NCBI GenBank assembly: GCA_017631635.1
Contig: JAGBSX010000042.1
Location: 2,330 to 66,329 of the forward strand
Source of the DNA: Clostridia bacterium
Lineage (GTDB): Bacteria > Bacillota > Clostridia > Christensenellales > RUG350
DNA: 64,000 bases
Direction: 5' to 3'
Of this stretch, positions 1 through 64,000 are shown one piece after another. How positions within the stretch are numbered: position 1 is the first letter of the stretch; every line of letters begins with the position of its first letter. Made by a program: the position numbers and the translations under genes. The notes beneath the pieces were generated by a model. The model was not told where the DNA came from. It did no database searches and saw only the letters and a program-made list of their open reading frames with translations.

Positions 1-471
1 ACAAGCACCCATTACTTTGCCATTGTCAGCATTTAGTCCAGAAGGAATATCTGCCGATAGCACATATCTACCACTAGCATTTATCTTGGATATAACACTA
101 GCGACGTCGCTAGACACCTCTCTACTGAGCCCTATACCAAATATACTATCGACTACCACGTCAGCCCACATCAGAGCCTCGTCTATATCTTGTACGATTT
201 CTCCTCCTGAGCCTACGTATTTCTCCATATACCTAGAGCCTTCTTCACATAGGTCGTCATACAACGAATACACCTTGACAAGTCTAGCGCCTTGTAGTCT
301 AATAGCTAGAGATAGTCCGTCTGCACCGTTTTTGCCTTTGCCGACTACCACTAGCACCTTGCCATCAGGGAGTCGCGAGTGCAGAGAAGAGGACGCACGG
401 TCTATGAGAGTATAGACGTCTACCCCCTCCTCCATAGTCTCTCTCTCGTTGAGACGAATATCCTCTGTCAT
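1..471 (-). CDS. nnr: NAD(P)H-hydrate epimerase / YjeF N-terminal domain protein; the gene's 3' end runs off the window start
   Basis: Absent from the ORF track because there is no stop in the window. Reverse strand hand-translated from ATG at 471 for about 77 codons: MTEDIRLNERETMEEGVDVYTLIDRASSSLHSRLPDGKVLVVVGKGKNGADGLSLAIRLQGARLVKVY... A quicker reading sees no stop down to position 1. The GKGxNGxDG loop is the YjeF_N signature. Confidence 0.7.
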   Translation of the reverse strand, partial: MTEDIRLNERETMEEGVDVYTLIDRASSSLHSRLPDGKVLVVVGKGKNGADGLSLAIRLQGARLVKVYSLYDDLCEEGSRYMEKYVGSGGEIVQDIDEALMWADVVVDSIFGIGLSREVSSDVASVISKINASGRYVLSADIPSGLNADNGKVMGAC

Positions 472-478
472 ACACACT

Positions 479-1084
479 CTAATCATACTCATCTTCTCCT
501 GAGATACTCGACACGACTTCGCTAGCCACACTAGTCGAATATCCTCTCACTACCAAGTGATTAAATATCTTCTTCTTGTCGCCACCTACCCTATGACTAT
601 ATCTCTCAGCCTCTCTCGTAGCAGGAGCATACTCATCAAAATCAATCAAAGCCTCTTCTACGATATCCTCACAGATACCTTTTGCTCTTAGTTCGTGGCG
701 AATACGCACCTTGCCCTTGGTCTCTCGAGACATATCCACGTATCTAGTCGCATAATCCCTATCATCTAGATATCCGTACCCCGTGATTCTCCTAATAGCC
801 TCCTCCACCACTATGGTAGTATAGCCTAGTCGATACAACTTGCCTTCCACCTCTTTGACAGTACGCATAGCGCTAGATATATAAGCGATAGCATCACTAT
901 AAGCACTCGCTCGAGCGCTGTCTTCTACTATCTCTAGCAATAAGTCTCTATCTATCTCATTTCCTTTCTCCAACACCCTATAATCTAGTAGAGTCTGCTC
1001 GTCGATAGTAGCAAAAAACTCCCCGTCTACAACGAGGTCGTATTTTCTCTTTCTCCTAGATGGTGTGATAGAAGTGATTAACAT
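479..1084 (-). CDS. recX: Recombination regulator RecX
   Basis: 201 aa. The N-terminus (KRKYDLVVDGEFFATIDEQTLLDYRV) and repeated three-helix modules are typical of RecX. Confidence 0.75.
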   Translation of the reverse strand: MLITSITPSRRKRKYDLVVDGEFFATIDEQTLLDYRVLEKGNEIDRDLLLEIVEDSARASAYSDAIAYISSAMRTVKEVEGKLYRLGYTTIVVEEAIRRITGYGYLDDRDYATRYVDMSRETKGKVRIRHELRAKGICEDIVEEALIDFDEYAPATREAERYSHRVGGDKKKIFNHLVVRGYSTSVASEVVSSISGEDEYD

Positions 1085-1235
1085 AATTACATTATACCTC
1101 TAAAAGTCGCAGATATCAACTGATTTTTTGTTGGATTTTGTCCATTACCTTCTATACGGCACTACTTCACACTATTTTTGGTAGAGAGTCCACATTTGGG
1201 ACTAGAAGTGCTAATATGGTAATGGAGGTAATAAT

Positions 1236-2558
1236 ATGCACAATATAGGTGCTCGCATAGTAGCCGTGGTGCTACTCTCATTGATAAGTATAAGTAGCGC
1301 TTGGGGGTATAGTTATATCTCCAGCGCAGACTCTAGCAGTTCTCTCTCTACCCCTCCTACCGACTCCACCTCGACGATATTGCCCACTCCTACACCCACT
1401 CCCACGGTAGACAAAAATATATATCCTATACCTGCTAGCAAAGTGTCAAGCGTATTGTTTAGCCTATCCCAACACGTAGGTGGAAGCAAAAAAGACGAAA
1501 TACTCAACGTAATAGATACTGGTAGAGATATATATCTAATAGGTGATAGCGATAGTCCCGACAAAGACGTATGCGCAAAAAAAACTAGTAGCGTATTTGT
1601 CACAAAACTGTCCTCATCTACCCTCGACAAGACCAATTCTATAAGTATAAGCGAAAGCGCTCCTACATATTATCTGACTAGCACGTTAATCAAAGATGGT
1701 ATACTAATCATCACCACGGACAGAGAGAGCATTACTATTCACAGGTATTCGTACAACTTGGTGTACCTCAACTCTACCAAGTTGATGATAGGAGACGTCG
1801 TCAAAGCCGACTCTTATCTAGTAGATGACGAGGTATATCTACTGCTAGGGACTAAAAACGGCGTGCATATGGTCAAGACAAGCCATTTGCTAGAGATAAA
1901 ATACGCCAGACTTGTCGCAGAACAATGCAGTATGCAAAGTAGTAGTATACTAGGTAGTGGAGACTTTTTGCTGGTGACTAATTGCCCACAGGGTATACGA
2001 TTGCACAGAGTATCGTACGACTCCAACGTGACCAACACATCCTACATATATCAGGAGGAGGCCAAAGCGATAGATATATCCCCCTCGCTAGATAGTAGCA
2101 TAGGAGCATACGCCATACTCTACACTACCTCATCTCACCTGCGCCTACGCATAATAGACCAATCTCTCCTGACCGTGCAAGACACTCTAGTAGACTCTGG
2201 TAGCAGAGGCAGATTGATACCACTATCTAGAGGTTATCTAGTGATATCCTACGACACCACGTCTAGCACTACCTTGTGCAAACACGGAGATATCATCAAG
2301 AACAACTCGATAAAGTTTGACGATAACGTCGTCTATCAACCAAAGGCAGATAGCGTACTACTCATAGGTACTATAGGAGATAAGGTGTCGGTATATGATT
2401 ATACTCAGTCACTAGAGACGTCGTATCACATATCTATACCATACGCCAAGCCCGTGTACCTAAGCGAATATCTAATGGTACTCAATAGCAATCAAAACGT
2501 CTCTCCATACCTCTATGGCTACGGGGATACAGACGGATATATCCTACGATACGACTAA
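1236..2558 (+). CDS. Secreted or membrane-anchored hypothetical protein with a Ser/Thr/Pro-rich linker
   Basis: 440 aa. N-terminal hydrophobic signal (IVAVVLLSLISISSAWG), then SSSSLSTPPTDSTSTILPTPTPTPT. No family recognised. Confidence 0.55.
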   Translation: MHNIGARIVAVVLLSLISISSAWGYSYISSADSSSSLSTPPTDSTSTILPTPTPTPTVDKNIYPIPASKVSSVLFSLSQHVGGSKKDEILNVIDTGRDIYLIGDSDSPDKDVCAKKTSSVFVTKLSSSTLDKTNSISISESAPTYYLTSTLIKDGILIITTDRESITIHRYSYNLVYLNSTKLMIGDVVKADSYLVDDEVYLLLGTKNGVHMVKTSHLLEIKYARLVAEQCSMQSSSILGSGDFLLVTNCPQGIRLHRVSYDSNVTNTSYIYQEEAKAIDISPSLDSSIGAYAILYTTSSHLRLRIIDQSLLTVQDTLVDSGSRGRLIPLSRGYLVISYDTTSSTTLCKHGDIIKNNSIKFDDNVVYQPKADSVLLIGTIGDKVSVYDYTQSLETSYHISIPYAKPVYLSEYLMVLNSNQNVSPYLYGYGDTDGYILRYD

Positions 2559-2562
2559 TCAA

Positions 2563-2598
2563 ATAGGGTAGCACTCTCGGTGCTACCCTATCTCGTTT
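2563..2598. terminator. Hairpin terminator between convergent genes
   Basis: atagggtagcac / gtgctaccctat 12-bp stem followed by ctcgtttta. Confidence 0.65.
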
Positions 2599-2605
2599 TA
2601 TTCCA

Positions 2606-3238
2606 TTACATAGGATATCCTACGTATTTATTCTCTACCTCTAGGATATCAATATTGCCAAGGCAAGTATCTCTCAATACTTGGTAATGCCTCTCCTCTT
2701 GTCCTTGCTGTATACACAACACCAAACTCACTCTCTCGTCGTATATCTTGTCCTCTACTATCACCTGTTGGTCCATTAGATATCTCTCCACACTCCTCAG
2801 ATGCGTATAGTCAAAACTCACACGCACCACCGTAGAGGGAGCATATCTACTCACACCACATAGGTCTAGCACTCCACTACAAGACTTGACGTAAGCACCC
2901 ACTAGACCATTAGCGCCTAGTTTGATACCTCCAAAATATCTCACACTCACTACGCACACTTGCCTAAGATTTCGCTTGCGAATCACCTCTAGCATAGGCA
3001 TACCAGCCGTACCTTGTGGCTCTCCATCGTCGCTAAATCTCATCTCGTTGCCACCTATATCCGTGATATACGCATAGCAATAATGCGTAGCCATAGGATA
3101 TAGACCTCGCACCTCGTCTATGAAGTCCTTGGCTTCGTCTTGTGAGGTGACTACTCTGGCCAATGAGATAAATCTACTACGCTCTATGACGTACTCGTAG
3201 GTAGCAGGGCTTGTGATAGTCAAATATTCTCTCATCAC
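2606..3238 (-). CDS. yigZ: YigZ / IMPACT family protein
   Basis: 210 aa. SRFIS...ATHYCYAY...[15 protein letters not shown]...[18 protein letters not shown] matches conserved IMPACT-family blocks. Confidence 0.8.
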
Positions 3239-4434
3239 AATACCAACTTAATTCTATTCTTCTTGCCCTTGTATAGCACGCACTCGCCCTTGAGCATATC
3301 CTCGGTGATCTCGGCATTGACGTCGGTGACCTTGTCGTCGCCTATACGCACGCCACCACCCTCTATGAGTCTGCGAGCCTCTCCCTTGGATGGAGCGAAC
3401 TTGACCTCTACTAGTATGTCTACTACTCTGCCAGGCTTGACGGTGGCAGTAGCCATATTTGAGGTATCCCCACTAAAGGCTGCCTTGACCTGAGCCTCTA
3501 CCTTGTCAGCCTCATCTTTGCCGTGTATCATACTAGTCACTTCGTAGGCTAGCACTCTCTTCGCCTCGTTGATACGCTCGTCTTGGTACTTGGTGAGTTC
3601 TCTGATCTGCTCCATAGGCATAAAGGTCAACAACCTCAAGCACTTCTCTACGTCGGCATCATCTACGTTTCTCCAATATTGATAGAAGTCATATGGAGTA
3701 GTCTTGTCCTTATCAATCCATATAGCACCCTTGGCAGTCTTGCCCATCTTCTTACCTTCGGAGGTGGTGAGTAGTTCAAAGGTCATAGCATACGCTGGAT
3801 CTCCACTCTTGCGTCGTATGAGGTCTGCACCTGCCAATATATTTGACCATTGATCGTCGCCACCACATTGTAGTTTGACGCCATACTTGTCGTGTAGCAC
3901 CAAGAAGTCGTAGCCTTGCATAAGCATATAGTTAAACTCCAAGAAGGATAGTCCTTTCTCCATACGTGACTTGAAGCACTCTGCAGTCAACATACGATTG
4001 ACAGAGAAGTATGCTCCTATATCTCTCAAAAAGTCTACGTAGTTGAGGTCTAGTAGCCAGTCTGCATTGTTGACTATGATAGCGGCATTTTCTCCTGTAA
4101 AATCCAAAAACTTGGACATCTGCACCTTGAAGCACTCTACGTTGTGATCGATAGTCTCCTTGGTCATCATAGCGCGCATATCAGTACGACCTGATGGATC
4201 GCCAACCATAGCAGTACCACCACCTATGAGTATGATAGGCTTGTGTCCTGCCTTTTGTAGCCAACTCATTACCATTAGTTGAACAAAATGTCCCACGTGT
4301 AGGCTATCTGCAGTAGGGTCAAATCCTATATAAAATGGTACGCTCTCACTACCTAGTAGTTTGTACAAATCCTCCTCGTACACGGTTTGCTTGACAAATC
4401 CTCTAGCACGTAGGGTATCCAATATATTTTCCAT
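3235..4434 (-). CDS. tyrS: Tyrosine--tRNA ligase
   Basis: 399 aa. HIGH motif (LHVGHF), KMSKS motif (KMGKT), C-terminal S4-like domain ([17 protein letters not shown]). Confidence 0.95.
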
Positions 4435-4466
4435 AACATCCTCCGATATGGTCTAAATTCTACAGT

Positions 4467-4495
4467 ATTATAGCACGAACAGACCAATATATCAA
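4467..4495 (-). promoter_or_regulatory. Sigma-70-type promoter of tyrS
   Basis: Minus strand reads TTGATA-17 nt-TATAAT, about 30 nt upstream of the GGAGGA RBS and the ATG at 4434. Confidence 0.6.
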
Positions 4496-4557
4496 CAAAA
4501 AATCAAGGTCTAGGGGCTTTTTTGGACAAATACCACAAAAAAATCGAGACTATCTCC

Positions 4558-4591
4558 CCAAAAAATAAATCAAGCGAGCAAATCTGCTCGC
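4558..4591 (-). terminator. Intrinsic terminator after the 87-aa ORF
   Basis: gcgagca-aatc-tgctcgc hairpin followed on the minus strand by ttgatttatttttt. Confidence 0.7.
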
Positions 4592-4598
4592 CTGATTA

Positions 4599-4862
4599 TC
4601 AATTTAACTGTATAGGTAGTGTGGTATCGTCGAGGTCTATGATAGCCATAGGATAATCTCTCATACGCACCCATTTAGCACCGATTTCTTTGAGGTAAGG
4701 ATATGCATAACTAGGATCGTACAATCCTGCATCAGCCTTCTCTAGCCCCACACCTATAGGAGAGGTGGAGATGTCGGCAGTCTTTAGAAAATTTAATTTA
4801 CCTATCTTATTGACACCCGAACGTGTAAGTTTGGTCTCACTCTCTTTTACGTCAAAAAACAT
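4599..4862 (-). CDS. Hypothetical 87-aa protein
   Basis: Strong RBS (aaaaggaggctaat-ATG). No family recognised. Confidence 0.4.
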   Translation of the reverse strand: MFFDVKESETKLTRSGVNKIGKLNFLKTADISTSPIGVGLEKADAGLYDPSYAYPYLKEIGAKWVRMRDYPMAIIDLDDTTLPIQLN

Positions 4863-4976
4863 ATTAGCCTCCTTTTGTTGATTATATTATATCTTATCGA
4901 AAAACGCACAATCTATCATTATTTAATGAAAAAATGTGCGTTTTTTAATTATCTAATTATTTCACTATGCGTTTTG

Positions 4977-5207
4977 CTATATTTTTTTAATATTTTCATT
5001 TTTTGCAGACTTGACTTTCTTGACCAATATATATGCTAGTCCACATAGAGCATTTAGCCCCCACGATATAGGATAAGTGATACCTATCATCTCTATCTCC
5101 GTCCACATAGGCAAGAATATCTCTATGAGCAGTATCCTAGATAGTAGTATGCTAAATAGCGAAAAGATAAACGGTGTCAAAGTATCACCACTACCTTGAT
5201 TATTCAA
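4977..5207 (-). CDS. Small hydrophobic ORF, possibly a C-terminal remnant of a multi-pass membrane protein
   Basis: 76 aa with two hydrophobic spans. Sits in an AT-rich, gene-poor stretch. I did not check it for an RBS. Confidence 0.25.
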   Translation of the reverse strand: MNNQGSGDTLTPFIFSLFSILLSRILLIEIFLPMWTEIEMIGITYPISWGLNALCGLAYILVKKVKSAKNENIKKI

Positions 5208-5373
5208 ATAAATTGTACTCCCCTAAAGCCACAAAATCAACTATTTTTTAGTAAAACTTTATAAAAATTCATATGAATTTCATTACTGCAAATAAATGCC
5301 CTATATAGATTGTTTTATAATAGGGTAATATAAGGTTTTATTACTAATTTTAATCAAATAGTATTATTATTTC

Positions 5374-5402
5374 TTTACATTTAGAGTATATTGGTGTACA
5401 AT
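5374..5402 (+). promoter_or_regulatory. Sigma-70-type promoter of the lipid kinase gene
   Basis: TTTACA-17 nt-TACAAT. The predicted start site falls after the first ATG (5405), which argues for the ATG at 5426. Confidence 0.5.
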
Positions 5403-5425
5403 ATATGAGTACAAGCGAGGAAATT

Positions 5426-6310
5426 ATGTATCATATTTTTTCAAACCCTAGGTCCAAGTCAAATCGTGGCAATCGCACACTCAACAAGGTTGAGCGTATT
5501 TTGCAATCTCGAGGAGTAGACTTTACCTCGTACGTATGCTCTACCCCAGAGGTAGCCAAGGTTCAACTTGACGAGATAATAGCCTCCGGTGGTGGCGACA
5601 TCATAGTAGTAGGTGGAGACGGCACACTATTTAATATAATCAATAGCATATCCGACTTTAGCAAGATACGTATAGGTATAGTGGCTGCAGGTACAGGCAA
5701 CGACTTCGCTAGGACTCTCAAAGTTAGCAAAAATCTAGAGGACTCTATAGACGATATACTCTCACCTGATACTCACACTATAGACATTATGCAAGTAGGC
5801 GACTACAAGTGCGTCAACGTAGCAGGTACAGGACTAGATATAGAGGTACTCAAGCGTTATAACAAGATGAAGTTTTTTGACGGCAAGATCAAGTATTATC
5901 TAGCGCTACTCATTACTTTGTTTAAGTTTAGATTTTACAAACTACGCGTCACACTAGGCGAAGACGAGCCATTTGAGGTAGACGGCATGTTTGTATCGGT
6001 AGGTAATGGCAAATATATCGGTGGTGGCATGAACGCCGTCCCAAATGCTCGCCCAGACGACGGACTCCTCGACGTGACTATCGTGCGTAGTCTACCAGGC
6101 ATCAAGATAGTCACCAACCTACTACATTTTCTAAAAGGCAATCATCACAAGAGCAAATACATAGACTCCTACACTACTAGAGGTCCTGTCAAAGTAGAAA
6201 TACTAGAGGACACCCAGACTATACAGATGGACGGAGAGATGAAAGATAGCAAGTTTGAGTGTAGCATTATCCCAAATGCTATCACACTACTCAACACCAA
6301 ACAATATTAA
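5426..6310 (+). CDS. Diacylglycerol/lipid kinase family protein (YegS/BmrU-like)
   Basis: GGDGT motif (VVGGDGTLFNII) and a GTGNDFAR block. Start moved from 5405 to the ATG at 5426, which has a GAGGA RBS. Confidence 0.8.
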   Translation: MYHIFSNPRSKSNRGNRTLNKVERILQSRGVDFTSYVCSTPEVAKVQLDEIIASGGGDIIVVGGDGTLFNIINSISDFSKIRIGIVAAGTGNDFARTLKVSKNLEDSIDDILSPDTHTIDIMQVGDYKCVNVAGTGLDIEVLKRYNKMKFFDGKIKYYLALLITLFKFRFYKLRVTLGEDEPFEVDGMFVSVGNGKYIGGGMNAVPNARPDDGLLDVTIVRSLPGIKIVTNLLHFLKGNHHKSKYIDSYTTRGPVKVEILEDTQTIQMDGEMKDSKFECSIIPNAITLLNTKQY

Positions 6311-6311
6311 T

Positions 6312-6346
6312 AAAAAGCACACTTTATCGCTAGAGTGTGCTTTTTG
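6312..6346 (+). terminator. Intrinsic terminator
   Basis: gcacact...agtgtgc stem followed by ttttt. Confidence 0.7.
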
Positions 6347-6375
6347 TATATCTCAACTATCTACCCCCCCTACCA

Positions 6376-6403
6376 TACAAAAAGGAACGACTTGAGTCGC
6401 TCC
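6376..6403 (-). terminator. Intrinsic terminator after the large lipoprotein gene
   Basis: ggagcgac-tcaa-gtcgttcc hairpin on the minus strand, followed by tttttg. Confidence 0.6.
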
Positions 6404-6415
6404 TTTTTTTGTTGT

Positions 6416-9082
6416 TTAGGCTATCTTGGTGATCTCTTTGGTATCAGTATTTATCTTGTAAAGATGACTATCTCCGCCTACTCCACCTAGAAGATAATTA
6501 ACGAAATATACGTCATTTTCTATAACTGTAATAGCCTTAGTGTAATAAGTCACTCCAGATACAGTTCTCTCCATTATCTTGGTAGCAGTATTTGAATTCG
6601 TATTCACTACGTAAAGTCCTGCTTTTGCATTGCTGATAGTATCCGAATAGATGTATACCTTATTACCACTATTTGATATCTCCACAGGGTCTACGTCCAT
6701 TATCCACCTAGCATATCCACTACCGTCTACGTTGACTTTAGATAGACATCTGCTAATTCCATAAGTCTCACGGAAATATACTACTCCGTCACTTATCTCA
6801 AATACGTTGACTTTTGGCCCGTCAAATACTAGAGTTGCCTCATCTTGGACATATCCGGTAGTAGGCATCTTGTAGAGTTTGTTTCCATTCTCAAAGTAGA
6901 TATATCCATCATAATAGCGTAGGTTGTTTACTCCACTAGAGTACATCATATCGTGAGTACCATCACTCTTGATAACGTGTATAGCAGTAGTAAAACCACC
7001 AGCATTTTTCTCTACGAAGAATACGTTTGTACCATCTCCACAGATATCATTACAATCATAGGTAGATATCTTCTCGGCTACTCCACCAGTCTTGAGGTTG
7101 ATGCGATACATATCGTTGTTGACTATCCAACTCACAGTATTGATATATAGATAATCTCCTATGATACTGAAGTCAACCACCTTGTTTGAAGATATCTTGA
7201 CGCTAGTACCTGTGCTAGGATAATACGCATACAAACACTTATCTTTGTACAAATCTAAGTAATATAGTACTCCATTGTACTCTAGTGTCTTTGAACCCAA
7301 ACTTAGTGGTGTGTACTCAGGTATCTCAAATCCATCTAGTACCTCTACCATTGTATTATTAGAAAGATTGTGGATAATTAGCATTTGGTCGCTTACACGA
7401 TAGTATGCCACTTTGTCGTCACTTATCTTTGTCAATGAAGAATATGTGTCATCTCCTACCAGTTTAGTGCCAGGCAACGAATTGTCCACGGTAGGATATG
7501 CATTGACGTAGTATATACCATCTCCAAAAGCAGATGACGTGAGCAAATCTACGTTGACATAATACAATTTGTTTCCTATCAAGGTGAGATTAGCACCTGC
7601 ATCAATAGTGAGTTTTCTCGTAGCACCATTAGATATCTTATAACTAGCGATATAGTTGCCTAGTAGATTGTCTACTGTGTAGAATAGATATCCGTTGTCT
7701 AGGGTAAGTGTAGAGATTTTTTCATCTACTACTAGTGTCCTAGCAGTACCACTAGTAGACATTTTTGATAGTTTGTAACCGTTAGCACCATCTGCAAAGT
7801 ATAGGTATCCGTTATAATATTGTAGATACTTAGCCTTGCCTGCTGACAATAGAGTAATAGTAGGCTCTTCACTTCCATTTAGAGTTAGTTTGTATATACC
7901 ACTGCTTGATTGTGTTAGTGCGTTTTTGACAAAATACAAATTAGTACCGTCACTTACTAGATATTCGCCACTCTCTCCAGCTATAGAACTGAGAGAGCCG
8001 TCGCTGATAGATTTAATAGAAGAAAATAGTGATTTGCTTCTAAAATATATATCATCTCCTATCATAGTGAAATTGTATGGTATATCACTAGATATTCTAG
8101 ACACCTCGCTACCGTCATACGCATACAAATAATCTTTGTCCAATGCGTTTGCAAAGTACAACACACCGTCGCTATACAATATATGTCTCTCTGCATCAGA
8201 TCCTTTGATGACCATCTTAGCAGTTAGAGTGAGAGTATGGTAATTTGGATTAGTAATAGTAACCGTTATGTTATAAGTACCACTATCAGTAGCAGTATTT
8301 GTCATACCACTATTTCCCTCACAAGTGTACGTAATGCTAGAGCCTTGTGGTGGTTGTCCTACTATCTCCAACGTCTTGGGATTGCCGTCATACTCAACAC
8401 TCTCGTCTCCAAAACTAATACCACTCATAGTAGCCTTGTTAATAGTCAAAGTGGCAGTTAGAGTGAGAGTATTGTAATTTGGATTAGTAATAGTAGCCGT
8501 TATGTTATAAGTGCCACTATCAGTAGCAGTATTTGTCATACCACTATTTCCCTCACAAGTGTACGTAATGTTAGAGCCTTGTGGTGGTTGTCCTACTATC
8601 TCCAACGTCTTGGGATTGCCGTCATACTCAAAACTCTCGTCTCCAAAAGTAATACCACTCATAGTAGCCTTGTTAATAGTCAAAGTGGCAGTTAGAGTGA
8701 GGGGGTTGTATCCTTCTCCAGACAATGTAGCAGTCGCAGTATATTCACCTGCGTTAGTAGCCATATTGTTTTGATAAGATACGTCTACACCACTAGGGAT
8801 ATTTCCACTCACCAATAGGGTGTGGATATTTCCATCATATGTATAAGTAGCATTAGCAAAACTTACTCCTGTGATATTCTCTAGGGTAGGATCGCTAGTA
8901 CCACCTGTAAGAGTCTCTCCACAACCATCACATACATAATCATTGTTGGTATCTATATGAGTATGTGGTGGAGGAGTATCTCCACCTCCGTCACTAGGAG
9001 TACAAGCGACTAGTCCAGCAGTCGACACCATAGCGACAGATATCAATATCAGCGCTATTTTTTTGAAAAATGAATTATTCAC
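6416..9082 (-). CDS. Large surface lipoprotein: N-terminal MBG-like Ig repeats plus a DUF5050-like beta-propeller region
   Basis: 888 aa, GTG start with an AAGGAG RBS. Lipobox STAGLVAC. Repeats of TLTATLTINKATMSGI.FGDES.EYDGNPKTLEIVGQPPQGS.ITYTCEGNSGMTNTATDSGTYNIT. The C-terminal 550 aa carry many recurring hydrophobic Y/F...LY(F/Y)-type blades. Confidence 0.8.
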   Translation of the reverse strand: MNNSFFKKIALILISVAMVSTAGLVACTPSDGGGDTPPPHTHIDTNNDYVCDGCGETLTGGTSDPTLENITGVSFANATYTYDGNIHTLLVSGNIPSGVDVSYQNNMATNAGEYTATATLSGEGYNPLTLTATLTINKATMSGITFGDESFEYDGNPKTLEIVGQPPQGSNITYTCEGNSGMTNTATDSGTYNITATITNPNYNTLTLTATLTINKATMSGISFGDESVEYDGNPKTLEIVGQPPQGSSITYTCEGNSGMTNTATDSGTYNITVTITNPNYHTLTLTAKMVIKGSDAERHILYSDGVLYFANALDKDYLYAYDGSEVSRISSDIPYNFTMIGDDIYFRSKSLFSSIKSISDGSLSSIAGESGEYLVSDGTNLYFVKNALTQSSSGIYKLTLNGSEEPTITLLSAGKAKYLQYYNGYLYFADGANGYKLSKMSTSGTARTLVVDEKISTLTLDNGYLFYTVDNLLGNYIASYKISNGATRKLTIDAGANLTLIGNKLYYVNVDLLTSSAFGDGIYYVNAYPTVDNSLPGTKLVGDDTYSSLTKISDDKVAYYRVSDQMLIIHNLSNNTMVEVLDGFEIPEYTPLSLGSKTLEYNGVLYYLDLYKDKCLYAYYPSTGTSVKISSNKVVDFSIIGDYLYINTVSWIVNNDMYRINLKTGGVAEKISTYDCNDICGDGTNVFFVEKNAGGFTTAIHVIKSDGTHDMMYSSGVNNLRYYDGYIYFENGNKLYKMPTTGYVQDEATLVFDGPKVNVFEISDGVVYFRETYGISRCLSKVNVDGSGYARWIMDVDPVEISNSGNKVYIYSDTISNAKAGLYVVNTNSNTATKIMERTVSGVTYYTKAITVIENDVYFVNYLLGGVGGDSHLYKINTDTKEITKIA
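8220..8687. repeat. Two tandem 234-bp (78-codon) coding repeats inside the lipoprotein gene
   Basis: Copies at 8220-8453 and 8454-8687 differ at 6 positions by hand alignment. A third, diverged copy starts at 8688. Confidence 0.9.
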
Positions 9083-9109
9083 AATCCGTTCTCCTTTTAT
9101 TAATATGTT

Positions 9110-9940
9110 TTAAAAACGGCTAGCAGTCGTTTCTATTTCTTCTGCTTTTTGTCTGTTTCTACTGATTATAGCAAATGGTAGTGCTATACCCGAATATGCT
9201 AGAGACACTACTACTCCTATCAAGAATATAATTATAGATAGTAGACCTAACAAAATAGCAAGTACTAGTTTTACGGTGATTAACCATATAATACCGTCTA
9301 GGCTCAATTCGAATATCAAGCCTGGTCCTCTAAACGAACGGCAAAAGAACAAGAAACAATCAAATACCGAATTTCCCCATATCATCTGTGTGATAAATGT
9401 AAATATGCAATACGCGCCTACTACGCATACAGGTATGGACGTATATTGATTGCTAGTTATCACGTGTACCAATGATGCTATTAGAGCAATAATTCCTATG
9501 ATACCACCCCAAATGTAGCCCTTATTAGTATTCGCATCAAATGCGTTCGCAGTATTTTTGACGGCATCTTCTTTTCTCTTGGCTTGACAGTCGTCGCAGT
9601 ATATATATTGTCTACCAACATCATCAGTCTGCATAGTGTATGCGCCTGGTTCTACAGGCTTTTGACACATAGAGCAATATCCTGCTATTACCTTGGTCAC
9701 AACTTTCTCTTCACTCTCTCCGACCTCATTGTCAGTCACGTCTGCAGTCCCTAAGAATTCATTGGCAGTCACACCAAACAAATCACATATTTTTTTGATA
9801 CTGTCTAGGTCTGGCTGTGACAAATCGTTTTCCCATTTTGAAACTGCTTGAGAGGTAACGTTCAACTTTTCGCCAAGTTCGGCTTGAGTCATACCACTTT
9901 TAATTCTTAGCTGTCTAATCTTAGCACCATACTTTTCCAT
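9110..9940 (-). CDS. Membrane-anchored XRE-family HTH regulator with a central zinc-ribbon
   Basis: 276 aa. HTH: IRQLRIKSGMTQAELGEKLNVTSQAVSKWEN. CSMCQ...CDDCQ cysteine pairs. The C-terminal half has about 4 TM helices. Confidence 0.8.
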   Translation of the reverse strand: MEKYGAKIRQLRIKSGMTQAELGEKLNVTSQAVSKWENDLSQPDLDSIKKICDLFGVTANEFLGTADVTDNEVGESEEKVVTKVIAGYCSMCQKPVEPGAYTMQTDDVGRQYIYCDDCQAKRKEDAVKNTANAFDANTNKGYIWGGIIGIIALIASLVHVITSNQYTSIPVCVVGAYCIFTFITQMIWGNSVFDCFLFFCRSFRGPGLIFELSLDGIIWLITVKLVLAILLGLLSIIIFLIGVVVSLAYSGIALPFAIISRNRQKAEEIETTASRF

Positions 9941-9988
9941 TTTATTTTCTCCTTTTATAATACCGTTTGGTATCTATTGATAAAATTA

Positions 9989-10042
9989 TACAACAAAAAG
10001 TTGAATTCTTGTGTATTTTTCATACAACCATTAGTTGAATTC
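9989..10042. promoter_or_regulatory. Two 20-bp direct repeats (candidate operators), each with a CAAC-N5-GTTG dyad plus GAATTC
   Basis: tacaacaaaaagttgaattc (9989-10008) and tacaaccattagttgaattc (10023-10042). 16/20 identical, 34 bp apart. The proximal copy abuts a TATAAT on the minus strand. Confidence 0.4.
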
Positions 10043-10082
10043 GCGTAAAAAACGGTTGTTTTTTTAATATTTTTCATAAATA

Positions 10083-10116
10083 TAAAAAAATGTCGCAAGC
10101 AAAGTTGCTCACGACA
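10083..10116 (-). terminator. Intrinsic terminator closing the orphan structured RNA
   Basis: Minus strand tgtcgtgagca-actt-tgcttgcgaca (11 bp including 2 G-U pairs) followed by ttttttta. Confidence 0.7.
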
Positions 10117-10247
10117 CTGTAGAAATGCCATATCTTTGCTTGTTGCGACACAAGTTACTAATATCTTTGAGGATTTTTAGTACAATAAAGGTACAGCACT
10201 CTTACCGAAGATGTGCCTCAAAGATAAAAATTATTCACTTATGTCGC
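10085..10247 (-). ncRNA. Unclassified ~165-nt structured RNA (sRNA or cis-acting leader/attenuator)
   Basis: Bounded by a near-consensus promoter and an intrinsic terminator. Long imperfect hairpin: gcgacataagt pairs with acttgtgtcgc, and atctttgagg pairs with cctcaaagat. It also has an alternative antiterminator-like pairing. Confidence 0.45.
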
Positions 10248-10253
10248 AATTTT

Positions 10254-10282
10254 ATTATATTATTTATCCATTGTTAAGTCAA
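10254..10282 (-). promoter_or_regulatory. Near-consensus sigma-70-type promoter of the structured RNA
   Basis: Minus strand TTGACT-17 nt-TATAAT. Confidence 0.65.
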
Positions 10283-10318
10283 TAGTTTTGCAACTTAAAC
10301 TTATTTAACCAACCAAAA

Positions 10319-10347
10319 ACAATAAAAAACTCGCATTTTGCGAGTTC
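10319..10347 (-). terminator. Intrinsic terminator after the B-box membrane protein gene
   Basis: aactcgc...gcgagtt hairpin followed on the minus strand by ttttttatt. Confidence 0.7.
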
Positions 10348-10366
10348 TTTAGTCCTGTTTTTTTAA

Positions 10367-10882
10367 TTAAGGCATATTGTCGTAGAGGTCTCCGTTTTCC
10401 ATATCGGCAGTGTCAATGCGACCTGAGGATATCTCTTCGCTAGGTTGTTTGGAGTCAGGCTTGCCTTTCTTCTTGGTATTGGAGACGGTGACTACACCTT
10501 TGACTTTTTTCTTCTTGGGGTTGATAATCTCCTGTGCTTTTTTGTAAGATTTCTTGCCTTTGGTGATATTAAATAGCACCGCCAACAAGAATATAACTAC
10601 TATCGCTACTCCTGCTCCTATCAATAATATATTGTCGTCTACCTTGTCCAGTAGCAATTCTAACAATATAGCCACTAGCGCCACTATAACAGCACCTATC
10701 AAGGTCGTAGATATTATCCTACCTACGTTTTTCTTGAGCCTCGCCTTGTACGTATTGGATTTGCAATCAGGACATAGGCTATCATATTTGCCACCTATCA
10801 TAGCACAATCGTAGCACATAGCACGGCCACAACTCTTGCATACTGCTACTGCAGGTACGTTTTCGTGATTAAAACAATTCAT
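10367..10882 (-). CDS. B-box/zinc-ribbon membrane protein, hypothetical
   Basis: 171 aa. N-terminal CxxC pairs (CKSCGRAMCYDC...CPDCK), two TM helices, Lys-rich tail. Confidence 0.6.
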   Translation of the reverse strand: MNCFNHENVPAVAVCKSCGRAMCYDCAMIGGKYDSLCPDCKSNTYKARLKKNVGRIISTTLIGAVIVALVAILLELLLDKVDDNILLIGAGVAIVVIFLLAVLFNITKGKKSYKKAQEIINPKKKKVKGVVTVSNTKKKGKPDSKQPSEEISSGRIDTADMENGDLYDNMP

Positions 10883-10891
10883 AATTACCTC

Positions 10892-11530
10892 CTATACATT
10901 ACCCACTAGGTTTGTCTTGAGTTTGCCTAGGTGAGTATCCATACCATAGGTCTTGACGTGCATCTTGCCTTCGCCAAATTCGCAAACGGTGATACTAGCA
11001 TTGGTCGCCCAAGGTATCTCGCTGAGTCCGTCCACACTACCAGTCTCTGCCATACACCTGATAGCCCTGATAGGTGTGGCGTGAGTGACCACGCATATCT
11101 TCTTGCCTGGGTATCTGTCGGCTAGTTCTCTGAGAGCAGATAGCACTCTGTCTCCCATCTCGGCGACACTCTCTCCTCCGTCTGGACAAGCGTGTCCTAT
11201 ATCCTCTACCCAAGTACCATACGAGTCGGGATATCTCTCCACTAGTTTGTCATAGGAGAGACCTTCCCAAGCACCTGCGTTTATCTCCCTGAGATTTTTG
11301 CTAAGTAGTACGGGGATAGAGAACCTATTGCTAATCTGTCTGGCAGTCATCACGGCTCTATCGAGGTCACTACTATATATGATATCTACTCTAGGCAAGG
11401 CTGATGCTACTAGTTTGGCTTGTGTGACGCCTAGGTCTGTGAGAGGGAAGTTCTTCCACCCTGTAAACACACGCCTACGGTTTGATTCGCTCTCTCCGTG
11501 CCTGATTAGATAAAAAGTCGTCCTAGTCAT
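10892..11530 (-). CDS. Histidine phosphatase family protein (phosphoglycerate mutase-like)
   Basis: 212 aa. Catalytic LIRHGESESN motif and a downstream VVTHATPIRA block. Confidence 0.8.
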   Translation of the reverse strand: MTRTTFYLIRHGESESNRRRVFTGWKNFPLTDLGVTQAKLVASALPRVDIIYSSDLDRAVMTARQISNRFSIPVLLSKNLREINAGAWEGLSYDKLVERYPDSYGTWVEDIGHACPDGGESVAEMGDRVLSALRELADRYPGKKICVVTHATPIRAIRCMAETGSVDGLSEIPWATNASITVCEFGEGKMHVKTYGMDTHLGKLKTNLVGNV

Positions 11531-11538
11531 ATATTACA

Positions 11539-12315
11539 TTACCTACTCTTCTTTTTGTTTTGTTGTTGACTACACCATATCTTCATCACCAAAGAGTGTG
11601 GCAATAGTTTGACAAGTCTCACTTGGTTGCGTATAGGCAAACCACATACGGACACTTGTTTCTTCTTCTTGAGGTCTTTGAGCGCTCTATCTACTACTTG
11701 TGTAGCGGTATAGGTGTGATTAAAATAATTCACCCTGCCATTGTTGGTGGTCTCTGCTCTGTCAAAAAACTCCGTCTTTACCCAACCTGGACATATAGCC
11801 ATACAATGTATACCTCTAGGCTTGAGTTCCATACATAGACCTCTACTATAACTAAGCACAAATGCCTTGGTAGCAGCGTACACGTTGAGATATGGCACAG
11901 GTTGAAATGCCGATAGACTATCTAGATTGAGTATGCTAGCCCCCTCACTCATATATGGTAGGGTGAGTTGGGTGATATTCACTAGCGCCTTGCAGTTGAG
12001 GTCTATCATACCGTTGCAGTCCTCTAGTGGCACGTCCTCATAAGTACCAAATTTGCCATAGCCACTACAATTGACCAACATCTTGACGTCTGGGCTAGCC
12101 TGTTTAAGTAGAGTCGCATATTCACTATAACTCAATGCGTCAGTCAAGTCAAGTGAAATAGCCCTCACAGGTATACCTATCTCGGCTTGGAGAGACTCTA
12201 GTCTTTCTTTTCTACGGGCTATCACCCACAATTCGTCTAGTCCGCTCTTGTCTATCTTGAGGGCAAATTCTCTACCCATACCCGAACTAGCGCCTGTCAC
12301 GACTGCTATCTTCAT
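11539..12315 (-). CDS. SDR-family oxidoreductase
   Basis: 258 aa. TGASSGMG cofactor motif and YAATKAF catalytic motif. Confidence 0.85.
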   Translation of the reverse strand: MKIAVVTGASSGMGREFALKIDKSGLDELWVIARRKERLESLQAEIGIPVRAISLDLTDALSYSEYATLLKQASPDVKMLVNCSGYGKFGTYEDVPLEDCNGMIDLNCKALVNITQLTLPYMSEGASILNLDSLSAFQPVPYLNVYAATKAFVLSYSRGLCMELKPRGIHCMAICPGWVKTEFFDRAETTNNGRVNYFNHTYTATQVVDRALKDLKKKKQVSVCGLPIRNQVRLVKLLPHSLVMKIWCSQQQNKKKSR

Positions 12316-12360
12316 ATATTCCTCCTACCGAGGAGAGTCTCCCCTCCTCGGCATTATATC

Positions 12361-14883
12361 TTATTCTTCGGTAGTCTCCACTACCGTCTCTACCTCTATG
12401 GTAGCATCTGCTTCCACCTCAGGGGCTTGCTCCTCGTGTTCGGCTAGTGATATACATACCACCTTGCTATCCCCTTTGATTTTCATAATGCGTACACCCT
12501 TGGTAGCACGTCCTATGCGTCTAATCTCCTCACTATCTACTCTGATGATGATACCGTTGTCTGCTATGAGCATCACGTCTTGACCAGGTTTGAGCAGTTT
12601 GAGGTTGACTAGTCTACCAGTCTCGTCATTGATGACAGATGCAGTCACACCCTTGCCTGCACGACCTTGGAGTCTGTACTCGCTGAGTGGCGAACGCTTG
12701 CCGTAGCCATTGGAGGTGACGGTGATGACTTCGCTGTCTAGGTCTATGACGTTCATATCTACTACGTAGTCGTCCTCATTTAATTTCATACTACGCACAC
12801 CTTGGGTATCTCTGCCCATAGGTCTCACGTCAGTCTCGCTAAATCTGATACACTTACCTAGAGAGGTAGCCATGATTATCTCATCTTCGCCTGTGGTGAG
12901 TTGAGCAGATATCAATTCATCTCCCTCTGTCAATGATATGGCTATCTTGCCCACCTTACGTATAGACTTAAATTCGTCTAGCGAAGTCTTCTTGATATAG
13001 CCCTTGCGTGTGGCTAGCATCAAGTATTTAGCGCCCTCGCTGACTGGCATCAAGGTAGTGACTTTCTCTCCGTCGGTGAGTTGGAGAAGGTTGACTATCG
13101 CCCTACCTCTACCAGTACGCTCGCCCTCTGGTATCTCATATCCCTTGAGCACGTGTACTCTGCCACGGTCGGTGAAGAACATAATGTCCGTGTGTGTATT
13201 TGCCACAAACATATTCTCCACAAAATCCTCTTCCTTTGGCTTGTGTGCCGTGATACCTACGCCACCACGGTGTTGAGCCTTATAACTCTCCACAGGTATA
13301 CGCTTGACGTATCCGTAGTGTGTCATAGATACTACCACGTCCTCTTGCTCTATGAGGTCGGCGATATTTATCTCGTTGTAGTTGTGTTGGAGTTCGCTCT
13401 TACGTGGAGTATTGTAGGTGTCCTTGACCTCTAGTAGTTCTTTTTCTACGATTTGTACTACTCTGTAGTCGTTGGCTAGTATATCTACGTAATCTGCTAT
13501 GGTCACCTCTAGTTCTGCTAGTTCATTGGTAATCTTATCTACCTCTAGCGAAGTCAATCGACCTAGTCTCATATCTAGTATCGCTTGGGCTTGCTTGTCG
13601 CTGAGGTCAAATACTCTCATTAGTTCTGCCTTGGCAGTAGCAGTCTCCTTGCTATTCTTGATGACCTCGACCACCTCGTCGATATTCGCTAGCGCTATAG
13701 CCAATCCACGTAGGATATGTTCTCTATCTCTAGCCTTGTCTAGGTCGTATTTGGTACGGCGTACTACTACGTCCTTTTGGTGATCGACGTAGGATACTAG
13801 CATCTCTTTGAGATTGAGCACCTTTGGTCTACCGTCCTTGAGCGCCAAGAAGGTAATACCCATAGAGGTCTGGAGTTGAGTCATCTTAAATAAGGTATTG
13901 AGTACTACGTACGCACTACTATCCCTCTTGACCTCTATCACGATACGCATACCGTCTCTATCGGACTCGTCGTTAATATTTGATATACCTACTATCTTCT
14001 TGTCCTTGACTAGTTCTGCCATATTCTCTATGAGTCTAGCCTTGTTGACTTGGTATGGTAGTTCGGTGACTATTATCCTCTCACGAGTACCATTAGCATA
14101 CTCCTCTATCTCGGTGCGTGCTCTCATGACTACGCCACCATGTCCGGTGAGGTATGCTTGGCGTACATTTTGTCTACCTAGTATGATACCAGCAGTAGGG
14201 AAATCAGGAGCAGGGATATGCTCCATCAACTCCTCTATAGTGATATCTGGATTGCGTAGTAGGGCTACAGTACCGTCTATCACCTCTCCTAGATTGTGAG
14301 GAGGGATAGAGGTAGCCATACCTACTGCTATACCGTCACTACCATTGACTAGTAGGTTTGGGAATCTAGCAGGCAATACCTTGGGCTCTTCGAGAGAATC
14401 GTCGAAGTTTGGTCCCATATCTACGGTATTCTTGTCGATATCACGTAGCATTTCGTTGGCTATACGAGATAGTCTAGCCTCTGTATAACGTTGAGCAGCG
14501 GCAGGATCTCCGTCTATCGAGCCAAAGTTTCCTTGACCGTCTACTAGTGGCTCTCTGATAGAGAAGTCTTGTGCCAATCTCACCAATGCGTCGTAAACTG
14601 CACTATCACCGTGGGGGTGATACTTACCTAGCACTTCACCGACGATACGAGCACACTTCTTGTGTGGCTTGTCGTGAGTGAGACCTAGGTCGTTCATAGC
14701 GTACAATATACGGCGGTGTACGGGCTTGAGACCGTCTCTCACGTCTGGTATAGCACGTGATACGTTGACAGCCATAGCGTATGATATAAATGATTTTTTC
14801 AGTTCGTCCTCTACTTGTATCTTGAGAACTTTGGAATCGTCCAACAACTGTGACAATTGTGATTCGTGTACTTTGTCTGCCAT
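12361..14883 (-). CDS. gyrA: DNA gyrase subunit A
   Basis: 840 aa. [36 protein letters not shown]-terminal beta-pinwheel repeats. Confidence 0.97.
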
Positions 14884-14896
14884 TTGTCAGTCCTCC

Positions 14897-16834
<1,938 letters not shown>

Positions 16835-16849
16835 CTACAAAAATAATCT

Positions 16850-16881
16850 CGCACACGCACACGCACGCACGCGTACGCGTA
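16850..16881. repeat. 32-nt perfectly alternating pyrimidine-purine tract (CG/CA-rich)
   Basis: cgcacacgcacacgcacgcacgcgtacgcgta. Lies between the predicted gyrB promoter and the gyrB ATG. Confidence 0.9.
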
Positions 16882-16950
16882 AATATATAGATGCGAAAAC
16901 GCATCTAGAGTAGTCTCCAAAAAAGATACAATTTGGCACTCTACGGTTAT

Positions 16951-16979
16951 ATTATATCATAGATATAATATCCTCGCAA
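16951..16979 (-). promoter_or_regulatory. Sigma-70-type promoter of gyrB-gyrA
   Basis: Minus strand TTGCGA-17 nt-TATAAT with a TGn extended -10. Confidence 0.55.
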
Positions 16980-17240
16980 GGATTTTGCCAACAATTTTTT
17001 GAAAAATTTTCATTTTAAGGGAATTTTGGGCGTATTGTCTATGCATTTCTTAATTATATCCAATTTGCCCTCTAGAGCGAAATTTTTAGCCCTAGATTTG
17101 ATGATATACCTTTTCTCACCGTGAACATACCACACGTAGACACGCATACGACATCTAATCTCCTATCTCAAAATATCATTTGACTAAATGAAAAAAAAGT
17201 GTTATTCTAATGATATATTTGATTTGGCTAGGAGGATACT

Positions 17241-17753
17241 ATGAAGACTATAGTGGCAGTAGACAAGTGCTGGGGAATAGGCAAAAATAACGATTTGCTA
17301 TTTTCTCTACCAGAGGATATGAAGTTCTTTAGACAAACCACGTCAGGCAAGGTGGTAGTGATGGGTAGCAATACACTCAAATCTTTCCCTGGTGGCAACC
17401 CTCTGAAAAATCGTACGAATATCGTACTATATCCTGGTGGCGACAAGCGTGACGACTGCACGATAGTAGATAGTATCGAAGAACTCAAAGACACCCTATC
17501 TCTATACCCTAGCGACGACACGTACGTAGTAGGTGGAGCATATTTTTACAAGACAATGATAGACTACTGCGACACAGCCCACATCACCAAGGTAGACGCC
17601 GACGGAGAGGCTACGGTATTCTTCCCAAATCTAGACGACAAGCCAAACTGGACCTGCGTAGAGGTATCCGAGCCTATAGAGACAAATGGTCTAATCATTA
17701 GATTTTGCACCTACAAAAATTGCGACGTCAAGCCCCTATCCGAACTAAAATAA
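17241..17753 (+). CDS. folA: Dihydrofolate reductase
   Basis: 170 aa. VAVDKCWGIGKNNDLLFSLPEDMKFFRQTT, VVMGSNTLKS, VVGGAYFY. Confidence 0.9.
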   Translation: MKTIVAVDKCWGIGKNNDLLFSLPEDMKFFRQTTSGKVVVMGSNTLKSFPGGNPLKNRTNIVLYPGGDKRDDCTIVDSIEELKDTLSLYPSDDTYVVGGAYFYKTMIDYCDTAHITKVDADGEATVFFPNLDDKPNWTCVEVSEPIETNGLIIRFCTYKNCDVKPLSELK

Positions 17754-17770
17754 GACAATCTCAAAACTAA

Positions 17771-17808
17771 AAACACACTAACTCGACGATAAGTTAGTGT
17801 GTTTTTTA
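17771..17808. terminator. Bidirectional terminator shared by folA and the TIR-LRR gene
   Basis: acacactaact-cgacgat-aagttagtgtgt hairpin flanked by an A-run and a T-run. Confidence 0.8.
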
Positions 17809-17832
17809 TTATCTTCTTTGATAAAATTTCAT

Positions 17833-19425
17833 TTATGCGTGATGAGGGATATCTCTGATATCGCAGTATCTAGCAGCGTCAGAGTTGTCACTACACACGA
17901 TAGTCACACCCTCGCAACCATTGAATAGTCCCCAACCGAAGTCGTGCACGCTGTCTGGTATGACTACCTTCTTGAGAGAAGTACAACCTCTAAATGCAGT
18001 ATCATCTATCTTGTTGACACTATCTGGCAACACTATCTCCTCTATGGAGGTACAAGCGTAAAATGCTCCCTCTCCTATCTCTACTACGCTATCAGGGATA
18101 GTGACGGACTGGAGATGGCTACACTCACAAAACGCCCAGTCACTAATCACGGTCACGCTATCTGGCACTTCGTAAGTAGTAGCATCTATCTGACAAGGAT
18201 AGCAGATGAGAGTAGATTTGTTCTTGTTGAACAATACTCCGTCTAGTGACTTAAACCACTTATTTTTGGGGTCGACTAGTATACTCTCTAGTTTGCCACA
18301 GCCTCTAAATGGTCCAGAACCTATATTCGTCACCGACATAGGTATAGTGATACTCTTTAGGCTCTTGCAGTCCTTAAAGGCATTTTTACCTATCTTGGTG
18401 ATATTGTTCTTCATATCGATATTCTCTAGTTCTACACAGCCATTAAACACCATATCGTCTATCTTGGTGACGAACTGTGGTATATCTATACTCTTGAGAC
18501 TAGCGCAATCAGCAAAAGAACTCTCGCCTAGTATAGTCAATTTCTTGGGAAGTTTGATGTCCACTAGAGCCTTACAACTATTGAATACTCCACCATATAT
18601 CTCCGTCATCTCGTCGTTGAGGGAGACGTCTACCAGATTAGCGCAGTTCTCAAATGCTCTCTCGCCTAGTTCGATATCGTCGTTCTCCACCACTAGTTTG
18701 GTGAGGGATATACAGTCTCTAAATGCACTCTCGCCTACTTTTCGTACGTTTTGAGGTAGATATACGTATTCTAGTTCTTTGCAACCTCTACAAGCCTCTT
18801 TTCTGAGTTCTTGCACTTCGTCGCCTATGTCTAGTTTCTCTAGTTTGACGCAATTTTTGAAAGCGCCCTCTCCTATCACCTTGACACCACTAGGCACGCT
18901 TAGATGATTAGAACCATCTTTGCACTTGAGTAGCACTCCGTCCTCTACCTCTAGACTACGCATAGTCTCTATAGGTAGACCTGAGATAAGTTTTTGGATA
19001 TATTTGTCAGAGCCTGCATTGACACCTTTGACGTGCTGAAGATTTTCTAGTATCATCTTGAGCGCTGGAGGTATCTCTACGTCGTCGCTAAGATATATAG
19101 GATATATCTTTTTGTTATTTTTGTATGCGGTGATTATCTCCATACCACAGTACTTGGACTGCAACGCCGAATTGGACAAAAATAGCAAAAAGGCGCTACA
19201 ATTCTCTATCCTTACTCGGAGTTCTTCTCTGAAGTCCTCTCCTATCTCCATAGTGTCGTCGTACCAAAAGCGAAATTTCTCTCTATCTATCATTTTGAGA
19301 ATTCTATACACCTCTTGGCTATCTCTATGAGAATAACTAATGAATATGTACGGCTCGTTGCCCTCATACGAATTGAGGTCCATCTTGACAAAATCATCTT
19401 GCCATTGTGCGTTTGTCTCTTGCAT
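17833..19425 (-). CDS. TIR domain protein fused to BspA-type leucine-rich repeats; no signal peptide
   Basis: 530 aa. TIR blocks: YIFISYSHRD, FWYDD, AFLLFLSNSALQSKYCGMEI (conserved Glu present). Then about 13 repeats with an F-x-x-C-x-x-L core (GAFKNCVKLEKLDI, SAFRDCISLTKLVV, and so on). Confidence 0.8.
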   Translation of the reverse strand: MQETNAQWQDDFVKMDLNSYEGNEPYIFISYSHRDSQEVYRILKMIDREKFRFWYDDTMEIGEDFREELRVRIENCSAFLLFLSNSALQSKYCGMEIITAYKNNKKIYPIYLSDDVEIPPALKMILENLQHVKGVNAGSDKYIQKLISGLPIETMRSLEVEDGVLLKCKDGSNHLSVPSGVKVIGEGAFKNCVKLEKLDIGDEVQELRKEACRGCKELEYVYLPQNVRKVGESAFRDCISLTKLVVENDDIELGERAFENCANLVDVSLNDEMTEIYGGVFNSCKALVDIKLPKKLTILGESSFADCASLKSIDIPQFVTKIDDMVFNGCVELENIDMKNNITKIGKNAFKDCKSLKSITIPMSVTNIGSGPFRGCGKLESILVDPKNKWFKSLDGVLFNKNKSTLICYPCQIDATTYEVPDSVTVISDWAFCECSHLQSVTIPDSVVEIGEGAFYACTSIEEIVLPDSVNKIDDTAFRGCTSLKKVVIPDSVHDFGWGLFNGCEGVTIVCSDNSDAARYCDIRDIPHHA

Positions 19426-19439
19426 AATCTTCTCCTCCC

Positions 19440-20744
19440 CTATAATACTATGCTCAATCCTACTAATGCCATGATTAGCGTAGGTATCGCTATAGTGACT
19501 CCTATCTTTAGAAAATCTAGATACCCAAATTTGTGTCCATGCTCATTGAGTATAGACCCCCACATTATACCTGCTAGTGCTCCTATAGGCGTCATAAATG
19601 CGCCTAGATTTGAGCCAATCACAGTAGCGAATACTGCTCCACTCAATCCCTCTACAGCCCCCAGAGATGACAATATAGATGAGAATAACACACTCATAGG
19701 TATATTGTTGATGAGGTTTGAGGCGATAAAAGAGGTGACACCGTACTTAAATATCAAGCCTCCCTCTCCCAAAGCCCCTGCTATGAGAGTAGTCACACCT
19801 GCACTATCTAGCGCCACTATGATGACGAACATAGACAGTACGAAAGGTATCAACTCGTATGGACCTCTCCTCAAGGTGTTGGCTAGTAGAGTAGGTCGTT
19901 CTCTCCTCACTATAGATATGATGATAGTCACCACCACCAGACTCACTACGCTAAATAGTGATACTAGCCACATCTCTATATTGATATACGAACCTATCGC
20001 TAGTAGTAGAGTACATATCGCTAGATGCGCTATACCTACTATTAACAAGGTCTTATCACCCAAGGCTATATCCTCTGCCTCCCCAGATATAGGTTGGCGA
20101 AGATGCTTGCCAAACACTAGACAAAGCATACCAAATGCAGTAGCACCTGCTATGATAGTAGGCACTATCATCACTCCTAGATAATCTACAAATCCTATAC
20201 CTAGCGCGGTAGACAGATAAATGTTGGTAGGATTACCTATGATGAGAGCCATACTCCAGGTGTTGGCGGCTACGAATTCTGCCGCGAGGTAAGGTATAGC
20301 GTTTATCTTGGCATTTTTGGCGAAATAACATATAAAGGGGGTAAATGATAGTACTATTATATCGTTTGAGGTAAATACAGTCAATACCGACACCGTGAGG
20401 TATAGATACAAAAACAACTTGAATTGACCGTTTTTCGCCTTCTTGAGAGTGACGCTAGCGAGGTATCTAAAGAAACCTAATTCGTCCAAAAATATAGACA
20501 TCAACGTCATAGATATGAATAGTACCAGTATCTTGAGAGGATTGATAGCCGTATCGGCGAGCAACGCACCAGTCACCTCGGAGACGTCCACTAGTCCTAG
20601 TAGTATGAGCGTCAATGCTCCCAGTAGAGTGACTACCCAATAAGACGATAGCGCAATCTTGCCCAACTTAATCTTGGGCAAGAATAAGACTGCTAATATC
20701 ATCAATATACAGGTGATAGCGCTAAGCACTATAGTAATTATCAT
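19440..20744 (-). CDS. ArsB/NhaD (IT superfamily, CitMHS-like) permease
   Basis: 434 aa, roughly 12 TM helices, typical permease composition. Ends 14 nt upstream of the TIR-LRR start. Confidence 0.7.
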   Translation of the reverse strand: MIITIVLSAITCILMILAVLFLPKIKLGKIALSSYWVVTLLGALTLILLGLVDVSEVTGALLADTAINPLKILVLFISMTLMSIFLDELGFFRYLASVTLKKAKNGQFKLFLYLYLTVSVLTVFTSNDIIVLSFTPFICYFAKNAKINAIPYLAAEFVAANTWSMALIIGNPTNIYLSTALGIGFVDYLGVMIVPTIIAGATAFGMLCLVFGKHLRQPISGEAEDIALGDKTLLIVGIAHLAICTLLLAIGSYINIEMWLVSLFSVVSLVVVTIIISIVRRERPTLLANTLRRGPYELIPFVLSMFVIIVALDSAGVTTLIAGALGEGGLIFKYGVTSFIASNLINNIPMSVLFSSILSSLGAVEGLSGAVFATVIGSNLGAFMTPIGALAGIMWGSILNEHGHKFGYLDFLKIGVTIAIPTLIMALVGLSIVL

Positions 20745-20928
20745 AAAATCTCTCTCTTATATACTTAGTATATAATTTATGATAGCACACGATATCTAGG
20801 TGTGTCAATGATATTATATTTTTTTGCCAAAAAATAACCGTACAATATACATACTACGTCTATATAACTTGACTTGCACTCAAAAAAAGTAGTAAAGTAT
20901 ATTATACTATAACACCGAGAGGTAAAAA

Positions 20929-22761
20929 ATGCACGCAAATACCTTATGCCTAATAGCATTGATATTATCCATATCTATCACCCTAGCATCTACCGTGATG
21001 GCTCTAGTCAAGAGAAAAAATAGGCTAAATCTCAAGCCTTACTCTCTCAAACCTCTATGGACTATGGTCATAGGCGTATTTGTAGCAGGAGTGGTGATGT
21101 TTTTGCCTACCTACCTACTAGACTACTTCGCCACCATAGACCTCGTGGTCGTGATAGATTCGGTGATACTATCTCTACACAATGCTATACGTATGTTTGT
21201 CATAGATATAGACTTTGAGCCAATCGCTCAACTGATGGCAAATACGGAGGTAGACTCCACCATAGCGAGCGTATACTCTATCTACGCATCTATATCCTAC
21301 GTGCTAGCCCCTATCCTATCGGCAGGAGTAGTATTGTCATTTTTCAAAAATGCATCTGCTATGCTCAGATACCTACTACACTCTCCAGCCAACTTCTACT
21401 ATATGACTCAACTCAACGAGAAGTCTTTGGCGCTAGCAGAAAATATCCTAAAAGACACCGACAACGTGGTGATATTTACCTCTATCAACGACAATAGTGA
21501 TGAAGATATGGTATATAGAGCCAAGTCTCTAGGCGCTATATGTCTATACGTGGATATCGCAGATATGTATATCAAGACCCCTACCCTAGACCACGTATCC
21601 ACTATATATTTCATATCATTAGACGAGGACAAAAACCTAGAGCAAGCCTTGACTATGCTCAAAAAAGCAAACGTAGACAAGAGACTAGACCACCCAAATT
21701 ATCAAATGTACGTATTTTGCCGTTCGGTAGAGAGTGGCATCATACTAGACAATGCTCCCAATTCAAATATAAGACTACGCCGTATCAACGAGGAGCGAAA
21801 TCTAGCGTATCGCATAGTACAATCTCACTCTATATTTGACGACGCTATCGTGGACGCAGATATCAAGCGCATCAACCTACTAGTAGTCTCCGAGACAAAC
21901 CACAATACCAATTTGTCTATGGAATTAGTCAAGACTTTGTCATGGTGCACCCAAATGCCCGGATACGACGTCAAGATACACGTGGCTGATATGAGTGGCA
22001 ACTTTGAGGATTTGCTACGAATATCCTCTCCCGAACTCATATCCCTCAATCACAAACATATAGAGGGAGACGCCAAGGTAGACATATATTTTTACCAAAA
22101 ACCCAATTTGCGTGAATTGGCGTCCACTATCGGCGAAGTGTCTACTGTATACACTATGCTCGAAGATGACGAGGCAAATATAAATAGCGCCATCATACTC
22201 AGAGAGGAGTTTGGCAAACTACATCTATCCAAATCCATAGCAATACCCACCATATTCGCTACCGTACGTAGCCCAGAGAAAAATGAGACCATCTCCAGTA
22301 ACGGCTCTCTCAAGGACCACAAAGGCAACGACTATGGCATCACTCTCATAGGCAATATTGCCTCAGAGTATTCTGTCGAGGTAGTGGAGCAAATAGACCT
22401 AGAGACCAAAGGTCTCAAATGTCATCTACGCTGGTCAAATACCTTGGGCGAGGTAGAATCAAATACACTTCTCTATAACGAATACGAATATTATCGCCGT
22501 GCATCTATATCCGAGGCGCTATATAGCGAACTACGTATAGCGCTAGGCATACTACTCACCGACGATAGCCAAAGTAGAGAACTGCTCAAGATGTATGAAC
22601 ATATGCGTTGGAACGCATATATGCGCACAGAGGGATACGTGTACGGTGCTATCCGTGACGAGATAGCCAAGACACATCCATCACTAGTACCATACCAAGC
22701 ACTCTCCCACGCAGAGAAACAAAAGGATGAAGAAGTACTACTAGCATCCGAAGTAGACTAA
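20929..22761 (+). CDS. Membrane protein with a degenerate Rossmann-like middle region and a C-terminal RyR domain
   Basis: 610 aa with 4-5 N-terminal TM helices. The C-terminus MYEHMRWNAYMRTEGYVYGAIRDEIAKTHPSLVPYQALSHAEKQKD matches the RyR-domain consensus (H..W....GW.YG......HP.LVPY..L...EK.KD). Confidence 0.65.
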   Translation: MHANTLCLIALILSISITLASTVMALVKRKNRLNLKPYSLKPLWTMVIGVFVAGVVMFLPTYLLDYFATIDLVVVIDSVILSLHNAIRMFVIDIDFEPIAQLMANTEVDSTIASVYSIYASISYVLAPILSAGVVLSFFKNASAMLRYLLHSPANFYYMTQLNEKSLALAENILKDTDNVVIFTSINDNSDEDMVYRAKSLGAICLYVDIADMYIKTPTLDHVSTIYFISLDEDKNLEQALTMLKKANVDKRLDHPNYQMYVFCRSVESGIILDNAPNSNIRLRRINEERNLAYRIVQSHSIFDDAIVDADIKRINLLVVSETNHNTNLSMELVKTLSWCTQMPGYDVKIHVADMSGNFEDLLRISSPELISLNHKHIEGDAKVDIYFYQKPNLRELASTIGEVSTVYTMLEDDEANINSAIILREEFGKLHLSKSIAIPTIFATVRSPEKNETISSNGSLKDHKGNDYGITLIGNIASEYSVEVVEQIDLETKGLKCHLRWSNTLGEVESNTLLYNEYEYYRRASISEALYSELRIALGILLTDDSQSRELLKMYEHMRWNAYMRTEGYVYGAIRDEIAKTHPSLVPYQALSHAEKQKDEEVLLASEVD

Positions 22762-22800
22762 TTTGATTTTTCAAAAGTAAACTAACAGGATTTTTGCAAA

Positions 22801-22848
22801 TAAAAAAGCACACTATCTCGCTAGATAGTGTGCTTATTTTTTTTAGCT
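22801..22848. terminator. Bidirectional terminator between convergent genes
   Basis: agcacactatct / agatagtgtgct 12-bp stem flanked by A- and T-runs. Confidence 0.8.
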
Positions 22849-22849
22849 A

Positions 22850-24034
22850 TTAGCCCTCTACTGTCTCCTCTGCTGGAGCGTCTACTACCTCTTCTACTTG
22901 AGGTGCTACGTACTCCTCCATGAAGATATTGCGCTCGGTAGATGGATCAAATAGTTGGATATGGTTAATGTCGATAGCCAAGTCAACCTCGGTATCTACT
23001 GCTATAGTAGAGTGTGGATTAACTCTAGCGATTACGTCGTTCTCCTTGCCGTCGATAGCGATATATACTAGAGTCTCACTACCCAACTTCTCGACTACGT
23101 CGATCTTGCCTCTGAACAAAGAATCCTTGAACTCTGCTACCTTATCCTCGTCGTCGTGTATATCCTCTGGTCTGACACCCAAGATGATAGGTCTGTCAAA
23201 TCTCTGTGACTCTGGGATACGCTCTACTACCTTTGAGGACAAAGTGATGGCATTTTCACCAAACTTAACCTTGGCAGTCTTCTTATTGAAGGTAATCTCT
23301 CCCTCAAACATATTCATCTGAGGAGTACCGATAAATCCTGCTACGAACATATTGATAGGATAGTCGTATAGGTTTTGTGGAGAATCTACCTGTTGGATAT
23401 ATCCGTCCTTCATAACTACGATACGAGTACCCATGGTCATAGCCTCTACTTGGTCGTGTGTGACGTATATAAAGGTAGTGGCTAGTCTGTGGTGTAGTTT
23501 GGTAATCTCAGTACGCATCTGACCTCTTAGTTTAGCATCGAGGTTGGATAGAGGCTCGTCTAGCAAGAATACCTTTGGCTCACGAACGATAGCACGTCCT
23601 AGCGCAACTCTCTGACGTTGACCACCAGATAGGGCTCTAGGCTTACGGCTGAGGTATTGGGTGATACCTAGTATCTCGGCTGCATCTCTGATACGACGAT
23701 CTATCTCGTCCTTTGGGGTATGGCGAAGTTTGAGACCAAATGCCATATTGTCATATACAGTCATGTGTGGGTATAGAGCATAATCTTGGAAAACCATCGC
23801 TATATCTCTATCCTTAGGGAGAGTCTCATTGACGTATACACCGTCTATGAGTAGTTCACCTGCGCTAATCTCCTCTAGTCCTGCTATCATACGTAGAGTA
23901 GTAGACTTACCACAACCAGAAGGTCCTACGAGGACTATAAACTCCTTGTCCTCTATCTCTAGGTTAAAATCAAATACTGCTTGCACGTTGTTTGGATATA
24001 TCTTGTCGATATGTCTTAGTGACAAACCTGCCAT
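22850..24034 (-). CDS. Sugar ABC transporter ATP-binding protein (MalK/UgpC/MsmX family)
   Basis: Walker [10 protein letters not shown], signature LSGGQRQR, Walker [10 protein letters not shown]-terminal TOBE-like domain. Start trimmed to [13 protein letters not shown] (AAGGAGG RBS). Confidence 0.9.
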
Positions 24035-24104
24035 AATTGTTGCCTCCTTAAAGCAAATTATTTTTAATTGTATATATAATAACAAACTTTTAATTATAAT
24101 GCAA

Positions 24105-24146
24105 GGACAATTTGCATATATTTTAGGACAATTTGCATATTTTATA
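24105..24146. repeat. Two tandem 21-bp direct repeats upstream of the ABC ATPase gene
   Basis: ggacaatttgcatat occurs twice, starting at 24105 and 24126. Confidence 0.85.
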
Positions 24147-24183
24147 TGTTTTTGAGCCAAAAAAAACTTTTTTCTCAAATCGC

Positions 24184-24212
24184 TTGACACCCTCACCTGC
24201 CTAGAGTATAAT
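24184..24212 (+). promoter_or_regulatory. Consensus sigma-70-type promoter driving the TPP riboswitch and thiT
   Basis: TTGACA-17 nt-TATAAT, exact. Confidence 0.75.
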
Positions 24213-24221
24213 ACCCCTAGA

Positions 24222-24310
24222 CAAAACTGCTGGGGGTGGCGAAGATACTTCGCCTGAGATACACTCTTTGAACTTGAACGAGGTCATACTCGCGTAAGGA
24301 AGCGTATATT
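24222..24310 (+). promoter_or_regulatory. TPP (THI-box) riboswitch
   Basis: ctgggggtg...cctgagat...gaacttgaacgaggtcatactcgcgtaaggaag parallels the THI-box core (CUGGGGUG, CUGAGA, ACCUGA..GG.UAAU.CC.GCG.AGGGA). A ThiT gene follows downstream. Confidence 0.8.
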
Positions 24311-24390
24311 ATACGAAATATGAGTACCATAGCACTATTTTAGTCTAGGTACTTTTTATTTTGTCCCCCTTAAAAAAAGGAGGTACACGT

Positions 24391-25434
24391 ATGTTTTTGT
24401 CAAGTATTGTATTATTTATTAGCGAAGGGGCGGGACTATATATCTCGCTCGGTATGATTGTACTAGCGCTAGTGTTGGCTCTAGTTCTTTCTAGCAAAAA
24501 TGCCAAGAAGGTCTTTCTATATCTTAGCGCAATACTCACTCTAGTATGGTTTTTGGCTGTATCTATAGACAATATTAGCGCATATTTTTCTCAACCTAGT
24601 GAGGATAGAGAATTTGACTATTCTATGTGGGCTATGTTGATAGTATTTGTCGTGATACTACTATCGTCTATCACGGCTATTTTGCTAAATAAGTCACGCA
24701 GGCTCACCCCTATATTGTCAACTGCACTCATAGCGCTACCTATCGTGGCAATAGTGATATCATTTTTGCTAATCCCTCTAGGCTACGAAGACCAACTAAT
24801 GACTGATAGTGACAAAGTATTTATAGTACTCACTACCATAGTCATTGTACTATGTCTACTATTCGCCACGAAGTTGGACAAGCCTACCAGCCACACTCAC
24901 ACACAGTCGATAGTGTACGCATCTATCTGTATAGCGCTATCTTTCGCGCTATCCTACACTACCCTATGGCAAATGCCCCAAGGAGGTAGAGTGACCATAG
25001 CCTCTCTACTACCACTTATGTTGTATTCATACATATTTGGAGTTAGACGTGGTATAAGCGCAGGCTTTATATACGGACTATTGCAATTTATCCAAAATCC
25101 ATATTTCGTGAGTCCTTGGCAATTTTTGCTAGACTACTCACTTGCCTTTGCTTGCATAGGACTAGCAGGCGCATTTAGAGGACTAAATATTCACTCCTCT
25201 ATCAAATTCTCAATAGGCGCGATAGTCGCAGGTGTATTTAGATATCTATGCCACGTATTTAGTGGAGTATTTGCATTTGGTATGTATGCTCCAGTAGAGT
25301 TGGGGGCTTGGGGATATTCGCTAGGCTACAATGCTTACGTATTTATAGACCTAATCATAGTTATCGTCGTAGGCGCTATAGCACTCTCTAGCAAACAACT
25401 CATCAACGCATTTCCCAGAGAGTCCCAAAAGTAG
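24391..25434 (+). CDS. thiT: ECF-type thiamine transporter S component ThiT with a ~165-aa N-terminal multi-TM extension
   Basis: The C-terminal half (GVRRGISAGFIYGLLQF...QFLLDYSLAFACIGLAGAFR...WGYSLGYNAY) aligns with ThiT as I remember it. Start set at the ATG with an AAGGAGG RBS. Confidence 0.7.
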   Translation: MFLSSIVLFISEGAGLYISLGMIVLALVLALVLSSKNAKKVFLYLSAILTLVWFLAVSIDNISAYFSQPSEDREFDYSMWAMLIVFVVILLSSITAILLNKSRRLTPILSTALIALPIVAIVISFLLIPLGYEDQLMTDSDKVFIVLTTIVIVLCLLFATKLDKPTSHTHTQSIVYASICIALSFALSYTTLWQMPQGGRVTIASLLPLMLYSYIFGVRRGISAGFIYGLLQFIQNPYFVSPWQFLLDYSLAFACIGLAGAFRGLNIHSSIKFSIGAIVAGVFRYLCHVFSGVFAFGMYAPVELGAWGYSLGYNAYVFIDLIIVIVVGAIALSSKQLINAFPRESQK

Positions 25435-25520
25435 TACCTAAAAAAATCTAGCCTTTTTGCTAAAAAATACTTTGCATTTGGGCTAGTATTGTGATATGGT
25501 ATATACACACGGAGGATATT

Positions 25521-26090
25521 ATGTACGATTTTTTTGCATATATGAGTAGAATGAAGTATATCAAACGATGGAGTTTGATGCGCTCTACCGAAGAAGAGAA
25601 TATAATGGAGCACTCTCTACAAGTAGCCATGATAGCGCACGCTTTGAGTGTGATTAAGAACTTGTATTTCGGTGCTAATCTCAACCCAGACCGTATAGCA
25701 GTACTCGCTATGTATCACGAATCTAGCGAAGTAATCACAGGCGATTTGCCTACTCCTATCAAATACTCCAATCCTACTATCTCTGCTGCGTATAAGCATC
25801 TAGAGAAACTAGCAGACGACAAACTACTCACTATGCTACCTAGTGAGATGAAGAATTATTATCAAGATATCATCAAGCCGGATGCCGAGGAGTACAAGAT
25901 AGTCAAGATGGCAGACAAGATATCTGCTTATCTCAAATGCCTAGACGAACTCAAGAGTGGCAACAAAGAATTTTTGCGAGCCAGAGACGCTCAACTTATG
26001 GACATAGAGGCAAATATCACTGAGGAGGCTAGATACTTCTTGGACAATTTCGCTCCGTCGTTTGACAAGTCGCTAGACGAACTAAACTAA
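25521..26090 (+). CDS. HD-domain 5'-deoxynucleotidase (YfbR-like)
   Basis: YIKRWSLMRSTEEENIMEHSLQVAMIAHAL...YHESSEVITGDLPTP. Start at the ATG after a GGAGGA RBS. Confidence 0.8.
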   Translation: MYDFFAYMSRMKYIKRWSLMRSTEEENIMEHSLQVAMIAHALSVIKNLYFGANLNPDRIAVLAMYHESSEVITGDLPTPIKYSNPTISAAYKHLEKLADDKLLTMLPSEMKNYYQDIIKPDAEEYKIVKMADKISAYLKCLDELKSGNKEFLRARDAQLMDIEANITEEARYFLDNFAPSFDKSLDELN

Positions 26091-26103
26091 TAGACAAATG
26101 GAC

Positions 26104-26146
26104 AAAAAAGCACGCTATATCGCGATAGATATAGCGTGCTATTTTT
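26104..26146. terminator. Bidirectional terminator
   Basis: agcacgctatat / atatagcgtgct stem flanked by A- and T-runs. Confidence 0.8.
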
Positions 26147-26674
26147 ATTTGTTGATATTTGAGTTGACGTCTAGCAGATGTTTGAGTTTGTCTTGGTCAG
26201 ACTCGCTAAACTTGAGCCTAGGGGTAGTGTATGCTACCGAGGGTTGACCATTTTTGGTAGAGGTAAAGAATATCTCTCCCTCTCCTAGAGCGTAGTCGTG
26301 TATATGCTCCCATTTCATAAATCTATATGGCACTAGCACTCCTGATTCGGTAACTGCCATACGAAATCTTCGCATACAAGCGATAAGCCCTATAAATGAT
26401 AGACAAATGATAAACAACGACAGGTATGCCACACTCTCTACTAGCGCTCCGATATTTAATACCAGACCTGCTAGCGAGCCTATAGCCAGTATAGACACCA
26501 CCAAGGATGCGAATATCATAGGCTTATTAGACTTGTGCAGAGGTACTAGTATGATAGACTCGTCTAGTATCGACTGCAACCTAATAGTTTTTCTAATGAG
26601 TATGACCACCGTGATAAGCGTCACCACCGTCACTAGAGGAAAGCCTATTAGAGTCACCCATTGAGATAGAGTCA

Positions 26675-26675
<1 letters not shown>
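26145..26675 (-). CDS. Hypothetical membrane protein (3 TM helices plus a soluble C-terminal domain)
   Basis: 176 aa. Start overlaps the gdhA stop (26675). No family recognised. Confidence 0.5.
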
Positions 26676-28015
<1,340 letters not shown>

Positions 28016-28099
28016 TTACTCCTTGTATAAAAAGTTTAAATTTTCTAGTGTTATTATAGAATATAACAGTTATGCTTGGCAAGTATTTGTTCTAAATTT

Positions 28100-29206
28100 T
28101 TAAGAATTTTTCACTCCTTTGGAGTGAGAGTGGAGCAAATCGCAACCAAAATCACGAGTGAGTGAGTCTTTTCTCAACTTGTAGGTATATGCGTATCTCA
28201 CAGTCTCGTCTAGTATATCGCTCCACTTATCTCTATCTCCGTATAGATATAGCGCCATAGAGCCTGGTATAGTATTTATCTCGTTGAGATATATCCCACA
28301 CTCGCTACTGTATAGATAATCTATCCTAACTATCCCTTTGAGGGATAGTTCTTTGTAGACTTTGGTAGATAGAGCGTTTATCTTAGCAGACAATTTGCCA
28401 TCTATATTTGCAGGCATTTCACGCATACTACCACTCATACTCTTGACGTCTCCACCATATTTGTCCCAAAAGGTCAACATACCGTCCTTTGATATAGGTC
28501 TCTCTATCATACTCAATCTCAACTTGTCTCCCATATAGGCAGATTGATTGAGTTCGACCTTTTGCTCGAGATACCTCTCCACCATTACGCGAGTATCAAA
28601 TAGCGACGCTCTCTCTATCCCATCCACTAGCGACTCTCTATCTCTAGCCACGCTAATACCTATAGACGAGCCTAGAGTGACGGGTTTGACTATGAGAGGA
28701 TAGCCGTATTTCTTCTCTACCTCCTCGCAAAAGCCTACTATATCCTCACCTTCGTACAAAGAGGCAGGCAGGGTGGGTACACCTATACTCTTTAGACATT
28801 TTTTGAGCAAATATTTGTCCATACATATCGCAGATGCTAGTGTGTCACAGGAGGTAAATGCTACTTTGTGCATATTTAATAGTCCCTGTATATCACCATT
28901 TTCGCCACTACCACCGTGAGTCATTAGATATACTACGTCTATTTGTTTGTACAATTTGAGCGAGCCGAAAGCACCCTTTTTGTACAATCTATCCCCCTCT
29001 ATGTACACTCTATCCTTGGGGATAGAGCCTCTTTTGAAAAATTCCAATTTGTCTATCCCCTTGTCTACCCACCAACCTCGGCTGTCTATATATATAGGGA
29101 CTACTTCGTAGTCTCTACTCAAATACGCCATCACCTCTAGTGCCGTCAATATAGACACCTCTCTCTCTACCGATTCTCCTCCAAATATAACTGCTACGCT
29201 CTTCAT
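28100..29206 (-). CDS. ddl: D-alanine--D-alanine ligase
   Basis: 368 aa. N-terminus VAVIFGGESVEREVSILTA, ATP-grasp core, NEINTIPGS near the C-terminus. Confidence 0.9.
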   Translation of the reverse strand: MKSVAVIFGGESVEREVSILTALEVMAYLSRDYEVVPIYIDSRGWWVDKGIDKLEFFKRGSIPKDRVYIEGDRLYKKGAFGSLKLYKQIDVVYLMTHGGSGENGDIQGLLNMHKVAFTSCDTLASAICMDKYLLKKCLKSIGVPTLPASLYEGEDIVGFCEEVEKKYGYPLIVKPVTLGSSIGISVARDRESLVDGIERASLFDTRVMVERYLEQKVELNQSAYMGDKLRLSMIERPISKDGMLTFWDKYGGDVKSMSGSMREMPANIDGKLSAKINALSTKVYKELSLKGIVRIDYLYSSECGIYLNEINTIPGSMALYLYGDRDKWSDILDETVRYAYTYKLRKDSLTRDFGCDLLHSHSKGVKNS

Positions 29207-29213
29207 ATACCCT

Positions 29214-29253
29214 CCAAAAAAAATAAAATTAGCGAAGACAATACTTCGCTAAA
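29214..29253 (-). terminator. Intrinsic terminator between the murF-like gene and ddl
   Basis: ttagcgaag...ttcgctaa hairpin followed on the minus strand by ttttatttttttt. Confidence 0.7.
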
Positions 29254-29281
29254 ATTATATGAAAAATATTTGAATTTATGC

Positions 29282-30964
29282 TTATTTAGAGGTTCTCTTG
29301 CCCTTTTTCTTGGGCATCTCCACCTCGCTATAATCGTCTGGCAAATCGTTCTCTAGTAGTACCGTATCTCCCACTCTAAATATCGCAGAAAAATCTTGTT
29401 TTGCCTCATTGAGAGTGTCGTACACTAGCACGTTGTCCATATCGTACCCTGCGTCCTCTAGGCCTCTATATATAGGTTGAGTCCTGATAGTACCTATGAG
29501 TACTACTAGGTCGCATACCTTGGATATTTCTACGCCTAGGTTATAATTCTCCACCTCTTCTCTATCTCCTAGTTCGACTAGTCCCGGGGTGACGATTATT
29601 CTCCTAGAGTCAAAGTATCCCAGCACCTCTAGCGACGCCCTAGAGCCTGTGATATTAGCATTGAAGGTGTCGTCTATGACGGTGATACCGTTTGTGTTGT
29701 GTCTCAACTCTAGTCTATGCTCGGTAGCCTTGAGAGTAGGTATTACTAGCGCTATCTCGTCTATGGTGATACCTAGTCTATGCGCTACTGCCGATGCCAA
29801 GACTATATTTGATACGTTGTGTTTGCCTAGCATACTAGTACGCACTCTGCGTACGTCGTCTCCTATGACTAGGTCAAATTGACTTCCATTTTTGTCGATA
29901 GTGACGTTTTTAGCACGAACTACGCCATCATCTCCACCACTCACCACAGTCTCCACTCTATCGTCTATCAGCCTATCGGCGTATTCGCTATCTCCGTTGA
30001 CAAACGCCACACCACTATCATCTAGCGAATCAAAGAGTTCTCTCTTGCACTTGATTATATTGTCAATCGTGCCAAAGGTCTCTAGGTGTTGACCGGTGAT
30101 ACCTGTGATGATGCCGATATTTGGTCTGACCATATCGCAAAGTTCTTTGATTTGCCCTACGTTTCTAGCACCCATCTCTGCTATGAGTACGTCGTGCGAA
30201 GGCTTGAGTTTGGATATAGTCATTACGTTGCCTAGTGGGGTATTATAACTACCCTTGGAGGCGAGCACCTTGTACCTCACGGACAGCATAGCCTTGAGGA
30301 TATTTTTAACACTAGTCTTGGCATAACTACCCGTGATACCTATCTTGATGAGATTAGTGTATTTTTGCAGTTTTTTGGTGGCTGTAGATATGTACATCTT
30401 TCTTCTAATTTCTTCAAATGGAAAATTGATAAATATAGCCACCAATACGTATAGAGGTAGTATTATTGGAGACAGTCCCACTATGACAAATCGCAAATGA
30501 GCCTCTAGTGAGCCTAGTTCTCCTCCTCCTATCATACTAGCGCCGTATACAGCCATCATTAGCCCGTAGGTAGCCAATGCTACTACCACAAATAGCGTCA
30601 CGTATAGTCTCCTGATTCGGTTGGTAAATACTATAGGTTTTTTCTTGGGAACACTAGCCTCACCCACCACGAACCATATCACCATACTAAAATAAAACGC
30701 TAGTCCAATATACGATAACACTCCTTTGCCGTGACTGGCAAATAGTACGTTTGCTACTAGCAATCCTGCTAGCGACAGTACGGATACCAAAAATAATCTC
30801 GACCAATATTTGCCGTTTGTTCTCCTAAACCAATTGACTAGTCTCGTCATATGGTAATTATTGAGTTGATAGGTATGTACGAATTTGTACGCCATAAAAC
30901 TCAAACAAATCGCATTGAGTACGCTGAGTACAATGGCTATAATATTGTAAGTTTGATAATCCAT
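29282..30964 (-). CDS. murF: MurF-like Mur ligase with a ~190-aa N-terminal multi-TM domain
   Basis: 560 aa. Residues 1-190 hold about 5 TM helices. Then IGITGSYAKTS (P-loop variant), a Mur ligase middle domain, and DDTFNAN in the C-terminal domain. Sits directly upstream of ddl. Confidence 0.7.
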   Translation of the reverse strand: MDYQTYNIIAIVLSVLNAICLSFMAYKFVHTYQLNNYHMTRLVNWFRRTNGKYWSRLFLVSVLSLAGLLVANVLFASHGKGVLSYIGLAFYFSMVIWFVVGEASVPKKKPIVFTNRIRRLYVTLFVVVALATYGLMMAVYGASMIGGGELGSLEAHLRFVIVGLSPIILPLYVLVAIFINFPFEEIRRKMYISTATKKLQKYTNLIKIGITGSYAKTSVKNILKAMLSVRYKVLASKGSYNTPLGNVMTISKLKPSHDVLIAEMGARNVGQIKELCDMVRPNIGIITGITGQHLETFGTIDNIIKCKRELFDSLDDSGVAFVNGDSEYADRLIDDRVETVVSGGDDGVVRAKNVTIDKNGSQFDLVIGDDVRRVRTSMLGKHNVSNIVLASAVAHRLGITIDEIALVIPTLKATEHRLELRHNTNGITVIDDTFNANITGSRASLEVLGYFDSRRIIVTPGLVELGDREEVENYNLGVEISKVCDLVVLIGTIRTQPIYRGLEDAGYDMDNVLVYDTLNEAKQDFSAIFRVGDTVLLENDLPDDYSEVEMPKKKGKRTSK

Positions 30965-30967
30965 ATA

Positions 30968-31615
30968 CTATCCTCTCAAAAAACTCTTGATGACTCTTCG
31001 TACTCTATCTGCTTGGTATATATATCCAAAATGACCTTCGTTTTCCAATACTACCAAACCACTATTTTTTATTCTCTTTCTTAGTATATTCGCCATATAC
31101 ATAGGAGTATCTACGTCCTTCTCTCCCCAAATGATGAGAGTAGGCTTGTCGATAAGCCCTAGGTACTTGTTGAGATGCTCGTTGACTATATTGACAAAAG
31201 TCTTCTTGTCTACCCCCTCTAGCGCTAGGTAGTCCGTGCTACCATACCTAGATACGTCAAGTTTGAGCATTCTTTTCAATTTGTACGCTAGTACCCTTGT
31301 AGCACGGCGTAGTGAAAATCTAGGTCTCACCCCTGCGCTATCTATGAGTACCAACTTATCCACTAGGTCTGGCCTAAGGAGGCTCAATCTGATAGCCACT
31401 CTCCCACCAAACGAATGCCCTACTACAGTAGCGTGTCTAATGGATAGATAATCTAGCAACTGCTCTACTGATTTGACGTAATCTATTAGATGCAGTTCTC
31501 TATCCTCTCTAGGTGTGCCACCGTGTCCAAAAAAATCTATCATTACGTTGAGATACCCCTCTATCATGATAGGTGTCATCAACTCGATACTAGCGCCCCA
31601 ACCGTGTAGATACAC
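30968..31615 (-). CDS. Alpha/beta hydrolase; the true N-terminus probably lies upstream of the listed GTG
   Basis: HGWG oxyanion region and GHSFGG nucleophile elbow. The 14 sense codons upstream (IIVNYKLIGEGEPI) look like the missing first beta-strand. Confidence 0.75.
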   Translation of the reverse strand: MYLHGWGASIELMTPIMIEGYLNVMIDFFGHGGTPREDRELHLIDYVKSVEQLLDYLSIRHATVVGHSFGGRVAIRLSLLRPDLVDKLVLIDSAGVRPRFSLRRATRVLAYKLKRMLKLDVSRYGSTDYLALEGVDKKTFVNIVNEHLNKYLGLIDKPTLIIWGEKDVDTPMYMANILRKRIKNSGLVVLENEGHFGYIYQADRVRRVIKSFLRG

Positions 31616-31657
31616 TATCGGTTCGCCCTCTCCTATTAATTTGTAATTAACTATGAT

Positions 31658-32101
31658 CTATACCTCTTGCAAATGCTTCTCATACATAATAGCATCTTCT
31701 AGGTCTTGATAAAATCGAGGTCTCACTCCGACACTCTCAAATCCTAGTTTGTCATAAAGCGCTCTGGCAGGGGTATTTGACACTCTGCACTCTAGTCGCA
31801 CAATAGTAGAGCCCTCTTCACGAGCCACTCTCATCACGCTACTCATCAAGGAGTATGCTACGCCACGACCTCTACTAGATGAGGTGACTGCTACGTTGGT
31901 GATATCCACGTCTTCGCCCAGTATATACGCACCGACGTATCCTACCACCTCGCCGTCATCTACTGCTACCAAAAATCTAGCATAATCCTTGCCTAACGAC
32001 TCCTGTAGTTGGGCTTCGCTCCAAGGCTCGCCAAAGCACTCTTTCTCTATGAGAGCGACCGCGTGTATATCCTCGGTGGTCATACCTCTCACTATACACA
32101 T
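31658..32101 (-). CDS. rimI: Ribosomal-protein-alanine N-acetyltransferase
   Basis: 147 aa GNAT. VVGYVGAY..., NVAVTSSSRGRGVAYSLM, ARALYDKLGF. Located downstream of tsaB. Confidence 0.85.
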   Translation of the reverse strand: MCIVRGMTTEDIHAVALIEKECFGEPWSEAQLQESLGKDYARFLVAVDDGEVVGYVGAYILGEDVDITNVAVTSSSRGRGVAYSLMSSVMRVAREEGSTIVRLECRVSNTPARALYDKLGFESVGVRPRFYQDLEDAIMYEKHLQEV

Positions 32102-32634
32102 ATATTTCTCTCTGCCTCCGACTCACGCACGTACTTGGGTACGGCTTGCTCTACAGTAGTAGAGATATTTGCCCTCACGGCGTCTGCTATAGACTGTACG
32201 GATATGCGAGTAGGATCTAGATATACTACCTCTGCGCCTTGTAGAGAGTCTCCTCTCTCCACACTCAATAAGCCATCTCTCTTGACGTAATAATTACCGT
32301 GCTTGCAATCTATCGCACCTACTGTCAAGTATTTCAATTCGTTGGCGTCAAATGCGTCAAACTCCACCACTCTCTTGGAGGTGGCGTACGCCAAAGCGTT
32401 GACAGTATTCACACCTATCCTGATACCTGTAAACGAGCCAGGTCCTACGTCTACTGCATAAGCGTCTATATCCTCTATGCTCAAGCCGTTATCCCCTAGC
32501 ACCTTGTCTATAGTAGGCATCAAAGTCTGCGAGTGCGTGACTCCTGCATTTACCACTAGTCCCACCTCGCTATCCTCGGTGACTATGACTACAGCCATTA
32601 CCTTGGACTGTGTATCTACTGCTAGCACCCTCAT
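32092..32634 (-). CDS. tsaB: tRNA t6A biosynthesis protein TsaB (short form)
   Basis: 180 aa. MRVLAVDT..., VDVGPGSFTGIRIGV. Confidence 0.8.
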   Translation of the reverse strand: MRVLAVDTQSKVMAVVIVTEDSEVGLVVNAGVTHSQTLMPTIDKVLGDNGLSIEDIDAYAVDVGPGSFTGIRIGVNTVNALAYATSKRVVEFDAFDANELKYLTVGAIDCKHGNYYVKRDGLLSVERGDSLQGAEVVYLDPTRISVQSIADAVRANISTTVEQAVPKYVRESEAERNICV

Positions 32635-33602
32635 AATGATTTCTCCTTGGTGATAGTGATTTGTCTGCTATTTTGAGATAGTTTTTGAATACTCACTTTG
32701 TAGACGTTGGCTCTAGGTATAGAGGTCTTGTTCCACTCTATCACGCATATACCACCCTTGTCAAAGTACTCTTCTAGTCCTATACTATCTGCTTCGTCCT
32801 CATCTAGCCTATACATATCAAAGTGGTATAGCGCTATCTTGCCGTCATACTCTTTGACTATATTAAACGTAGGCGAAGTGACAGCCTCACGGACACCTAG
32901 CGCTCTGGCTATACCTTTGGTAAAGACAGTCTTGCCTGCGCCTAGGTCTCCCTCTAGTAGCACTATGTCGCCACCTTTGAGCCTAGCGCCCATCTCCCTC
33001 GCTCTATTGTATGTCTCTTTGTGCGAATTGGTGACTAGAGTACCCAACTTCACACCCTCCATAAATACTAGCCCTATTAGTCTGCCGACACCCTTGTACA
33101 GAGCAAAAGTAATGATAGAATTGATGAGTGGCTTGACGATATTAAATAGCAATATCCATATCATCAACGACCACACTACCTCTACACTCACGCCCATAAA
33201 TATAGGAGTGACTATTAGATTAGCCAAAAACATAACTATTAGCGAAATAGCCGTACCTAGTACCATAGAGATAATAGCGCCGTTTAGCGTCCTTTGACGC
33301 GAATATGTAATGCCTGCCACGATTACGTACGAGCCTGTGGAGAGTATATGCATAATCACTCCATACACTCCACTACTAGCACTCACGGTAAATCCTTGGA
33401 GTAGTGCCGTGGCTACCGTGAGCAATATACCCACCGTAGGTCCGTACAAAAACGTTCCCAAAAATATAAATATGTCTGCTGGATCATACTCCAAAAAACT
33501 CACAGCAGGAAAAATCGGCAATCTCACTATCATCACCGATACTATTGACAATGCTATTAGCATACCTGATACACACAATCTTCTAGTCGCATTACTTGCC
33601 AT
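32631..33602 (-). CDS. tsaE: Fusion: RibU-like ECF S-component membrane domain plus the tRNA t6A ATPase TsaE
   Basis: 323 aa. The N-terminal ~180 aa form a multi-TM region (FLEYDPADIFIFLGTFLYGPTVG). The C-terminus carries TsaE motifs: LEGDLGAGKTVFTKGIARALG, VTSPTFNIV, YHFDMYRL. Confidence 0.8.
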   Translation of the reverse strand: MASNATRRLCVSGMLIALSIVSVMIVRLPIFPAVSFLEYDPADIFIFLGTFLYGPTVGILLTVATALLQGFTVSASSGVYGVIMHILSTGSYVIVAGITYSRQRTLNGAIISMVLGTAISLIVMFLANLIVTPIFMGVSVEVVWSLMIWILLFNIVKPLINSIITFALYKGVGRLIGLVFMEGVKLGTLVTNSHKETYNRAREMGARLKGGDIVLLEGDLGAGKTVFTKGIARALGVREAVTSPTFNIVKEYDGKIALYHFDMYRLDEDEADSIGLEEYFDKGGICVIEWNKTSIPRANVYKVSIQKLSQNSRQITITKEKSL

Positions 33603-33603
33603 A

Positions 33604-33978
33604 TCAATTTCTCCTATCGTATATTATCTGCAAACGTTTGATACAGTTAGCGTAATCTTGCTTTTGCTTGCTTCTCTTGATGAGATAATACGCCCCGTCG
33701 TCTATCATTACCCTATGCACTACACCCTCTCTATCTAGAGCCTCCTCCACGGCTAATATTAGCGACTCTCTCTCGGACACTCTGAGTGGGACGGTACTCA
33801 TAGCGAGGTACACTATATCCTCATAATATATACACTCACACCTAGTCACGCTATCGTATGAGTAGGCTATATCCATAGCCCTATTCTCCACCTCTATCAG
33901 TGGGGACAACGCCATCACTATACACATCAATACAGTCATACTGCCTCCTATGTATAGTCTGTAGTGAAGGCTAGTCAA
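33604..33978 (-). CDS. Hypothetical protein with an N-terminal hydrophobic segment
   Basis: 124 aa, tightly packed between rsfS and tsaE. No confident family call. Confidence 0.4.
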   Translation of the reverse strand: MTSLHYRLYIGGSMTVLMCIVMALSPLIEVENRAMDIAYSYDSVTRCECIYYEDIVYLAMSTVPLRVSERESLILAVEEALDREGVVHRVMIDDGAYYLIKRSKQKQDYANCIKRLQIIYDRRN

Positions 33979-34309
33979 CCACTCTATTTTTCGCCCAAAG
34001 TTTCTCTAGTTGATAAGATTGTCTTATCTCTGGGAGCATCACGTGTACTAGTACGTCTCCGTAATCTAACACACTCCACACTCCACCAGTCATACCCTCT
34101 TTGCGTAGCGCGAAGATATTGTCCTCTTTCTCTAGCACCTCTTCTACTCTCTCTCCTAGAGACTTGACGTGAGTGCTAGCACGACCACTACATATTATCA
34201 TATAGTCGGTCACGGTGGTGAGGTCCTTGACCTCTAGCACCTCTATATCTATCGCTTGCCTATCATCTAGTATGTCGGTTATTCTCTTGACCAAATCCAA
34301 AGTATTCAT
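33971..34309 (-). CDS. rsfS: Ribosome silencing factor RsfS
   Basis: 112 aa. DYMIICSGRASTHVKSL...WSVLDYGDVLVHVM is the RsfS/iojap signature. Confidence 0.88.
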   Translation of the reverse strand: MNTLDLVKRITDILDDRQAIDIEVLEVKDLTTVTDYMIICSGRASTHVKSLGERVEEVLEKEDNIFALRKEGMTGGVWSVLDYGDVLVHVMLPEIRQSYQLEKLWAKNRVVD

Positions 34310-34312
34310 ATA

Positions 34313-35407
34313 TCATTCCTCCATTGCTTGTATAGTGAGTGGGTACACCTTATCCCCTTTGCCTAGTACAAAGTGATAACTATCTTTGACAGCCTCTCGA
34401 TAGGCTACCTCTATATCTTGGTATGCCAATCGGCGAAGTTTGTCCACCTCAGGATAATCTCTGCTAGGCTCTATCATATCTGCTAGATACACTATCTTCT
34501 CTAGTGGAGATTGCCCTCTCCTAGCAGTGGTGTGATACCTGATAGCGTTGAGTATATCCTCATCCTGCACACCGTACAGATGCTCTGCCGTGTACGCTCC
34601 ACTAAACTGGTGCGCCACCTCGCTACCTACACTATCAGGTGGTATGACGTCGCAGTTGATATGATATTTGTCTATATCGTGCAGTAGCGACGCTCTAAAT
34701 ACTTTGTCAAAGGATAGCCCTACTTGAGCATTTAGCACGAGTGCCGTCTCCACTACGCCTATGGTATGTAGATATCTCTTGTCGCCTATGCGCTCTCTCA
34801 CGGAGGCTACCATCTCTTTATAATTGTGATACAGTCCCTCTCTCTCTATATAATCAGCCACTTGTGGTGGTACTAGGCTAGAGATATCTCCACCTACCTC
34901 CACTAGACCTCTTATCAATGATGAGGACACGTGAGTACCACTATAATCCAACCTAATTATATTCGCTCCGTCCTCTATCGCCCTCTTGATAGTATCATCT
35001 GCATCTACACTTCTATTTGACCTACCGCATACACATATGGTCGCTAGTGCGAATATCTCCTCAGGGTGATACCACTTGTATATATCAGCCATAGAGTCCT
35101 CTCCTATCACGTACACGTATGAGTGAGGTGTATGAGAGGTGAGGTATTTGAGAGTATTGATAGTGTAGTTTGGCGCAGGCAATCTACTCTCTAGGTCGCT
35201 AACCTCCACTCCCTCTATCCCTTCTAGCGCTAGTCGTAGCATAGCGATACGGTGGGTGTAGTCGGTAGTAGTATTCTTGTGAGGAGGATTGGCTGATGGC
35301 AACACAATCACACTATCTAGACCCAAGGTCGAGATAATGCTACGCACTATATCTATATGCTCATTGTGTACAGGGTCAAACGTCCCCCCATATATACCTA
35401 CTTTCAT
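34313..35407 (-). CDS. nadD: Fusion of nicotinate-nucleotide adenylyltransferase NadD and the HD phosphohydrolase YqeK
   Basis: 364 aa. GGTFDPVHNEH at the N-terminus. The C-terminal half carries HD motifs (RYLHTIGV...LLHDIDK). Confidence 0.88.
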   Translation of the reverse strand: MKVGIYGGTFDPVHNEHIDIVRSIISTLGLDSVIVLPSANPPHKNTTTDYTHRIAMLRLALEGIEGVEVSDLESRLPAPNYTINTLKYLTSHTPHSYVYVIGEDSMADIYKWYHPEEIFALATICVCGRSNRSVDADDTIKRAIEDGANIIRLDYSGTHVSSSLIRGLVEVGGDISSLVPPQVADYIEREGLYHNYKEMVASVRERIGDKRYLHTIGVVETALVLNAQVGLSFDKVFRASLLHDIDKYHINCDVIPPDSVGSEVAHQFSGAYTAEHLYGVQDEDILNAIRYHTTARRGQSPLEKIVYLADMIEPSRDYPEVDKLRRLAYQDIEVAYREAVKDSYHFVLGKGDKVYPLTIQAMEE

Positions 35408-35488
35408 ATAGTTATTATATCATCAAAAGTTGTGTTTTATCAAATATTTTGAGAGTATTAAATATGCTATAACGAAAATAATTGTAGT

Positions 35489-36199
35489 ATGAAAGGTATA
35501 TTGGACAAAATAGTATTGTATATCACGGTGTCGGTGCTATGTCTGTCGTGGTTGTGGTACTTAAAAATTAACATCAGCCTAGCATTGAGCATATCGTTGA
35601 TAGTAGGGCTAGTAGTGTGTATGGTAGTGTACAAGGGAGAGGGCAAGATACCTCTGAGCAGATATATAGATTATCTACGCACCCTAGATGAGAGAGAATT
35701 GTATGAGCATATCGCGAGATATATCCACACCTCTTACGAGGCAAAAGTAGAGGATAGCCACCTATCTCTCAATGACGGTAGCGTACTAGTAGCACAGATA
35801 GGCTACTCCACCCCTAGCAAAGACTATATGGCATCATTGTATCGCCGATACAAGGGAACAGATAGGATATATCTATTTACTCCTCACGACACCAAGGGGC
35901 TACTGGCTTATAGCAAAGCAAAAGTAATCCCTCTGCACCCTAGGACTCTGCTAAAGAAATTAGTCAAACTAGGGTTTACTCTCCCCACCACTCCCAAGAA
36001 AAAGGTAGACCTCTCCACCATATTTCAACGCAGTCGAGCCAAATATTATTTGTTTAGTGGAGTAGTACTTATGCTAAATATATTTCTCTACACGCCATAC
36101 CGACTCTACTACGTCATCACTAGTTCTCTACTGCTGACGATGGCACTATTTTGTCTATTTAGCAAACCTACCAAAAAACAAATCAACTTGTTTGAATAA
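35489..36199 (+). CDS. Hypothetical membrane protein
   Basis: 236 aa. Two N-terminal and two C-terminal TM helices flank a soluble domain. Confidence 0.5.
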   Translation: MKGILDKIVLYITVSVLCLSWLWYLKINISLALSISLIVGLVVCMVVYKGEGKIPLSRYIDYLRTLDERELYEHIARYIHTSYEAKVEDSHLSLNDGSVLVAQIGYSTPSKDYMASLYRRYKGTDRIYLFTPHDTKGLLAYSKAKVIPLHPRTLLKKLVKLGFTLPTTPKKKVDLSTIFQRSRAKYYLFSGVVLMLNIFLYTPYRLYYVITSSLLLTMALFCLFSKPTKKQINLFE

Positions 36200-36200
36200 A

Positions 36201-36228
36201 AAAAGACCTCGTGAGGTCTTTTTTTTGA
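36201..36228. terminator. Bidirectional terminator
   Basis: aaaaaagacctcgtgaggtctttttttt. Confidence 0.8.
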
Positions 36229-36238
36229 TTGTCAACTA

Positions 36239-36796
36239 CTATTTATCAAATATATTTATTATTTGTTTGTTTTTTCGCTTTGCACAAGCAAATGCGAGCA
36301 CAGTTCCACTTTTGGGCTGATAGTATCCAAAACTTTTTTTTGAGCATTTTCTCATCGTGGGTTGATAGTTGTGGTCATAATAAAACACGCAAAAATCACT
36401 ATCTCTTATCATCGCTTGATTTCTCACTACATAACTTGCTTTGCCACTATCATATTTCGTCTTGTGTTCATATTCCTCTTCAACTGCGAGCAAATAGACT
36501 TTCTCTTTGTGAAAATGCGAATATATTTCCTGCCATTTCTCTCTTTCACTTTCTAGTATACACACTTCACTTTTGCAAGTATATGCGATTCTTTTGATAT
36601 TCGAATATTTTTCTCTCAATTCGCTGACTACCGAGTGACATAAGTTATCAAATTCACTTCGGCTACCAAACAAAAAAGTTTGTACATTGTGATTAACTAT
36701 CAAATCTTCAACAACGCTTTTTACTAATTCCTTTAATTCTTCGCTTACTTTTATTTTTCTATGTCCAAAAAACGAACAAACTTTATGTATACCCAC
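36239..36796 (-). CDS. SLOG-fold DUF1273/YpsA-like protein
   Basis: 185 aa. CSFFGHRKI at the N-terminus, FLFGSRSEFD, and NQAMIRDSDFCVFYYD resemble the DUF1273 pattern (GHR, G..G.D, RN..mvd.sD). Confidence 0.55.
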   Translation of the reverse strand: MGIHKVCSFFGHRKIKVSEELKELVKSVVEDLIVNHNVQTFLFGSRSEFDNLCHSVVSELREKYSNIKRIAYTCKSEVCILESEREKWQEIYSHFHKEKVYLLAVEEEYEHKTKYDSGKASYVVRNQAMIRDSDFCVFYYDHNYQPTMRKCSKKSFGYYQPKSGTVLAFACAKRKNKQIINIFDK

Positions 36797-36970
36797 TATA
36801 AAAACCTCCCAAAATATTCATTTTTGAATACTCACACTAATCATTATAGCATATTTTATGTTTGTGCGTATTCAAAATGCATATTTTAACAATAATTTTA
36901 TGTATGGAGTTTTCTATGCTTAACAGATACTAATTTATAATTATTGTATCAAAGTAATTTGAGGGGATTT

Positions 36971-37270
36971 ATGGAAATTAAAGAGATTTTGTTAAGAATT
37001 GGTTACGTAAGGAATAATGCTAATTTGTCTGCAAGAGAAGTTAGTATGAGAATGGGTATGAGTCCTCAATACGTCGCTCAAGTTGAGAGTGGCAGGATAG
37101 TTTTGACTGTAGAAAAGTTAATGCAAATTTTGGAAATTTGCGAATTCCCTATAGAGAGATTTTTTAGTTCAAATATCGCTGATTATCACACTGACAACGA
37201 ATTAAAAACTTTAATCGAATCACTACCTCTAGACAAGAAGAAAAACATCATAGAATTTATCAAAAATTAA
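36971..37270 (+). CDS. XRE-family helix-turn-helix protein
   Basis: LSAREVSMRMGMSPQYVAQVESGR. Start set at the ATG after a GAGGGG RBS. Divergent from the SLOG gene. Confidence 0.75.
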   Translation: MEIKEILLRIGYVRNNANLSAREVSMRMGMSPQYVAQVESGRIVLTVEKLMQILEICEFPIERFFSSNIADYHTDNELKTLIESLPLDKKKNIIEFIKN

Positions 37271-37274
37271 ATAA

Positions 37275-37312
37275 AAATAAAACACATACGGACTTGTATG
37301 TGTTTTATTTTT
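37275..37312. terminator. Bidirectional terminator
   Basis: aaaacacatac-ggact-tgtatgtgtttt followed by attttttat. Confidence 0.8.
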
Positions 37313-37328
37313 TATACTTATTTTATCC

Positions 37329-37856
37329 TTATACTCTACCTGTCTCTGAGGTACGGCGTTTGCCACGAGGAGCAGTAGGTCTAGTAGCGCCCTTGCCCTC
37401 TATACCTCTAGCAGTAGTCTTGGATACACCGTGAGAGGTGGTGCGTGCAGTAGACTTGGTACTAGTACGTGGTCTCTCCTCATATAGAGGTTTGCTCTGT
37501 CTATCTAGATACTTGGTCTTGTTGCCACCCAGTTGCTTACCTGTAGAGGTGTTTTTGGGTTTCTTTACCTCTCCACCTAGTAGATGTTCCTTGACTCTAG
37601 GACTCTTCTTGTAGAGGATAAATTTGCTACCTATGATAGTCACCACTTCGGAGTCGGTGAGTCTAGCAGTCTCCTCTGCAAAATCTAGGGGCGAACCTGC
37701 ATTTTTGAGTACGGACACCTTGACTATCTCGTGAGCAAGTAACCCTTGCTTGACTGACTTGATGAAATTGTCGCTAATAGTACCTTTGCCTAGTTGCATA
37801 TCAGGTATCTTGGTAGCGGCTGATTTTAATATACTTCTATCTTTACTCGTCAACAT
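37329..37856 (-). CDS. yhbY: YhbY/CRS1-type RNA-binding protein with a long basic C-terminal tail
   Basis: 175 aa. LTSKDRSILKSAA...LGKGTISDNFIKSVKQGLLAHEIVKV. Lies downstream of obg. Confidence 0.75.
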   Translation of the reverse strand: MLTSKDRSILKSAATKIPDMQLGKGTISDNFIKSVKQGLLAHEIVKVSVLKNAGSPLDFAEETARLTDSEVVTIIGSKFILYKKSPRVKEHLLGGEVKKPKNTSTGKQLGGNKTKYLDRQSKPLYEERPRTSTKSTARTTSHGVSKTTARGIEGKGATRPTAPRGKRRTSETGRV

Positions 37857-37858
37857 AA

Positions 37859-39121
37859 TTACTCCACAAAATCAAATTCGGTATCTTCTATGCGTATGAC
37901 GTCTCCGTCGGTAGCGCCCATATCTTTGAGAGCCTTGATGACACCCTTGTCCCTCAAGGTCTTTTGGAAATATCTAAATGAATCTAGGTCGTCTAGCACG
38001 ATATTGCGCACTAGCATATCTATCAATCCACCCGTGAGTACGTACGCACCGTCTTCGTCTACGGATATGTCGTAAGAATTATTGTCCTCTTTCGCATACT
38101 CAAACGGCTCAAACTCCATAGGCGCGACCTTGGGGATATCCTCTAGTTTTTTGCCTATTAGTTCGACGAGGTCTCTGATACCCTCTCCTGTGATGGCAGA
38201 TATACGTATGACCTTAGCGCCAGTCTCTCTCTCAAAACGCGCTATGACATCTTCTATATCGTATACGCAATCACACTTGTTGGCGACGACTATCTGTGGT
38301 AGAGACGCCAACTTCTCACTATAGGTAGACAACTCTTGATTTATCTTGAAGTAGTCCTCTACTGGGTCTCTGCCCTCCATACCTGATATATCTACCACGT
38401 GCACTACTAGTCGAACTCTCTCTATGTGCCTCAAGAATTCGTGTCCTAGTCCTGCGCCATCAGCAGCGCCCTCTATGAGTCCTGGGATATCTGCCATTAC
38501 GAAACTATCGTCGTGATATCTCACCACTCCTAGATTTGGCGACAATGTAGTGAAGTGATAATTGGCTATCTTTGGCTTGGCGGCAGACACACGGCTGAGT
38601 AGTGTAGATTTGCCTACGTTTGGAAATCCTGCTAGTCCTACGTCTGCGATAGTCTTGAGTTCGAGTATGACGCTATGCTCTTCGGTAATCACACCCTTTT
38701 GCGAAAAGCCAGGTGTCCTACGAGTAGAGGTAGCGAATCTAGCATTACCTTTACCACCTTTGCCACCGTAGGCTACGATTACCTCTTGGTCGTCATAAAA
38801 CATATCTGCTAGTATGCCACCCGTATCATAATCCCTGATGATAGTACCCTTGGGTACGGATATGACCAAGTCCTCTCCATTTTTGCCACGGCAAAATCCA
38901 CCCTCTCCTTTCGCACCGTTGCCTGCTCTATAATGCTGGGCATAGCGAAAGTCTATGAGAGTGTTTTTGGAGGGGTCTGTCCTAAAGATAACGTTGCCAC
39001 CATTACCTCCATCTCCACCGTTTGGGCCACCTGCGGCGACGTACTTCTCTCTATGAAAAGATACTGCACCGTCACCACCGTTGCCTGCTTTGATATATAT
39101 CCTAGACTTGTCTACAAACAT
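37859..39121 (-). CDS. obg: GTPase Obg/CgtA
   Basis: 420 aa. MFVDKSRIYIKAGNGGDGAVSFHREKYV, GFPNVGKSTLLS, C-terminal OCT domain. Confidence 0.95.
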   Translation of the reverse strand: MFVDKSRIYIKAGNGGDGAVSFHREKYVAAGGPNGGDGGNGGNVIFRTDPSKNTLIDFRYAQHYRAGNGAKGEGGFCRGKNGEDLVISVPKGTIIRDYDTGGILADMFYDDQEVIVAYGGKGGKGNARFATSTRRTPGFSQKGVITEEHSVILELKTIADVGLAGFPNVGKSTLLSRVSAAKPKIANYHFTTLSPNLGVVRYHDDSFVMADIPGLIEGAADGAGLGHEFLRHIERVRLVVHVVDISGMEGRDPVEDYFKINQELSTYSEKLASLPQIVVANKCDCVYDIEDVIARFERETGAKVIRISAITGEGIRDLVELIGKKLEDIPKVAPMEFEPFEYAKEDNNSYDISVDEDGAYVLTGGLIDMLVRNIVLDDLDSFRYFQKTLRDKGVIKALKDMGATDGDVIRIEDTEFDFVE

Positions 39122-39147
39122 ACTGATTAATTATAGATATTATTACC

Positions 39148-40521
39148 TTATTTATTCATACTCTCTATGATAGCACGAGCGGCTTGCTTGCCTGCGCCCA
39201 TAGCGAGTATTACTGTGGCTGCACCTGTCACGGCGTCTCCACCTGCATATACACCCTCGATAGAGGTCTCTAGAGTCTCTTCGTTGACTACGATAGTACC
39301 CTTGCCCTTGGTCTCGAGAGCATCACAACTCTTCTTGAGTAGTGGGTTTGGCGAAGTACCTATAGACATGATGACTTGGTCACACTCTATCACAAATTCG
39401 CTACCCTCTACGACTACTGGTCTACGTCTACCACTCTCGTCTGGCTCGGTGAGTGCCATACGCACACACTTGATACCCTCGACCTTGGTAGTACCTAGTA
39501 TCTCGATAGGATTGGTGAGTAGTTCGAGTTTGACACCCTCTTGCTCTGCGTGTATTATCTCCTCTGCACGAGCAGGCATCTCCTCTCTACCTCTACGATA
39601 TACTATGCTCACCTCTTCTGCACCCATACGGAGTGTGGTACGTGCTGCGTCCATAGCGACGTTGCCTGCACCTACTACTACCGACTTCTTGGCACGTTGT
39701 ACTGGGGTGATAGCGCCCTCTTGATAAGCCTTCATTAGGTTGACACGAGTGAGATATTCGTTGGCGCTATATACACCGCTGAGACTCTCTCCTGGTATAT
39801 TCATAAATGTAGGCAATCCTGCACCTGTACCGATAAATACTGCGTCGTTCTCCTCTTTGAGTTCTTCGAGAGTGATGGTCTTGCCTATGATGACGTTGAG
39901 TTTTATCTCTACGCCTAGTTTCTTGAGATTGTCTATCTCGCTCTGCACTAGGTCCTTTGGCAATCTAAACTCTGGTATACCGTACACTAGCACTCCACCT
40001 GCCTTGTGGAAAGCCTCGTATATAGTCACCTTAAATCCATTTTTGGCTAGGTCTGCAGCACACGCTAGTCCTGCAGGTCCACTACCTACTACGGCTGCCT
40101 TGTATACCTGAGGTGGGATATCTTTGACATCTAGTCCACCATTTTTTCTATTGTAGTCGGCTACGTATCTCTCTAGTAGTCCTATGGCTACCGAGCCACC
40201 TAGTTTTGCCTTGCGTATGCAATATTTCTCACATTGGGACTCTTGAGGGCATACTCTACCACATATAGCAGGTAGGTTGCTATCTTGGGCGATAATCTCG
40301 CCAGCCTTCTTGATATCTCCCTCTTTGATCGCTCCTATAAATGCAGGTATATTGATACCTACTGGGCAACCTTTCATACATTGTGCATTTTTACAACCTA
40401 TGCACCTGTCTGCCTCCATACGGGCTAGTTCGTCGTCAAATCCTAGCGATACCTCGTCAAAATTGTGAGCACGCACCTTAGGATCTTGCTCTATAGGATG
40501 ATTTCTCTCAGTCGTATTCAT
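39148..40521 (-). CDS. NfnB-like / glutamate synthase small-subunit-like NADPH oxidoreductase
   Basis: 457 aa. Cys clusters CIGCKNAQCMKGCP and CGRVCPQESQCEKYC. VVGSGPAGLACA dinucleotide motif. Confidence 0.85.
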   Translation of the reverse strand: MNTTERNHPIEQDPKVRAHNFDEVSLGFDDELARMEADRCIGCKNAQCMKGCPVGINIPAFIGAIKEGDIKKAGEIIAQDSNLPAICGRVCPQESQCEKYCIRKAKLGGSVAIGLLERYVADYNRKNGGLDVKDIPPQVYKAAVVGSGPAGLACAADLAKNGFKVTIYEAFHKAGGVLVYGIPEFRLPKDLVQSEIDNLKKLGVEIKLNVIIGKTITLEELKEENDAVFIGTGAGLPTFMNIPGESLSGVYSANEYLTRVNLMKAYQEGAITPVQRAKKSVVVGAGNVAMDAARTTLRMGAEEVSIVYRRGREEMPARAEEIIHAEQEGVKLELLTNPIEILGTTKVEGIKCVRMALTEPDESGRRRPVVVEGSEFVIECDQVIMSIGTSPNPLLKKSCDALETKGKGTIVVNEETLETSIEGVYAGGDAVTGAATVILAMGAGKQAARAIIESMNK

Positions 40522-40525
40522 AGGT

Positions 40526-41347
40526 TTAACCCTCCATTTTGCATTTGTGCTCTTGCTCTATCTCTCTGTAGAACTTCGATCTCTCTATAGCCTCGTCAAA
40601 GTCTACTAGATGTCCGTCAAATTCAGGTCCGTCTACGCAAGCGTATTTGACTTGCCCACCTACGGTCACTCTACAACCTCCACACATACCTGTACCGTCT
40701 ACCATTACGGAGTTCATAGATACTATGGTGTGTACGCCGTACTCACGGGTAAGGTTGGCTACTGCTCTCATCATAGGCATAGGTCCTACTGCAAATACGC
40801 AGTCGTACGCCTTGCCACTATCTAGCAGTTGCTTTAGTTTGGTAGTGACGAATCCTTGCTCTCCATAACTACCGTCGTCGGTCATCACGTATAGGTCCTT
40901 GGCATTGTCTCTAAACTCATCTTCGTATATCAACAAATCCTTGTTCCTAGCGCCTATGATGATATCGGCAGGTCTACCGTCACGGTTGAGTTGTTTGCAT
41001 TGAGGATAGATAACTGCGCTACCCACGCCTCCTCCTACTAGTATGATATTAGCAAACTCCTCTAACTCTGTAGCATTACCTAGAGGTCCTGCGAAGTCGT
41101 GTATGTAGTCTCCTTCGTTGAGTTTGGCTAGTTTCATAGTAGAGTATCCTATGGATTGCACGAGTATAGTCACCGTGCCTGCCTCTCTGTCATAATCGCA
41201 AATAGTCAGAGGTATACGCTCTCCCTCGTCGTCTACTCTGAGTATGATAAATTGTCCTGCTAGACAATGTCTGGATACTTCTGGGCTATCTATCACGTAT
41301 TCGTGAATATTTTGGGTAAGTTGTCTCTTTTTGAGTATTTTGTTCAT
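40526..41347 (-). CDS. NfnA-like ferredoxin-NADP+ reductase subunit (sulfide/dihydroorotate dehydrogenase-like)
   Basis: 273 aa. FNR-like fold with a C-terminal CGGCRVTVGGQVKYACVDGPEF cluster motif. Adjacent to the NfnB-like gene. Confidence 0.8.
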   Translation of the reverse strand: MNKILKKRQLTQNIHEYVIDSPEVSRHCLAGQFIILRVDDEGERIPLTICDYDREAGTVTILVQSIGYSTMKLAKLNEGDYIHDFAGPLGNATELEEFANIILVGGGVGSAVIYPQCKQLNRDGRPADIIIGARNKDLLIYEDEFRDNAKDLYVMTDDGSYGEQGFVTTKLKQLLDSGKAYDCVFAVGPMPMMRAVANLTREYGVHTIVSMNSVMVDGTGMCGGCRVTVGGQVKYACVDGPEFDGHLVDFDEAIERSKFYREIEQEHKCKMEG

Positions 41348-41355
41348 AATGCCTC

Positions 41356-41973
41356 CTATTTCTTATATCTACACATATCCTTGAGTCCACACTCATCACA
41401 TAGTGGGCGCAAAGATTTGCAAGTATATCTACCGTGAAATAATAACAAATGATGAGCCTCACTCCACCTATCTCTAGGTATGAGTTTCATCAACTTTTTC
41501 TCTATCTTGACCACGTCTAGGGTGTCTGCTAATCCTAGCCTATACGACACTCTCTTCACGTGGGTATCTACTGCTATGGCTTGTCCACCCATACCTACTG
41601 CGTACACTACGTTGGCAGTCTTGCGACCTACTCCACGGAGCGTAATCAAATCTTCTATAGTAGTGGGGACTTGCCCTCTATAATCTCTCACTATAGTCTG
41701 CGAGGCAGATAGTATGGCTCTGGCCTTGGAGTGATAAAAGCCACACGGCTTGATAATACTCTCTATATCCTCCACCTTCGCCTCACTCATACTACGAGCG
41801 TCTGGGTATCTAGCAAATAGCGTGGGAGTGACGGTATTTACTCTCTTGTCCGTACATTGAGCAGAGAGTATAACTGCGACTAGTAGTTGGTAGTTGCCCT
41901 CATATACCAATTCGGTATTTGCGTGAGGATATTTTTGCCGTAGATAGGTGAGTATTTTGTCTATCTTTTGCAT
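41356..41973 (-). CDS. nth: Endonuclease III
   Basis: HhH-GPD (LRGVGRKTANVV) and Fe-S motif CKSLRPLCDECGLKDMC. Start trimmed to MQKIDKIL (GAGGGG RBS). Confidence 0.9.
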   Translation of the reverse strand: MQKIDKILTYLRQKYPHANTELVYEGNYQLLVAVILSAQCTDKRVNTVTPTLFARYPDARSMSEAKVEDIESIIKPCGFYHSKARAILSASQTIVRDYRGQVPTTIEDLITLRGVGRKTANVVYAVGMGGQAIAVDTHVKRVSYRLGLADTLDVVKIEKKLMKLIPRDRWSEAHHLLLFHGRYTCKSLRPLCDECGLKDMCRYKK

Positions 41974-42061
41974 AACAAACCCCTCGTCTGCCTCTAGGCA
42001 CAATAATATACCTAAATTATAACACATCAGAGGGGTTTTGTCCTAAAAAAAGCATTATATT

Positions 42062-42304
42062 TTAATAAATTTTTTCGTATCCTTGCTGTGTATATAGATA
42101 ATATCCCTTAAATGAAGGACAATACCTCACACATCTACGTACAGATGCCAAATCGTTGAGTGCAAATTTGACGCTTAGTCCACACCCTAGCCTGAGCATA
42201 CGAGGGGTGCTGACCACTTGCGCAAATACTCCCATACGATTTAGCCTATCTCTTAGCGATAGAGTTTCTTCTCTCAGCGTACACACGGCGATAGCGTAGT
42301 CCAT
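42062..42304 (-). CDS. DUF3343-like small protein (putative S/Se carrier-like)
   Basis: 80 aa with a central CG motif (LGCGLSVKF). Divergent from a cysteine desulfurase, a common context. Confidence 0.55.
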   Translation of the reverse strand: MDYAIAVCTLREETLSLRDRLNRMGVFAQVVSTPRMLRLGCGLSVKFALNDLASVRRCVRYCPSFKGYYLYTQQGYEKIY

Positions 42305-42395
42305 ATAGACCTCCTTATGTAATGCCGTGCATTTTAGTCGTGGGCGTGCATATAATACACTATATTATATTAGACAACGCTATATAGAGGTGTAT

Positions 42396-43526
42396 ATGAT
42401 ATATCTAGACAATTCAGCCACCAGTAGATACCATCACAAATGCGTGCTACGAGCATACCTAGAGGGTGTCACCCTCGCCTCCAACCCAGGCCGTAGCGCT
42501 CACAAAGATAGCCTATATATGCTAGAGAAGGTAGAAAAAGTACGTGATAGTGTACGCCGACTAGTACACGCCGACTACAACGTAGTCTTCACCAAGAACT
42601 GTACCGAGGCTCTCAATCTCGCCATACTAGGCACTCTCAAGAGTGGCGACCACGTAGTCACCACCTCGTATGAGCACAATTCGGTACTAAGACCACTATA
42701 TCACCTAGAGAACCAAGGAGTCATATCACTCACCGTAGTCTCCCCAGATAGCGACGGTTATATCCAACCCTATCGTATCCAAGATACACTCCGACCAAAT
42801 ACTTCACTAGTGGTGTGCAATCATCTATCCAACGTGACTGGTATGATATGCGATATCGAAAAAATAGGCAAAATTTGTGCTAGAGAGGGAGTTAGATTTT
42901 TGGTAGACGGAGCGCAGAGCGTAGGACATATGGATATAGATATGATATCCTCAAATATAGATATGCTAGCCTGTCCCTCTCACAAAGGTCTAGGGGGAGT
43001 GATGGGTAGTGGATTTTTGGTATTCAATGACCGTAGCATACCCTCTCCTATCACATACGGTGGTACAGGTACGGAATCGGATAGTATCTATCAACCATTT
43101 AGCCCTCCTAGCAGTATGGAGAGTGGCACTCTCAACCTCCCTGGTATACTAGCGCTAGGGGAGGCTATCAGGACCAATATGCTAGACAGAGCGAATATCG
43201 TGAGCCGTATAATGGATATGACGGCGTATCTCATATCTCGCCTATCCTCTATCGACGAGGTGACCGTGTACACCAAACCCTCTAGTATATACGGCGTAGT
43301 ATCCTTTAATATAGGAGATATGGACTCTGGAGAGGTAGCAGACCTACTCTCCTCTCGCTACAATATCGCCGTGAGAGCAGGTATACATTGTGCTCCACTA
43401 TGCCACAAGTACCTCGGCACTCTAGACAGAGGCACGGTGCGTGCTAGTATCGGTGCGAACAACACCCTCCTAGATATTCGCCGACTATGTAGAGCCGTCT
43501 ACAAGATAGCCAAATCTCGTAGATAA
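42396..43526 (+). CDS. Class V aminotransferase / cysteine desulfurase-like
   Basis: MIYLDNSATS start and PLP-lysine region CPSHKGLGG. Start trimmed to the second ATG. Confidence 0.85.
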   Translation: MIYLDNSATSRYHHKCVLRAYLEGVTLASNPGRSAHKDSLYMLEKVEKVRDSVRRLVHADYNVVFTKNCTEALNLAILGTLKSGDHVVTTSYEHNSVLRPLYHLENQGVISLTVVSPDSDGYIQPYRIQDTLRPNTSLVVCNHLSNVTGMICDIEKIGKICAREGVRFLVDGAQSVGHMDIDMISSNIDMLACPSHKGLGGVMGSGFLVFNDRSIPSPITYGGTGTESDSIYQPFSPPSSMESGTLNLPGILALGEAIRTNMLDRANIVSRIMDMTAYLISRLSSIDEVTVYTKPSSIYGVVSFNIGDMDSGEVADLLSSRYNIAVRAGIHCAPLCHKYLGTLDRGTVRASIGANNTLLDIRRLCRAVYKIAKSRR

Positions 43527-43539
43527 AAAATGCCATATA

Positions 43540-43571
43540 AAAGCAACGATATTTTTCGTTGCTTTTTTGAT
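43540..43571. terminator. Terminator at the left edge of the AT-rich islet
   Basis: aagcaacga-tattttt-cgttgctt followed by ttttga. Confidence 0.7.
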
Positions 43572-44698
43572 TATCTATTTGATTTTCTCCTATTATGCTC
43601 CTTACAAAGCATTTGACAGTTGTCAATACTTGTTTTTCCACCCTCGCACCAAGGAGTAATATGGTCTGCCTCCATTTCATTTATTTCGTAGTGCGTTTTT
43701 TCACGGTGTTCGGCTACACAATGAGGGCAAACTCCTTGTTGACGTTCATACACTTTCCTTTTTTCATTATCTGTAAAAGAACGTATGCTGAGATGTTTTT
43801 CATCGCCAGATAGTAAATATTCATAAATTCCAGATGGCTTTGTCACATCATCATCTTGCATAAGAATTACTATTTTTTCTTCTAGTTCTTGAGGATTATA
43901 GACCTTATCTCCATACTTATTATACAAAATTCCCCAAGGCAACCCTTTCATCTCCTTGCGATACTTTGGGAATATTGTCTGTACCCAAGATATGACCGAT
44001 TGAAAATATTGCCAAAGCGGTGTGGCGTGGCTATCGTGCTGATGAATAGACATATAATCTTCTATCATCATATTTTCTCTATTAGCAAGCCAGTCCAAAG
44101 CCCTCTCCAAATAATCTTGTCTATTTACCTCTCCTTTTATATACTCTTTTGCCAAAAGGTATGCTACACAACCATTTTTAGAAAAATATCTCTTCGCATC
44201 AGAGAGCCACTCACCTGTATATATGGCATTGCGCAATTCTTGAGCCGTTAATTGCACTCCTGCTATATTGATTGTCTTAAACCAATCTAGTTTTTCCTTA
44301 TCATTGCCTTCGCAAATATAAATCATAAGTGGATAATCCAATATCTGATTTTGTTCTGCCACTGTTAGATTGTGAAATTTTGCAGTCCTTCCAAAAGCCT
44401 CTAGACAAACGGAAAATTTATTGTCAACGTATTGACAAATAGAAATGGTGCGTTGTTGTCCGTCCAAAAGTTCATAATTACCACTCTCATCTTCTACCCA
44501 ATACATTACGTTGAGAGGAAAGCCTTTGACTATCGTTTCTATGACTGCATTTCGTTCTTTATCTTTGTAGACAAATTCTCGCTGAAAAGCAGGGCGAATA
44601 TTCAACCTACCACCATAACCTACCACACCATTTTCTTGACTGTCCATATATCCCTTGACAACGTCTCTTATTTTAATTTCGTATAATTCTATTTTCAT
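43571..44698 (-). CDS. DUF262 (ParB/Srx-like, DGQQR) domain fused to a C-terminal HNH endonuclease
   Basis: 375 aa. IRPAFQREFVY and LLDGQQRTISI (DUF262 motifs). C-terminus CPHC...ADHITPWCEGGKTSIDNCQMLCKEHNRRKSN (HNH). Confidence 0.85.
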   Translation of the reverse strand: MKIELYEIKIRDVVKGYMDSQENGVVGYGGRLNIRPAFQREFVYKDKERNAVIETIVKGFPLNVMYWVEDESGNYELLDGQQRTISICQYVDNKFSVCLEAFGRTAKFHNLTVAEQNQILDYPLMIYICEGNDKEKLDWFKTINIAGVQLTAQELRNAIYTGEWLSDAKRYFSKNGCVAYLLAKEYIKGEVNRQDYLERALDWLANRENMMIEDYMSIHQHDSHATPLWQYFQSVISWVQTIFPKYRKEMKGLPWGILYNKYGDKVYNPQELEEKIVILMQDDDVTKPSGIYEYLLSGDEKHLSIRSFTDNEKRKVYERQQGVCPHCVAEHREKTHYEINEMEADHITPWCEGGKTSIDNCQMLCKEHNRRKSNR

Positions 44699-45841
44699 TT
44701 ACTTTTTTCTCCTTTTTATAACTATTCTCATATAAGGAATAACGGGCTTTCCGTTTTTATCATAATAAGCAAGAACTGGATGGTCTTCCTTAATAGAGCC
44801 TTTGCCACCAAATTTATAATAATCATCTACAAATTTTTTTGTAAGCCCCTTAGGTGTTAATTCTCTGTATAAATTGCCTTGTCCTTGCCCAACAATCTCA
44901 AATTGCTCAGGGTTATACTTGTCAATAAAAGTTATAGGCACACCCATTTCTCCTTCGTAGTCGTATGGAATATCTGACACTTTGTCCACATTTATAGCAG
45001 GGTAGTTATCGTATTCAGGATATTCATCAATTGTATATTTTTTGTAACAAATTAATTCTTCATAATGTTTTTTGATTTTTAAATTTGTATACCAATTAAC
45101 TGCTGGAACTTTTATGTAATTATCATTAGGATCAAATCCTTTTGATTTTACAAATTTTTTGTTTGCTTCAAGAGTGTTGTCATATACTGACTTATATATC
45201 ATACTTAAATTAAATCCAAATCCTGCCCAAAGTTTATTCTTCTTGATTAGAGTAAAAATTTCTTTATAAGTTATTGCGTTCATATTACCTATTATTATAA
45301 ACTTTTTATCATATTCAATAAGTTGTGCTATATATTCACGAAAAAGTGAAAATGGAGGATTTGTTACTACTATATCGCACTCTTTTAGCAACTCTATACA
45401 CTCATCACTGCGAAAATCTCCATTGCCTTTTAGTAAACAAAGAGAGTTTTTGTCATTTTTCAACAAATATTCTACGTCCGCCAAATCTACCGCACCATCA
45501 TTATTATAATCTAACACTTCACTTATCTCTATCTTGTATGCCTTTCTATTATTGTTTGGAATAGCAGTTGCTTGCACATCTTCCAAAAAGGAAAGTTGAC
45601 TATACGCGATAGGAGAATTGTCGTAACTGGTGCAAATTAGTTTCTTGAGACCAAGATAATTAAAATTCATAGCAAAATACTTAAAAAAATTGCTCTCAAA
45701 TGGGTCATCACAATTACAAAACACTATTTTATCCTTAAAATATTCTTTGTAATGCTCTAATTCTTTTTCAATATCAACAAGTTGAGTATAGAACTCGTCT
45801 TTCTTCGATTTCTTTGCCTTAATCAAATTTTCCTTTGCCAT
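44699..45841 (-). CDS. EcoRI-methylase-family N6-adenine DNA methyltransferase
   Basis: N-terminus KKDEFYTQLVDIEKELEHYKEYFKDKIVFCNCDDP and catalytic VVTNPPFSLFREY (NPPF). Start trimmed to MAKENLIK (AAAGGAG RBS). Its stop TAA abuts the ATG of the nuclease gene. Confidence 0.85.
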   Translation of the reverse strand: MAKENLIKAKKSKKDEFYTQLVDIEKELEHYKEYFKDKIVFCNCDDPFESNFFKYFAMNFNYLGLKKLICTSYDNSPIAYSQLSFLEDVQATAIPNNNRKAYKIEISEVLDYNNDGAVDLADVEYLLKNDKNSLCLLKGNGDFRSDECIELLKECDIVVTNPPFSLFREYIAQLIEYDKKFIIIGNMNAITYKEIFTLIKKNKLWAGFGFNLSMIYKSVYDNTLEANKKFVKSKGFDPNDNYIKVPAVNWYTNLKIKKHYEELICYKKYTIDEYPEYDNYPAINVDKVSDIPYDYEGEMGVPITFIDKYNPEQFEIVGQGQGNLYRELTPKGLTKKFVDDYYKFGGKGSIKEDHPVLAYYDKNGKPVIPYMRIVIKRRKK

Positions 45842-45881
45842 TGCTTTGGTACTCCTTTTGTATAAAGTCGCACCTTTTCTT

Positions 45882-45914
45882 AAAATAAAAAAGTGCGTAA
45901 CCTGAGTTACGCAC
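45882..45914 (-). terminator. Intrinsic terminator about 40 nt upstream of the methyltransferase ATG
   Basis: Minus strand gtgcgtaac-tcag-gttacgcac followed by ttttttatttt. Confidence 0.75.
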
Positions 45915-46083
45915 ATAAAACGCAAACTCTGGTTATCGCCAGATAAAACCTAATGAAAATGAGTAAACACTCCCACTTGAGTTTGCATTTTTAGCAAAGT
46001 ACAATAATGGGAGTATGACCAAAAAAGAGTATAGTTATCCTCTAGTCTACTCATTTTCATTTTTTTATTAAGTTTTATCTGGC
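45884..46083 (-). ncRNA. Unclassified ~200-nt structured leader or ncRNA preceding the methyltransferase-nuclease operon
   Basis: Has its own promoter and terminator. Long imperfect inverted repeat: 46048-46082 pairs with 45939-45965. Inner stem actccca/tgggagt. A 13-nt apical segment aaaatgcaaactc is complementary to gagtttgcgtttt, just 5' of the terminator. Confidence 0.45.
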
Positions 46084-46089
46084 AAATTT

Positions 46090-46117
46090 AGTATATCACA
46101 CTTTTATACTTTTTCAA
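46090..46117 (-). promoter_or_regulatory. Sigma-70-type promoter with extended -10, driving the leader and probably the R-M-like operon
   Basis: Minus strand TTGAAA-16 nt-(TGa)TATACT. Confidence 0.55.
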
Positions 46118-46159
46118 ACTTTTTTAATCTTTTTTACAATTTTTTATTAATAATCATCA

Positions 46160-46190
46160 AAAAAAAGCGGTGTACACCGCTTTTTTGATA
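46160..46190. terminator. Bidirectional terminator at the right edge of the islet
   Basis: aaaaaaaagcggtgtacaccgctttttt. Confidence 0.8.
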
Positions 46191-46194
46191 TTCT

Positions 46195-46383
46195 CTACCA
46201 GTCTTCTCTACTCTTCGTTCTATCCTTGACGTCGTCGTAGTACTCAAAGTACTTCTCTCTATATCTATCTACCGATTGCGTAGAGGTCTTTTTCTTCTTT
46301 GCCTTTTCTCGCTCCTCTGGGGTGGTCTCTCTCACCTCAAAGTCTCCATATCCACTAAAGTGTATTTGACCATCTCTATCCAT
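46195..46383 (-). CDS. Small, highly charged hypothetical protein
   Basis: 62 aa. Starts 2 nt after the rsmF stop, so it is probably translationally coupled. Confidence 0.4.
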   Translation of the reverse strand: MDRDGQIHFSGYGDFEVRETTPEEREKAKKKKTSTQSVDRYREKYFEYYDDVKDRTKSREDW

Positions 46384-46385
46384 AT

Positions 46386-47705
46386 CTACCTCATATTTCT
46401 CAGCGCTTTGGGATAATGATTCTTGAGTACGCCGTCGCTACTCTTGTATCCCCCTAGCGCCACTCCTCTATACTTGACTACTCCGTATCCCTTGGGTGCA
46501 TCTATATACAGTTCTTCTCCTCTTAGGTATCTATATGCCTCATCTTCACTCACTTCTACACAGTCAAAGCATTTACTCATAGCACTAAATAGATAATGCT
46601 CTGGTATCAGTCTATTTTTCTTGACTTCGCCCACTTGCACTCCACCTGATACTATCTTGACACCTCTAGGTAGGTCAAATGCAGGTATATATATACGCCC
46701 CTCTAGGTAGGACGCCATAGAGTCTACTGCGAGAGTGGTATTTTTGGCAAAATCTACCAGCGCAGGCAGATATTTCTTGTCCAAAGTGTGCCTAGTGGCT
46801 ACTATCTCGCCCTCTCCACCTCTAGTCTTTAGTAGAGTAGCGAAAAATTGTCCTTCTCCACTATGTATATGCGTGTATCTACGTCTACTATACTCTCCAC
46901 TCACTCCATCTACGTCTATACCTCTAGTGCTATTTGATATAGCCACCTCGGTAGGTCGGAGAGGCTCGTAGTCCATAGTATTCACTAGATACGCCACCTG
47001 CTTTTCGTTCTCCTCTAGGTTGTAGGTGCAGGTGCTATATAGCATCACTCCACCTCTAGCGAGCATAGCGTCGGCGTGAGTGAGTATATCACGTTGTCTC
47101 TTGGCACAGCCTAGCACTTTGTCTAGAGACCACTCCTCTATGGCTGTGTCGTACTTTCTAAACATACCTTCGCCACTACACGGAGCGTCTACTACTATGA
47201 GGTCAAAATATTCTCTATATACGCTAGCGAGTTCTTCGGGCGAATTGTTGAGGATACATACGTTGGTGAGACCTAGTCTCTCTACGTTTTGATATAGTAT
47301 CTTGGCACGGCTAGGTACTATCTCGTTGGACACTATCTCGGCATTTGGATAGCGTAGGGCTAGTTGAATAGTCTTGCCACCAGGGGCTGAGCATAGGTCT
47401 AGTATCCTGTGATGATCCCCCTCTGGTATAGATAACACCGGCAACATAGCCGAGGGGTCTTGCATATAATACGCACCTGCGTGATGTAGAGGGGTAGTAC
47501 CTACCTTGTCATCTCCCACGTATATATAGGTATCGTCATTGTAGCCAGTAGGCACTACTGGTAGTAGGTCTACTATCTCACTACTCTTGGCTTTGAGAGT
47601 ATTGACGTTGAGTCCTCTTATGGAGGGCTTGGATAAAGAGGATACAAAATCCTCTACCTCTACGCCTATATCTATCAATATTTTGTCAAAATCTGCAGGT
47701 ATCAT
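46386..47705 (-). CDS. rsmF: NOL1/NOP2/Sun-family rRNA cytosine-C5 methyltransferase (RsmF-like)
   Basis: 439 aa. DLCSAPGGKT, VDAPCSGEGMFRK, YSTCT. Confidence 0.85.
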   Translation of the reverse strand: MIPADFDKILIDIGVEVEDFVSSLSKPSIRGLNVNTLKAKSSEIVDLLPVVPTGYNDDTYIYVGDDKVGTTPLHHAGAYYMQDPSAMLPVLSIPEGDHHRILDLCSAPGGKTIQLALRYPNAEIVSNEIVPSRAKILYQNVERLGLTNVCILNNSPEELASVYREYFDLIVVDAPCSGEGMFRKYDTAIEEWSLDKVLGCAKRQRDILTHADAMLARGGVMLYSTCTYNLEENEKQVAYLVNTMDYEPLRPTEVAISNSTRGIDVDGVSGEYSRRRYTHIHSGEGQFFATLLKTRGGEGEIVATRHTLDKKYLPALVDFAKNTTLAVDSMASYLEGRIYIPAFDLPRGVKIVSGGVQVGEVKKNRLIPEHYLFSAMSKCFDCVEVSEDEAYRYLRGEELYIDAPKGYGVVKYRGVALGGYKSSDGVLKNHYPKALRNMR

Positions 47706-47835
47706 AGATATATTTTAGCATAACTATATATACTTATCAACTAAATGATAGACTTTGAGATATTCTAATTTTTTGGAAAAATTTCTTTGCAAAATCAACA
47801 ATAAAATGTTATACTATATGCGTTAAGGAGATATT

Positions 47836-48612
47836 ATGAACAAATTATCCAAAATAATCATCACTATAGCCACTTTGCTAGCCGTATTTACTGCATCTGC
47901 TTGCTACGTAGCACCCGACGACGTAGATGCTTATCCTTGCACTTATCGAAAGTTGGATGCCTACTCCACCACTCCAGGGTACTACTTGACCAAATACGTA
48001 GATCCTTCAGAAACTGTAGACAACGTCACCGTAGGTGGACAACTCAATGGTCTAAATATCGTAGGTGTAGGTGATTTGTCATTTAGACGATCACAAAATA
48101 TCGCCAAGGTCACTCTGACTGATACTATTTTGTATATCGGCAACGGAGCATTTGCAAACTCCGACGTAGCAGTCGTCAATCTTGGCAAAAATGTATGTGA
48201 GATACGAGATATAGCCTTTAGTGGATGTGAGTATCTAGCATCTATCAATCTCCAAAACACCTCTATCACGGCAGTCAACGGTGGCACTTTTCAAAATTGT
48301 ACTGCACTCACCTCTATCACGATACCTAGTGGTGTGACTTATATAGGCGAATACGCTTTTGCAGGGTGTACTGCTCTCAAGACGGTATATCTCCCTCGCA
48401 CAGTCACGACACTAGAGGTGTCTTGTTTCAAGAGTTTGTATGTATCTAGCAACGGCTCATGCCAAATCAGATATGAGGGCTCTAAAGCAGAGTGGGAGGC
48501 TATCACCAAGAGAGTGGGCGAGTCCTATGACGACAATACAGCAGGTGAGCCTCTATACTGGTACGGTATGGGAGAACTCCTCTACGACGTTCAATTTAAT
48601 TGCGCCAACTAA
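47836..48612 (+). CDS. Lipoprotein with BspA-type leucine-rich repeats
   Basis: 258 aa. Lipobox FTASAC. Repeats GAFANSDVAVVNL, IAFSGCEYLASINL, GTFQNCTALTSITI, YAFAGCTALKTVYL. Confidence 0.8.
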   Translation: MNKLSKIIITIATLLAVFTASACYVAPDDVDAYPCTYRKLDAYSTTPGYYLTKYVDPSETVDNVTVGGQLNGLNIVGVGDLSFRRSQNIAKVTLTDTILYIGNGAFANSDVAVVNLGKNVCEIRDIAFSGCEYLASINLQNTSITAVNGGTFQNCTALTSITIPSGVTYIGEYAFAGCTALKTVYLPRTVTTLEVSCFKSLYVSSNGSCQIRYEGSKAEWEAITKRVGESYDDNTAGEPLYWYGMGELLYDVQFNCAN

Positions 48613-48628
48613 TATCTATACAAACAAT

Positions 48629-48665
48629 AGCACGCTAACTCTACCAAGTTAGCGTGCTTTTTTTA
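48629..48665. terminator. Bidirectional terminator
   Basis: agcacgctaact-ctaccaa-gttagcgtgct followed by tttttt. Confidence 0.8.
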
Positions 48666-49892
48666 TCCCAACTTCTCCAATATCCCCGTGTCCTTGATGT
48701 AGGTGAGCATAGTATCTCCCCTCATATATTCAGGTGCTAATGCCAGCAGTTTAAACATTTCTCTAGTACCTATATAATGTCTCATAAAGTACCCTTTGTC
48801 CTCATAGGAGTCAAATAGCACTCTCCTAATCAATCCTATCATTATATTGTTGACTTGTATCTCTAGATATAGTTTTGGGCGAATTATATTCATTATATAA
48901 CTGGCTTTATCTATATCCCCCTCGTATCTCCTAGCCACTAGCAATGCTTTGTGTTCTTCTACACCCAGTAGCCTGCGCATCTTTTCTGCATCTTCTCCTC
49001 TATTTGGAGGTATAGTCAATTTTAACTCTCCCCCTCGTAGATAAGACTCGTACAACTTGCCCACTATACTAGAGGTATACGTTATATTTTCTCCATACAA
49101 TCTCACGTCGCTAGTCTTACCTGCCAGATACGCGTAGAGAGTGTCTACTAGTTGAATAGCGCCACTATCTTGACTCGGGAGCATACTCATGAGCATACTC
49201 ACTCTGAGGGAGGTGTCGACGAGTTGGGCAGACATCCCTATATTTAGCCTGTCCACCTTGATAGAGGGTATCAATGCACTACGCACGGCTTTGACTAAGT
49301 GAGGACAATAATTCCCCTCTCTCATACCTCTATATATATAATCATTGAGTATAGATATATCTCCTGCTAGACCTCCGTATGCGCCCCTTAGGTATTCTAG
49401 TCCAGATAGCGCTATCACGTCATAATCTACTACTATCATATCTGGCACTCTACCTCTTTGCTTGTCTAGTCGACCATCTCTAAGCACTCTAGAGGTGCTA
49501 TCTATACAATCTTTGTACGCGTATATAGGTAGTACTACTAGTTTTGCATTTATCTCGTAGGCTATACGTTTGGATATATTTATCAAAGTAGCGCCACCTA
49601 CTGCCACCACTAGTCGCACGTCTTCTTCTATATCCTCTATATACGAAGTTTGGTATGGCAATATACTATCTTCGCTTATTCTATAACTGCCATTTTTTTT
49701 GATAGCGTCAAATACCCTACCGTCGATATCCTCGTCTCGTAGACAGAGCAAATGCCCCGACACTAGCACTCTAGATATAGCCTGCAATAGGTCTGTATAC
49801 ACGACCATAGGGTAGAGGGCAGAGTGTATCTCTCCACAAGGACACAGTACGCCGTTTAGTTGATTGTTTTTCAATTGGTACAAGTATTTCAT
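48663..49892 (-). CDS. Hypothetical protein, possibly a divergent iron-ADH / glycerol-phosphate dehydrogenase / DHQ-synthase-like fold
   Basis: 409 aa. RLVVAVGGATLINISKRIAYEINAKLVVLPIYAY and PDMIVVDYDVI resemble the GGG..D..K and P..vivD blocks of that superfamily. The resemblance is weak. Confidence 0.35.
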   Translation of the reverse strand: MKYLYQLKNNQLNGVLCPCGEIHSALYPMVVYTDLLQAISRVLVSGHLLCLRDEDIDGRVFDAIKKNGSYRISEDSILPYQTSYIEDIEEDVRLVVAVGGATLINISKRIAYEINAKLVVLPIYAYKDCIDSTSRVLRDGRLDKQRGRVPDMIVVDYDVIALSGLEYLRGAYGGLAGDISILNDYIYRGMREGNYCPHLVKAVRSALIPSIKVDRLNIGMSAQLVDTSLRVSMLMSMLPSQDSGAIQLVDTLYAYLAGKTSDVRLYGENITYTSSIVGKLYESYLRGGELKLTIPPNRGEDAEKMRRLLGVEEHKALLVARRYEGDIDKASYIMNIIRPKLYLEIQVNNIMIGLIRRVLFDSYEDKGYFMRHYIGTREMFKLLALAPEYMRGDTMLTYIKDTGILEKLG

Positions 49893-49911
49893 ATATCACC
49901 CACACGATTTT

Positions 49912-49945
49912 AGCAAAATAAAAACTCAGACTTTTGTCTGAGTTT
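49912..49945 (-). terminator. Intrinsic terminator
   Basis: aaactcagac-tttt-gtctgagttt hairpin followed on the minus strand by ttttattttgc. Confidence 0.7.
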
Positions 49946-49958
49946 GTTGAGTTTTGTA

Positions 49959-51158
49959 TTATTTACGTTTTTTCTTAATCCACTTGGTAATAGCGTCTGA
50001 CAACATAACTATTAGTCCCACTACGATATATACGTAATAGGTCAAGAATCTCCACAGTAGCATACCCCAAAACATCATATTGCCACCTGCTATACCTGCG
50101 AAATACGTGCTAAATACTGCCTTAAAACTTATCTCTGCTGCACCAGAAGTACCAGGGGTAGGTATGAAAGACACGGCGCATTGTGAATACATAAATGCCA
50201 ACGCCAAACTTAACCAAGTCTGCACGGTGTCCAGTTGCATATAAGTAGTGCCACCAAAAGATTTGTATACGAAAAATGGTATGGAAAAAGTCAATATTGC
50301 CTCTATTATTACCAAGGCAATTTGCCTAAACAATTCTTTCTTGTTGGACACTATCTCCGACATAGAAGCACGGTACGAATTTACTTTGGACACTGTAGAA
50401 GTCAATGCCTTGGAGAAATTCTTGACTATTCTCAACTTGTACAATAGTTTGACTATACCGATTACGATATTTAATCCAACCTTTCTATTGACTGATACGA
50501 AAGTGATAAACAATGGCACGCTGGTCCATGTCACTATACCTATATACGCAGCAGTAGCGACTATAGGGTCCAAGGTGAACGTAGGACATATCATAGGTGC
50601 GATTATCAACATAATCGCTATAAACAAGCACCAGGTAAACTGTTTGATGACGTATCTGCCGATAGTCACGCTACTAGCCTCGCTAGCCGTCAATCCTCTC
50701 TTGAGCAGAGTATATATTTGAAATGGTTGACCACCGGTAGCCAATGGAGTGATATTGTCATAATATCTACCCATAGCACCCACTCTGAAACCTGTACCTA
50801 TTTGATGCTTGCCTGTGACAAGTTTGATGACGCTCGAATATCCCATAGTGTCTATCATCATCACTATCAGGTATATCATCAATGACGCTATGAAAAATCC
50901 GATATTCTCCCCTATCGCTACTAGAGCCATATCAAATGATGCTATGGCGCTACCACTCATTTGTTCGCTGACTATTACGAAGGCTATGGCAGCAGTATTG
51001 AGTACGATAAACAAGAGGGTAAGCCACAAGTTTTTCTTCTTGTCCCCTCTCTTGCTCTCATATTCTCTCTCAAAATCATCACCGTCTACTATATAAAGTG
51101 TAGGCTCTAGTTGTATCTCCGTGGCGATTTCGGTTGACTTTTTAGTACTCTTTGCCAT
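49959..51158 (-). CDS. Flippase-like / lysylphosphatidylglycerol-synthase TM-region family membrane protein
   Basis: 399 aa, multi-TM. YYDNITPLATGGQPFQIY is the family's conserved block. Confidence 0.65.
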   Translation of the reverse strand: MAKSTKKSTEIATEIQLEPTLYIVDGDDFEREYESKRGDKKKNLWLTLLFIVLNTAAIAFVIVSEQMSGSAIASFDMALVAIGENIGFFIASLMIYLIVMMIDTMGYSSVIKLVTGKHQIGTGFRVGAMGRYYDNITPLATGGQPFQIYTLLKRGLTASEASSVTIGRYVIKQFTWCLFIAIMLIIAPMICPTFTLDPIVATAAYIGIVTWTSVPLFITFVSVNRKVGLNIVIGIVKLLYKLRIVKNFSKALTSTVSKVNSYRASMSEIVSNKKELFRQIALVIIEAILTFSIPFFVYKSFGGTTYMQLDTVQTWLSLALAFMYSQCAVSFIPTPGTSGAAEISFKAVFSTYFAGIAGGNMMFWGMLLWRFLTYYVYIVVGLIVMLSDAITKWIKKKRK

Positions 51159-51180
51159 ATACCCTCTCTAATTTATAGGT

Positions 51181-51209
51181 ATTTTATCACTATATTATCA
51201 ACTTGTCAA
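51181..51209 (-). promoter_or_regulatory. Sigma-70-type promoter
   Basis: Minus strand TTGACA-17 nt-TAAAAT, about 25 nt upstream of the ATG at 51158. Confidence 0.55.
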
Positions 51210-51411
51210 CTCCTAGCACTCTTTCGGCTAATATAGTTGAATATTGCAAATATACCCAAAATATGCTACTTTTTATGATTATTGACTGTATGAGATAATT
51301 GAAACCACCCTTTCAAATAATCTCAATCATAGTTTAGACACTCCAAAGCATATCGCAGGTGTTTGTTTTTTCTCTATACTACTAGAGAGATATCCTCCAT
51401 TATCTACTGTG

Positions 51412-51444
51412 AAAAAAATATCCACCGTATCTACGGTGGATATC
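51412..51444 (-). terminator. Intrinsic terminator ending the ribosomal/alpha operon
   Basis: atatccaccgta / tacggtggatat stem followed on the minus strand by ttttttt. Confidence 0.85.
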
Positions 51445-51451
51445 ATTTGAT

Positions 51452-51955
51452 TTAGATCAACTCAATTATAGCCATTGAAGCGTTGTCACCTCTACGGTTG
51501 CCAGTCTTTAGGATACGGCAGTAGCCACCACCTTGTCCTAGTTCCTTAGCACGCTTGTCATAACGAGGTGCATACTCATTGAAGATCTTCTCTATGAGTG
51601 GATGCTTAACGTCTGCGGTACGTGCCTTGTAAGCACTATCCTTCTCAGTAGCACCTTGAATCTCTTGCAAATCGTATAGACCGCCCATTAGTCTACGGCG
51701 AACTGCCAACTTCTTAGGACCATCATTGGTGAACTCAACGTTGAGTTTCTCACCCTTTTGATTCTCCTTAACCTTGGTGACAGTCACGGTATCCTCGTAG
51801 GTCTTGATAGCGAGAGTGATGTACTTCTCTGCTAGACGCTTTATTTCTTTAGCTCTGTCCTCGGTGGTCTCAAGTTTACCGAACCACAAAAGAGCAGATA
51901 CTTGACTCTTCAACATAGCCATACGTTGATTAGTAGGTCTACCTAATTTTTTCAT
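51452..51955 (-). CDS. rplQ: 50S ribosomal protein L17 (long form with an internal insertion)
   Basis: 167 aa. KLGRPTNQRMAMLKSQVSALLWFGKLETT. Follows rpoA. Confidence 0.93.
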   Translation of the reverse strand: MKKLGRPTNQRMAMLKSQVSALLWFGKLETTEDRAKEIKRLAEKYITLAIKTYEDTVTVTKVKENQKGEKLNVEFTNDGPKKLAVRRRLMGGLYDLQEIQGATEKDSAYKARTADVKHPLIEKIFNEYAPRYDKRAKELGQGGGYCRILKTGNRRGDNASMAIIELI

Positions 51956-51970
51956 ATCTTATACTCCTTA

Positions 51971-52930
51971 TTACTCGTCCTTATTCTTCAAACTAAGACC
52001 AAGTTCTTCCAACTTCTTGATGACCTCGTCTAGAGACTTGCGACCTAGGTTACGAACCTTGAGCATATCGTCTTCGGACTTCTTGGTCAAATCTTCTACA
52101 GTATGTATACCTGCTCTCTTTAGACAGTTGTAAGAACGTACAGACAACTCTAGGTCCTCTATACTCTTCTCTAGTACACGCTTGGTACCTTCTCCTGCTG
52201 GTGTGATGAGTATGCTACCCTCACTACCGTATCTGTCTAGGCTTACAAATAGATTGATGTGCTCGCATACAGCCTTGGCTGCTAGAGATACTACCTCTGT
52301 GGCCTTAAATGCCTTGTTGGTGACTACCTCTACGGTCAACTTGTCATAATCTATACGATTGCCTACACGTGCAGACTCTACGATGCAGTTGGCACTTACT
52401 ACAGGAGTGAAGATACTATCTATTGCTATATAACCGATAGGATCTTTGGCACTCTTGTTCTCATCTGCCACTACGTATCCTCTACCTGCTGCTACGGTTA
52501 TCTCCATCTCAATCTTGCCACCCTCGTCTAGAGTGCATAGATATTGATCTGGATTAACTACCTCTATCTCAGCATCAGTAGCGATATCACCTGCGGTGAC
52601 TACACCTGCATCATACTTGTTTAGAGTCAAAGTCTTTCTAAAATTCTTGTCGTCAGTATTAGCCTTGAATACTATGTTTTTGATATTGAGAATTATCTCA
52701 ACGACATCCTCGCGCACACCTGGTATGGTAGAAAATTCGTGGTTTACACCATCTATCTTGATACCAACTGCAGCAAAACCTGGTAGGTCTGATAGCAAGG
52801 TTCTGCGTAGAGCATTACCCAATGTGCAACCAAAACCTCTCTCCAGCGGCTCGACTACTATCTTCGCATGATTCTTAGCGTCGTTTTCCTCTGTGGTAAT
52901 TTGTGGTGTTGTTATTTCCATCATTGACAT
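51971..52930 (-). CDS. rpoA: DNA-directed RNA polymerase subunit alpha
   Basis: 319 aa. EPLERGFGCTLGNALRR. C-terminal domain LELSVRSYNCLKRAGIHTVEDL. Confidence 0.96.
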   Translation of the reverse strand: MSMMEITTPQITTEENDAKNHAKIVVEPLERGFGCTLGNALRRTLLSDLPGFAAVGIKIDGVNHEFSTIPGVREDVVEIILNIKNIVFKANTDDKNFRKTLTLNKYDAGVVTAGDIATDAEIEVVNPDQYLCTLDEGGKIEMEITVAAGRGYVVADENKSAKDPIGYIAIDSIFTPVVSANCIVESARVGNRIDYDKLTVEVVTNKAFKATEVVSLAAKAVCEHINLFVSLDRYGSEGSILITPAGEGTKRVLEKSIEDLELSVRSYNCLKRAGIHTVEDLTKKSEDDMLKVRNLGRKSLDEVIKKLEELGLSLKNKDE

Positions 52931-52959
52931 TGATATATCCTCCCTATGTCTTAGTTGTA

Positions 52960-53592
52960 TTATCTAGAATACAACTCAACTATCAAGTGCTCGGATATGC
53001 TCAAATCAATGTCTTCACGCGCTGGCAATGCCAATACCTTACCGGTAAGGCTTGCGTTGTCAAACTCCAACCACTTTGGCAAACTAACTGCCTTCTCTTC
53101 CTTAACTTCGGCGAATACAGTGTTGTTCTTCTTGGACTCCTTAACTGCTACTACGTCGCCTACTTTGATTAGGTATGAAGGTATATTTACTACACGACCG
53201 TTGACGGTGATTAGACTATGGTTTACCATTTGTCTAGCTTGCTTTCTAGAAGCACCCAAACCTAGACGGTATACCACGTTGTCTAGACGTCTCTCGATAA
53301 GAATAAGCATATTCTCACCAGTCACGCCACGCATCTTTTCAGCCTTCTCGTAGTACATTCTGAATTGCTTCTCCAAGAGACCGTATGCTCTCTTGGTCTT
53401 TTGCTTTTCTCTTAATTGGATAGCATAGCCAGTAGCCTTCTTACGGCTCAAACCATGTTGTCCTGGAGGAGTAAGTCCACCCTTGCGGTGTACTAATGCA
53501 CATTTGTCGGAATAACATCTATCGCCCTTGAGGAATAGTTTCATACCCTCTCTACGGCATAGACGACAATCTGATCCTATATATCTAGCCAT
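52960..53592 (-). CDS. rpsD: 30S ribosomal protein S4
   Basis: 210 aa. [26 protein letters not shown]. Confidence 0.96.
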
Positions 53593-53606
53593 TGTTTATC
53601 CTCCTC

Positions 53607-53996
53607 TTACAATCTTCTACGCTTTGGTGGACGGCAACCATTGTGAGGTATTGGTGATACGTCTTTGATCATAGTTACCTCTATGCCCACGTTTGCGAAA
53701 GCACGAATAGCGGACTCACGGCCAGAGCCTGGTCCTTTTACGTATACTTCTACTGTTCTCATACCCATATCGTATGCCTTCTTAGCAGCATCTTCTGCAG
53801 CCATTTGAGCAGCGAATGGAGTACTCTTACGAGAACCCTTTAGTCCTAGTTTACCACAACTAGACCATGATACAGCATTACCATCCATATCGGTGATGGT
53901 AACGATAGTGTTGTTGAAAGAGGCGTGAATATGTGCCGAGCCTTTTTCAACGCGTTTTGTACTGCGTCTCTTAGCAGTATCTCTCTTAACAGCCAT
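53607..53996 (-). CDS. rpsK: 30S ribosomal protein S11
   Basis: 129 aa. [15 protein letters not shown]...[12 protein letters not shown]. Confidence 0.96.
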
Positions 53997-54373
53997 TATC
54001 TGCCCTCCTTCTTCTTTCTACTTACTGTACGCTTCGGACCTTTACGGGTACGAGCATTTTGTTTGGTGTTTTGACCGCGAACTGGTAGGTTCTTACGATG
54101 TCTTACACCACGATAGCAACCGATCTCTATCAATCTTTTGATATTAAGAGCTTGGTCTCTCTTAAGATCACCTTCGACCTGTAAGTTGTGGTCGATGTAA
54201 TCTCTTATCAATCCAGCTTGAACTTCAGTCAAGTCTTTAACACGAGTGTCAGGATTGATACCAGTTTTCTCTAAAATCTCATTGGCTGTCTTTCTACCTA
54301 TACCGTAGATGTAAGTCAAACCAATTTCTACTCGCTTCTCGCGAGGTAGATCTACACCGGCTATACGTGCCAT
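53996..54373 (-). CDS. rpsM: 30S ribosomal protein S13
   Basis: 125 aa. [26 protein letters not shown]. Confidence 0.96.
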
Positions 54374-54457
54374 TTGTACTCCTCCATTAATTTATAAATT
54401 TTTAGTCACGACTACGTCGTGTGCTTTTCTCATTTAGCGGGTCTCCCCTCTCGGCTA

Positions 54458-54574
54458 TTAGCCTTGCTTTTGTTTATGCTTCTTGTACTTGGAGCATATA
54501 ATCATTACGTTTCCGTTTCTCTTGATAACCTTGCACTTGTCGCACATTGGTTTAACTGATGGTCTTATTTTCAT
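54458..54574 (-). CDS. rpmJ: 50S ribosomal protein L36
   Basis: Below the ORF-track size cutoff. My translation: [38 protein letters not shown]. Confidence 0.92.
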
Positions 54575-54589
54575 CTTAATACCCTCCTG

Positions 54590-54811
54590 TTAGTTTTTTC
54601 CACGCCATACGATACGGCCCTTTGTTAAATCATAGGGACTCATCTCTATCTTGACATGGTCACCTTCTAATATCTTGATATAGTTAGTTCTGAGTTTACC
54701 CGACAGATACGCGGTTATTACGTGACCTTGAGGTAGTTTTACCTTGAAGGTAGCACTAGGTAATACTTCGGTTACTATTCCTTCGGCTTCTATTACGTCT
54801 TCTTTAGACAT
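54590..54811 (-). CDS. infA: Translation initiation factor IF-1
   Basis: [51 protein letters not shown]. Start trimmed to the ATG after a GGAGGA RBS. Confidence 0.93.
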
Positions 54812-55103
54812 TGTGTCCTCCGTCATTTAGTTTGTTGATGCTGTGTCTTATGGCGCTTCTTATCTCTGCGTCAAAGACTGGCATCCCTGTAGTTAACTTA
54901 ACGGCTATGCCGTCAAGAATTTCGCCTGTATCTTTTAAGTGTTTGACTTTTTTTAGTTTTGGTTTGTCTAGTGTTCTGCCGACACCATCTACAAGTCTCA
55001 CGTACGTCTCATCCACTATGGATAGTACCATCATGAGTTTGCCTTGGTCTCTACCACAGAGCACTTCGACTACCATACCTATACTAAATTGATTTGACTT
55101 CAT
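54804..55103 (-). CDS. KOW-domain RNA-binding protein (the small gene found between map and infA)
   Basis: [40 protein letters not shown]. Its ATG overlaps the map stop (ATGA). Confidence 0.7.
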
Positions 55104-55843
55104 AGTGTGAGTATCTCCGGGCCGTTTTGTGTGATTACTACGGTGTTCTCGTAGTGCGCCGATGGCAAGCCATCTCGCGTAGTCACAGTCCATCCGTCCT
55201 CCAAGCACCACACGTCTTTGGCACCCATATTTATCATAGGCTCGATCGCTAGTGCCATACCGTTTTGCAGTCTCACTCCTTTGCCTTTGATACCATAGTT
55301 GGGTATATAAGGGTCTTCGTGGAGTTGTTTGCCTATACCGTGTCCCGTGAGTTCTCTGACTATCGAGTATCCATTTGACTCTACGTACGTCTGGATAGCG
55401 CTAGATATATCTCCTAGTCGCATACCCTCTATACAGTACTTGACACCCTCAAAGAAACTCTGCTTGCACACTTGTATCAAGTTGGATAGTTGTCCTGTGA
55501 TAGCCCCTACTCCAAAAGTCCTAGCGGCATCACCATGATATCCACCCACTTGAGCACCTACGTCTACGCTGACGATATCTCCCTCTACTATCACTCTATC
55601 AGACGGTATACCGTGTACCACCTCGTCGTTGACGCTCACGCAAGCACTCGCAGGATACCCTTCGTATCCCAAAAATGAAGGTTTAGCACCACATTTGGTG
55701 ATATATTCGTATACTATACTGTCGATTTTTCTAGTAGTTATACCTGGTCGAATACTCTCTTCGACTAGTAGCAAAGCGTCTCTTACTATAGAGCCTGCTT
55801 GCCTCATCAGGCTGAGTTCGGATTGAGATTTTATGGTAATCAT
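55100..55843 (-). CDS. map: Type I methionine aminopeptidase
   Basis: 247 aa. VVHGIPS, DIVSVDVG, HGIGKQLHEDP, LAIEPM. Confidence 0.95.
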   Translation of the reverse strand: MITIKSQSELSLMRQAGSIVRDALLLVEESIRPGITTRKIDSIVYEYITKCGAKPSFLGYEGYPASACVSVNDEVVHGIPSDRVIVEGDIVSVDVGAQVGGYHGDAARTFGVGAITGQLSNLIQVCKQSFFEGVKYCIEGMRLGDISSAIQTYVESNGYSIVRELTGHGIGKQLHEDPYIPNYGIKGKGVRLQNGMALAIEPMINMGAKDVWCLEDGWTVTTRDGLPSAHYENTVVITQNGPEILTL

Positions 55844-55844
55844 A

Positions 55845-56459
55845 TCAGTCTAATATCTCAGATATTATCTCAAATACGCCGTCTACGGTAGAGTCACCGT
55901 CTACGTTTTTCAATATACCAGCCTCAGCATAATAATCTACTAGAGGTGCAGTAGACTGTTCGTAAGCCTTGAGCCTGTTGGCTACCGACTCCTCGTTGTC
56001 GTCTGCTCTTATGTAGAGAGTCTTGCCACACTTGTCGCATGTAGGACTAGGATGAGTGCTGACGTGGTAAGATTCACCACACTCGCACATTCTACGTCCT
56101 GTGATACGGTATAGCAATTTTTCAAAAGGAATAGTTATATTGATAGCGTATTCTGCTTTTTCAAAACTGTCAAGAGCCTTGGCTTGGGCTATGGTACGGG
56201 GAAAACCGTCCAATAGCCAGCCACTCTTGCAATCATCTAGGGACAATCTGTCCTTGACAATAGCCACTACTACCTCGTCTGGTACTAGTTCACCTCTGTC
56301 AATTATGGCCTTGGCCTGTTGACCTAGTGGAGTACCGCGACGAATATTATCTCTGAGGATATCTCCTGTCGAGATGTGTGGCAAATTGTACTTTTCACAA
56401 ATTTTGGTCGCCTGAGTGCCTTTGCCTGCACCAGGAGCGCCTAGTAGTATAATTTTCAT
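55845..56459 (-). CDS. adk: Adenylate kinase
   Basis: 204 aa. GAPGAGKGTQ and a zinc lid (CECGESYH...CDKCG). Confidence 0.95.
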   Translation of the reverse strand: MKIILLGAPGAGKGTQATKICEKYNLPHISTGDILRDNIRRGTPLGQQAKAIIDRGELVPDEVVVAIVKDRLSLDDCKSGWLLDGFPRTIAQAKALDSFEKAEYAINITIPFEKLLYRITGRRMCECGESYHVSTHPSPTCDKCGKTLYIRADDNEESVANRLKAYEQSTAPLVDYYAEAGILKNVDGDSTVDGVFEIISEILD

Positions 56460-56461
56460 AA

Positions 56462-57757
56462 TTATTTCAATATACCCTTGTAATGTTTCATCATTATCTG
56501 GGACTCTAGTTGCTTGTCTACCTCCAATGCTACGCTAACTACGATAAGTAGTCCGGTAGAGGTGAAGGCGTTGTTGAGTCCTAGCATATCAGCACCTATT
56601 ATATTGAATATAACGCTTGGTATGAGTACCAATAGTGCCAAAAATAGCGCTCCGAACAACGTGATACGATTGTTTATCTTACGTAGATGTTCTGCAGTTG
56701 GCTTACCAGGTCTAATACCTAATATCATACCACCGTGTTGTTGAATATTTCTTGCGATGTCTTCAGGTTGGAATTGCATCTGTTGATAGAAATACGCAAA
56801 GAACACTATAATCACAGGGGTGAGTATCGTGTATACCCAAGTGCCTGCACCTAGGTTTTGACTCCACCATATATAAGCCTCGCTATCTGCTCCCCATAGT
56901 GATAGCACCATTTGTGGGAACATCATTAGCGCTGATGCGAATATGATAGGCATAACTCCACTAGCGTTGACACGGATAGGTATGTTGGTGTTTTGGCCAC
57001 CATACATCTTATTACCCTTGACTTGCTTAGCGTAGGTGACGTTGATACGGCGCTCTCCACTATCTACGAATATGATAAGTGCAAATAGCACTACTACTAC
57101 CAAGATAAACTCAAGTAGTATCCATAGACTTTGCAAATTGCTAGCAGATATAGTAGTCAAAGCGGTATATATCGATTGACCTGCAGTAGATATGATACCT
57201 ACGAATATGATCAATGATGAACCGTTTGATATACCGTGCTCGGTGATACGCTCACTTAGCCACATACATAGAGCGCTACCTGCAGTCATTAGTATAATAA
57301 CTGCGATAGTAGCCAACGTTTGATTGCCAAACATGATAGCAGCATTGATCTTGTCTCCCCAGCCTAGTACGATACCTATTGATTGTACTAATGCTAGTAT
57401 CATCGCTGCTATACGGGTAGCCTTGGACATTTTCTTTCGGCCCTCGTCTCCCTGCTTTGACCATCTCTCAAATGCAGGTATTACCATAGTTAGCAATTGG
57501 ATAATAATGGACGCATTGATGTAAGGTACTATACCTAATGCGAACAAAGTTCCTTGGGACAAAGATCCACCAGTCACAGCATTGAGAACGCTCATCAAGG
57601 ATACGCCAGAAGCGATATTCTCTTTGACTGCACTCATAGATAGACCTGGGATAGGTACAAAACAACCTACTCTAAACGCCAACAATAGTAGTAGTGTCCA
57701 GAGTATCTTAGTTCTTATTTCCTTATTCTTAAAGGCATTAACCAGCGTCTTAAACAT
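56462..57757 (-). CDS. secY: Preprotein translocase subunit SecY
   Basis: 431 aa, 10 TM helices. GIVPYINASIIIQLL. Position is between rplO and adk. Confidence 0.96.
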   Translation of the reverse strand: MFKTLVNAFKNKEIRTKILWTLLLLLAFRVGCFVPIPGLSMSAVKENIASGVSLMSVLNAVTGGSLSQGTLFALGIVPYINASIIIQLLTMVIPAFERWSKQGDEGRKKMSKATRIAAMILALVQSIGIVLGWGDKINAAIMFGNQTLATIAVIILMTAGSALCMWLSERITEHGISNGSSLIIFVGIISTAGQSIYTALTTISASNLQSLWILLEFILVVVVLFALIIFVDSGERRINVTYAKQVKGNKMYGGQNTNIPIRVNASGVMPIIFASALMMFPQMVLSLWGADSEAYIWWSQNLGAGTWVYTILTPVIIVFFAYFYQQMQFQPEDIARNIQQHGGMILGIRPGKPTAEHLRKINNRITLFGALFLALLVLIPSVIFNIIGADMLGLNNAFTSTGLLIVVSVALEVDKQLESQIMMKHYKGILK

Positions 57758-57759
57758 TG

Positions 57760-58206
57760 TTAAATCTCCTCTACAGTACCGCCGACGTTTGCAATCTTAT
57801 CCTTGGCAGTCTGAGAGAATTTGTCAGCCTTAACGGTCAACTTTTTGGTCAATTCGCCCTTGCCTAGAACCTTTAGTCCGTATGCTTGCTCCTTGCCGAC
57901 TAGTCCTGTCTCGAGTAGCAACTCGATAGTTACTACGGTGTCATTTTCAAATATCTCCAAATCTCCTACGTTAACGGTAGCATAGTTCTTAGCAAATCTT
58001 GCATTGTTGAAACCACGCTTTGGTTGACGACGAGTCAAAGGCATTTGGCCACCCTCAAATCCAGGGCGAACACCGCCACCGCTACGAGCCCATTGTCCTT
58101 TGTGACCTTTTGTACTGGTTTTACCGGTACCGGAGCCTATACCACGTCCTACTCTCTTGGTAGCACGCTTAGCGCCCTCTGCCGGTGCAATAGTATTAAT
58201 TCTCAT
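57760..58206 (-). CDS. rplO: 50S ribosomal protein L15
   Basis: 148 aa. [22 protein letters not shown]. Confidence 0.95.
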
Positions 58207-58217
58207 AGCTTATCTCC

Positions 58218-58397
58218 TTAAATGTCTTCTACCTTTACTAGGTGTGATACCTTAGCGATCATACCTCTTAGGGTTGCGCTATCTTCTAGTTCGTTAGCAG
58301 AACCTATCTTTCTAAGACCTAGAGCCTCTACGGTAGCCTTTTGATTCTTTAGACAACCTATTGTGCTCTTAACGAGGGTTACTCTTATCTTACTCAT
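58218..58397 (-). CDS. rpmD: 50S ribosomal protein L30
   Basis: Below the ORF-track size cutoff. My translation: MSKIRVTLVKSTIGCLKNQKATVEALGLRKIGSANELEDSATLRGMIAKVSHLVKVEDI. Confidence 0.9.
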   Translation of the reverse strand: MSKIRVTLVKSTIGCLKNQKATVEALGLRKIGSANELEDSATLRGMIAKVSHLVKVEDI

Positions 58398-58410
58398 AAT
58401 CCTATCCTCC

Positions 58411-58926
58411 TTAAGCTTGTAGGTCCTCTACGGACTTGCCTCTCAAAGATGCTACTTCCTCTACGGTACGCAATCCCTTCAAAGCCTCTATAGTAGCCTT
58501 GACACAGTTGATAGGATTGGATGAACCCAATGACTTGGTACGTATATCCTTGATACCTGCTACCTCTAGCACTGCTCTCACAGGACCACCTGCGATAACT
58601 CCAGTACCTTCTTCAGCTGGCATAAGTAGTACGCTACCTCTACCAAATGTACCTACTATCTCGTGAGGTATAGTAGTACCTACGATAGGTGCTTTGATCA
58701 TAGCGCGCTTAGCAGCCTGAGTAGCCTTGTTGATAGCCTCAGGTATCTCTGCAGCCTTGCCGATACCTACACCTACACGACCTTTACCATCACCTACTAG
58801 GAGTAGGGCTGCAAAACGCATAGTTCTACCACCCTTGACAACCTTGGTTACACGATTGACGTGGACGAGCTTAGTGATAAACTCTTCTGCGTCTCTCTCT
58901 CTTCTTATATCTTCACGTTTAGCCAT
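58411..58926 (-). CDS. rpsE: 30S ribosomal protein S5
   Basis: 171 aa. [30 protein letters not shown]. Confidence 0.96.
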
Positions 58927-58936
58927 AATGCCCTCC

Positions 58937-59305
58937 TTAGAACTCTAGTCCAGCTTCTCTAGCACCTTCTGCCAATGAAGCCACGCGACCGGTGTAGACG
59001 TATCCGCCTCTGTCGAAGACTACAGTCTTGATTCCCTTGGCGAGTGCTCTCTCAGCTAGAGTAGCACCTACTACCTTGGCAGCCTCAGACTTGGTCATAT
59101 CTGCGATCTTTGCTATTACGTCTTTCTCTACGGTAGATGCGGCGCATAGAGTAACTCTAGCGACGTCATCTATCAATTGAGCATATATATGCTTTTCACT
59201 ACGATATACGGCTAGTCTTGGAGCTTCAGCCGTGCCGGATACTTTGATACGGACTCTAGTGTGTCTCTTCTTTCTCAAAGCATTCTTATCTATCTTTGTT
59301 ATCAT
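58937..59305 (-). CDS. rplR: 50S ribosomal protein L18
   Basis: 122 aa. [18 protein letters not shown]...[13 protein letters not shown]. Confidence 0.95.
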
Positions 59306-59319
59306 ATTAACGCTTCTCC

Positions 59320-59862
59320 TTATTTCTTACCGCTCTTGCCTTCCTTCATGACTATAGTCTCGTCCTTATAACGAATACCATAACCGTGGTAAGGCTCAGG
59401 CTTTCTGATAGATCTGATATTAGCAGCAACCTGTCCTACTTTAGCCTTGTCGATACCCTTGACGGATACTTCGGTGACACTAACTACGTCGATAGTTATG
59501 CCTTCTGGCTCAACGAACTCAACAGGATGAGAATATCCTACAGAGAAGGTGACCTTGTTGCCGTTCTTAGCTACCTTATAACCTACACCTTTGATGATTA
59601 GGTTGATAGCGAATCCATTGACAACGCCGGTGACCATGTTCTGTATAAGCGCTCTATATAGTCCGTGCTTTGACTTAACCTCTTTCTCCTCGGAGCTACG
59701 GGTTAGTACAACCTGACTATTTTCTACTACTACTTTGATGCAAGCGTCTACCCATTGAGTCAAAGTACCCTTAGGTCCTGTGACGGTGACGTTTTGATTA
59801 GCATCAATATCTACGGTTACACCTTGAGGGATAACTATAGGAAGTCTACCTATTCTTGACAT
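59320..59862 (-). CDS. rplF: 50S ribosomal protein L6
   Basis: 180 aa. [17 protein letters not shown]...[14 protein letters not shown]. Confidence 0.95.
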
Positions 59863-59876
59863 ATATAGTACCTCCC

Positions 59877-60269
59877 TTACCAGATGTATGCTAGCACTTC
59901 GCCACCTAGTTTAGCGGCTCTTGCTTGCTTGTCAGTCATCACACCCTTGGAGGTGGAGATAACTGCTATACCCATACCGTTGAGTACCTTAGGTAGGTCC
60001 TCAGCGCCTGCGTATATACGTAGACCTGGCTTACTGATTCTCTTTAGACCAGTAATAACCTTAGCGTTTTTACCTGCGTACTTTAGGGTAATCTTGATAG
60101 TACCTTGTACGCCATCTTCTACAAATTCAACGTTCTTAACGTATCCTTCCTCTAGTAATATCTTGGCGATAGCCTTTTTGATATTGGAGGCAGGTATTTC
60201 AACTGTTTCGTGCTTAACTGTTAGACCGTTTCTGATGCGAGTCAACATATCAGCTATTGGATCTGTCAT
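59877..60269 (-). CDS. rpsH: 30S ribosomal protein S8
   Basis: 130 aa. [15 protein letters not shown]...GGEVLAYIW. Confidence 0.96.
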
Positions 60270-60288
60270 TTTTACTTCCTCCTATATA

Positions 60289-60474
60289 TTACCAACTGGC
60301 TTTCTTTACACCAGGGATCTCTCCCTTGTATGCCTCATTTCTGAAGCAAATTCTGCATATACCAAACTTTCTTAGTACTGCGTGTGGTCTACCACAGATA
60401 CGGCATCTGGTGTAGGCACGAGTAGAGAACTTTGGCTCACGTTGTTGTTTGAGTATCATAGATTTCTTAGCCAT
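60289..60474 (-). CDS. rpsZ: 30S ribosomal protein S14, type Z (zinc-binding)
   Basis: [45 protein letters not shown]. Start trimmed to the ATG after an AAGGAGG RBS. Confidence 0.93.
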
Positions 60475-60484
60475 AATTACCTCC

Positions 60485-61030
60485 TTACTTCGCAAAAGGC
60501 ATACCGATAAGTCTGAGTAGCTCTCTAGCCTCATCATCTGTCTTAGCTGTGGTAACAAAGCATATATCCATACCTCTTACCATCTCTACCTCTTCGTAGT
60601 TAATCTCAGGGAATATTAGTTGCTCCTTGAGACCTAGTGAGTAGTTGCCCTTTCCGTCAAAAGCCTTGTCATTGACACCCTTGAAGTCTCTAACTCTAGG
60701 TAGTGCTATTGAGAATAGCTTGTCGCAGAAATCGTACATCTTGTTACCTCTTAGGGTGACTTTAGCACCGATAGGTTGACCTTGACGTAGTTTGAAGTTT
60801 GCTATACTCTTGCGAGCCTTGGTCACTACTGCCTTTTGGCCAGCGATACGAGTAAGCTCATCTACTGCTACTTGGAAGCCCTTGCTGTTGTCCTTGAGCG
60901 CACCTAGACCCATGTTGATGATAACCTTCACTAGTTTAGGTACTTCCATAGGATTGGAATAATTAAATTTTTCTGTTAGAGCAGGTACTGCGACTTCGTC
61001 GTATACCTTCTTGATTCTATATCTTTCCAT
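60485..61030 (-). CDS. rplE: 50S ribosomal protein L5
   Basis: 181 aa. [13 protein letters not shown]...FRGLNDKAFDG-like block ([18 protein letters not shown]). Confidence 0.95.
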
Positions 61031-61044
61031 CTAACTATCCTCCA

Positions 61045-61518
61045 TTACTCAGCATCTGCAGGTGCTTCTGCTTTCTTGGTCTTGCGGGTAGAAGTCTTCT
61101 TGGTAGCAGGTGCTTTCTTGGCAGTCTCTTTCTTGGCAGCCTTCTTAGGAGCAGCCTCGATTATTGCGCCACACTTCACACATGCTCTTAGTTTTACCTC
61201 TTTGCCGTCTACTACTTGTGTCACTATCTTGATACGGGTAGCCTTGCCATTTTTAACGCACTCTTCGTTGGAGCAGATTAGTGCTACGTTAGATGCGTCC
61301 ATCTTGGCTATCTTCTTCACTAGACCACCTTGGTCTTGTGCAGAACGAGCCTTTTTGCTCTTGGTCACCTCGTTGATAACTATCTTGCTGTCGCCGACCT
61401 TAGCCTCGCCCTTGACGATAACTTTGTTCTCGCTTGGGAAAGCCTTGTCTACTACACCAGTCATATTTTTGTACTTACCAGTACGGATAACTACGGTATC
61501 ACCTTTCTTAATATACAT
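61045..61518 (-). CDS. rplX: 50S ribosomal protein L24 with a Cys4 insertion pattern and a Lys/Ala-rich tail
   Basis: 157 aa. KOW N-terminus MYIKKGDTVVIRTGKYKNMTGVV. Then CSNEEC...CVKC and AAPKKAAKKETAKKAPATKK. Confidence 0.9.
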   Translation of the reverse strand: MYIKKGDTVVIRTGKYKNMTGVVDKAFPSENKVIVKGEAKVGDSKIVINEVTKSKKARSAQDQGGLVKKIAKMDASNVALICSNEECVKNGKATRIKIVTQVVDGKEVKLRACVKCGAIIEAAPKKAAKKETAKKAPATKKTSTRKTKKAEAPADAE

Positions 61519-61533
61519 AATATCGTGTCCTCC

Positions 61534-61902
61534 TTATAGTACTTCTGGAGCGAGAGATATGATCTTCATATAATCCTTATCTCTTAGCTCTCTAGCGATA
61601 GGTCCAAAGATACGAGTGCCCTTTGGTTGTCTTTGGTTATCTATGATAACCGCAGCATTGTCATCAAACTTAATGTGAGAACCATCAGGTCTAGAGATTC
61701 CCTTGTGAGATCTAACTATTACAGCCTTGACAACGTCGCCTTTCTTAACGACGCCACCAGGTTGAGCAGTCTTAACAGAAGCTACGATAACATCACCGAT
61801 ATTACCATACTTACGATAAGAACCTCCGAGGACTCTGATACACATTATTTCTTTAGCGCCGGTATTGTCGGCAACCTTTAGTCTTGTTTGTGGTTGTATC
61901 AT
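61534..61902 (-). CDS. rplN: 50S ribosomal protein L14
   Basis: 122 aa. [28 protein letters not shown]. Confidence 0.97.
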
Positions 61903-61914
61903 ACTATCCTCCTA

Positions 61915-62190
61915 TTATTTAGCCTTCTCGATAATCTCTACGAGTCTCCAATGCTTGTCATGACTGATTCTACGAGTCTCTGCTACTAGCACCTTGTCGC
62001 CGATAGCGCACTCGTTGTTCTCGTCGTGAGCCTTGATTCTCTTAGTTCTATTAACTATCTTCTTATACAATGGATGCTTTACTCTGGTAGCAATCTCTAC
62101 GGTGATAGTCTTGTCCATCTTGTTGGATACGACGATACCTACACGATTCTTACGCAAAGTAGTTCTCTCATTTGCTATAATTTCTGTCAT
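61915..62190 (-). CDS. rpsQ: 30S ribosomal protein S17
   Basis: 91 aa. [17 protein letters not shown]...KHPLYKK...HDENNEC. Confidence 0.95.
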
Positions 62191-62203
62191 TTATCTGTCC
62201 TCC

Positions 62204-62404
62204 TCAGTTCTCGTTAGCGATTTCACGCTGACGGAGAATGGTCTTAACTCTAGCGATATCTTTCTTGGTAGTAGATATAGCCATAGGATTAGCCAACTGA
62301 CCTGAAGTGTGCTTTAAGCGAAGGTAAAATAACTCTTCCTTTAGTTCAGTCAACAATTTAATGAGTTCAGCTGTAGTCATTTCTTTAATCTTTGCAGTTT
62401 TCAT
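62204..62404 (-). CDS. rpmC: 50S ribosomal protein L29
   Basis: 66 aa. Position between rplP and rpsQ. ELFYLRLKHTSGQL. Confidence 0.93.
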   Translation of the reverse strand: MKTAKIKEMTTAELIKLLTELKEELFYLRLKHTSGQLANPMAISTTKKDIARVKTILRQREIANEN

Positions 62405-62826
62405 TAACCTTCACCACCCTCTTCACGTTTAACGAACTTGCACTTAACAGGCAATTTGTTAGCAGCAAGTCTTAGAGCTTCTCTAGCAACAGCCTCGTCT
62501 ACACCAGCGATCTCAAACATTACGCGACCTGGCTTAACTACTGCTACCCAGTACTCTACAGAACCTTTACCAGAACCCATACGAGTCTCAGCAGGCTTTT
62601 GAGTAATAGGCTTATGAGGGAATATATCCACCCATACTTGTCCGCCACGCTTGGTATATCTAGTCATAGCGATACGTGCAGCCTCTATTTGATTGGAGGT
62701 TATCCAAGAAGGCTCACACGCCATCAAACCATACTCACCATATGCTACGGTGTTGCCCGATTGAGCAGTACCTTTCATACGGCCTCTGTGCTGACGACGG
62801 AATTTAACTCTCTTAGGCATCAACAT
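62404..62826 (-). CDS. rplP: 50S ribosomal protein L16
   Basis: 140 aa. [19 protein letters not shown]. Confidence 0.97.
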
Positions 62827-63479
62827 TAGTCGTTACCTCCTTTCTTACCCTTTAGAACCTCACCCTTGTAGATCCAGGTCTTGACACCGATAACGCCAAA
62901 GGTAGTGTGTGCCTCAGCGAATCCGTAATCAATGTCTGCTCTTAGGGTTTGTAGAGGTATAGAACCCTCGTGATAATGCTCACTACGTGCGATCTCTGCA
63001 CCGTCTAGTCTACCGCTAACCATAGTCTTGATACCCTTGGCACCAGCCTTCATAGCTCTAGACATACTTTGCTTCATAGCACGACGGAAAGATACTCTCT
63101 TCTCTAGTTGAGCGGCTATGCCCTCTGCTACTAGTTGAGCATCTGTATCAGGTCTCTTTACCTCAATGATATTGACGTTGACGTTCTTGTCTCCGACGAT
63201 ACCCTTAACTTCTGCTTTGATAGTCTCTACACCAGCACCGCCACGGCCGATCAATACGCCTGGCTTAGAGGTGTAAATATTTACTATCAACTTGCTTGCC
63301 GCCCTATCAATCGTTATCTTTGACAACGAACATAGGTAATATTTCTTCTTGAGGAACTTACGGATATTGTAGTCCTCTACTAGATTGTCGGCAAAATTCT
63401 TCTTGTCGGCGTACCACTGGGTATTCCAGCCTTTGATAACACCAACTCTCAAACCGTTAGGATTAACTTTCTGTCCCAT
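62826..63479 (-). CDS. rpsC: 30S ribosomal protein S3
   Basis: 217 aa. [22 protein letters not shown]. Confidence 0.97.
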
Positions 63480-63490
63480 TGTACACCTCC

Positions 63491-63880
63491 TTACTTATTA
63501 ACTGTGTCTAGTATCACAGTGATATGGCTAGTACGCTTCAATATAGAGTGTGCTCTACCCTTTGATACAGGGTTGAATCTCTTGAGTGTAGGACCTTGGT
63601 CTGCATAACACTCTGCTACGTACAAATCGTTCTTGTTCATACCTAGGTTGTTTTGAGCATTGGCAGCAGCGCTCTCTAGAACCTTTAGTATAGGCTCATT
63701 AGCAGCCTTAACTGTGTTCTTGAGGATTGCTCTAGCCTCTACAAAACTCTTGCCACGTATGATATCTAGTACAATTCTTACCTTGAATGGGGATATACGA
63801 ATGTACTTAGCCTTAGCCATAGGACGCTTGTCAGCCTTAGCTTGACGTGCTATAGCCTTTTCTTTACTTGATCTTGGCAT
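63491..63880 (-). CDS. rplV: 50S ribosomal protein L22
   Basis: 129 aa. [22 protein letters not shown]. Confidence 0.95.
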
Positions 63881-63894
63881 TTATATATCCTCCT

Positions 63895-64000
63895 TTATCG
63901 ACTTGACTTGTCACCAGCGTGACCCTTGAAGGTACGTGTAGGAGCAAACTCACCGAGTTTTTGACCTACCATATCTTCTGTTACGTATACTGGTACGTGC
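63895..64000 (-). CDS. rpsS: 30S ribosomal protein S19, C-terminal part only (5' end beyond the window)
   Basis: The reverse strand ends ...[34 protein letters not shown]-stop. Follows the expected gene order after rplV. Confidence 0.85.

Follow-up and report, generated by a model that had tools for sequence, protein, structure and literature searches.

The question raised by this locus is whether a TIR domain and a long array of LRRs joined in one bacterial polypeptide (TIR-LRR) constitute a minimal, one-gene receptor-effector, as a preliminary description of the sequence had proposed, or whether the protein is part of a larger system. The boundaries of its open reading frame in the window (the whole stretch of 64,000 nt that was analysed) are exactly as described there, and the coding strand, which that description did not give, is the minus strand (Table 1). 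Judging from sequence and structural modelling, we see about an even chance that TIR-LRR would act as both sensor and signal-making enzyme in a Thoeris-like TIR signalling module of several genes rather than as a stand-alone protein.

Table 1. Features of the TIR-LRR locus (positions in the window).
Feature	Position	Strand	Evidence
Terminator hairpin, 15-bp stem, T-runs on both strands	17769..17806	.	Terminator scan; sequence read
TIR-LRR CDS, 530 aa	17833..19425	-	ORF list; Pfam TIR_2 + LRR_5; AF2 pLDDT 89.6
BspA-type LRR solenoid, residues 173-515: 13 canonical 23-residue repeats, caps, one insertion	17881..18909	-	Pfam LRR_5; AF2; Foldseek
TIR domain, residues 27-136	19018..19347	-	Pfam TIR_2 E 2.7e-18; PDB profile matches
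Glu96 codon GAG, predicted catalytic glutamate	19138..19140	-	Invariant in alignments A1 + A4
RBS GGAGGAG, 6 nt before TIR-LRR ATG	19432..19438	-	Sequence read
ArsB/CitMHS-type (ion-transporter superfamily) permease, 434 aa, first cistron	19440..20744	-	Pfam CitMHS 5.6e-35, ArsB 6.3e-28
Promoter-like site TTGACA-18-TATCAT, extended TG, upstream of permease	20779..20808	-	Region's best match, 11/12
RyR-TM protein, 610 aa, candidate signal receptor/effector	20929..22761	+	Pfam RyR; AF2 pLDDT 88.7
RyR-TM N-terminal membrane region: 4 hydrophobic helices + long helix (residues 110-150)	20929..21378	+	Hydropathy; AF2
RyR-TM tandem Rossmann/RCK-like domains	21391..22428	+	Foldseek
RyR domain (Repeat12-type, PF02026) of RyR-TM	22486..22755	+	Pfam; PDB RyR repeats; invariant columns

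The TIR hallmarks previously read from the N-terminus were recovered, namely YIFISYSHRD (residues 26-35), FWYDD (53-57) and SNSALQSKYCGMEI (84-97), and the Pfam search assigned residues 27-136 to TIR_2 with 67 bits against a cutoff of 28. A Foldseek run on the full-length model returned only neighbours of the LRR part, and the TIR domain was compared via sequence and profile searches of the PDB. In these searches, the NAD+-degrading TIR protein Cat1 was the closest solved relative by sequence (profile match 7.7e-6), and SARM1 and AbTIR were matched as well. Glu96 pairs with the catalytic glutamates of SARM1, AbTIR, Cat1 and plant TIRs and is invariant in 36 homologs and three cross-phylum relatives, which bears out the earlier placement of this residue at the catalytic position of NAD-cleaving TIRs. 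The TIR domain is the most conserved region of the protein (mean top-residue frequency 0.79), and residues 27-127 form alternating beta/alpha elements in the AF2 model. With its conserved glutamate, as in the TIR proteins of Thoeris, and a predicted flavodoxin-like TIR fold, the domain would belong to the NADase type represented by SARM1, AbTIR and Cat1, and it appears to be catalytically intact. Matches to ThsB are weak and generic (ThsB_TIR 5e-4; PADLOC ThsB models down to 2.3e-7). Nucleotide signalling is considered more likely than plain NAD depletion as the output of this enzyme.

A linker of 36 residues (137-172) connects the TIR domain to the repeats. The LRR_5 match has an E-value of 1.9e-81, and the E-values of the domains are far beyond chance. 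Thirteen repeats of 23 residues with an xF..C motif are located at residues 188-372 and 431-500, interrupted by an insertion of approximately 36 residues at 385-416, and the AF2 model (pLDDT 89.6) displays 15 solenoid strands at 23-residue spacing if the caps are counted, next to the TIR-like beta/alpha region. The best Foldseek matches are crystal structures of BspA-type LRRs, i.e., 4fs7 (7.5e-17), 4gt6, PcpA and TpLRR (4fs7/4gt6/4cp6/6mlx). No signal-peptide-like or TM-like segment was detected in TIR-LRR, whose maximal 19-residue Kyte-Doolittle mean is 0.92 compared to 2.4-3.0 in both membrane-protein neighbours, and scans of Pfam, NCBIfam and PADLOC identified no NB-ARC, STAND or other NTPase family. 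The architecture originally reported, a cytoplasmic protein with about 13 BspA-type LRRs and without an NB-ARC/STAND module, was thereby corroborated. For residues 173-515, the BspA-like surface proteins (Bacteroides, Treponema and the pneumococcal PcpA type) are the best match in both sequence and structure, and the LRR_5 repeats are those of PF13306. However, BspA-like proteins are secreted or anchored adhesins, whereas TIR-LRR lacks the export signal, TM helix or surface anchor typical of PF13306 proteins and carries an N-terminal enzyme domain. The best 150 of the 396,347 matches obtained with the full-length query in a representative search were all multi-repeat LRR_5 surface proteins of 1,600-8,000 aa.

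The union of TIR and LRR in one polypeptide is reminiscent of plant TNLs and animal TLRs, and the active-site glutamate is common to TIR-LRR, TNLs and SARM1. Plant TNLs differ in that an NB-ARC/STAND NTPase is situated between TIR and repeats. TLRs differ by a TM helix and an extracellular LRR, although a relative of the L070 type, a TIR-TM-LRR variant, contains a TM segment at residues 189-222. The repeats of TIR-LRR are of the bacterial BspA type (LRR_5) and have no relationship to those of TNLs and TLRs other than a common solenoid form. Convergent domain shuffling is the most likely source of the resemblance.

TIR-LRR forms a conserved operon with a permease gene, in which it is the second cistron. 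In all 52 informative species loci of Clostridia, the permease gene is located upstream of TIR-LRR on the same strand, at a distance from its stop codon to the TIR-LRR ATG of 12-122 nt (median approximately 24; 46 loci), and the pairwise identities of the two proteins are correlated (r=0.79). In the window, the gap is 14 nt, a strong RBS starts within it, and the pair has a single promoter-like site and a single terminator, which lies between the TIR-LRR stop and a convergent DHFR gene. The coupling of the two genes is probably translational. The permease shows full-length Pfam and PDB matches to the ArsB/CitMHS type (PDB match to the arsenical pump 10tp, 1.2e-23), with about 10 hydrophobic segments by hydropathy, or about 10-12 TM segments. 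It is not an ArsB equivalog and belongs to the group at superfamily level only, because the NCBIfam ArsB models score 150, 138 and 129 bits at cutoffs of 457, 760 and 415, respectively. No ars genes were found near the permease, and no PADLOC model matched the permease or RyR-TM. The concept of a minimal one-gene receptor-effector is not supported in view of this linkage at 52 of 52 loci and of a second, recurrent linkage to a 4TM-RCK-RyR protein.

The latter protein, RyR-TM, is encoded divergently from the permease/TIR-LRR operon across a 184-bp intergenic region. Its middle region resembles the gating rings of TrkA (4g65/4j9u), BK/Slo1 and CASTOR/DMI1 in Foldseek searches, and its C-terminus matches the Pfam RyR family (31.5 bits, cutoff 27.4) and RyR repeats in the PDB (down to 2e-15). 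H558, W561, H583 and D600 do not vary among 44 homologs of 30-86% identity, and R576 and K599 are also listed with the invariant residues of the domain. The four residues have the same spacing as the cADPR-binding residues of the phage RyR-domain protein RyDEP (PMC13232231) and of RyR Tad (10.64898/2026.06.04.730250), and in the two phage RyR-domain structures the phage residues bind or cleave 2'/3'cADPR and cADPR (PMC13232231; 10.64898/2026.06.04.730250). Since ligand-binding residues are conserved throughout the RyR family generally (PMC13232231), they do not single out the RyR-TM family. From its conserved H/W/H/D residues, the domain can be assigned to the Repeat12 class (PF02026), and it appears capable of binding cyclic ADP-ribose signals made by TIRs. 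RyR-TM shares the Repeat12 fold and the H-x2-W ... H ... (K)D arrangement, at identical spacing, with the RyDEP glycosidase and the RyR Tad sponge. Whereas these two phage proteins are small and soluble and act by destroying or sequestering signals of the host, the RyR domain described here is the C-terminal module of a cellular, TIR-linked membrane protein, which implies a host-side receptor or signal-terminating role. RyR-TM is by far the better effector/receptor candidate.

Linkage was counted at loci with 6-10 kb flanks. Of 56 species loci, 15 have a RyR-TM homolog adjoining the TIR-LRR module, and such a homolog lies within 6 kb in only approximately 27% of TIR-LRR loci. Five gene orders were observed in genomes and metagenomes: the divergent arrangement, RyR>perm>TIR, perm>TIR>RyR, TIR>perm>RyR (found in Gordonia, Nesterenkonia and Cloacimonadota) and RyR>TIR>perm. 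Viewed from RyR-TM, a TIR gene is present at a distance of 8 kb or less in 12 of 36 dereplicated metagenomic lineages, and the partners comprise at least five architectures (TIR-LRR5, TIR-TM-LRR4, TIR-HD, TIR-LRR5-CutA1, short TIRs and TIR-MORN), often with several TIR genes surrounding one RyR-TM gene. RyR-TM homologs without a nearby TIR gene also exist (L067, L069, L071 and a 40-locus human-gut cluster). Extra TIR genes were considered as a general feature of TIR-LRR loci and discarded; they are placed outside the core module because only a few of these loci have them (L006 type, L048, L057). Taken together, the co-transcription with the permease and the repeated linkage to RyR-TM suggest an undescribed bacterial TIR signalling pathway.

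The TIR-LRR family is under strong purifying selection that includes the LRR (omega 0.01-0.12 for the family, 0.015-0.12 for the LRR); the LRR is not diversifying, unlike typical phage sensors. Most family members originate from gut MAGs, and full-length relatives accompanied by the same partners were found in Gordonia, Nesterenkonia and Cloacimonadota at an identity across phyla of 47-52%. The proposed survey of homolog neighbourhoods gave no defence-island enrichment: among 143 nearest neighbours of the module in about 45 species, no family occurred more than four times and most were metabolic. In the usual test of guilt by association, the family does not qualify as a defence system. Strong PADLOC matches near TIR-LRR loci were scattered single occurrences of AbiO, Nhi, SoFic, DrmC and AriA. 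Since a scan of viral contigs yielded LRR-only relatives and no TIR-LRR relatives, an origin from phage or prophage was rejected. Recent horizontal acquisition in this genome was likewise dismissed (GC content 0.422 in the module and 0.423 in the window; no mobile-element genes among the neighbours), and the module looks vertically inherited. The preliminary description had named secreted homologs or housekeeping surroundings as arguments against its immune reading; the second of these arguments applies in part, the neighbours being mostly housekeeping genes.

In the mechanism that we propose, the cytoplasmic LRR solenoid would recognise a conserved ligand or partner, which might be the permease translated along with it. 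Binding would induce self-association of the TIR domains and Glu96-dependent cleavage or cyclisation of NAD+, and the conserved active site suggests that the product may be an ADP-ribose-derived signal of the cADPR-isomer class. The RyR domain of RyR-TM would then bind, and possibly later hydrolyse, this signal, whereupon RyR-TM and the ArsB/CitMHS-type permease might alter ion or solute flux across the membrane, a step proposed from the fold, the conserved ligand residues and the gene linkage. Should the mechanism be right, anti-phage or stress immunity has a little under an even chance of being the role of the module, and non-immune ion homeostasis or physiological signalling is a slightly weaker contender. 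Features reminiscent of Thoeris (types I-XI) include the TIR_2/ThsB-like domain with its glutamate, a neighbour bearing a domain shown elsewhere to bind cADPR isomers, the presence at some loci of several different TIR genes around one effector-like gene, and the membrane or ion-channel effectors already known from Thoeris types II, VII and X. In contrast to Thoeris, the sensor has a large BspA-type LRR at its C-terminus, the effector role is proposed for a 4TM-tandem-RCK-RyR protein, an ArsB/CitMHS permease is an obligate partner, and the module is strongly conserved and not enriched near known defence genes.

Several of these observations would also fit a different and, in our view, rather improbable scenario, in which TIR-LRR is a soluble regulatory subunit that docks on the permease and gates or tunes transport without any nucleotide signal, loosely analogous to ArsA on ArsB or to the cytosolic LRR domain regulating LRRC8 channels. 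The TIR domain would then be an oligomerisation scaffold or NAD+ sensor, and the linkage to RyR-TM would reflect a shared theme of ion homeostasis. The near-absolute linkage to the permease gene, with a tight coupling that is probably translational, the strong purifying selection on the whole protein with its cross-phylum identity of 47-52%, as for an obligate complex subunit, the housekeeping surroundings with native GC content and the fusion of a related TIR-LRR5 to CutA1, a divalent-ion-tolerance domain, are all consistent with such a subunit. However, a pure scaffold would need neither the invariant catalytic glutamate nor the surrounding TIR motifs, and RyR-TM is linked to many unrelated TIR architectures without a nearby permease, which points to a diffusible TIR product.

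Less probable still is the model put forward initially, i.e., abortive infection by one protein, whose LRR senses a phage component and whose TIR domain depletes NAD+ while the neighbours are irrelevant. Single-gene TIR-TPR defence systems are known in E. coli (PMC11350192), and the intact NADase-type TIR with Cat1 as its closest solved relative by sequence agrees with this model. Yet an autonomous gene would not be expected to be linked to a permease at 52 of 52 loci or to belong to a trio that is conserved in three phyla. The LRR shows no diversification, defence-island enrichment is missing, and members of the family do not appear in viral or mobile contexts. The BspA-type LRRs, typical of surface proteins and adhesins of gut and oral microbes, and the predominance of gut MAGs among the family members might evoke a TIR effector that gut commensals secrete or direct at the host, similar to TcpC, BtpA or TirS, with BspA-like LRRs engaging host receptors. 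We regard this as very unlikely, as TIR-LRR has no signal peptide, anchor or secretion-system neighbour, the operon permease is a solute permease and not a protein exporter, and full-length relatives with the same partners exist in Gordonia, Nesterenkonia and Cloacimonadota.

Returning to the multi-gene signalling module, the literature searched contained no description of a bacterial TIR-LRR or of the permease/TIR-LRR/RyR-TM combination, in line with the earlier remark that no single-chain TIR-LRR protein had been characterised in bacteria. Keyword searches of a 2025 survey of Thoeris (29 types) returned no RyR, PF02026, LRR, CitMHS, PF03600 or ArsB in the supplementary text consulted, and no RyR, LRR or transporter terms in the main text. 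The lineages and contexts of the module are those that defence-island-based surveys exclude by design. A broader and more tentative possibility, to which we give clearly less weight than to the module itself, is that gut Clostridia and, through transfer, some Actinobacteria and Cloacimonadota possess a second-messenger pathway belonging to the core genome, in which TIRs tagged with LRR, MORN, HD or TM-LRR would make a cADPR-type nucleotide. The RyR domain of an RCK-gated membrane protein would read this nucleotide, in concert with a permease of the ion-transporter type.

If true, this pathway would bring two new classes of component to bacterial TIR signalling, an LRR sensor and a receptor/effector consisting of the RCK-RyR membrane protein with a permease, and would provide the first cellular bacterial context for a RyR Repeat12 domain reading TIR-derived nucleotides. 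The RyR-type domain of the linked RyR-TM protein echoes the regulation of RyR channels by cADPR in the SARM1-cADPR-ryanodine receptor axis; the bacterial pathway would be the prokaryotic equivalent of this animal TIR(SARM1)/cADPR/ryanodine-receptor axis and might be its evolutionary source, and the long-debated link between cADPR and ryanodine-receptor-type domains would become testable. It would also offer a cellular origin for the phage RyR-domain anti-Thoeris proteins, both sponges and glycosidases. Finally, the pathway would have its place outside defence islands and serve either housekeeping physiology or a fixed, non-mobile kind of immunity, and, because of the strong conservation and the housekeeping context, TIR-derived nucleotides may be ordinary physiological messengers for bacterial ion flux, beyond their function as immune alarms.

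The TIR-LRR protein proved to be as the preliminary description had it: a cytoplasmic TIR domain fused to about 13 BspA-type LRRs, with a Glu at the catalytic position. Pfam assigns residues 27-136 to TIR_2 (E 2.7e-18) and also detects BspA-type LRR_5 (E 1.9e-81), the quoted motifs map to residues 26-35, 53-57 and 84-97, and thirteen repeats carry the xF..C motif. Glu96, invariant in 36 homologs and three cross-phylum relatives, falls on the catalytic Glu of SARM1, AbTIR, Cat1 and plant TIRs in single-sequence and profile searches alike. In the AlphaFold2 model (mean pLDDT 89.6), a short linker containing a helix and hairpin joins the TIR fold to a solenoid of 23-residue period; among solved structures, BspA-type LRR proteins come closest to this solenoid. 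Nowhere is the protein hydrophobic enough for a signal peptide or TM helix, and the Pfam scan detected no NTPase module. NCBIfam returned only partial LRR-adhesin and weak TIR matches, and ThsB-type TIR matches in PADLOC were likewise weak (best 2.3e-7).

The TIR-LRR gene is the second cistron of a pair (see table), its ATG lying 14 nt behind the stop codon of a permease gene, and neither a promoter-like site nor a terminator was found between the two in the window. A homologue scan limited to one genome per species yielded 58 loci, the majority from uncultured gut Clostridia with the labels Christensenellaceae, Oscillospiraceae or Eubacteriales. A permease gene (54-69% identical) is located directly upstream on the same strand in each of the 52 Clostridia loci whose upstream sequence was long enough, with 12-122 nt between the permease stop codon and the TIR-LRR ATG. 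This linkage persists while the wider surroundings vary among species (gyrAB/DHFR in the window; elsewhere ilv/leu, rnpA/yidC or spoIIA), so the pair moves as one unit. Permease and TIR-LRR correlate in pairwise identity (r=0.79), as shared phylogeny alone could also bring about.

Full-length relatives (47-52% identity) occur in Gordonia araii, Nesterenkonia alba and one Cloacimonadota MAG, where TIR-LRR is followed by a shorter CitMHS permease and then by a large membrane protein with a RyR-like C-terminus; the TIR-LRR/permease junction is a 3-nt gap in the Cloacimonadota locus L057 and a 4-nt overlap in homologue locus L059. The divergently oriented RyR-TM gene of the window belongs to the same family, homologs of which flank the permease/TIR-LRR pair, upstream or downstream, in 15 of 56 species loci. 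Metagenomic loci add the order RyR-TM, TIR-LRR, permease. Altogether, the three families occur in five gene orders across three phyla, a pattern not easily explained unless they are functionally linked. In the window, RyR-TM is flanked by genes for a MalK-type ABC ATPase, a Thia_YuaJ-domain membrane protein and a YfbR-like HD phosphohydrolase. This set recurs around a RyR-TM homolog in locus L069, which has no adjacent TIR-LRR/permease pair, suggesting that RyR-TM occupies its ancestral position and that the pair is mobile. In the Thia_YuaJ protein, the domain (residues 184-342) follows a hydrophobic N-terminal extension of roughly 180 residues, which has a weak 7TMR-DISM_7TM match and reflects either a fusion of an unusual kind or an ORF called too long. 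In L009, a divergent second RyR-motif protein ('EQEHERWNSFM') is encoded in tandem with RyR-TM.

According to hydropathy and an AF2 model (pLDDT 88.7), RyR-TM begins with four TM helices, continues through a long connecting helix into two Rossmann-type domains, and ends in a helical domain. Its middle part matches TrkA as well as the RCK gating rings of the channels BK/Slo1 and CASTOR/DMI1 (Foldseek), and its C-terminus matches ryanodine-receptor repeats in sequence (down to 2e-15). Phage proteins with a RyR domain bind or cleave 2'cADPR, 3'cADPR and cADPR, which are TIR products (PMC13232231; 10.64898/2026.06.04.730250; both 2026 preprints), using H75/W78/H100/D117 in RyDEP (PMC13232231) and H129/W132, K147/H154 and K170/D171 in RyR Tad (10.64898/2026.06.04.730250). 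H558, W561, H583 and D600 of the window protein reproduce this spacing exactly (+3, +25, +42) and are among just 19 invariant columns in 44 homologs of 30-86% identity; R576 and K599 occupy the positions of RyR Tad K147 and K170. At the sequence level, this shows a RyR domain that should be competent for ligand and implies no specificity for a particular signal, because the H/W/H/D residues are conserved throughout PF02026 generally (PMC13232231).

In the best-supported model, to which we assign about an even chance, the LRR would engage a conserved ligand or partner, upon which the TIR would make an ADPR-derived signal from NAD+ by means of Glu96. In the RCK membrane protein, the RyR domain would then read or terminate this signal and ion or solute flux would change; the permease would be an obligate co-component. 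The main rival also builds on the constant pairing and takes TIR-LRR as a non-signalling regulatory subunit of the permease; set beside the invariant Glu96 and the recurrent RyR-TM, it appears considerably less probable. The autonomous one-gene NADase sensor proposed in the preliminary description shares the predicted active site and is unlikely: the gene was paired with a permease in every informative Clostridia locus, and RyR-TM recurs as a third partner.

Coordinates of the features discussed (window and homologue loci)
Locus	Feature	Position	Strand	Details
Window	Terminator hairpin	17769-17806		after TIR-LRR stop; sole strong one
Window	TIR-LRR	17833..19425	minus	530 aa
Window	Ribosome-binding site	between permease stop and TIR-LRR ATG	minus	GGAGGAG
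Window	Permease	19440..20744	minus	ArsB/CitMHS-type, 434 aa
Window	Promoter-like site	20808..20779		upstream of permease; region's best
Window	RyR-TM	20929..22761	plus	610 aa, Pfam RyR
Window	MalK/Thia_YuaJ/YfbR-like set	22850-26090
Window	Thia_YuaJ protein	24361-25434	plus
Window	LRR_5-only protein	47836-48612	plus	258 aa
L069	MalK/Thia_YuaJ/YfbR-like set	2996-7884
L009	Second RyR-motif protein	roughly 330-2550	minus	about 740 aa
L009	RyR-TM	2587-4350
L070	TIR-TM-LRR	7837-9801	plus	650 aa
L090	TIR-TM-LRR	12745-14703
L090	TIR...HD_3	9715-12714	plus	999 aa
L090	Transglutaminase-core	6646-7956	plus	roughly 437 aa
L114	Transglutaminase-core	4687-6006	plus	roughly 437 aa
L114	TIR-LRR5-CutA1	9781-11394	plus
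L093	TIR-X	12540-13700	plus	386 aa
L006	TIR_2 protein	2943-3851	plus	302 aa
L006	TIR_2 + 12xMORN	5150-6499	plus
L057	DUF4062 (TIR-like)	2979-3545	plus
L057	TPR protein	3520-5982	plus	820 aa

A TIR gene was found within 8 kb of RyR-TM in 16 of 80 metagenomic loci and in 12 of 36 lineages dereplicated at 70% identity, the latter being a lower bound as many contigs are short. The partners include cytoplasmic TIR-LRR5 (with the short permease), TIR-TM-LRR, TIR-HD, TIR-LRR5-CutA1 (CutA1 being a divalent-ion-tolerance domain) and short TIRs; the HD_3, CutA1 and TIR-X proteins listed are all encoded beside RyR-TM. TIR-TM-LRR, exemplified in L070 by an N-terminal TIR_2, a single TM helix (residues 189-222) and classical LRR_4/LRR_8 repeats at the C-terminus, has the membrane topology of a Toll-like receptor in a bacterial protein; it also occurs in L090, L098, L103, L110, L129 and L148, adjoining a RyR-TM homolog or within 3 kb of one. 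Two or three distinct TIR genes surround a single RyR-TM gene in L090, L093 and L114, the layout of Thoeris loci with several thsB genes. A transglutaminase-core protein encoded upstream of RyR-TM in two different multi-TIR loci (L090 and L114) may be a further component. The flanks of some RyR-TM genes, including a 40-locus human-gut cluster, contain no TIR gene.

Further TIR and LRR genes were observed around or beyond the module. In L006, a small TIR-rich cluster of one Oscillospiraceae species, a TIR-MORN gene lies directly upstream of the permease-TIR-LRR pair and is not part of a RyR-TM locus; it is preceded by a TIR_2 gene followed by HAD_SAK_2 and Metallophos genes. In L057, DUF4062 and TPR genes precede TIR-LRR, and the size and architecture of the TPR protein recall the TIR-TPR protein of PDB 9m0n, also a sequence match of the window TIR. 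The small LRR_5-only gene of the window is located 28 kb away in an unrelated context.

The module may serve either defence or physiology. The predicted TIR chemistry and the Thoeris-like layout favour the defence reading raised in the preliminary description, as do the multi-sensor loci, the TIR-like/TPR neighbours in L057 and the transfer across phyla. Against it stand strong conservation (omega 0.01-0.12 in both TIR and LRR for 11 close pairs with estimable dS; mean column identity 73% over 36 homologs; no hypervariable LRR surface), the absence of relatives from 2.9 million viral contigs and a GC content native to the window. Also against it, most of the 143 nearest neighbours in a census are metabolic genes unrelated to one another, and strong matches to defence genes are only sporadic.

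A description of the module was not found in the literature searched. A 2025 systematic Thoeris survey retained only TIR clusters enriched beside defence genes; RyR, LRR and transporter effectors go unmentioned in its main text, and its text-format supplements contain no entries for RyR, PF02026, LRR, CitMHS, PF03600 or ArsB. This filter may explain the module's absence from these parts of the survey. Among the known systems compared, the module works most like Thoeris; unlike Thoeris, it shows no enrichment in defence islands, and its sensor, effector and partner types are new.

Follow-up and report, generated by a model that had tools for sequence, protein, structure and literature searches.

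A strain-variable islet pairs a modular EcoRI-family adenine methyltransferase with a constant DUF262-HNH nuclease in a possibly methyltransferase-directed restriction-modification system

In Type III restriction-modification (R-M) systems it is an established pattern that a methylase (Mod) with a variable central module works with a constant restriction subunit (Res), and ATP switches Res into a sliding state; these and the other Type III properties used here for comparison are general knowledge. Within the EcoRI family of methyltransferases specificities differ, being GAATTC for M.EcoRI and the asymmetric, one-strand CTAT for M.MpnI (PMC3536716), and the H235N substitution in M.EcoRI alters intercalation and discrimination (PMC2396439). 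On the nuclease side, a 2008 survey distinguished 14 HNH subfamilies, named by enzyme only and with no mention of DUF262 or ParB (PMC2441816). All the characterised DUF262 defence proteins named in a review couple this domain to the modification state of DNA and to NTP use, namely GmrSD, BrxU and SspE, with Dazbog suspected (PMC10952713).

The window analysed here, a stretch of 64,000 nucleotides from a Clostridia bacterium (contig JAGBSX010000042.1), contains an island of 2,607 bp with two minus-strand genes, encoding a methyltransferase (M) and a nuclease (R).

43581..46187, no strand: strain-variable low-G+C island, containing only M, R, a leader and one terminator
44699..45841, minus strand: M, EcoRI-family N6-adenine DNA methyltransferase, 380 aa, assigned by Pfam and PADLOC; ATG at 45841 after an AAGGAG ribosome-binding site
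43571..44698, minus strand: R, DUF262 (ParB-like NTP-binding)-HNH nuclease, 375 aa; PADLOC REase_II over its full length, Pfam GmrSD_N and HNH
44219..44599, minus strand: N-terminal DUF262/GmrSD_N domain of R, aa 34-160, with FQREFVY at 44567-44587 and DGQQR at 44450-44464
43574..43729, minus strand: C-terminal HNH nuclease of R, aa 324-375, with the CxxC...DH...N...C..H zinc-finger His-Me motif

The G+C content is 0.329 in the island and 0.427 in the rest of the window, varying from 0.25 to 0.37 along the block and lying at about 0.45 in the flanks. The ends of the island were set by comparison with island-free strains: the same-species contigs L093, L094 and L095 lack it, and their flanks are 97.8-98.6% identical. 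Its neighbour on the R side is a cysteine desulfurase gene; on the rsmF side it is a 62-aa ORF (46195-46383), downstream of rsmF. A first-pass annotation, made from the letters alone, had described an AT-rich, recombinase-less block of two genes between the cysteine desulfurase gene and rsmF; composition, gene content and the first neighbour are as described, and the small ORF takes the place given to rsmF. No recombinase, integrase or transposase gene was found in the block, whose ORFs are those of M and R only. A transposon-type insertion was considered and rejected, there being neither a recombinase or transposase gene nor a target-site duplication at the island ends. In this window, the island is an ordinary strain-variable defence islet.

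The block had also been described as flanked by direct repeats of GCTTTTTTGAT. This 11-mer occurs exactly twice in the window (43561 and 46179; expected 0.01), both times inside terminator-like hairpin tails as had been noticed, but the copies are neither insertion footprints nor the recombination joint. As a target-site duplication they were rejected, since they belong to two terminators and the 11-mer lies 9 nt outside one junction. The actual junction repeat is the 12-mer TTTGAT(T/A)TTCTC, present in island-free strains as a single hybrid copy, TTTAATATTCTC.

43539..43566, plus strand: host terminator-like hairpin in the interval between the cysteine desulfurase gene and R, carrying one GCTTTTTTGAT copy; unchanged in island-free strains
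46161..46186, plus strand: island-borne bidirectional terminator-like hairpin, carrying the rsmF-side GCTTTTTTGAT copy; missing from island-free strains
43578..43589, plus strand: junction repeat copy A, TTTGATTTTCTC, within the final codons of R (R-K-S-N)
46184..46195, plus strand: junction repeat copy B, TTTGATATTCTC, immediately past the stop codon of the 62-aa gene

Copy A thus lies within the native 3′ end of R, the final 10 nt of which are retained in island-free strains; this remnant looks like a deletion scar.

The longest ORF of M spans 44699-45925, and the true start is likely the ATG at 45841, which has AAGGAG upstream and is the start called by gene callers on a same-species contig. 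The protein matches Pfam EcoRI_methylase (PF13651) over profile positions 1-344 of 345 (E 1.7e-137, 458.8 bits against a cut-off of 26.4) and PADLOC MTase_II (E 2.8e-112), and searches against Pfam gave no TypeIII_RM_meth or N6_N4_Mtase match. It is 47% identical over aa 6-332 to M.EcoRI of the E. coli EcoRI plasmid and carries DEFYTQ (aa 15-20), CNCDDP (aa 42-47) and NPPF (aa 161-164; 45350-45361), the last kept in 143 of 144 homologues.

R aligns from residue 1 to 375 of 375 with positions 1-372 of 372 of the PADLOC REase_II profile PDLC03418, labelled 'Type II REase' (E 1.5e-140). In Pfam, aa 34-160 match GmrSD_N (DUF262, PF03235; E 1.7e-20, 74.4 bits against a cut-off of 33.2) and aa 324-375 match HNH (PF01844; E 1.8e-07), with HNH_5 and HNH_4 matching the C-terminus below their cut-offs; there was no DUF1524 (PF07510) match in Pfam and no REase_III match in PADLOC, and DUF262 and HNH are the only domains found. 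The earlier assignments of EcoRI-family methylase, DUF262 and HNH are therefore upheld by these profile matches, and the motifs named for them were located: in R, FQREFVY (aa 38-44), DGQQR (aa 79-83) and CPHC/ADH/NCQMLC/HNRRK (aa 324-372). Among 144 R homologues, DGQQR and QR[EN][FY] are each present in all and the DH of the HNH motif in 138; D345, H346, N360, N369, C324, C327 and C365 are invariant in the homologue alignment. More distant relatives are found for both ends of the protein. The N-terminal part gives weak PADLOC matches to NsnA, PD-T4-2_A, HEC-05 and SspE, weak Foldseek matches to ParB/Noc and, for aa 35-70, a weak profile match to BrxU (7p9k; E 0.07 over 36 residues), and the best PDB relatives of the HNH domain are Gme HNH (4h9d), the Cas9 HNH domain and McrA. 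The predicted model of R is of moderate quality (pLDDT 70, pTM 0.41) with aa 144-228 not resolved in it, and the central region could conceal a DNA reader.

The two genes are tightly joined. The stop codon TAA of M (44699-44701) is followed without a gap by the ATG of R (44696-44698), as the first reading of the sequence had it, and in 129 of 143 loci the stop of M and the start of R lie no more than 60 nt apart, most commonly with a 4-nt overlap; the usual order is M then R. A promoter-like site and a leader hairpin lie upstream of M, and the folding energy of the 125-nt leader is -34.5 kcal/mol (z -3.5).

46090..46117, minus strand: promoter-like site TTGAAA-16-TATACT with extended TG, upstream of M; the best consensus match in the region (10/12), and a consensus match only
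45893..45914, minus strand: leader hairpin GUGCGUAAC-UCAG-GUUACGCAC followed by U6, terminator-like, about 50 nt upstream of the M start codon

M adjoins R in all 78 informative genome loci, and both genes are present in each of the seven annotated plasmid or phage records inspected, which come from Bacillota, Pseudomonadota, Actinomycetota and a Flavobacterium phage; the best 80 genome matches with sufficient flanking DNA included no R that stood alone. A protein search returned more than 8,000 clusters of R homologues at 90%, at least 548 matches were confirmed in a one-genome-per-species collection, and the cassette ranges from Bacillota to candidate-phyla bacteria, with one contig labelled archaeon. 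Linkage of M and R is thus obligatory and translationally coupled across many phyla, plasmids and a phage, and the pair is among the commonest two-gene R-M cassettes. The first-pass annotation had read the two genes as an R-M-like pair and had proposed conservation elsewhere as the check. The pair proved conserved throughout these loci and records, but its architecture is already catalogued; the refuting case named there, an equivalent system already listed in REBASE, holds at least in part, given the PADLOC Type II REase and MTase_II models.

Comparison of 144 loci reveals a marked asymmetry between the two proteins. Conserved blocks of M have 65-86% column identity, and three segments depart strongly from this level.

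45437..45616, minus strand: hypervariable N-terminal insert of M (N-insert), aa 76-135; mean pairwise column identity 19-40% over 144 loci
45095..45220, minus strand: hypervariable segment V1 of M, aa 208-249, candidate target-recognition module; column identity 13-31%; corresponds to M.EcoRI aa 187-225, ending 10 residues before H235
44762..44896, minus strand: hypervariable C-terminal segment V2 of M, aa 316-360; column identity 2-17%

The lowest 15-aa block in R still has 28% column identity and R has no hypervariable segment comparable to those of M, its overall conservation being 60.6% against 47.3% for M. V1 falls into 15 sequence types among the 144 loci and M.EcoRI, each conserved within the type; these were defined by single linkage at 45% identity, and some, types 0, 7 and 9 among them, still share a motif. 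Only two of the 144 loci have the V1 type of M.EcoRI. The median identity of R is 62.8% within V1 types and 62.8% between them, and R proteins that are 99.2-99.5% identical stand beside V1 segments of different types in the pairs L117/L118, L029/L140, L103/L104 and L117/L121. Likewise, V1 types are mixed in 6 of the 15 clusters of R at 90% identity or above, and in one cluster the five members represent five types. The replacement is local at the DNA level: L029 and L140 are mostly 83-100% identical across M and R and drop to 45-47% in V1, and between L117 and L118 identity is about 100% in R, 52-55% in V1 and 0-32% in V2, the last pair also indicating that V2 assorts independently of V1. To judge from these alignments, the three hypervariable segments of M are shuffled by recombination and R has none. 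Nuclease and methylase do not diverge jointly, a test that holds only if V1 and V2 set specificity. This independence of R from the variable segments of M is absent from the first-pass annotation.

Based on the above data, we propose, as a tentative reading that falls a little short of even probability, that the pair is an R-M system with Type III-like logic, in which an NTP-gated nuclease is led to its target by M; viewing the block as a mobile two-gene R-M module goes jointly with this whole reading and is put forward with the same reserve. M would be an S-adenosylmethionine (SAM)-dependent N6-adenine methyltransferase that marks host DNA, and R a nuclease that cuts unmarked DNA, with an HNH zinc-finger active site and, in its DUF262 domain (DGQQR), a ParB-like switch that binds nucleotides. 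The N-insert, V1 and V2 would form or contain the target-recognition module of M, whose specificity would differ among family members. The lack of a variable module in R and the occurrence of near-identical R beside different V1 types suggest that R itself is no reader of the target sequence, and R may instead take its target choice from M. M would direct R, probably by forming a complex with it, in the same way that Res needs Mod in Type III systems. The conserved motifs suggest that the HNH nuclease is gated or moved when the ParB-like domain binds or hydrolyses NTP, for which the ATP-driven switching of Res provides an analogy. Autonomous, NTP-free site recognition by R is disfavoured, albeit indirectly, by the universal DGQQR and by the failure of R to co-vary with the modules of M. 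The stronger proposition, to which we attach somewhat less than even probability, is that the family represents an unrecognised R-M class, a functional analogue of Type III assembled from unrelated parts rather than an orthodox Type II system: an EcoRI-family methylase with shuffled modules would supply all the specificity, and a small HNH nuclease with a ParB-fold NTP switch and no sequence reader would be recruited or licensed at unmodified sites.

The main rival of M-directed restriction assumes an orthodox Type II system of a single, unchanging specificity, and we consider it less likely. R would find its site alone, possibly GAATTC or a site with an AATT core since M is close to M.EcoRI, all the methylases would modify that same site, and the variable segments of M would be tolerated surface elements. 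M.EcoRI is indeed an independent monomer beside an independent R.EcoRI, and PADLOC files R and M under ordinary Type II enzymes, both of which speak against direction by M. M.EcoRI is, moreover, as similar to the family methylases (median 51%, maximum 60% identity) as these are to one another (median 54%) and nests among them in a neighbour-joining tree, at a level where methylases often share a site, so that all members could recognise one site. A constant site predicts exactly a constant R, and aa 165-310 of R, which are conserved, predicted to be helical and without a domain assignment, could be a DNA-reading domain. However, V1 and V2 have been replaced repeatedly and locally in near-identical cassettes and are conserved within types, as expected of selected modules rather than neutral loops, and a recognition domain could hardly be placed elsewhere in M, the rest of which is conserved, although several specificities exist in the EcoRI family. 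The 57-81% identity of R across phyla is also unusually high for an orthodox Type II endonuclease, and the host window avoids neither GAATTC (O/E 0.86) nor AATT (1.05), although this is weak evidence.

A constant R beside a varying M, and their obligatory linkage, would also suit a context-independent reader of m6A, comparable to SspE for phosphorothioate, in which DUF262 senses m6A in any sequence surroundings and the mark either keeps the nuclease inactive on self DNA or licenses it, as has been proposed for SspE; contact between M and R would then be dispensable and any specificity of M would suffice. This explanation, which draws on the precedent of the characterised DUF262 defence proteins and on the weak N-terminal matches of R to NsnA, PD-T4-2_A, HEC-05 and SspE, seems to us improbable. 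For a sequence-blind nuclease it would be difficult to notice that marks are missing where sites are sparse, and R is but a distant relative of the solved DUF262 proteins, as the short BrxU match illustrates; its HNH is classical (PF01844) and not the DUF1524 of that group, and tight translational coupling fits an M-R complex at least as well. By far the least probable account, raised in the first-pass annotation as an alternative, is that of two independent functions in one operon, with a protective or regulatory methylase beside a type IV-like nuclease acting on foreign modified DNA. The DUF262 and His-Me finger architecture does resemble that of the type IV enzymes GmrSD and BrxU, but type IV enzymes need no cognate methylase, and obligatory linkage and translational coupling make this alternative poorly compatible with the data: each informative locus has a methylase, the gene order does not change, stop and start overlap, and R was never solitary among the genome matches surveyed.

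The R family is itself catalogued, because PADLOC has a full-length Type II REase model for it, and we found no published characterisation of the family in the literature searched; annotation pipelines currently label R only 'DUF262 domain-containing protein'. What is new is the presence of three recombination-shuffled hypervariable segments in M against none in R. If the specificity of R does come from M, the mode of restriction would be one that we did not find described in the literature searched. It would link a ParB-type nucleotide switch to restriction, explain how targets change by exchange of short methylase modules under a constant R, and could provide a small nuclease that is retargeted by exchanging a second protein. 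Should the system instead be orthodox Type II, the family would remain of practical interest, with R as an HNH-fold partner for M.EcoRI-like methylases.

Among known systems, the EcoRI system (Type IIP) is the nearest for M, which belongs to the same family as M.EcoRI and shares DEFYTQ, CNCDDP and NPPF with it; both systems are two-gene mobile cassettes found on small plasmids. R.EcoRI, in contrast, is a PD-(D/E)XK enzyme unrelated to the 375-aa DUF262-HNH protein described here, and the EcoRI plasmid has R before M where this family has M before R. The HNH Type II endonucleases, among them KpnI, NlaIII, SphI, Hpy99I and MnlI, share with R an HNH/His-Me centre and a cognate methylase (PMC2441816), R having an NTP-binding domain in addition. 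GmrSD, BrxU and SspE resemble R in combining an N-terminal DUF262 with QR...DGQQR and a C-terminal His-Me finger nuclease (PMC4619093, PMC10952713), but they are larger, at about 600-800 aa (587 for BrxU and 771 for SspE in the PDB), and carry DUF1524 instead of a PF01844 HNH zinc finger; sequence similarity of BrxU to R is marginal. GmrSD and BrxU need no partner in acting on modified DNA and SspE works with a phosphorothioation system, whereas R is always paired with an adjoining, coupled m6A methylase, which GmrSD-type enzymes do not need. The DUF262 region of R also matches PADLOC NsnA of Menshen (E 2.2e-32, aa 30-166) and protein A of PD-T4-2 (E 1e-14), but these matches are limited to the N-terminal third to half of R, and the partners in those systems differ and include no EcoRI-family methylase, the Menshen partner being an OLD-family nuclease (PMC10952713).

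Type III Mod/Res shares no homologous parts with the pair, M being of the EcoRI family and not a Type III Mod; Res joins an SF2 helicase to PD-(D/E)XK in about 900-1,000 aa, R a ParB-like fold to HNH in about 375 aa. The likeness is one of organisation. In both, the methylase gene precedes its translationally coupled partner, exchangeable variable modules lie between conserved sequence, and the conserved restriction subunit combines an NTP-dependent switch with a nuclease, NTP dependence being suggested for R by its conserved motifs. A dependence of R on M of the Type III kind would agree with the combination of a varying M and a constant R.

The two minus-strand genes proposed in the first-pass annotation, an EcoRI-family methyltransferase gene (M) followed by a DUF262-HNH nuclease gene (R), are borne out by Pfam domain matches, and every motif quoted there is present where it had been placed. 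The pair and its immediate neighbors are arranged as follows.

ends 43526, plus strand: class-V aminotransferase/cysteine desulfurase gene, flanking the pair on one side
43571-44698, minus strand: R, 375 aa, downstream of M
start ATG 45841, minus strand: M, 380 aa, the upstream gene of the pair
46195-46383, minus strand: 62-aa ORF after rsmF, flanking the pair on the other side

M matches Pfam EcoRI_methylase over profile positions 1-344 of 345 (E 1.7e-137). Its longest ORF opens at TTG 45925; ATG 45841 is preceded by AAGGAG, and the equivalent ATG is also chosen by gene callers on a same-species contig. In R, Pfam gives an N-terminal DUF262/GmrSD_N match at E 1.7e-20 (aa 34-160) and, at aa 324-375, a C-terminal HNH match (E 1.8e-07); the sequence has the TAA of M directly abutting the ATG of R, as had been described. 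The G+C content, earlier noted as low, is 0.329 in the variable island that carries the pair versus 0.427 in the remaining window. The 62-aa ORF, directly downstream of rsmF, is rich in lysine, glutamate and arginine and has no match in Pfam; a 60-aa counterpart is kept at the equivalent position in a sister species.

The pair is conserved elsewhere. Homologues of R form more than 8,000 clusters at 90% identity, and scanning a one-genome-per-species collection returned at least 548 relatives, the best 80 of which are 57-81% identical to R and span Bacillota, Bacteroidota, Campylobacterota, Chloroflexota, Spirochaetota, Verrucomicrobiota and candidate-phyla bacteria, together with one contig labelled Pacearchaeota archaeon. 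The methylase is present in 78 of these best 80, the other two contigs having no upstream DNA, and in each of the seven annotated records inspected (Flavobacterium phage laban6-1, a plasmid from an uncultured bacterium, and plasmids of Ligilactobacillus, Aeromonas, Gordonia, Enterococcus faecium and Macrococcoides) R is directly preceded by an EcoRI-family methylase gene. The stop of M and the start of R are at most 60 nt apart in 129 of 143 loci, most commonly in a 4-nt overlap, and loci with larger spacing have other genes inserted between the two. A restriction-modification pair would be expected to show this kind of obligatory linkage with translational coupling. The PADLOC Type II REase model matches R end to end (E 1.5e-140), while M matches the Type II MTase model; R thus belongs to a family already listed among restriction enzymes, and the pair in the window is an ordinary member. 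The PADLOC publications consulted do not state the basis of their R-M models, and NCBI annotates members of the R family solely as 'DUF262 domain-containing protein'.

In a few genomes, among them L082 (1391-7098) and L085 (3394-7083), M and R are separated by 1.6-3.7 kb of other genes; by eye, one gene of the L085 insert resembles a Fic/DOC-type protein, and the L082 insert holds several unknowns. R of L082 has lost its zinc-finger cysteines and kept the DH motif. A 632-aa homologue of M from outside the window (P0122, match to M at E 3.7e-181) has an EcoRI_methylase domain and may be a fusion or duplicated methylase. L184 (GenBank MT835503, 'UNVERIFIED: Bacteriophage sp.'), in which R is 84% identical and is overlapped by M, was left uncounted as an instance of phage carriage: right beside the pair are genes that by eye seem to encode an ABC transporter and a MATE-type efflux protein, and the record is probably bacterial DNA rather than phage.

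Upstream of M, a promoter-like site (46090-46117) is followed on the minus strand by a leader with a strong 9-bp hairpin (45893-45914) and U6, some 50 nt ahead of the ATG. Folding of the 125-nt leader (45836-45960, minus strand) gives -34.5 kcal/mol (z -3.5), and the hairpin could act as an attenuator, limiting or delaying operon expression. The sole Rfam match in the leader, the Atu_C8 sRNA, is sub-threshold (E 0.064) and was treated as chance. The interval from the terminator to M has no ORF of at least 50 aa and no plausible HTH ORF that might encode a controller protein. On the 7.5-kb Ligilactobacillus agilis plasmid pLa3_1 (L005), a MerR-family regulator gene (322-795) lies directly upstream of M and may encode a controller; the window has no MerR-type regulator gene of this kind.

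Same-species contigs whose flanks are 97.8-98.6% identical carry the island in some cases and lack it in others, and their alignment places it at 43581-46187; it holds no recombinase gene. The direct repeats GCTTTTTTGAT reported at its flanks are real and both lie in terminator tails, but they are not an insertion footprint. The rsmF-side copy is part of an island-borne terminator-like hairpin, whereas the other belongs to a host terminator that island-free strains share without change and that lies 9 nt beyond the joint; two hairpins with A/T tails therefore happen to agree over the 11-mer, which we reject as a target-site duplication. The joints themselves carry a different repeat, the 12-mer TTTGAT(T/A)TTCTC, at 43578-43589 and 46184-46195, of which island-free strains have one hybrid copy. 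The first copy falls within the final codons of R, whose homologues have a common end codon and similar terminal sequence. Island-free alleles keep AAATAGATAA, the 10 nt with which R natively ends, and are identical to what recombination of one 12-mer with the other would yield. They are thus best explained by loss of the island through deletion between the 12-mers, a pristine empty site that predates insertion being the less likely reading; homology-assisted insertion is a less favored possibility. The sister species (cysteine desulfurase 78% identical) keeps the gene order, has another spacer and lacks the island, at a divergence too great to settle the direction.

In the host sequence (window 1-64000 outside 43581-46187), maximal-order Markov expectation gives strong avoidance of AGCT (O/E 0.12), GGCC (0.18), GATC (0.22), CATG (0.27) and CGCG (0.34), and none of AATT (1.05) or GAATTC (0.86). 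Because the island is strain-variable, this pattern cannot be assigned to the pair and was not used to infer its recognition site; it suggests that the host lineage has long been exposed to other 4-cutter restriction systems.

The two proteins differ in how they vary. Across 144 loci holding both genes, mean column identity is 60.6% in R versus 47.3% in M, the opposite of the usual Type II situation. Three blocks of M, in the numbering of the window protein, are hypervariable, with column identity down to 2-31%.

aa 76-135: N-insert
aa 208-249: V1
aa 316-360: V2

No comparable block exists in R at these 144 loci, where column identity drops no lower than 28%, reached in a single short loop, and the catalytic motifs of both proteins are intact across loci. 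Single-linkage clustering at 45% identity divides V1 into 15 sequence types, each conserved internally, with a motif still common to some of them. Median identity of R is 62.8% within V1 types and 62.8% between them; of the 15 R clusters (≥90% identity), 6 mix several V1 types, and the locus pairs L117/L118, L029/L140, L103/L104 and L117/L121 differ in V1 type while their R proteins are 99.2-99.5% identical. The V1 and V2 replacements are localised at the DNA level: L029 and L140 are mostly 83-100% identical across M and R, dropping to 45-47% at V1, and between L117 and L118 identity is about 100% in R, 52-55% in V1 and 0-32% in V2. Localised, repeated exchange of modules conserved per type is known from the target-recognition domains of Type I HsdS and Type III Mod.

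M is 47% identical to the genuine methylase of an E. coli EcoRI plasmid, which adjoins an annotated R.EcoRI. Identity of M.EcoRI to the methylases partnered with the R family has a median of 51% and a maximum of 60%, compared with a median of 54% among those methylases, and in a neighbor-joining tree M.EcoRI nests among them; two unrelated nucleases are thus served by one family of methylases. When M.EcoRI (L101, 2718-3698) is compared with L091, L020 and L016, its C-terminal tail, ELIKFRKGVDEKDLSINGKCPYFRILIK, is near-identical to that of some methylases partnered with DUF262-HNH nucleases, with V1 differing. M.EcoRI therefore appears to be a mosaic from the same module pool.

If the variable modules set specificity, the constant R cannot be a sequence reader, and must be either directed by M or a context-independent sensor of the mark. 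We tentatively favor, as the most likely mechanism, a Type III-like arrangement in which target recognition would come from M and a ParB-like nucleotide switch in R would gate or move its HNH nuclease. The main rival, which we hold to be somewhat unlikely, is that the variable segments have no effect on specificity and that the whole family, like M.EcoRI, recognises one site that is read by R itself. The EcoRI family covers differing specificities, including asymmetric one-strand CTAT methylation by M.MpnI (PMC3536716); H235 of M.EcoRI, which controls intercalation and discrimination (PMC2396439), lies ten residues past V1.

An SspE-like R that reads the mark would fit the sensor branch of this argument, and we judge it improbable and behind both of these readings. 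Two independent functions in one operon, the methylase plus type IV-like nuclease offered as an alternative in the first-pass annotation, also rank behind them and seem very improbable, an obligatory, translationally coupled linkage being hard to reconcile with an independent type IV enzyme. The AlphaFold2 model of R, of moderate quality (pLDDT 70, pTM 0.41) with a poorly resolved center, was left out of the mechanistic reasoning.

A Foldseek search of that model against the PDB gave no match at E ≤0.001, only weak ParB/Noc and HNH domains. None of the solved structures is a close relative: sequence searches of the PDB returned only weak HNH matches for R (Gme HNH, Cas9 HNH, McrA) and no solved structure related to M, and in a profile search the QR-motif region of R marginally matched BrxU (E 0.07). 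A literature search, with REBASE outside its scope, found no paper on a DUF262-HNH nuclease with an EcoRI-family methylase, and EcoRI_methylase, PF13651, DUF262 and EcoRI are all absent from the supplements of the methylome survey of Blow et al. Both the DUF262-HNH architecture as a restriction enzyme and the decoupling of R from the variable modules of M seem undescribed in the literature searched; a ParB-CTPase fold survey may already mention such fusions. As for the GmrSD/SspE-type architecture first ascribed to R, the likeness holds for the N-terminal domain family, which R has in common with GmrSD, BrxU and SspE; R has no DUF1524 and always has a methylase partner, however, and therefore stands outside that group.

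Follow-up and report, generated by a model that had tools for sequence, protein, structure and literature searches.

The PyrR-dependent pyr attenuators of Bacillus subtilis contain three successive helices that exclude one another, and the most upstream of these, the anti-antiterminator, permits the terminator to form. The anti-antiterminator in those leaders is a local hairpin stabilized by PyrR and UMP. OFF riboswitches of the preQ1-I and S-box/SAM-I types capture a 3' tail, which removes the antiterminator strand, and an intrinsic terminator forms. During countertranscript attenuation in pT181, pIP501, and pAMbeta1, an antisense transcript acting in trans engages a complementary loop, and this engagement decides between terminator and pre-emptor. 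The c-di-GMP-I and c-di-GMP-II riboswitches of Clostridia have terminator platforms and occur in multiple copies before genes for adhesins, collagen-like proteins, and surface proteins. Type II restriction-modification (R-M) systems are known to be controlled by C-protein/C-box circuits and, in EcoRI and Eco29kI, by antisense RNAs.

We analyzed a leader on the minus strand (46117-45882) of a 64,000-nt stretch of DNA, referred to here as the window, and compared it with each of these systems. Like the pyr attenuators, it has its own promoter, occurs in several copies per genome, and comprises three successive exclusive helices, with the most upstream predicted to permit the terminator. Unlike them, it would use as anti-antiterminator a long-range pseudoknot between the loop of helix P3 and a downstream tail, and it has neither a PyrR-type binding loop nor a pyrimidine gene context. 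Capture of the 3' tail would remove the antiterminator strand as it does in the preQ1-I and S-box/SAM-I riboswitches, yet the leader has no evident ligand pocket, its three-way-junction domain of ~150 nt varies freely, its expression platform is its most conserved part, and it has no Rfam match. As in the plasmid systems, engagement of a loop by complementary RNA would decide the outcome, but the complement here lies in cis, in the tail. The leader shares with the c-di-GMP riboswitches its multiple copies, the kinds of genes that follow, and a terminator platform; in contrast to them, it has no matching Rfam sequence or structure, and its own genome has no detectable GGDEF domain. Finally, the leader lies directly upstream of an R-M operon that would be harmful if uncontrolled, as do the C-protein and EcoRI/Eco29kI control elements, whereas it has no C gene and no antisense promoter and is a generic leader common to unrelated genes.

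We propose that the leader, which has its own strong promoter, is a cis-acting conditional transcription attenuator in which three helices form a terminator switch, with off as its default state, and we put the probability of this reading at roughly 0.6. The reading draws on complementarities, covariation, predicted energetics, and the geometry of promoter and genes, all of which we observed. Comparison across the family gives good support for an anti-antiterminator/antiterminator/terminator architecture, which is predicted to switch in the cell.

Promoter, fold, and terminator of the leader

A first-pass annotation had described a promoter, an outer inverted repeat, an inner stem, a loop complementary to a downstream segment, and a terminator in this stretch. 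Direct reading, a repeat finder, and a promoter/terminator scan recovered each of these on the minus strand at 46117-45882. The stretch is a real folded leader RNA of about 205 nt. Its layout had been called attenuator-like, with the promoter at the closing helix and a loop that pairs just 5' of the terminator, and that description holds, backed by the covariation described below. The annotation had noted neither that the leader belongs to a large family nor two of its parts, the P2 hairpin followed by a U-run and the antiterminator, which is the third pairing to be conserved.

Upstream, a hairpin terminator (AAAAAAGCGGUGUACACCGCUUUUUU, 46161..46186, no strand assigned) with 13-nt arms that are 100% complementary ends the unit of rsmF and a 62-amino-acid open reading frame (ORF), and it insulates the leader promoter. 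We found no Pfam domain in the 62-amino-acid ORF. The leader promoter is of the sigma-A type, TTGAAA-16 nt-TG-n-TATACT (46090..46117, minus strand), and matches the consensus at 10 of 12 positions; TTGAAA lies at 46117-46112, followed by the 16-nt spacer, TG at 46098-46097, and TATACT at 46095-46090. In the window copy (TTGAAA-16-TGATATACT), 6 nt separate the end of the -10 element from the first P1 base, G46083, and transcription probably starts at about 46084-46083. The same 6-nt distance between -10 element and P1 is found in 90 of 120 family members, and 95 of the 120 have the extended TG.

The 211-nt fold has a predicted energy of -75.6 kcal/mol, against -37.1 +/- 3.9 kcal/mol in dinucleotide-preserving shuffles (z = -9.97), and none of the 200 shuffles folded as well. 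The enclosing helix, P1, has its 5' arm (UUGCCAGAUAAAACUUA ... AUGAAAAUGAGUA) at 46048..46085 (minus strand), placed by the minimum-energy fold and the inverted repeat. Its 3' arm (UACUCAUUUUCAU ... UAGGUUUUAUCUGGC) lies at 45936..45965 (minus strand) and was placed by fold, inverted repeat, and covariation. The repeat finder resolved the outer inverted repeat into two arm pairs, one of 22 nt (91% complementary) and one of 17 nt (94%). In the closing helix of P1, which encloses P2 and P3, GCCAGAUAAAAC/GUUUUAUCUGGC differs from the family consensus GCCAAAC/GUUUGGC by covarying changes.

Within P1, the P2 hairpin (46017..46047, minus strand) was assigned from fold and covariation; it reads GAGGAUAACUAUACUC here, followed by a U6 run, and its family consensus is GGGAUAUUAUACCC. 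The P3 stem (45967..46016, minus strand), assigned from the fold, pairs CAUACUCCCA with UGGGAGUGU and carries the apical hairpin UUUGC-UAAAAAU-GCAAA, whose stem is about 90% paired in the family. The inner stem ACUCCCA/UGGGAGU also appears in the minimum-energy fold.

Beyond these nested helices lie the strands of the putative switch. The apical segment AAAAUGCAAACUC (45991-45979, minus strand), the candidate anti-antiterminator, is the 5' strand of the pseudoknot, and the tail GAGUUUGCGUUUU (45929-45917, minus strand) is its 3' strand; both were assigned from complementarity, covariation, and duplex energy. As DNA, the two segments are 92% complementary over 13 nt, and the sole exception is a G-U pair in RNA, giving 13 contiguous pairs. 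The 5' bases of the tail belong to the antiterminator as well. The 5' strand of the antiterminator, GCG-A-UAACC-A-GAG (45927..45939, minus strand), spans the end of P1, the linker, and the first tail bases, and its partner is 45906-45895, as judged from the fold of the isolated segment and from covariation. In the window copy, the 13 pairs of this helix are interrupted by an A-A mismatch and an A bulge, a point against the proposed switch, and the helix departs from the consensus at two positions, each of which is changed on both sides. The intrinsic terminator (45914-45882, minus strand; hairpin 45914-45893) was identified by the scan and by covariation and consists of a 9-bp stem, GUGCGUAAC/GUUACGCAC, with the loop UCAG, followed by U6AU4.

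The methyltransferase ATG (45841) follows the U-tract at a distance of about 40 nt. The short untranslated region in between contains a GGUGCGAC box (45867..45874, minus strand), recognized by comparison across the family, and the Shine-Dalgarno sequence GGAG of the methyltransferase gene (45852..45855, minus strand), read directly. A promoter scan of the window copy found no promoter-like site between the U-tract and the ATG, which supports the earlier expectation that the operon depends on read-through. A 36-codon ORF inside the window copy has no ribosome-binding site and stops after three codons in another member (L002); we read it as a chance occurrence.

A family of leaders and its covarying helices

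By BLAST, the 3' 75 nt of the leader recur twice more in its own genome and in six related genomes, and side-by-side reading of those copies showed the whole architecture to be common to all. For the 3' part, we built a model of 74 positions (R1). Of 151 genomes sampled from the order, 28 had 1 to 5 copies by this model, and at the class level, 32 of 151 genomes had 1 to 12 copies (about 20% of the sampled Clostridia genomes). We also built a full-length covariance model (R2) from 30 seed members, leaving the window copy out. R2 nevertheless scored the window copy at 122.6 bits (E = 5.7e-24), end to end over model positions 1-223. In the leader's own genome, R2 found four copies, that of the window and three more, including a divergent one, before a lipoprotein gene. 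When 185,579 species genomes were scanned with a search pattern, at least 120 contigs matched. Among the matches listed, the 80 contigs with titles come from metagenome-assembled genomes (MAGs) of gut and rumen Clostridia, with one chance exception; labels among these matches include Oscillospiraceae, Acutalibacteraceae, Christensenellaceae, Faecousia, Fimenecus, Eubacterium sp. CAG:180, and similar names.

The first-pass annotation could assign the leader to no known RNA family, in agreement with Rfam 15, where the window copy and eight other members stay below the gathering threshold. At permissive thresholds, the best match for the window copy was Atu_C8, with 24.9 bits against a threshold of 50 and over the terminator only, and the search of the eight other members gave no match. 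Our literature search found no description of the family, including in papers on candidate structured RNAs so far as their text was accessible, and it may sit among the unnamed candidates of large-scale catalogs. It is well supported that the window leader is one copy of a widespread family of uncultured gut Clostridia that is absent from Rfam 15.

From 5' to 3', family members comprise a promoter, P1, P2 with its U-run, P3, a linker, the tail, the terminator, a ribosome-binding site, and a start codon. P1 has the consensus GCCAAACYAAYUGAAUA / UURAGUURGUUUGGC plus a variable extension. P3 is variable, with a conserved apical hairpin, UGAAUUUG-AUAAAAAUG-CAAAUUCC, at its end. The linker consensus is GACWAUC and the tail consensus GGAGUUUGCGUUUU. 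The loop consensus AAAAUGCAAAYUC is complementary to the tail GRGUUUGCGUUUU, and the window copy fits this pairing. It also fits the GUGCG...CGCAC form of the terminator consensus, GUGCG-N4-CUUCGG-N4-CGCAC followed by a U-tract.

Covariation among related leaders had been named earlier as a check on the proposed pairings, and a 120-member alignment supports them. We counted paired cells in this alignment, which was made with MAFFT and is poor in the variable stems, and used slid pairings as controls. The nested helices (P1, P2, the P3 apex, and the terminator) were paired in 91.7% of cells, against 31-44% for slid pairings, with double changes in 25 of 36 pairs; none of 500 shuffles reached the observed values. 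In outer P1, all 14 of the tested pairs covary across the 120 members. P2 (helix 2) was paired in 73.6% of cells, with double changes in four of five pairs, and the terminator (helix 5) in 98.3%, with three pairs showing double changes.

The two alternative pairings gave similarly clear results. Loop and tail were paired in 98.8% of cells, against 27-61% when slid. Changes in this pseudoknot are mostly one-sided and wobble compatible (U or C opposite G, A or G opposite U), because the pattern used for collection fixed the tail sequence. Copies outside the search pattern still match loop to tail with other sequences: L003 and L019 pair GCAGAU with GUCUG, and in the first unit of the array in G231, the loop CCUC is matched by the tail GAGG. 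In the antiterminator, the linker and the first tail bases pair with the last base of the terminator 5' arm, the loop, and the 3' arm. This helix was paired in 95.4% of cells (33-46% slid) and had 60 double-change cells, against 2-16. The variable linker base X tracks the base of the terminator 3' arm (A-U 51, U-A 38, U-G 16), and the rare terminator-loop variants UUUG, UCUG, and UCCG preserve the antiterminator pairing. Family covariation thus supports P1, P2, and P3, the loop-tail pseudoknot, the terminator, and the antiterminator as putative helices of this RNA.

Proposed switch and candidate signals

In the isolated 3' segment of the window copy, the antiterminator (-19.5 kcal/mol, the minimum-energy fold) is favored over the terminator hairpin (-13.0 kcal/mol), and five other copies likewise favor the antiterminator in this segment. 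The loop-tail duplex is predicted at -17.4 kcal/mol, against -3.7 kcal/mol for the apical hairpin that it displaces. Therefore, the pseudoknot together with the terminator is the predicted ground state, and the switch would be off by default.

We suggest the following sequence of events. Transcription would start at about 46084, and the RNA would fold as a three-way junction of P1, P2, and P3. The linker and tail (GAUAACCAGAGUUUGCGUUUU) would emerge next, with two mutually exclusive partners available to the tail. In the off state, the tail would invade the weak apical hairpin of P3 and form the 13-bp pseudoknot with AAAAUGCAAACUC, the anti-antiterminator; the terminator (45914-45893) would then be free to fold, and an RNA of ~205 nt would be released. 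Only 7 nt of linker lead from the base of P1 to the apex of P3, and P3 would have to fold back along P1 for this pairing, a geometric demand that weighs against the model. In the on state, the free tail and linker would pair with the last bases of the terminator 5' arm, the loop, and the 3' arm. With this antiterminator in place, RNA polymerase would continue past the terminator into the M-R operon, itself promoterless. Expression would then be set by whatever hinders or helps loop-tail pairing, with the leader on whenever the tail is kept from the loop. What we infer is that termination and read-through take place, which way the control runs, and that there is a signal of some kind. As the competing helices are defined to the base, compensatory mutations and screens for ligands and partners can be designed directly.

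The conserved bases fall nearly all within the three alternative helices, and by eye, in an alignment whose junctions are poorly aligned, we saw no conserved junction pocket. In our view, the signal is more likely a macromolecule or a kinetic or ionic condition than a classical metabolite. A classical metabolite or ion riboswitch, with a ligand in the junction or the pseudoknot that stabilizes loop-tail pairing (off) or blocks it (on), is unlikely in our estimation. Such a reading would suit the combination of a structured domain, a pseudoknot, and a terminator/antiterminator platform, which resembles transcriptional riboswitches. It would also suit the regulon-like occurrence of multiple copies per genome before different genes and the downstream surface-protein genes, which recall second-messenger regulons. 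But the junction and the P1 and P3 stems vary freely outside the conserved competing helices, and the terminator is itself conserved in sequence, which is unusual for a riboswitch expression platform. There is also no common metabolic theme among the downstream genes and no aptamer match in Rfam, and the missing GGDEF domain speaks against c-di-GMP.

We searched for known regulators in the leader's own genome, which is reduced (1.3 Mb) and 95% complete. Hfq, CsrA, the CAT_RBD domain (BglG/SacY type), and a second NusG of the LoaP type were not found in it; a single NusG is present. We rejected control by Hfq, CsrA, BglG-type, or LoaP-type regulators on these absences, and control by c-di-GMP on the lack of a detectable GGDEF domain. 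ANTAR gave no match in this genome, in a search whose control was uninformative. Control by an antisense countertranscript in cis was rejected as well, as antisense promoter scores in the leaders are the same as in shuffled sequence. In the order sample, Hfq occurs in 1 of 28 genomes that carry the leader RNA and in 45 of 123 that do not, an anticorrelation that is probably a phylogenetic effect.

Downstream genes, tandem arrays, and alternative readings

A ribosome-binding site and an ORF follow on the same strand after 115 of 131 units. With a median of 22 nt between leader and ORF, and at most 45 nt in 94 cases, a second promoter would not fit into the gap. The downstream proteins belong to 79 Pfam families and are mostly surface proteins. 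Among these families are BspA-type leucine-rich repeats (13), EcoRI-type methyltransferases (5), zinc ribbons (5), and collagen repeats (4), as well as List-Bact repeats, AMP-binding, MazE/AbrB, Ltp lipoprotein, and others; a lipobox-like motif is present in about a quarter of the downstream proteins. If the switch works as proposed, one RNA design would govern surface adhesins, lipoproteins, and some defense systems in hundreds of uncultured species of gut and rumen Clostridia. These adhesins, lipoproteins, and defense genes shape interactions with host and phage.

Some leaders occur in tandem arrays of 2 to 4 complete units at spacings of 210-260 nt. Every unit in such an array has a promoter, but an ORF follows the last unit only, which suggests that the terminated RNA may itself be functional. 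The leader could chiefly be a stand-alone sRNA of ~205 nt that acts in trans, with its adjacency to downstream genes secondary. The consensus promoter and strong terminator of each unit, the arrays, and the presence of up to 12 copies per genome would all fit such an RNA. Even so, we regard this as a rather doubtful account of the family as a whole. The ribosome-binding site and ORF that so regularly follow at a distance too short for a promoter argue against it, and a conserved, covarying antiterminator would be senseless in an RNA that only terminates. Furthermore, loop and tail changes are matched within each copy and are not uniform within a genome, and Hfq was found neither in the leader's own genome nor in 27 of the 28 carrier genomes. 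Given the ORF-less tandem units, the RNA may have a secondary or dual role as an sRNA beside the proposed attenuation in cis.

More broadly, and only tentatively, the proposed conditional attenuator could belong to a new class of signal-sensing riboregulator, either a riboswitch that is still an orphan or an attenuator that senses RNA or protein. Such a class might coordinate accessory surface, envelope, and defense genes across much of the gut Clostridia, and its terminated ~205-nt product, which would be abundant, might perhaps also act in trans, which would explain the ORF-less arrays.

The leader could also work without any signal, as a constitutive attenuator or insulator in which a strong promoter and a leaky terminator fix a low level of expression and a stable, structured 5' end for horizontally acquired accessory genes. 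The cargo is diverse, looks accessory or transferred, and includes toxic R-M systems, and the reduced 1.3-Mb genome yielded none of the regulator types for which it was searched. We consider this explanation improbable, as three mutually exclusive, covarying helices exceed the needs of a fixed leak.

Long bounding inverted repeats and several copies per genome would also suit an element that acts as DNA, either a MITE-like transposon, as had been suggested from the sequence, or an invertible switch like cwpV, but the evidence makes this very improbable. The search of its own genome for copies contradicts the MITE suggestion: the four copies there are at most 77% identical (~76-77%), over the 3' third (75 nt) only, and changes in one arm are compensated in the other, with many G-U pairs that would be mismatches in DNA. 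We rejected an invertible switch of the cwpV/flgB type, as none of 123 members was clearly flipped (121 were forward, and 2 divergent ones were ambiguous). A phage-borne element was likewise rejected, with only 4 matches in 2.9 million viral contigs (IMG/VR).

In the window, the putative attenuator precedes two genes that we assign from their domains to a Type II R-M pair. The first encodes a predicted DNA adenine methyltransferase of the EcoRI_methylase family (380 amino acids, 44699..45841, minus strand; PF13651, E = 1e-137; PADLOC MTase_II, E = 8e-112). The second encodes a predicted restriction endonuclease with GmrSD_N/DUF262 and HNH domains (375 amino acids, 43571..44698, minus strand; PADLOC REase_II, full length, E = 1.5e-140); its ATG follows the stop codon of the methyltransferase gene without a gap. 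The leader has no genes other than M and R behind it, and we found neither a C gene nor a helix-turn-helix ORF in the islet. A search for rsmF homologs to set the boundaries of the islet gave none at E <= 1e-30 in five relatives of the same family. If the proposed switch is correct, this R-M operon, lacking its own promoter, would be expressed by read-through of a generic accessory-gene leader and not under a C protein.

The first-pass annotation had raised the possibility of an RNA timer specific to R-M establishment that would delay the nuclease; six leaders of one subtype do precede two unrelated kinds of Type II R-M operon, but we consider such a timer highly improbable, as the family overwhelmingly precedes other genes (at least 79 Pfam families, with R-M operons after only 6 of ~115 leaders), the leader is missing from all 10 of the other EcoRI-type methyltransferase loci found in 399 Clostridia genomes, and M and R, abutting and cotranscribed behind a single leader, cannot be delayed relative to one another by it. 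As an expression module, the leader is portable and has at times taken up R-M genes as cargo; it is not an R-M-specific control device. The same R-M gene pair lies behind the same leader in L101, and in L129, a leader of the same subtype precedes an unrelated pair, a D12 methyltransferase and a TdeIII-type endonuclease. Between U-tract and ATG, five R-M-linked leaders, and no other members, have the GGUGCGAC box together with the ribosome-binding-site context AAAGGAGUAYC.

A box confined to R-M-linked leaders

Between the U-tract and the ATG of the window copy lies a GGUGCGAC box (window 45867-45874), accompanied within this interval by the ribosome-binding-site context AAAGGAGUAYC. Box and context together are confined to five R-M-linked leaders, namely the window copy and its counterparts at family-member loci L009, L029, L101, and L129, and two unrelated R-M systems lie downstream of these five. 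The box is similar to the 5' arm of the leader terminator and could pair with the terminator 3' arm in read-through transcripts.

Arrays, additional copies, and upstream hairpins

Leaders of the family also occur in tandem arrays, one of which spans positions ~150-1010 of locus L169 (G231:C6:110700-113200), with further arrays in L043 and L085. In all three, every unit is a complete promoter-leader-terminator, units are spaced 210 to 310 nt, and the pairs formed by the P3 apical loop and the 3' tail have diverged; an ORF is present only after the last unit. The source genome (G000) carries a fourth leader copy, divergent and shorter (G000:C3:13934-14088; L188 1500-1660), directly followed by a lipoprotein gene (MKKLLISILLILTFACVFVGC...).

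In 7 of 126 members, all from different genomes (L003, L009, L010, L022, L025, L101, and L148), the leader promoter is preceded at 40 to 80 nt by a terminator hairpin that hardly differs among the seven, AAAACUCGACUU...AAGUCGAGUUUU, and the conserved leader cassette may sometimes reach further upstream.

Other features of the window

A second self-contained structured RNA is encoded on the minus strand at window 10070-10283, with its own promoter (TTGACT-17-TATAAT) and terminator (GUCGUGAGCAA-CUUU-GCUUGCGAC-U7). Its fold is a three-way junction of -56.6 kcal/mol (z = -6.6). The full-length leader model matches it weakly (28.5 bits, E 3e-4), and the canonical loop and tail motifs of the leader family are absent from it; the RNA is possibly a remote relative of that family. 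Approximately 130 nt downstream is a gene for an HTH-XRE membrane protein (9110-9940), followed by one for an 888-aa lipoprotein (6416-9082).

The minus strand also holds a highly charged 62-aa ORF (window 46195-46383), without a match in a Pfam search, between rsmF and the terminator preceding the leader promoter. The sole Rfam family above its gathering score within the window is the TPP riboswitch (RF00059; 24222-24317, plus strand, 63.3 bits).

Regulators in the source genome and the order

Searches of G000 (1.3 Mb, 95% complete) gave no Hfq, CsrA, GGDEF, or CAT_RBD, and no second NusG. In the sample of genomes from the order, Hfq and the leader are nearly mutually exclusive, Hfq being present in 1 of 28 leader carriers versus 45 of 123 non-carriers, an exclusion that is probably phylogenetic in origin.
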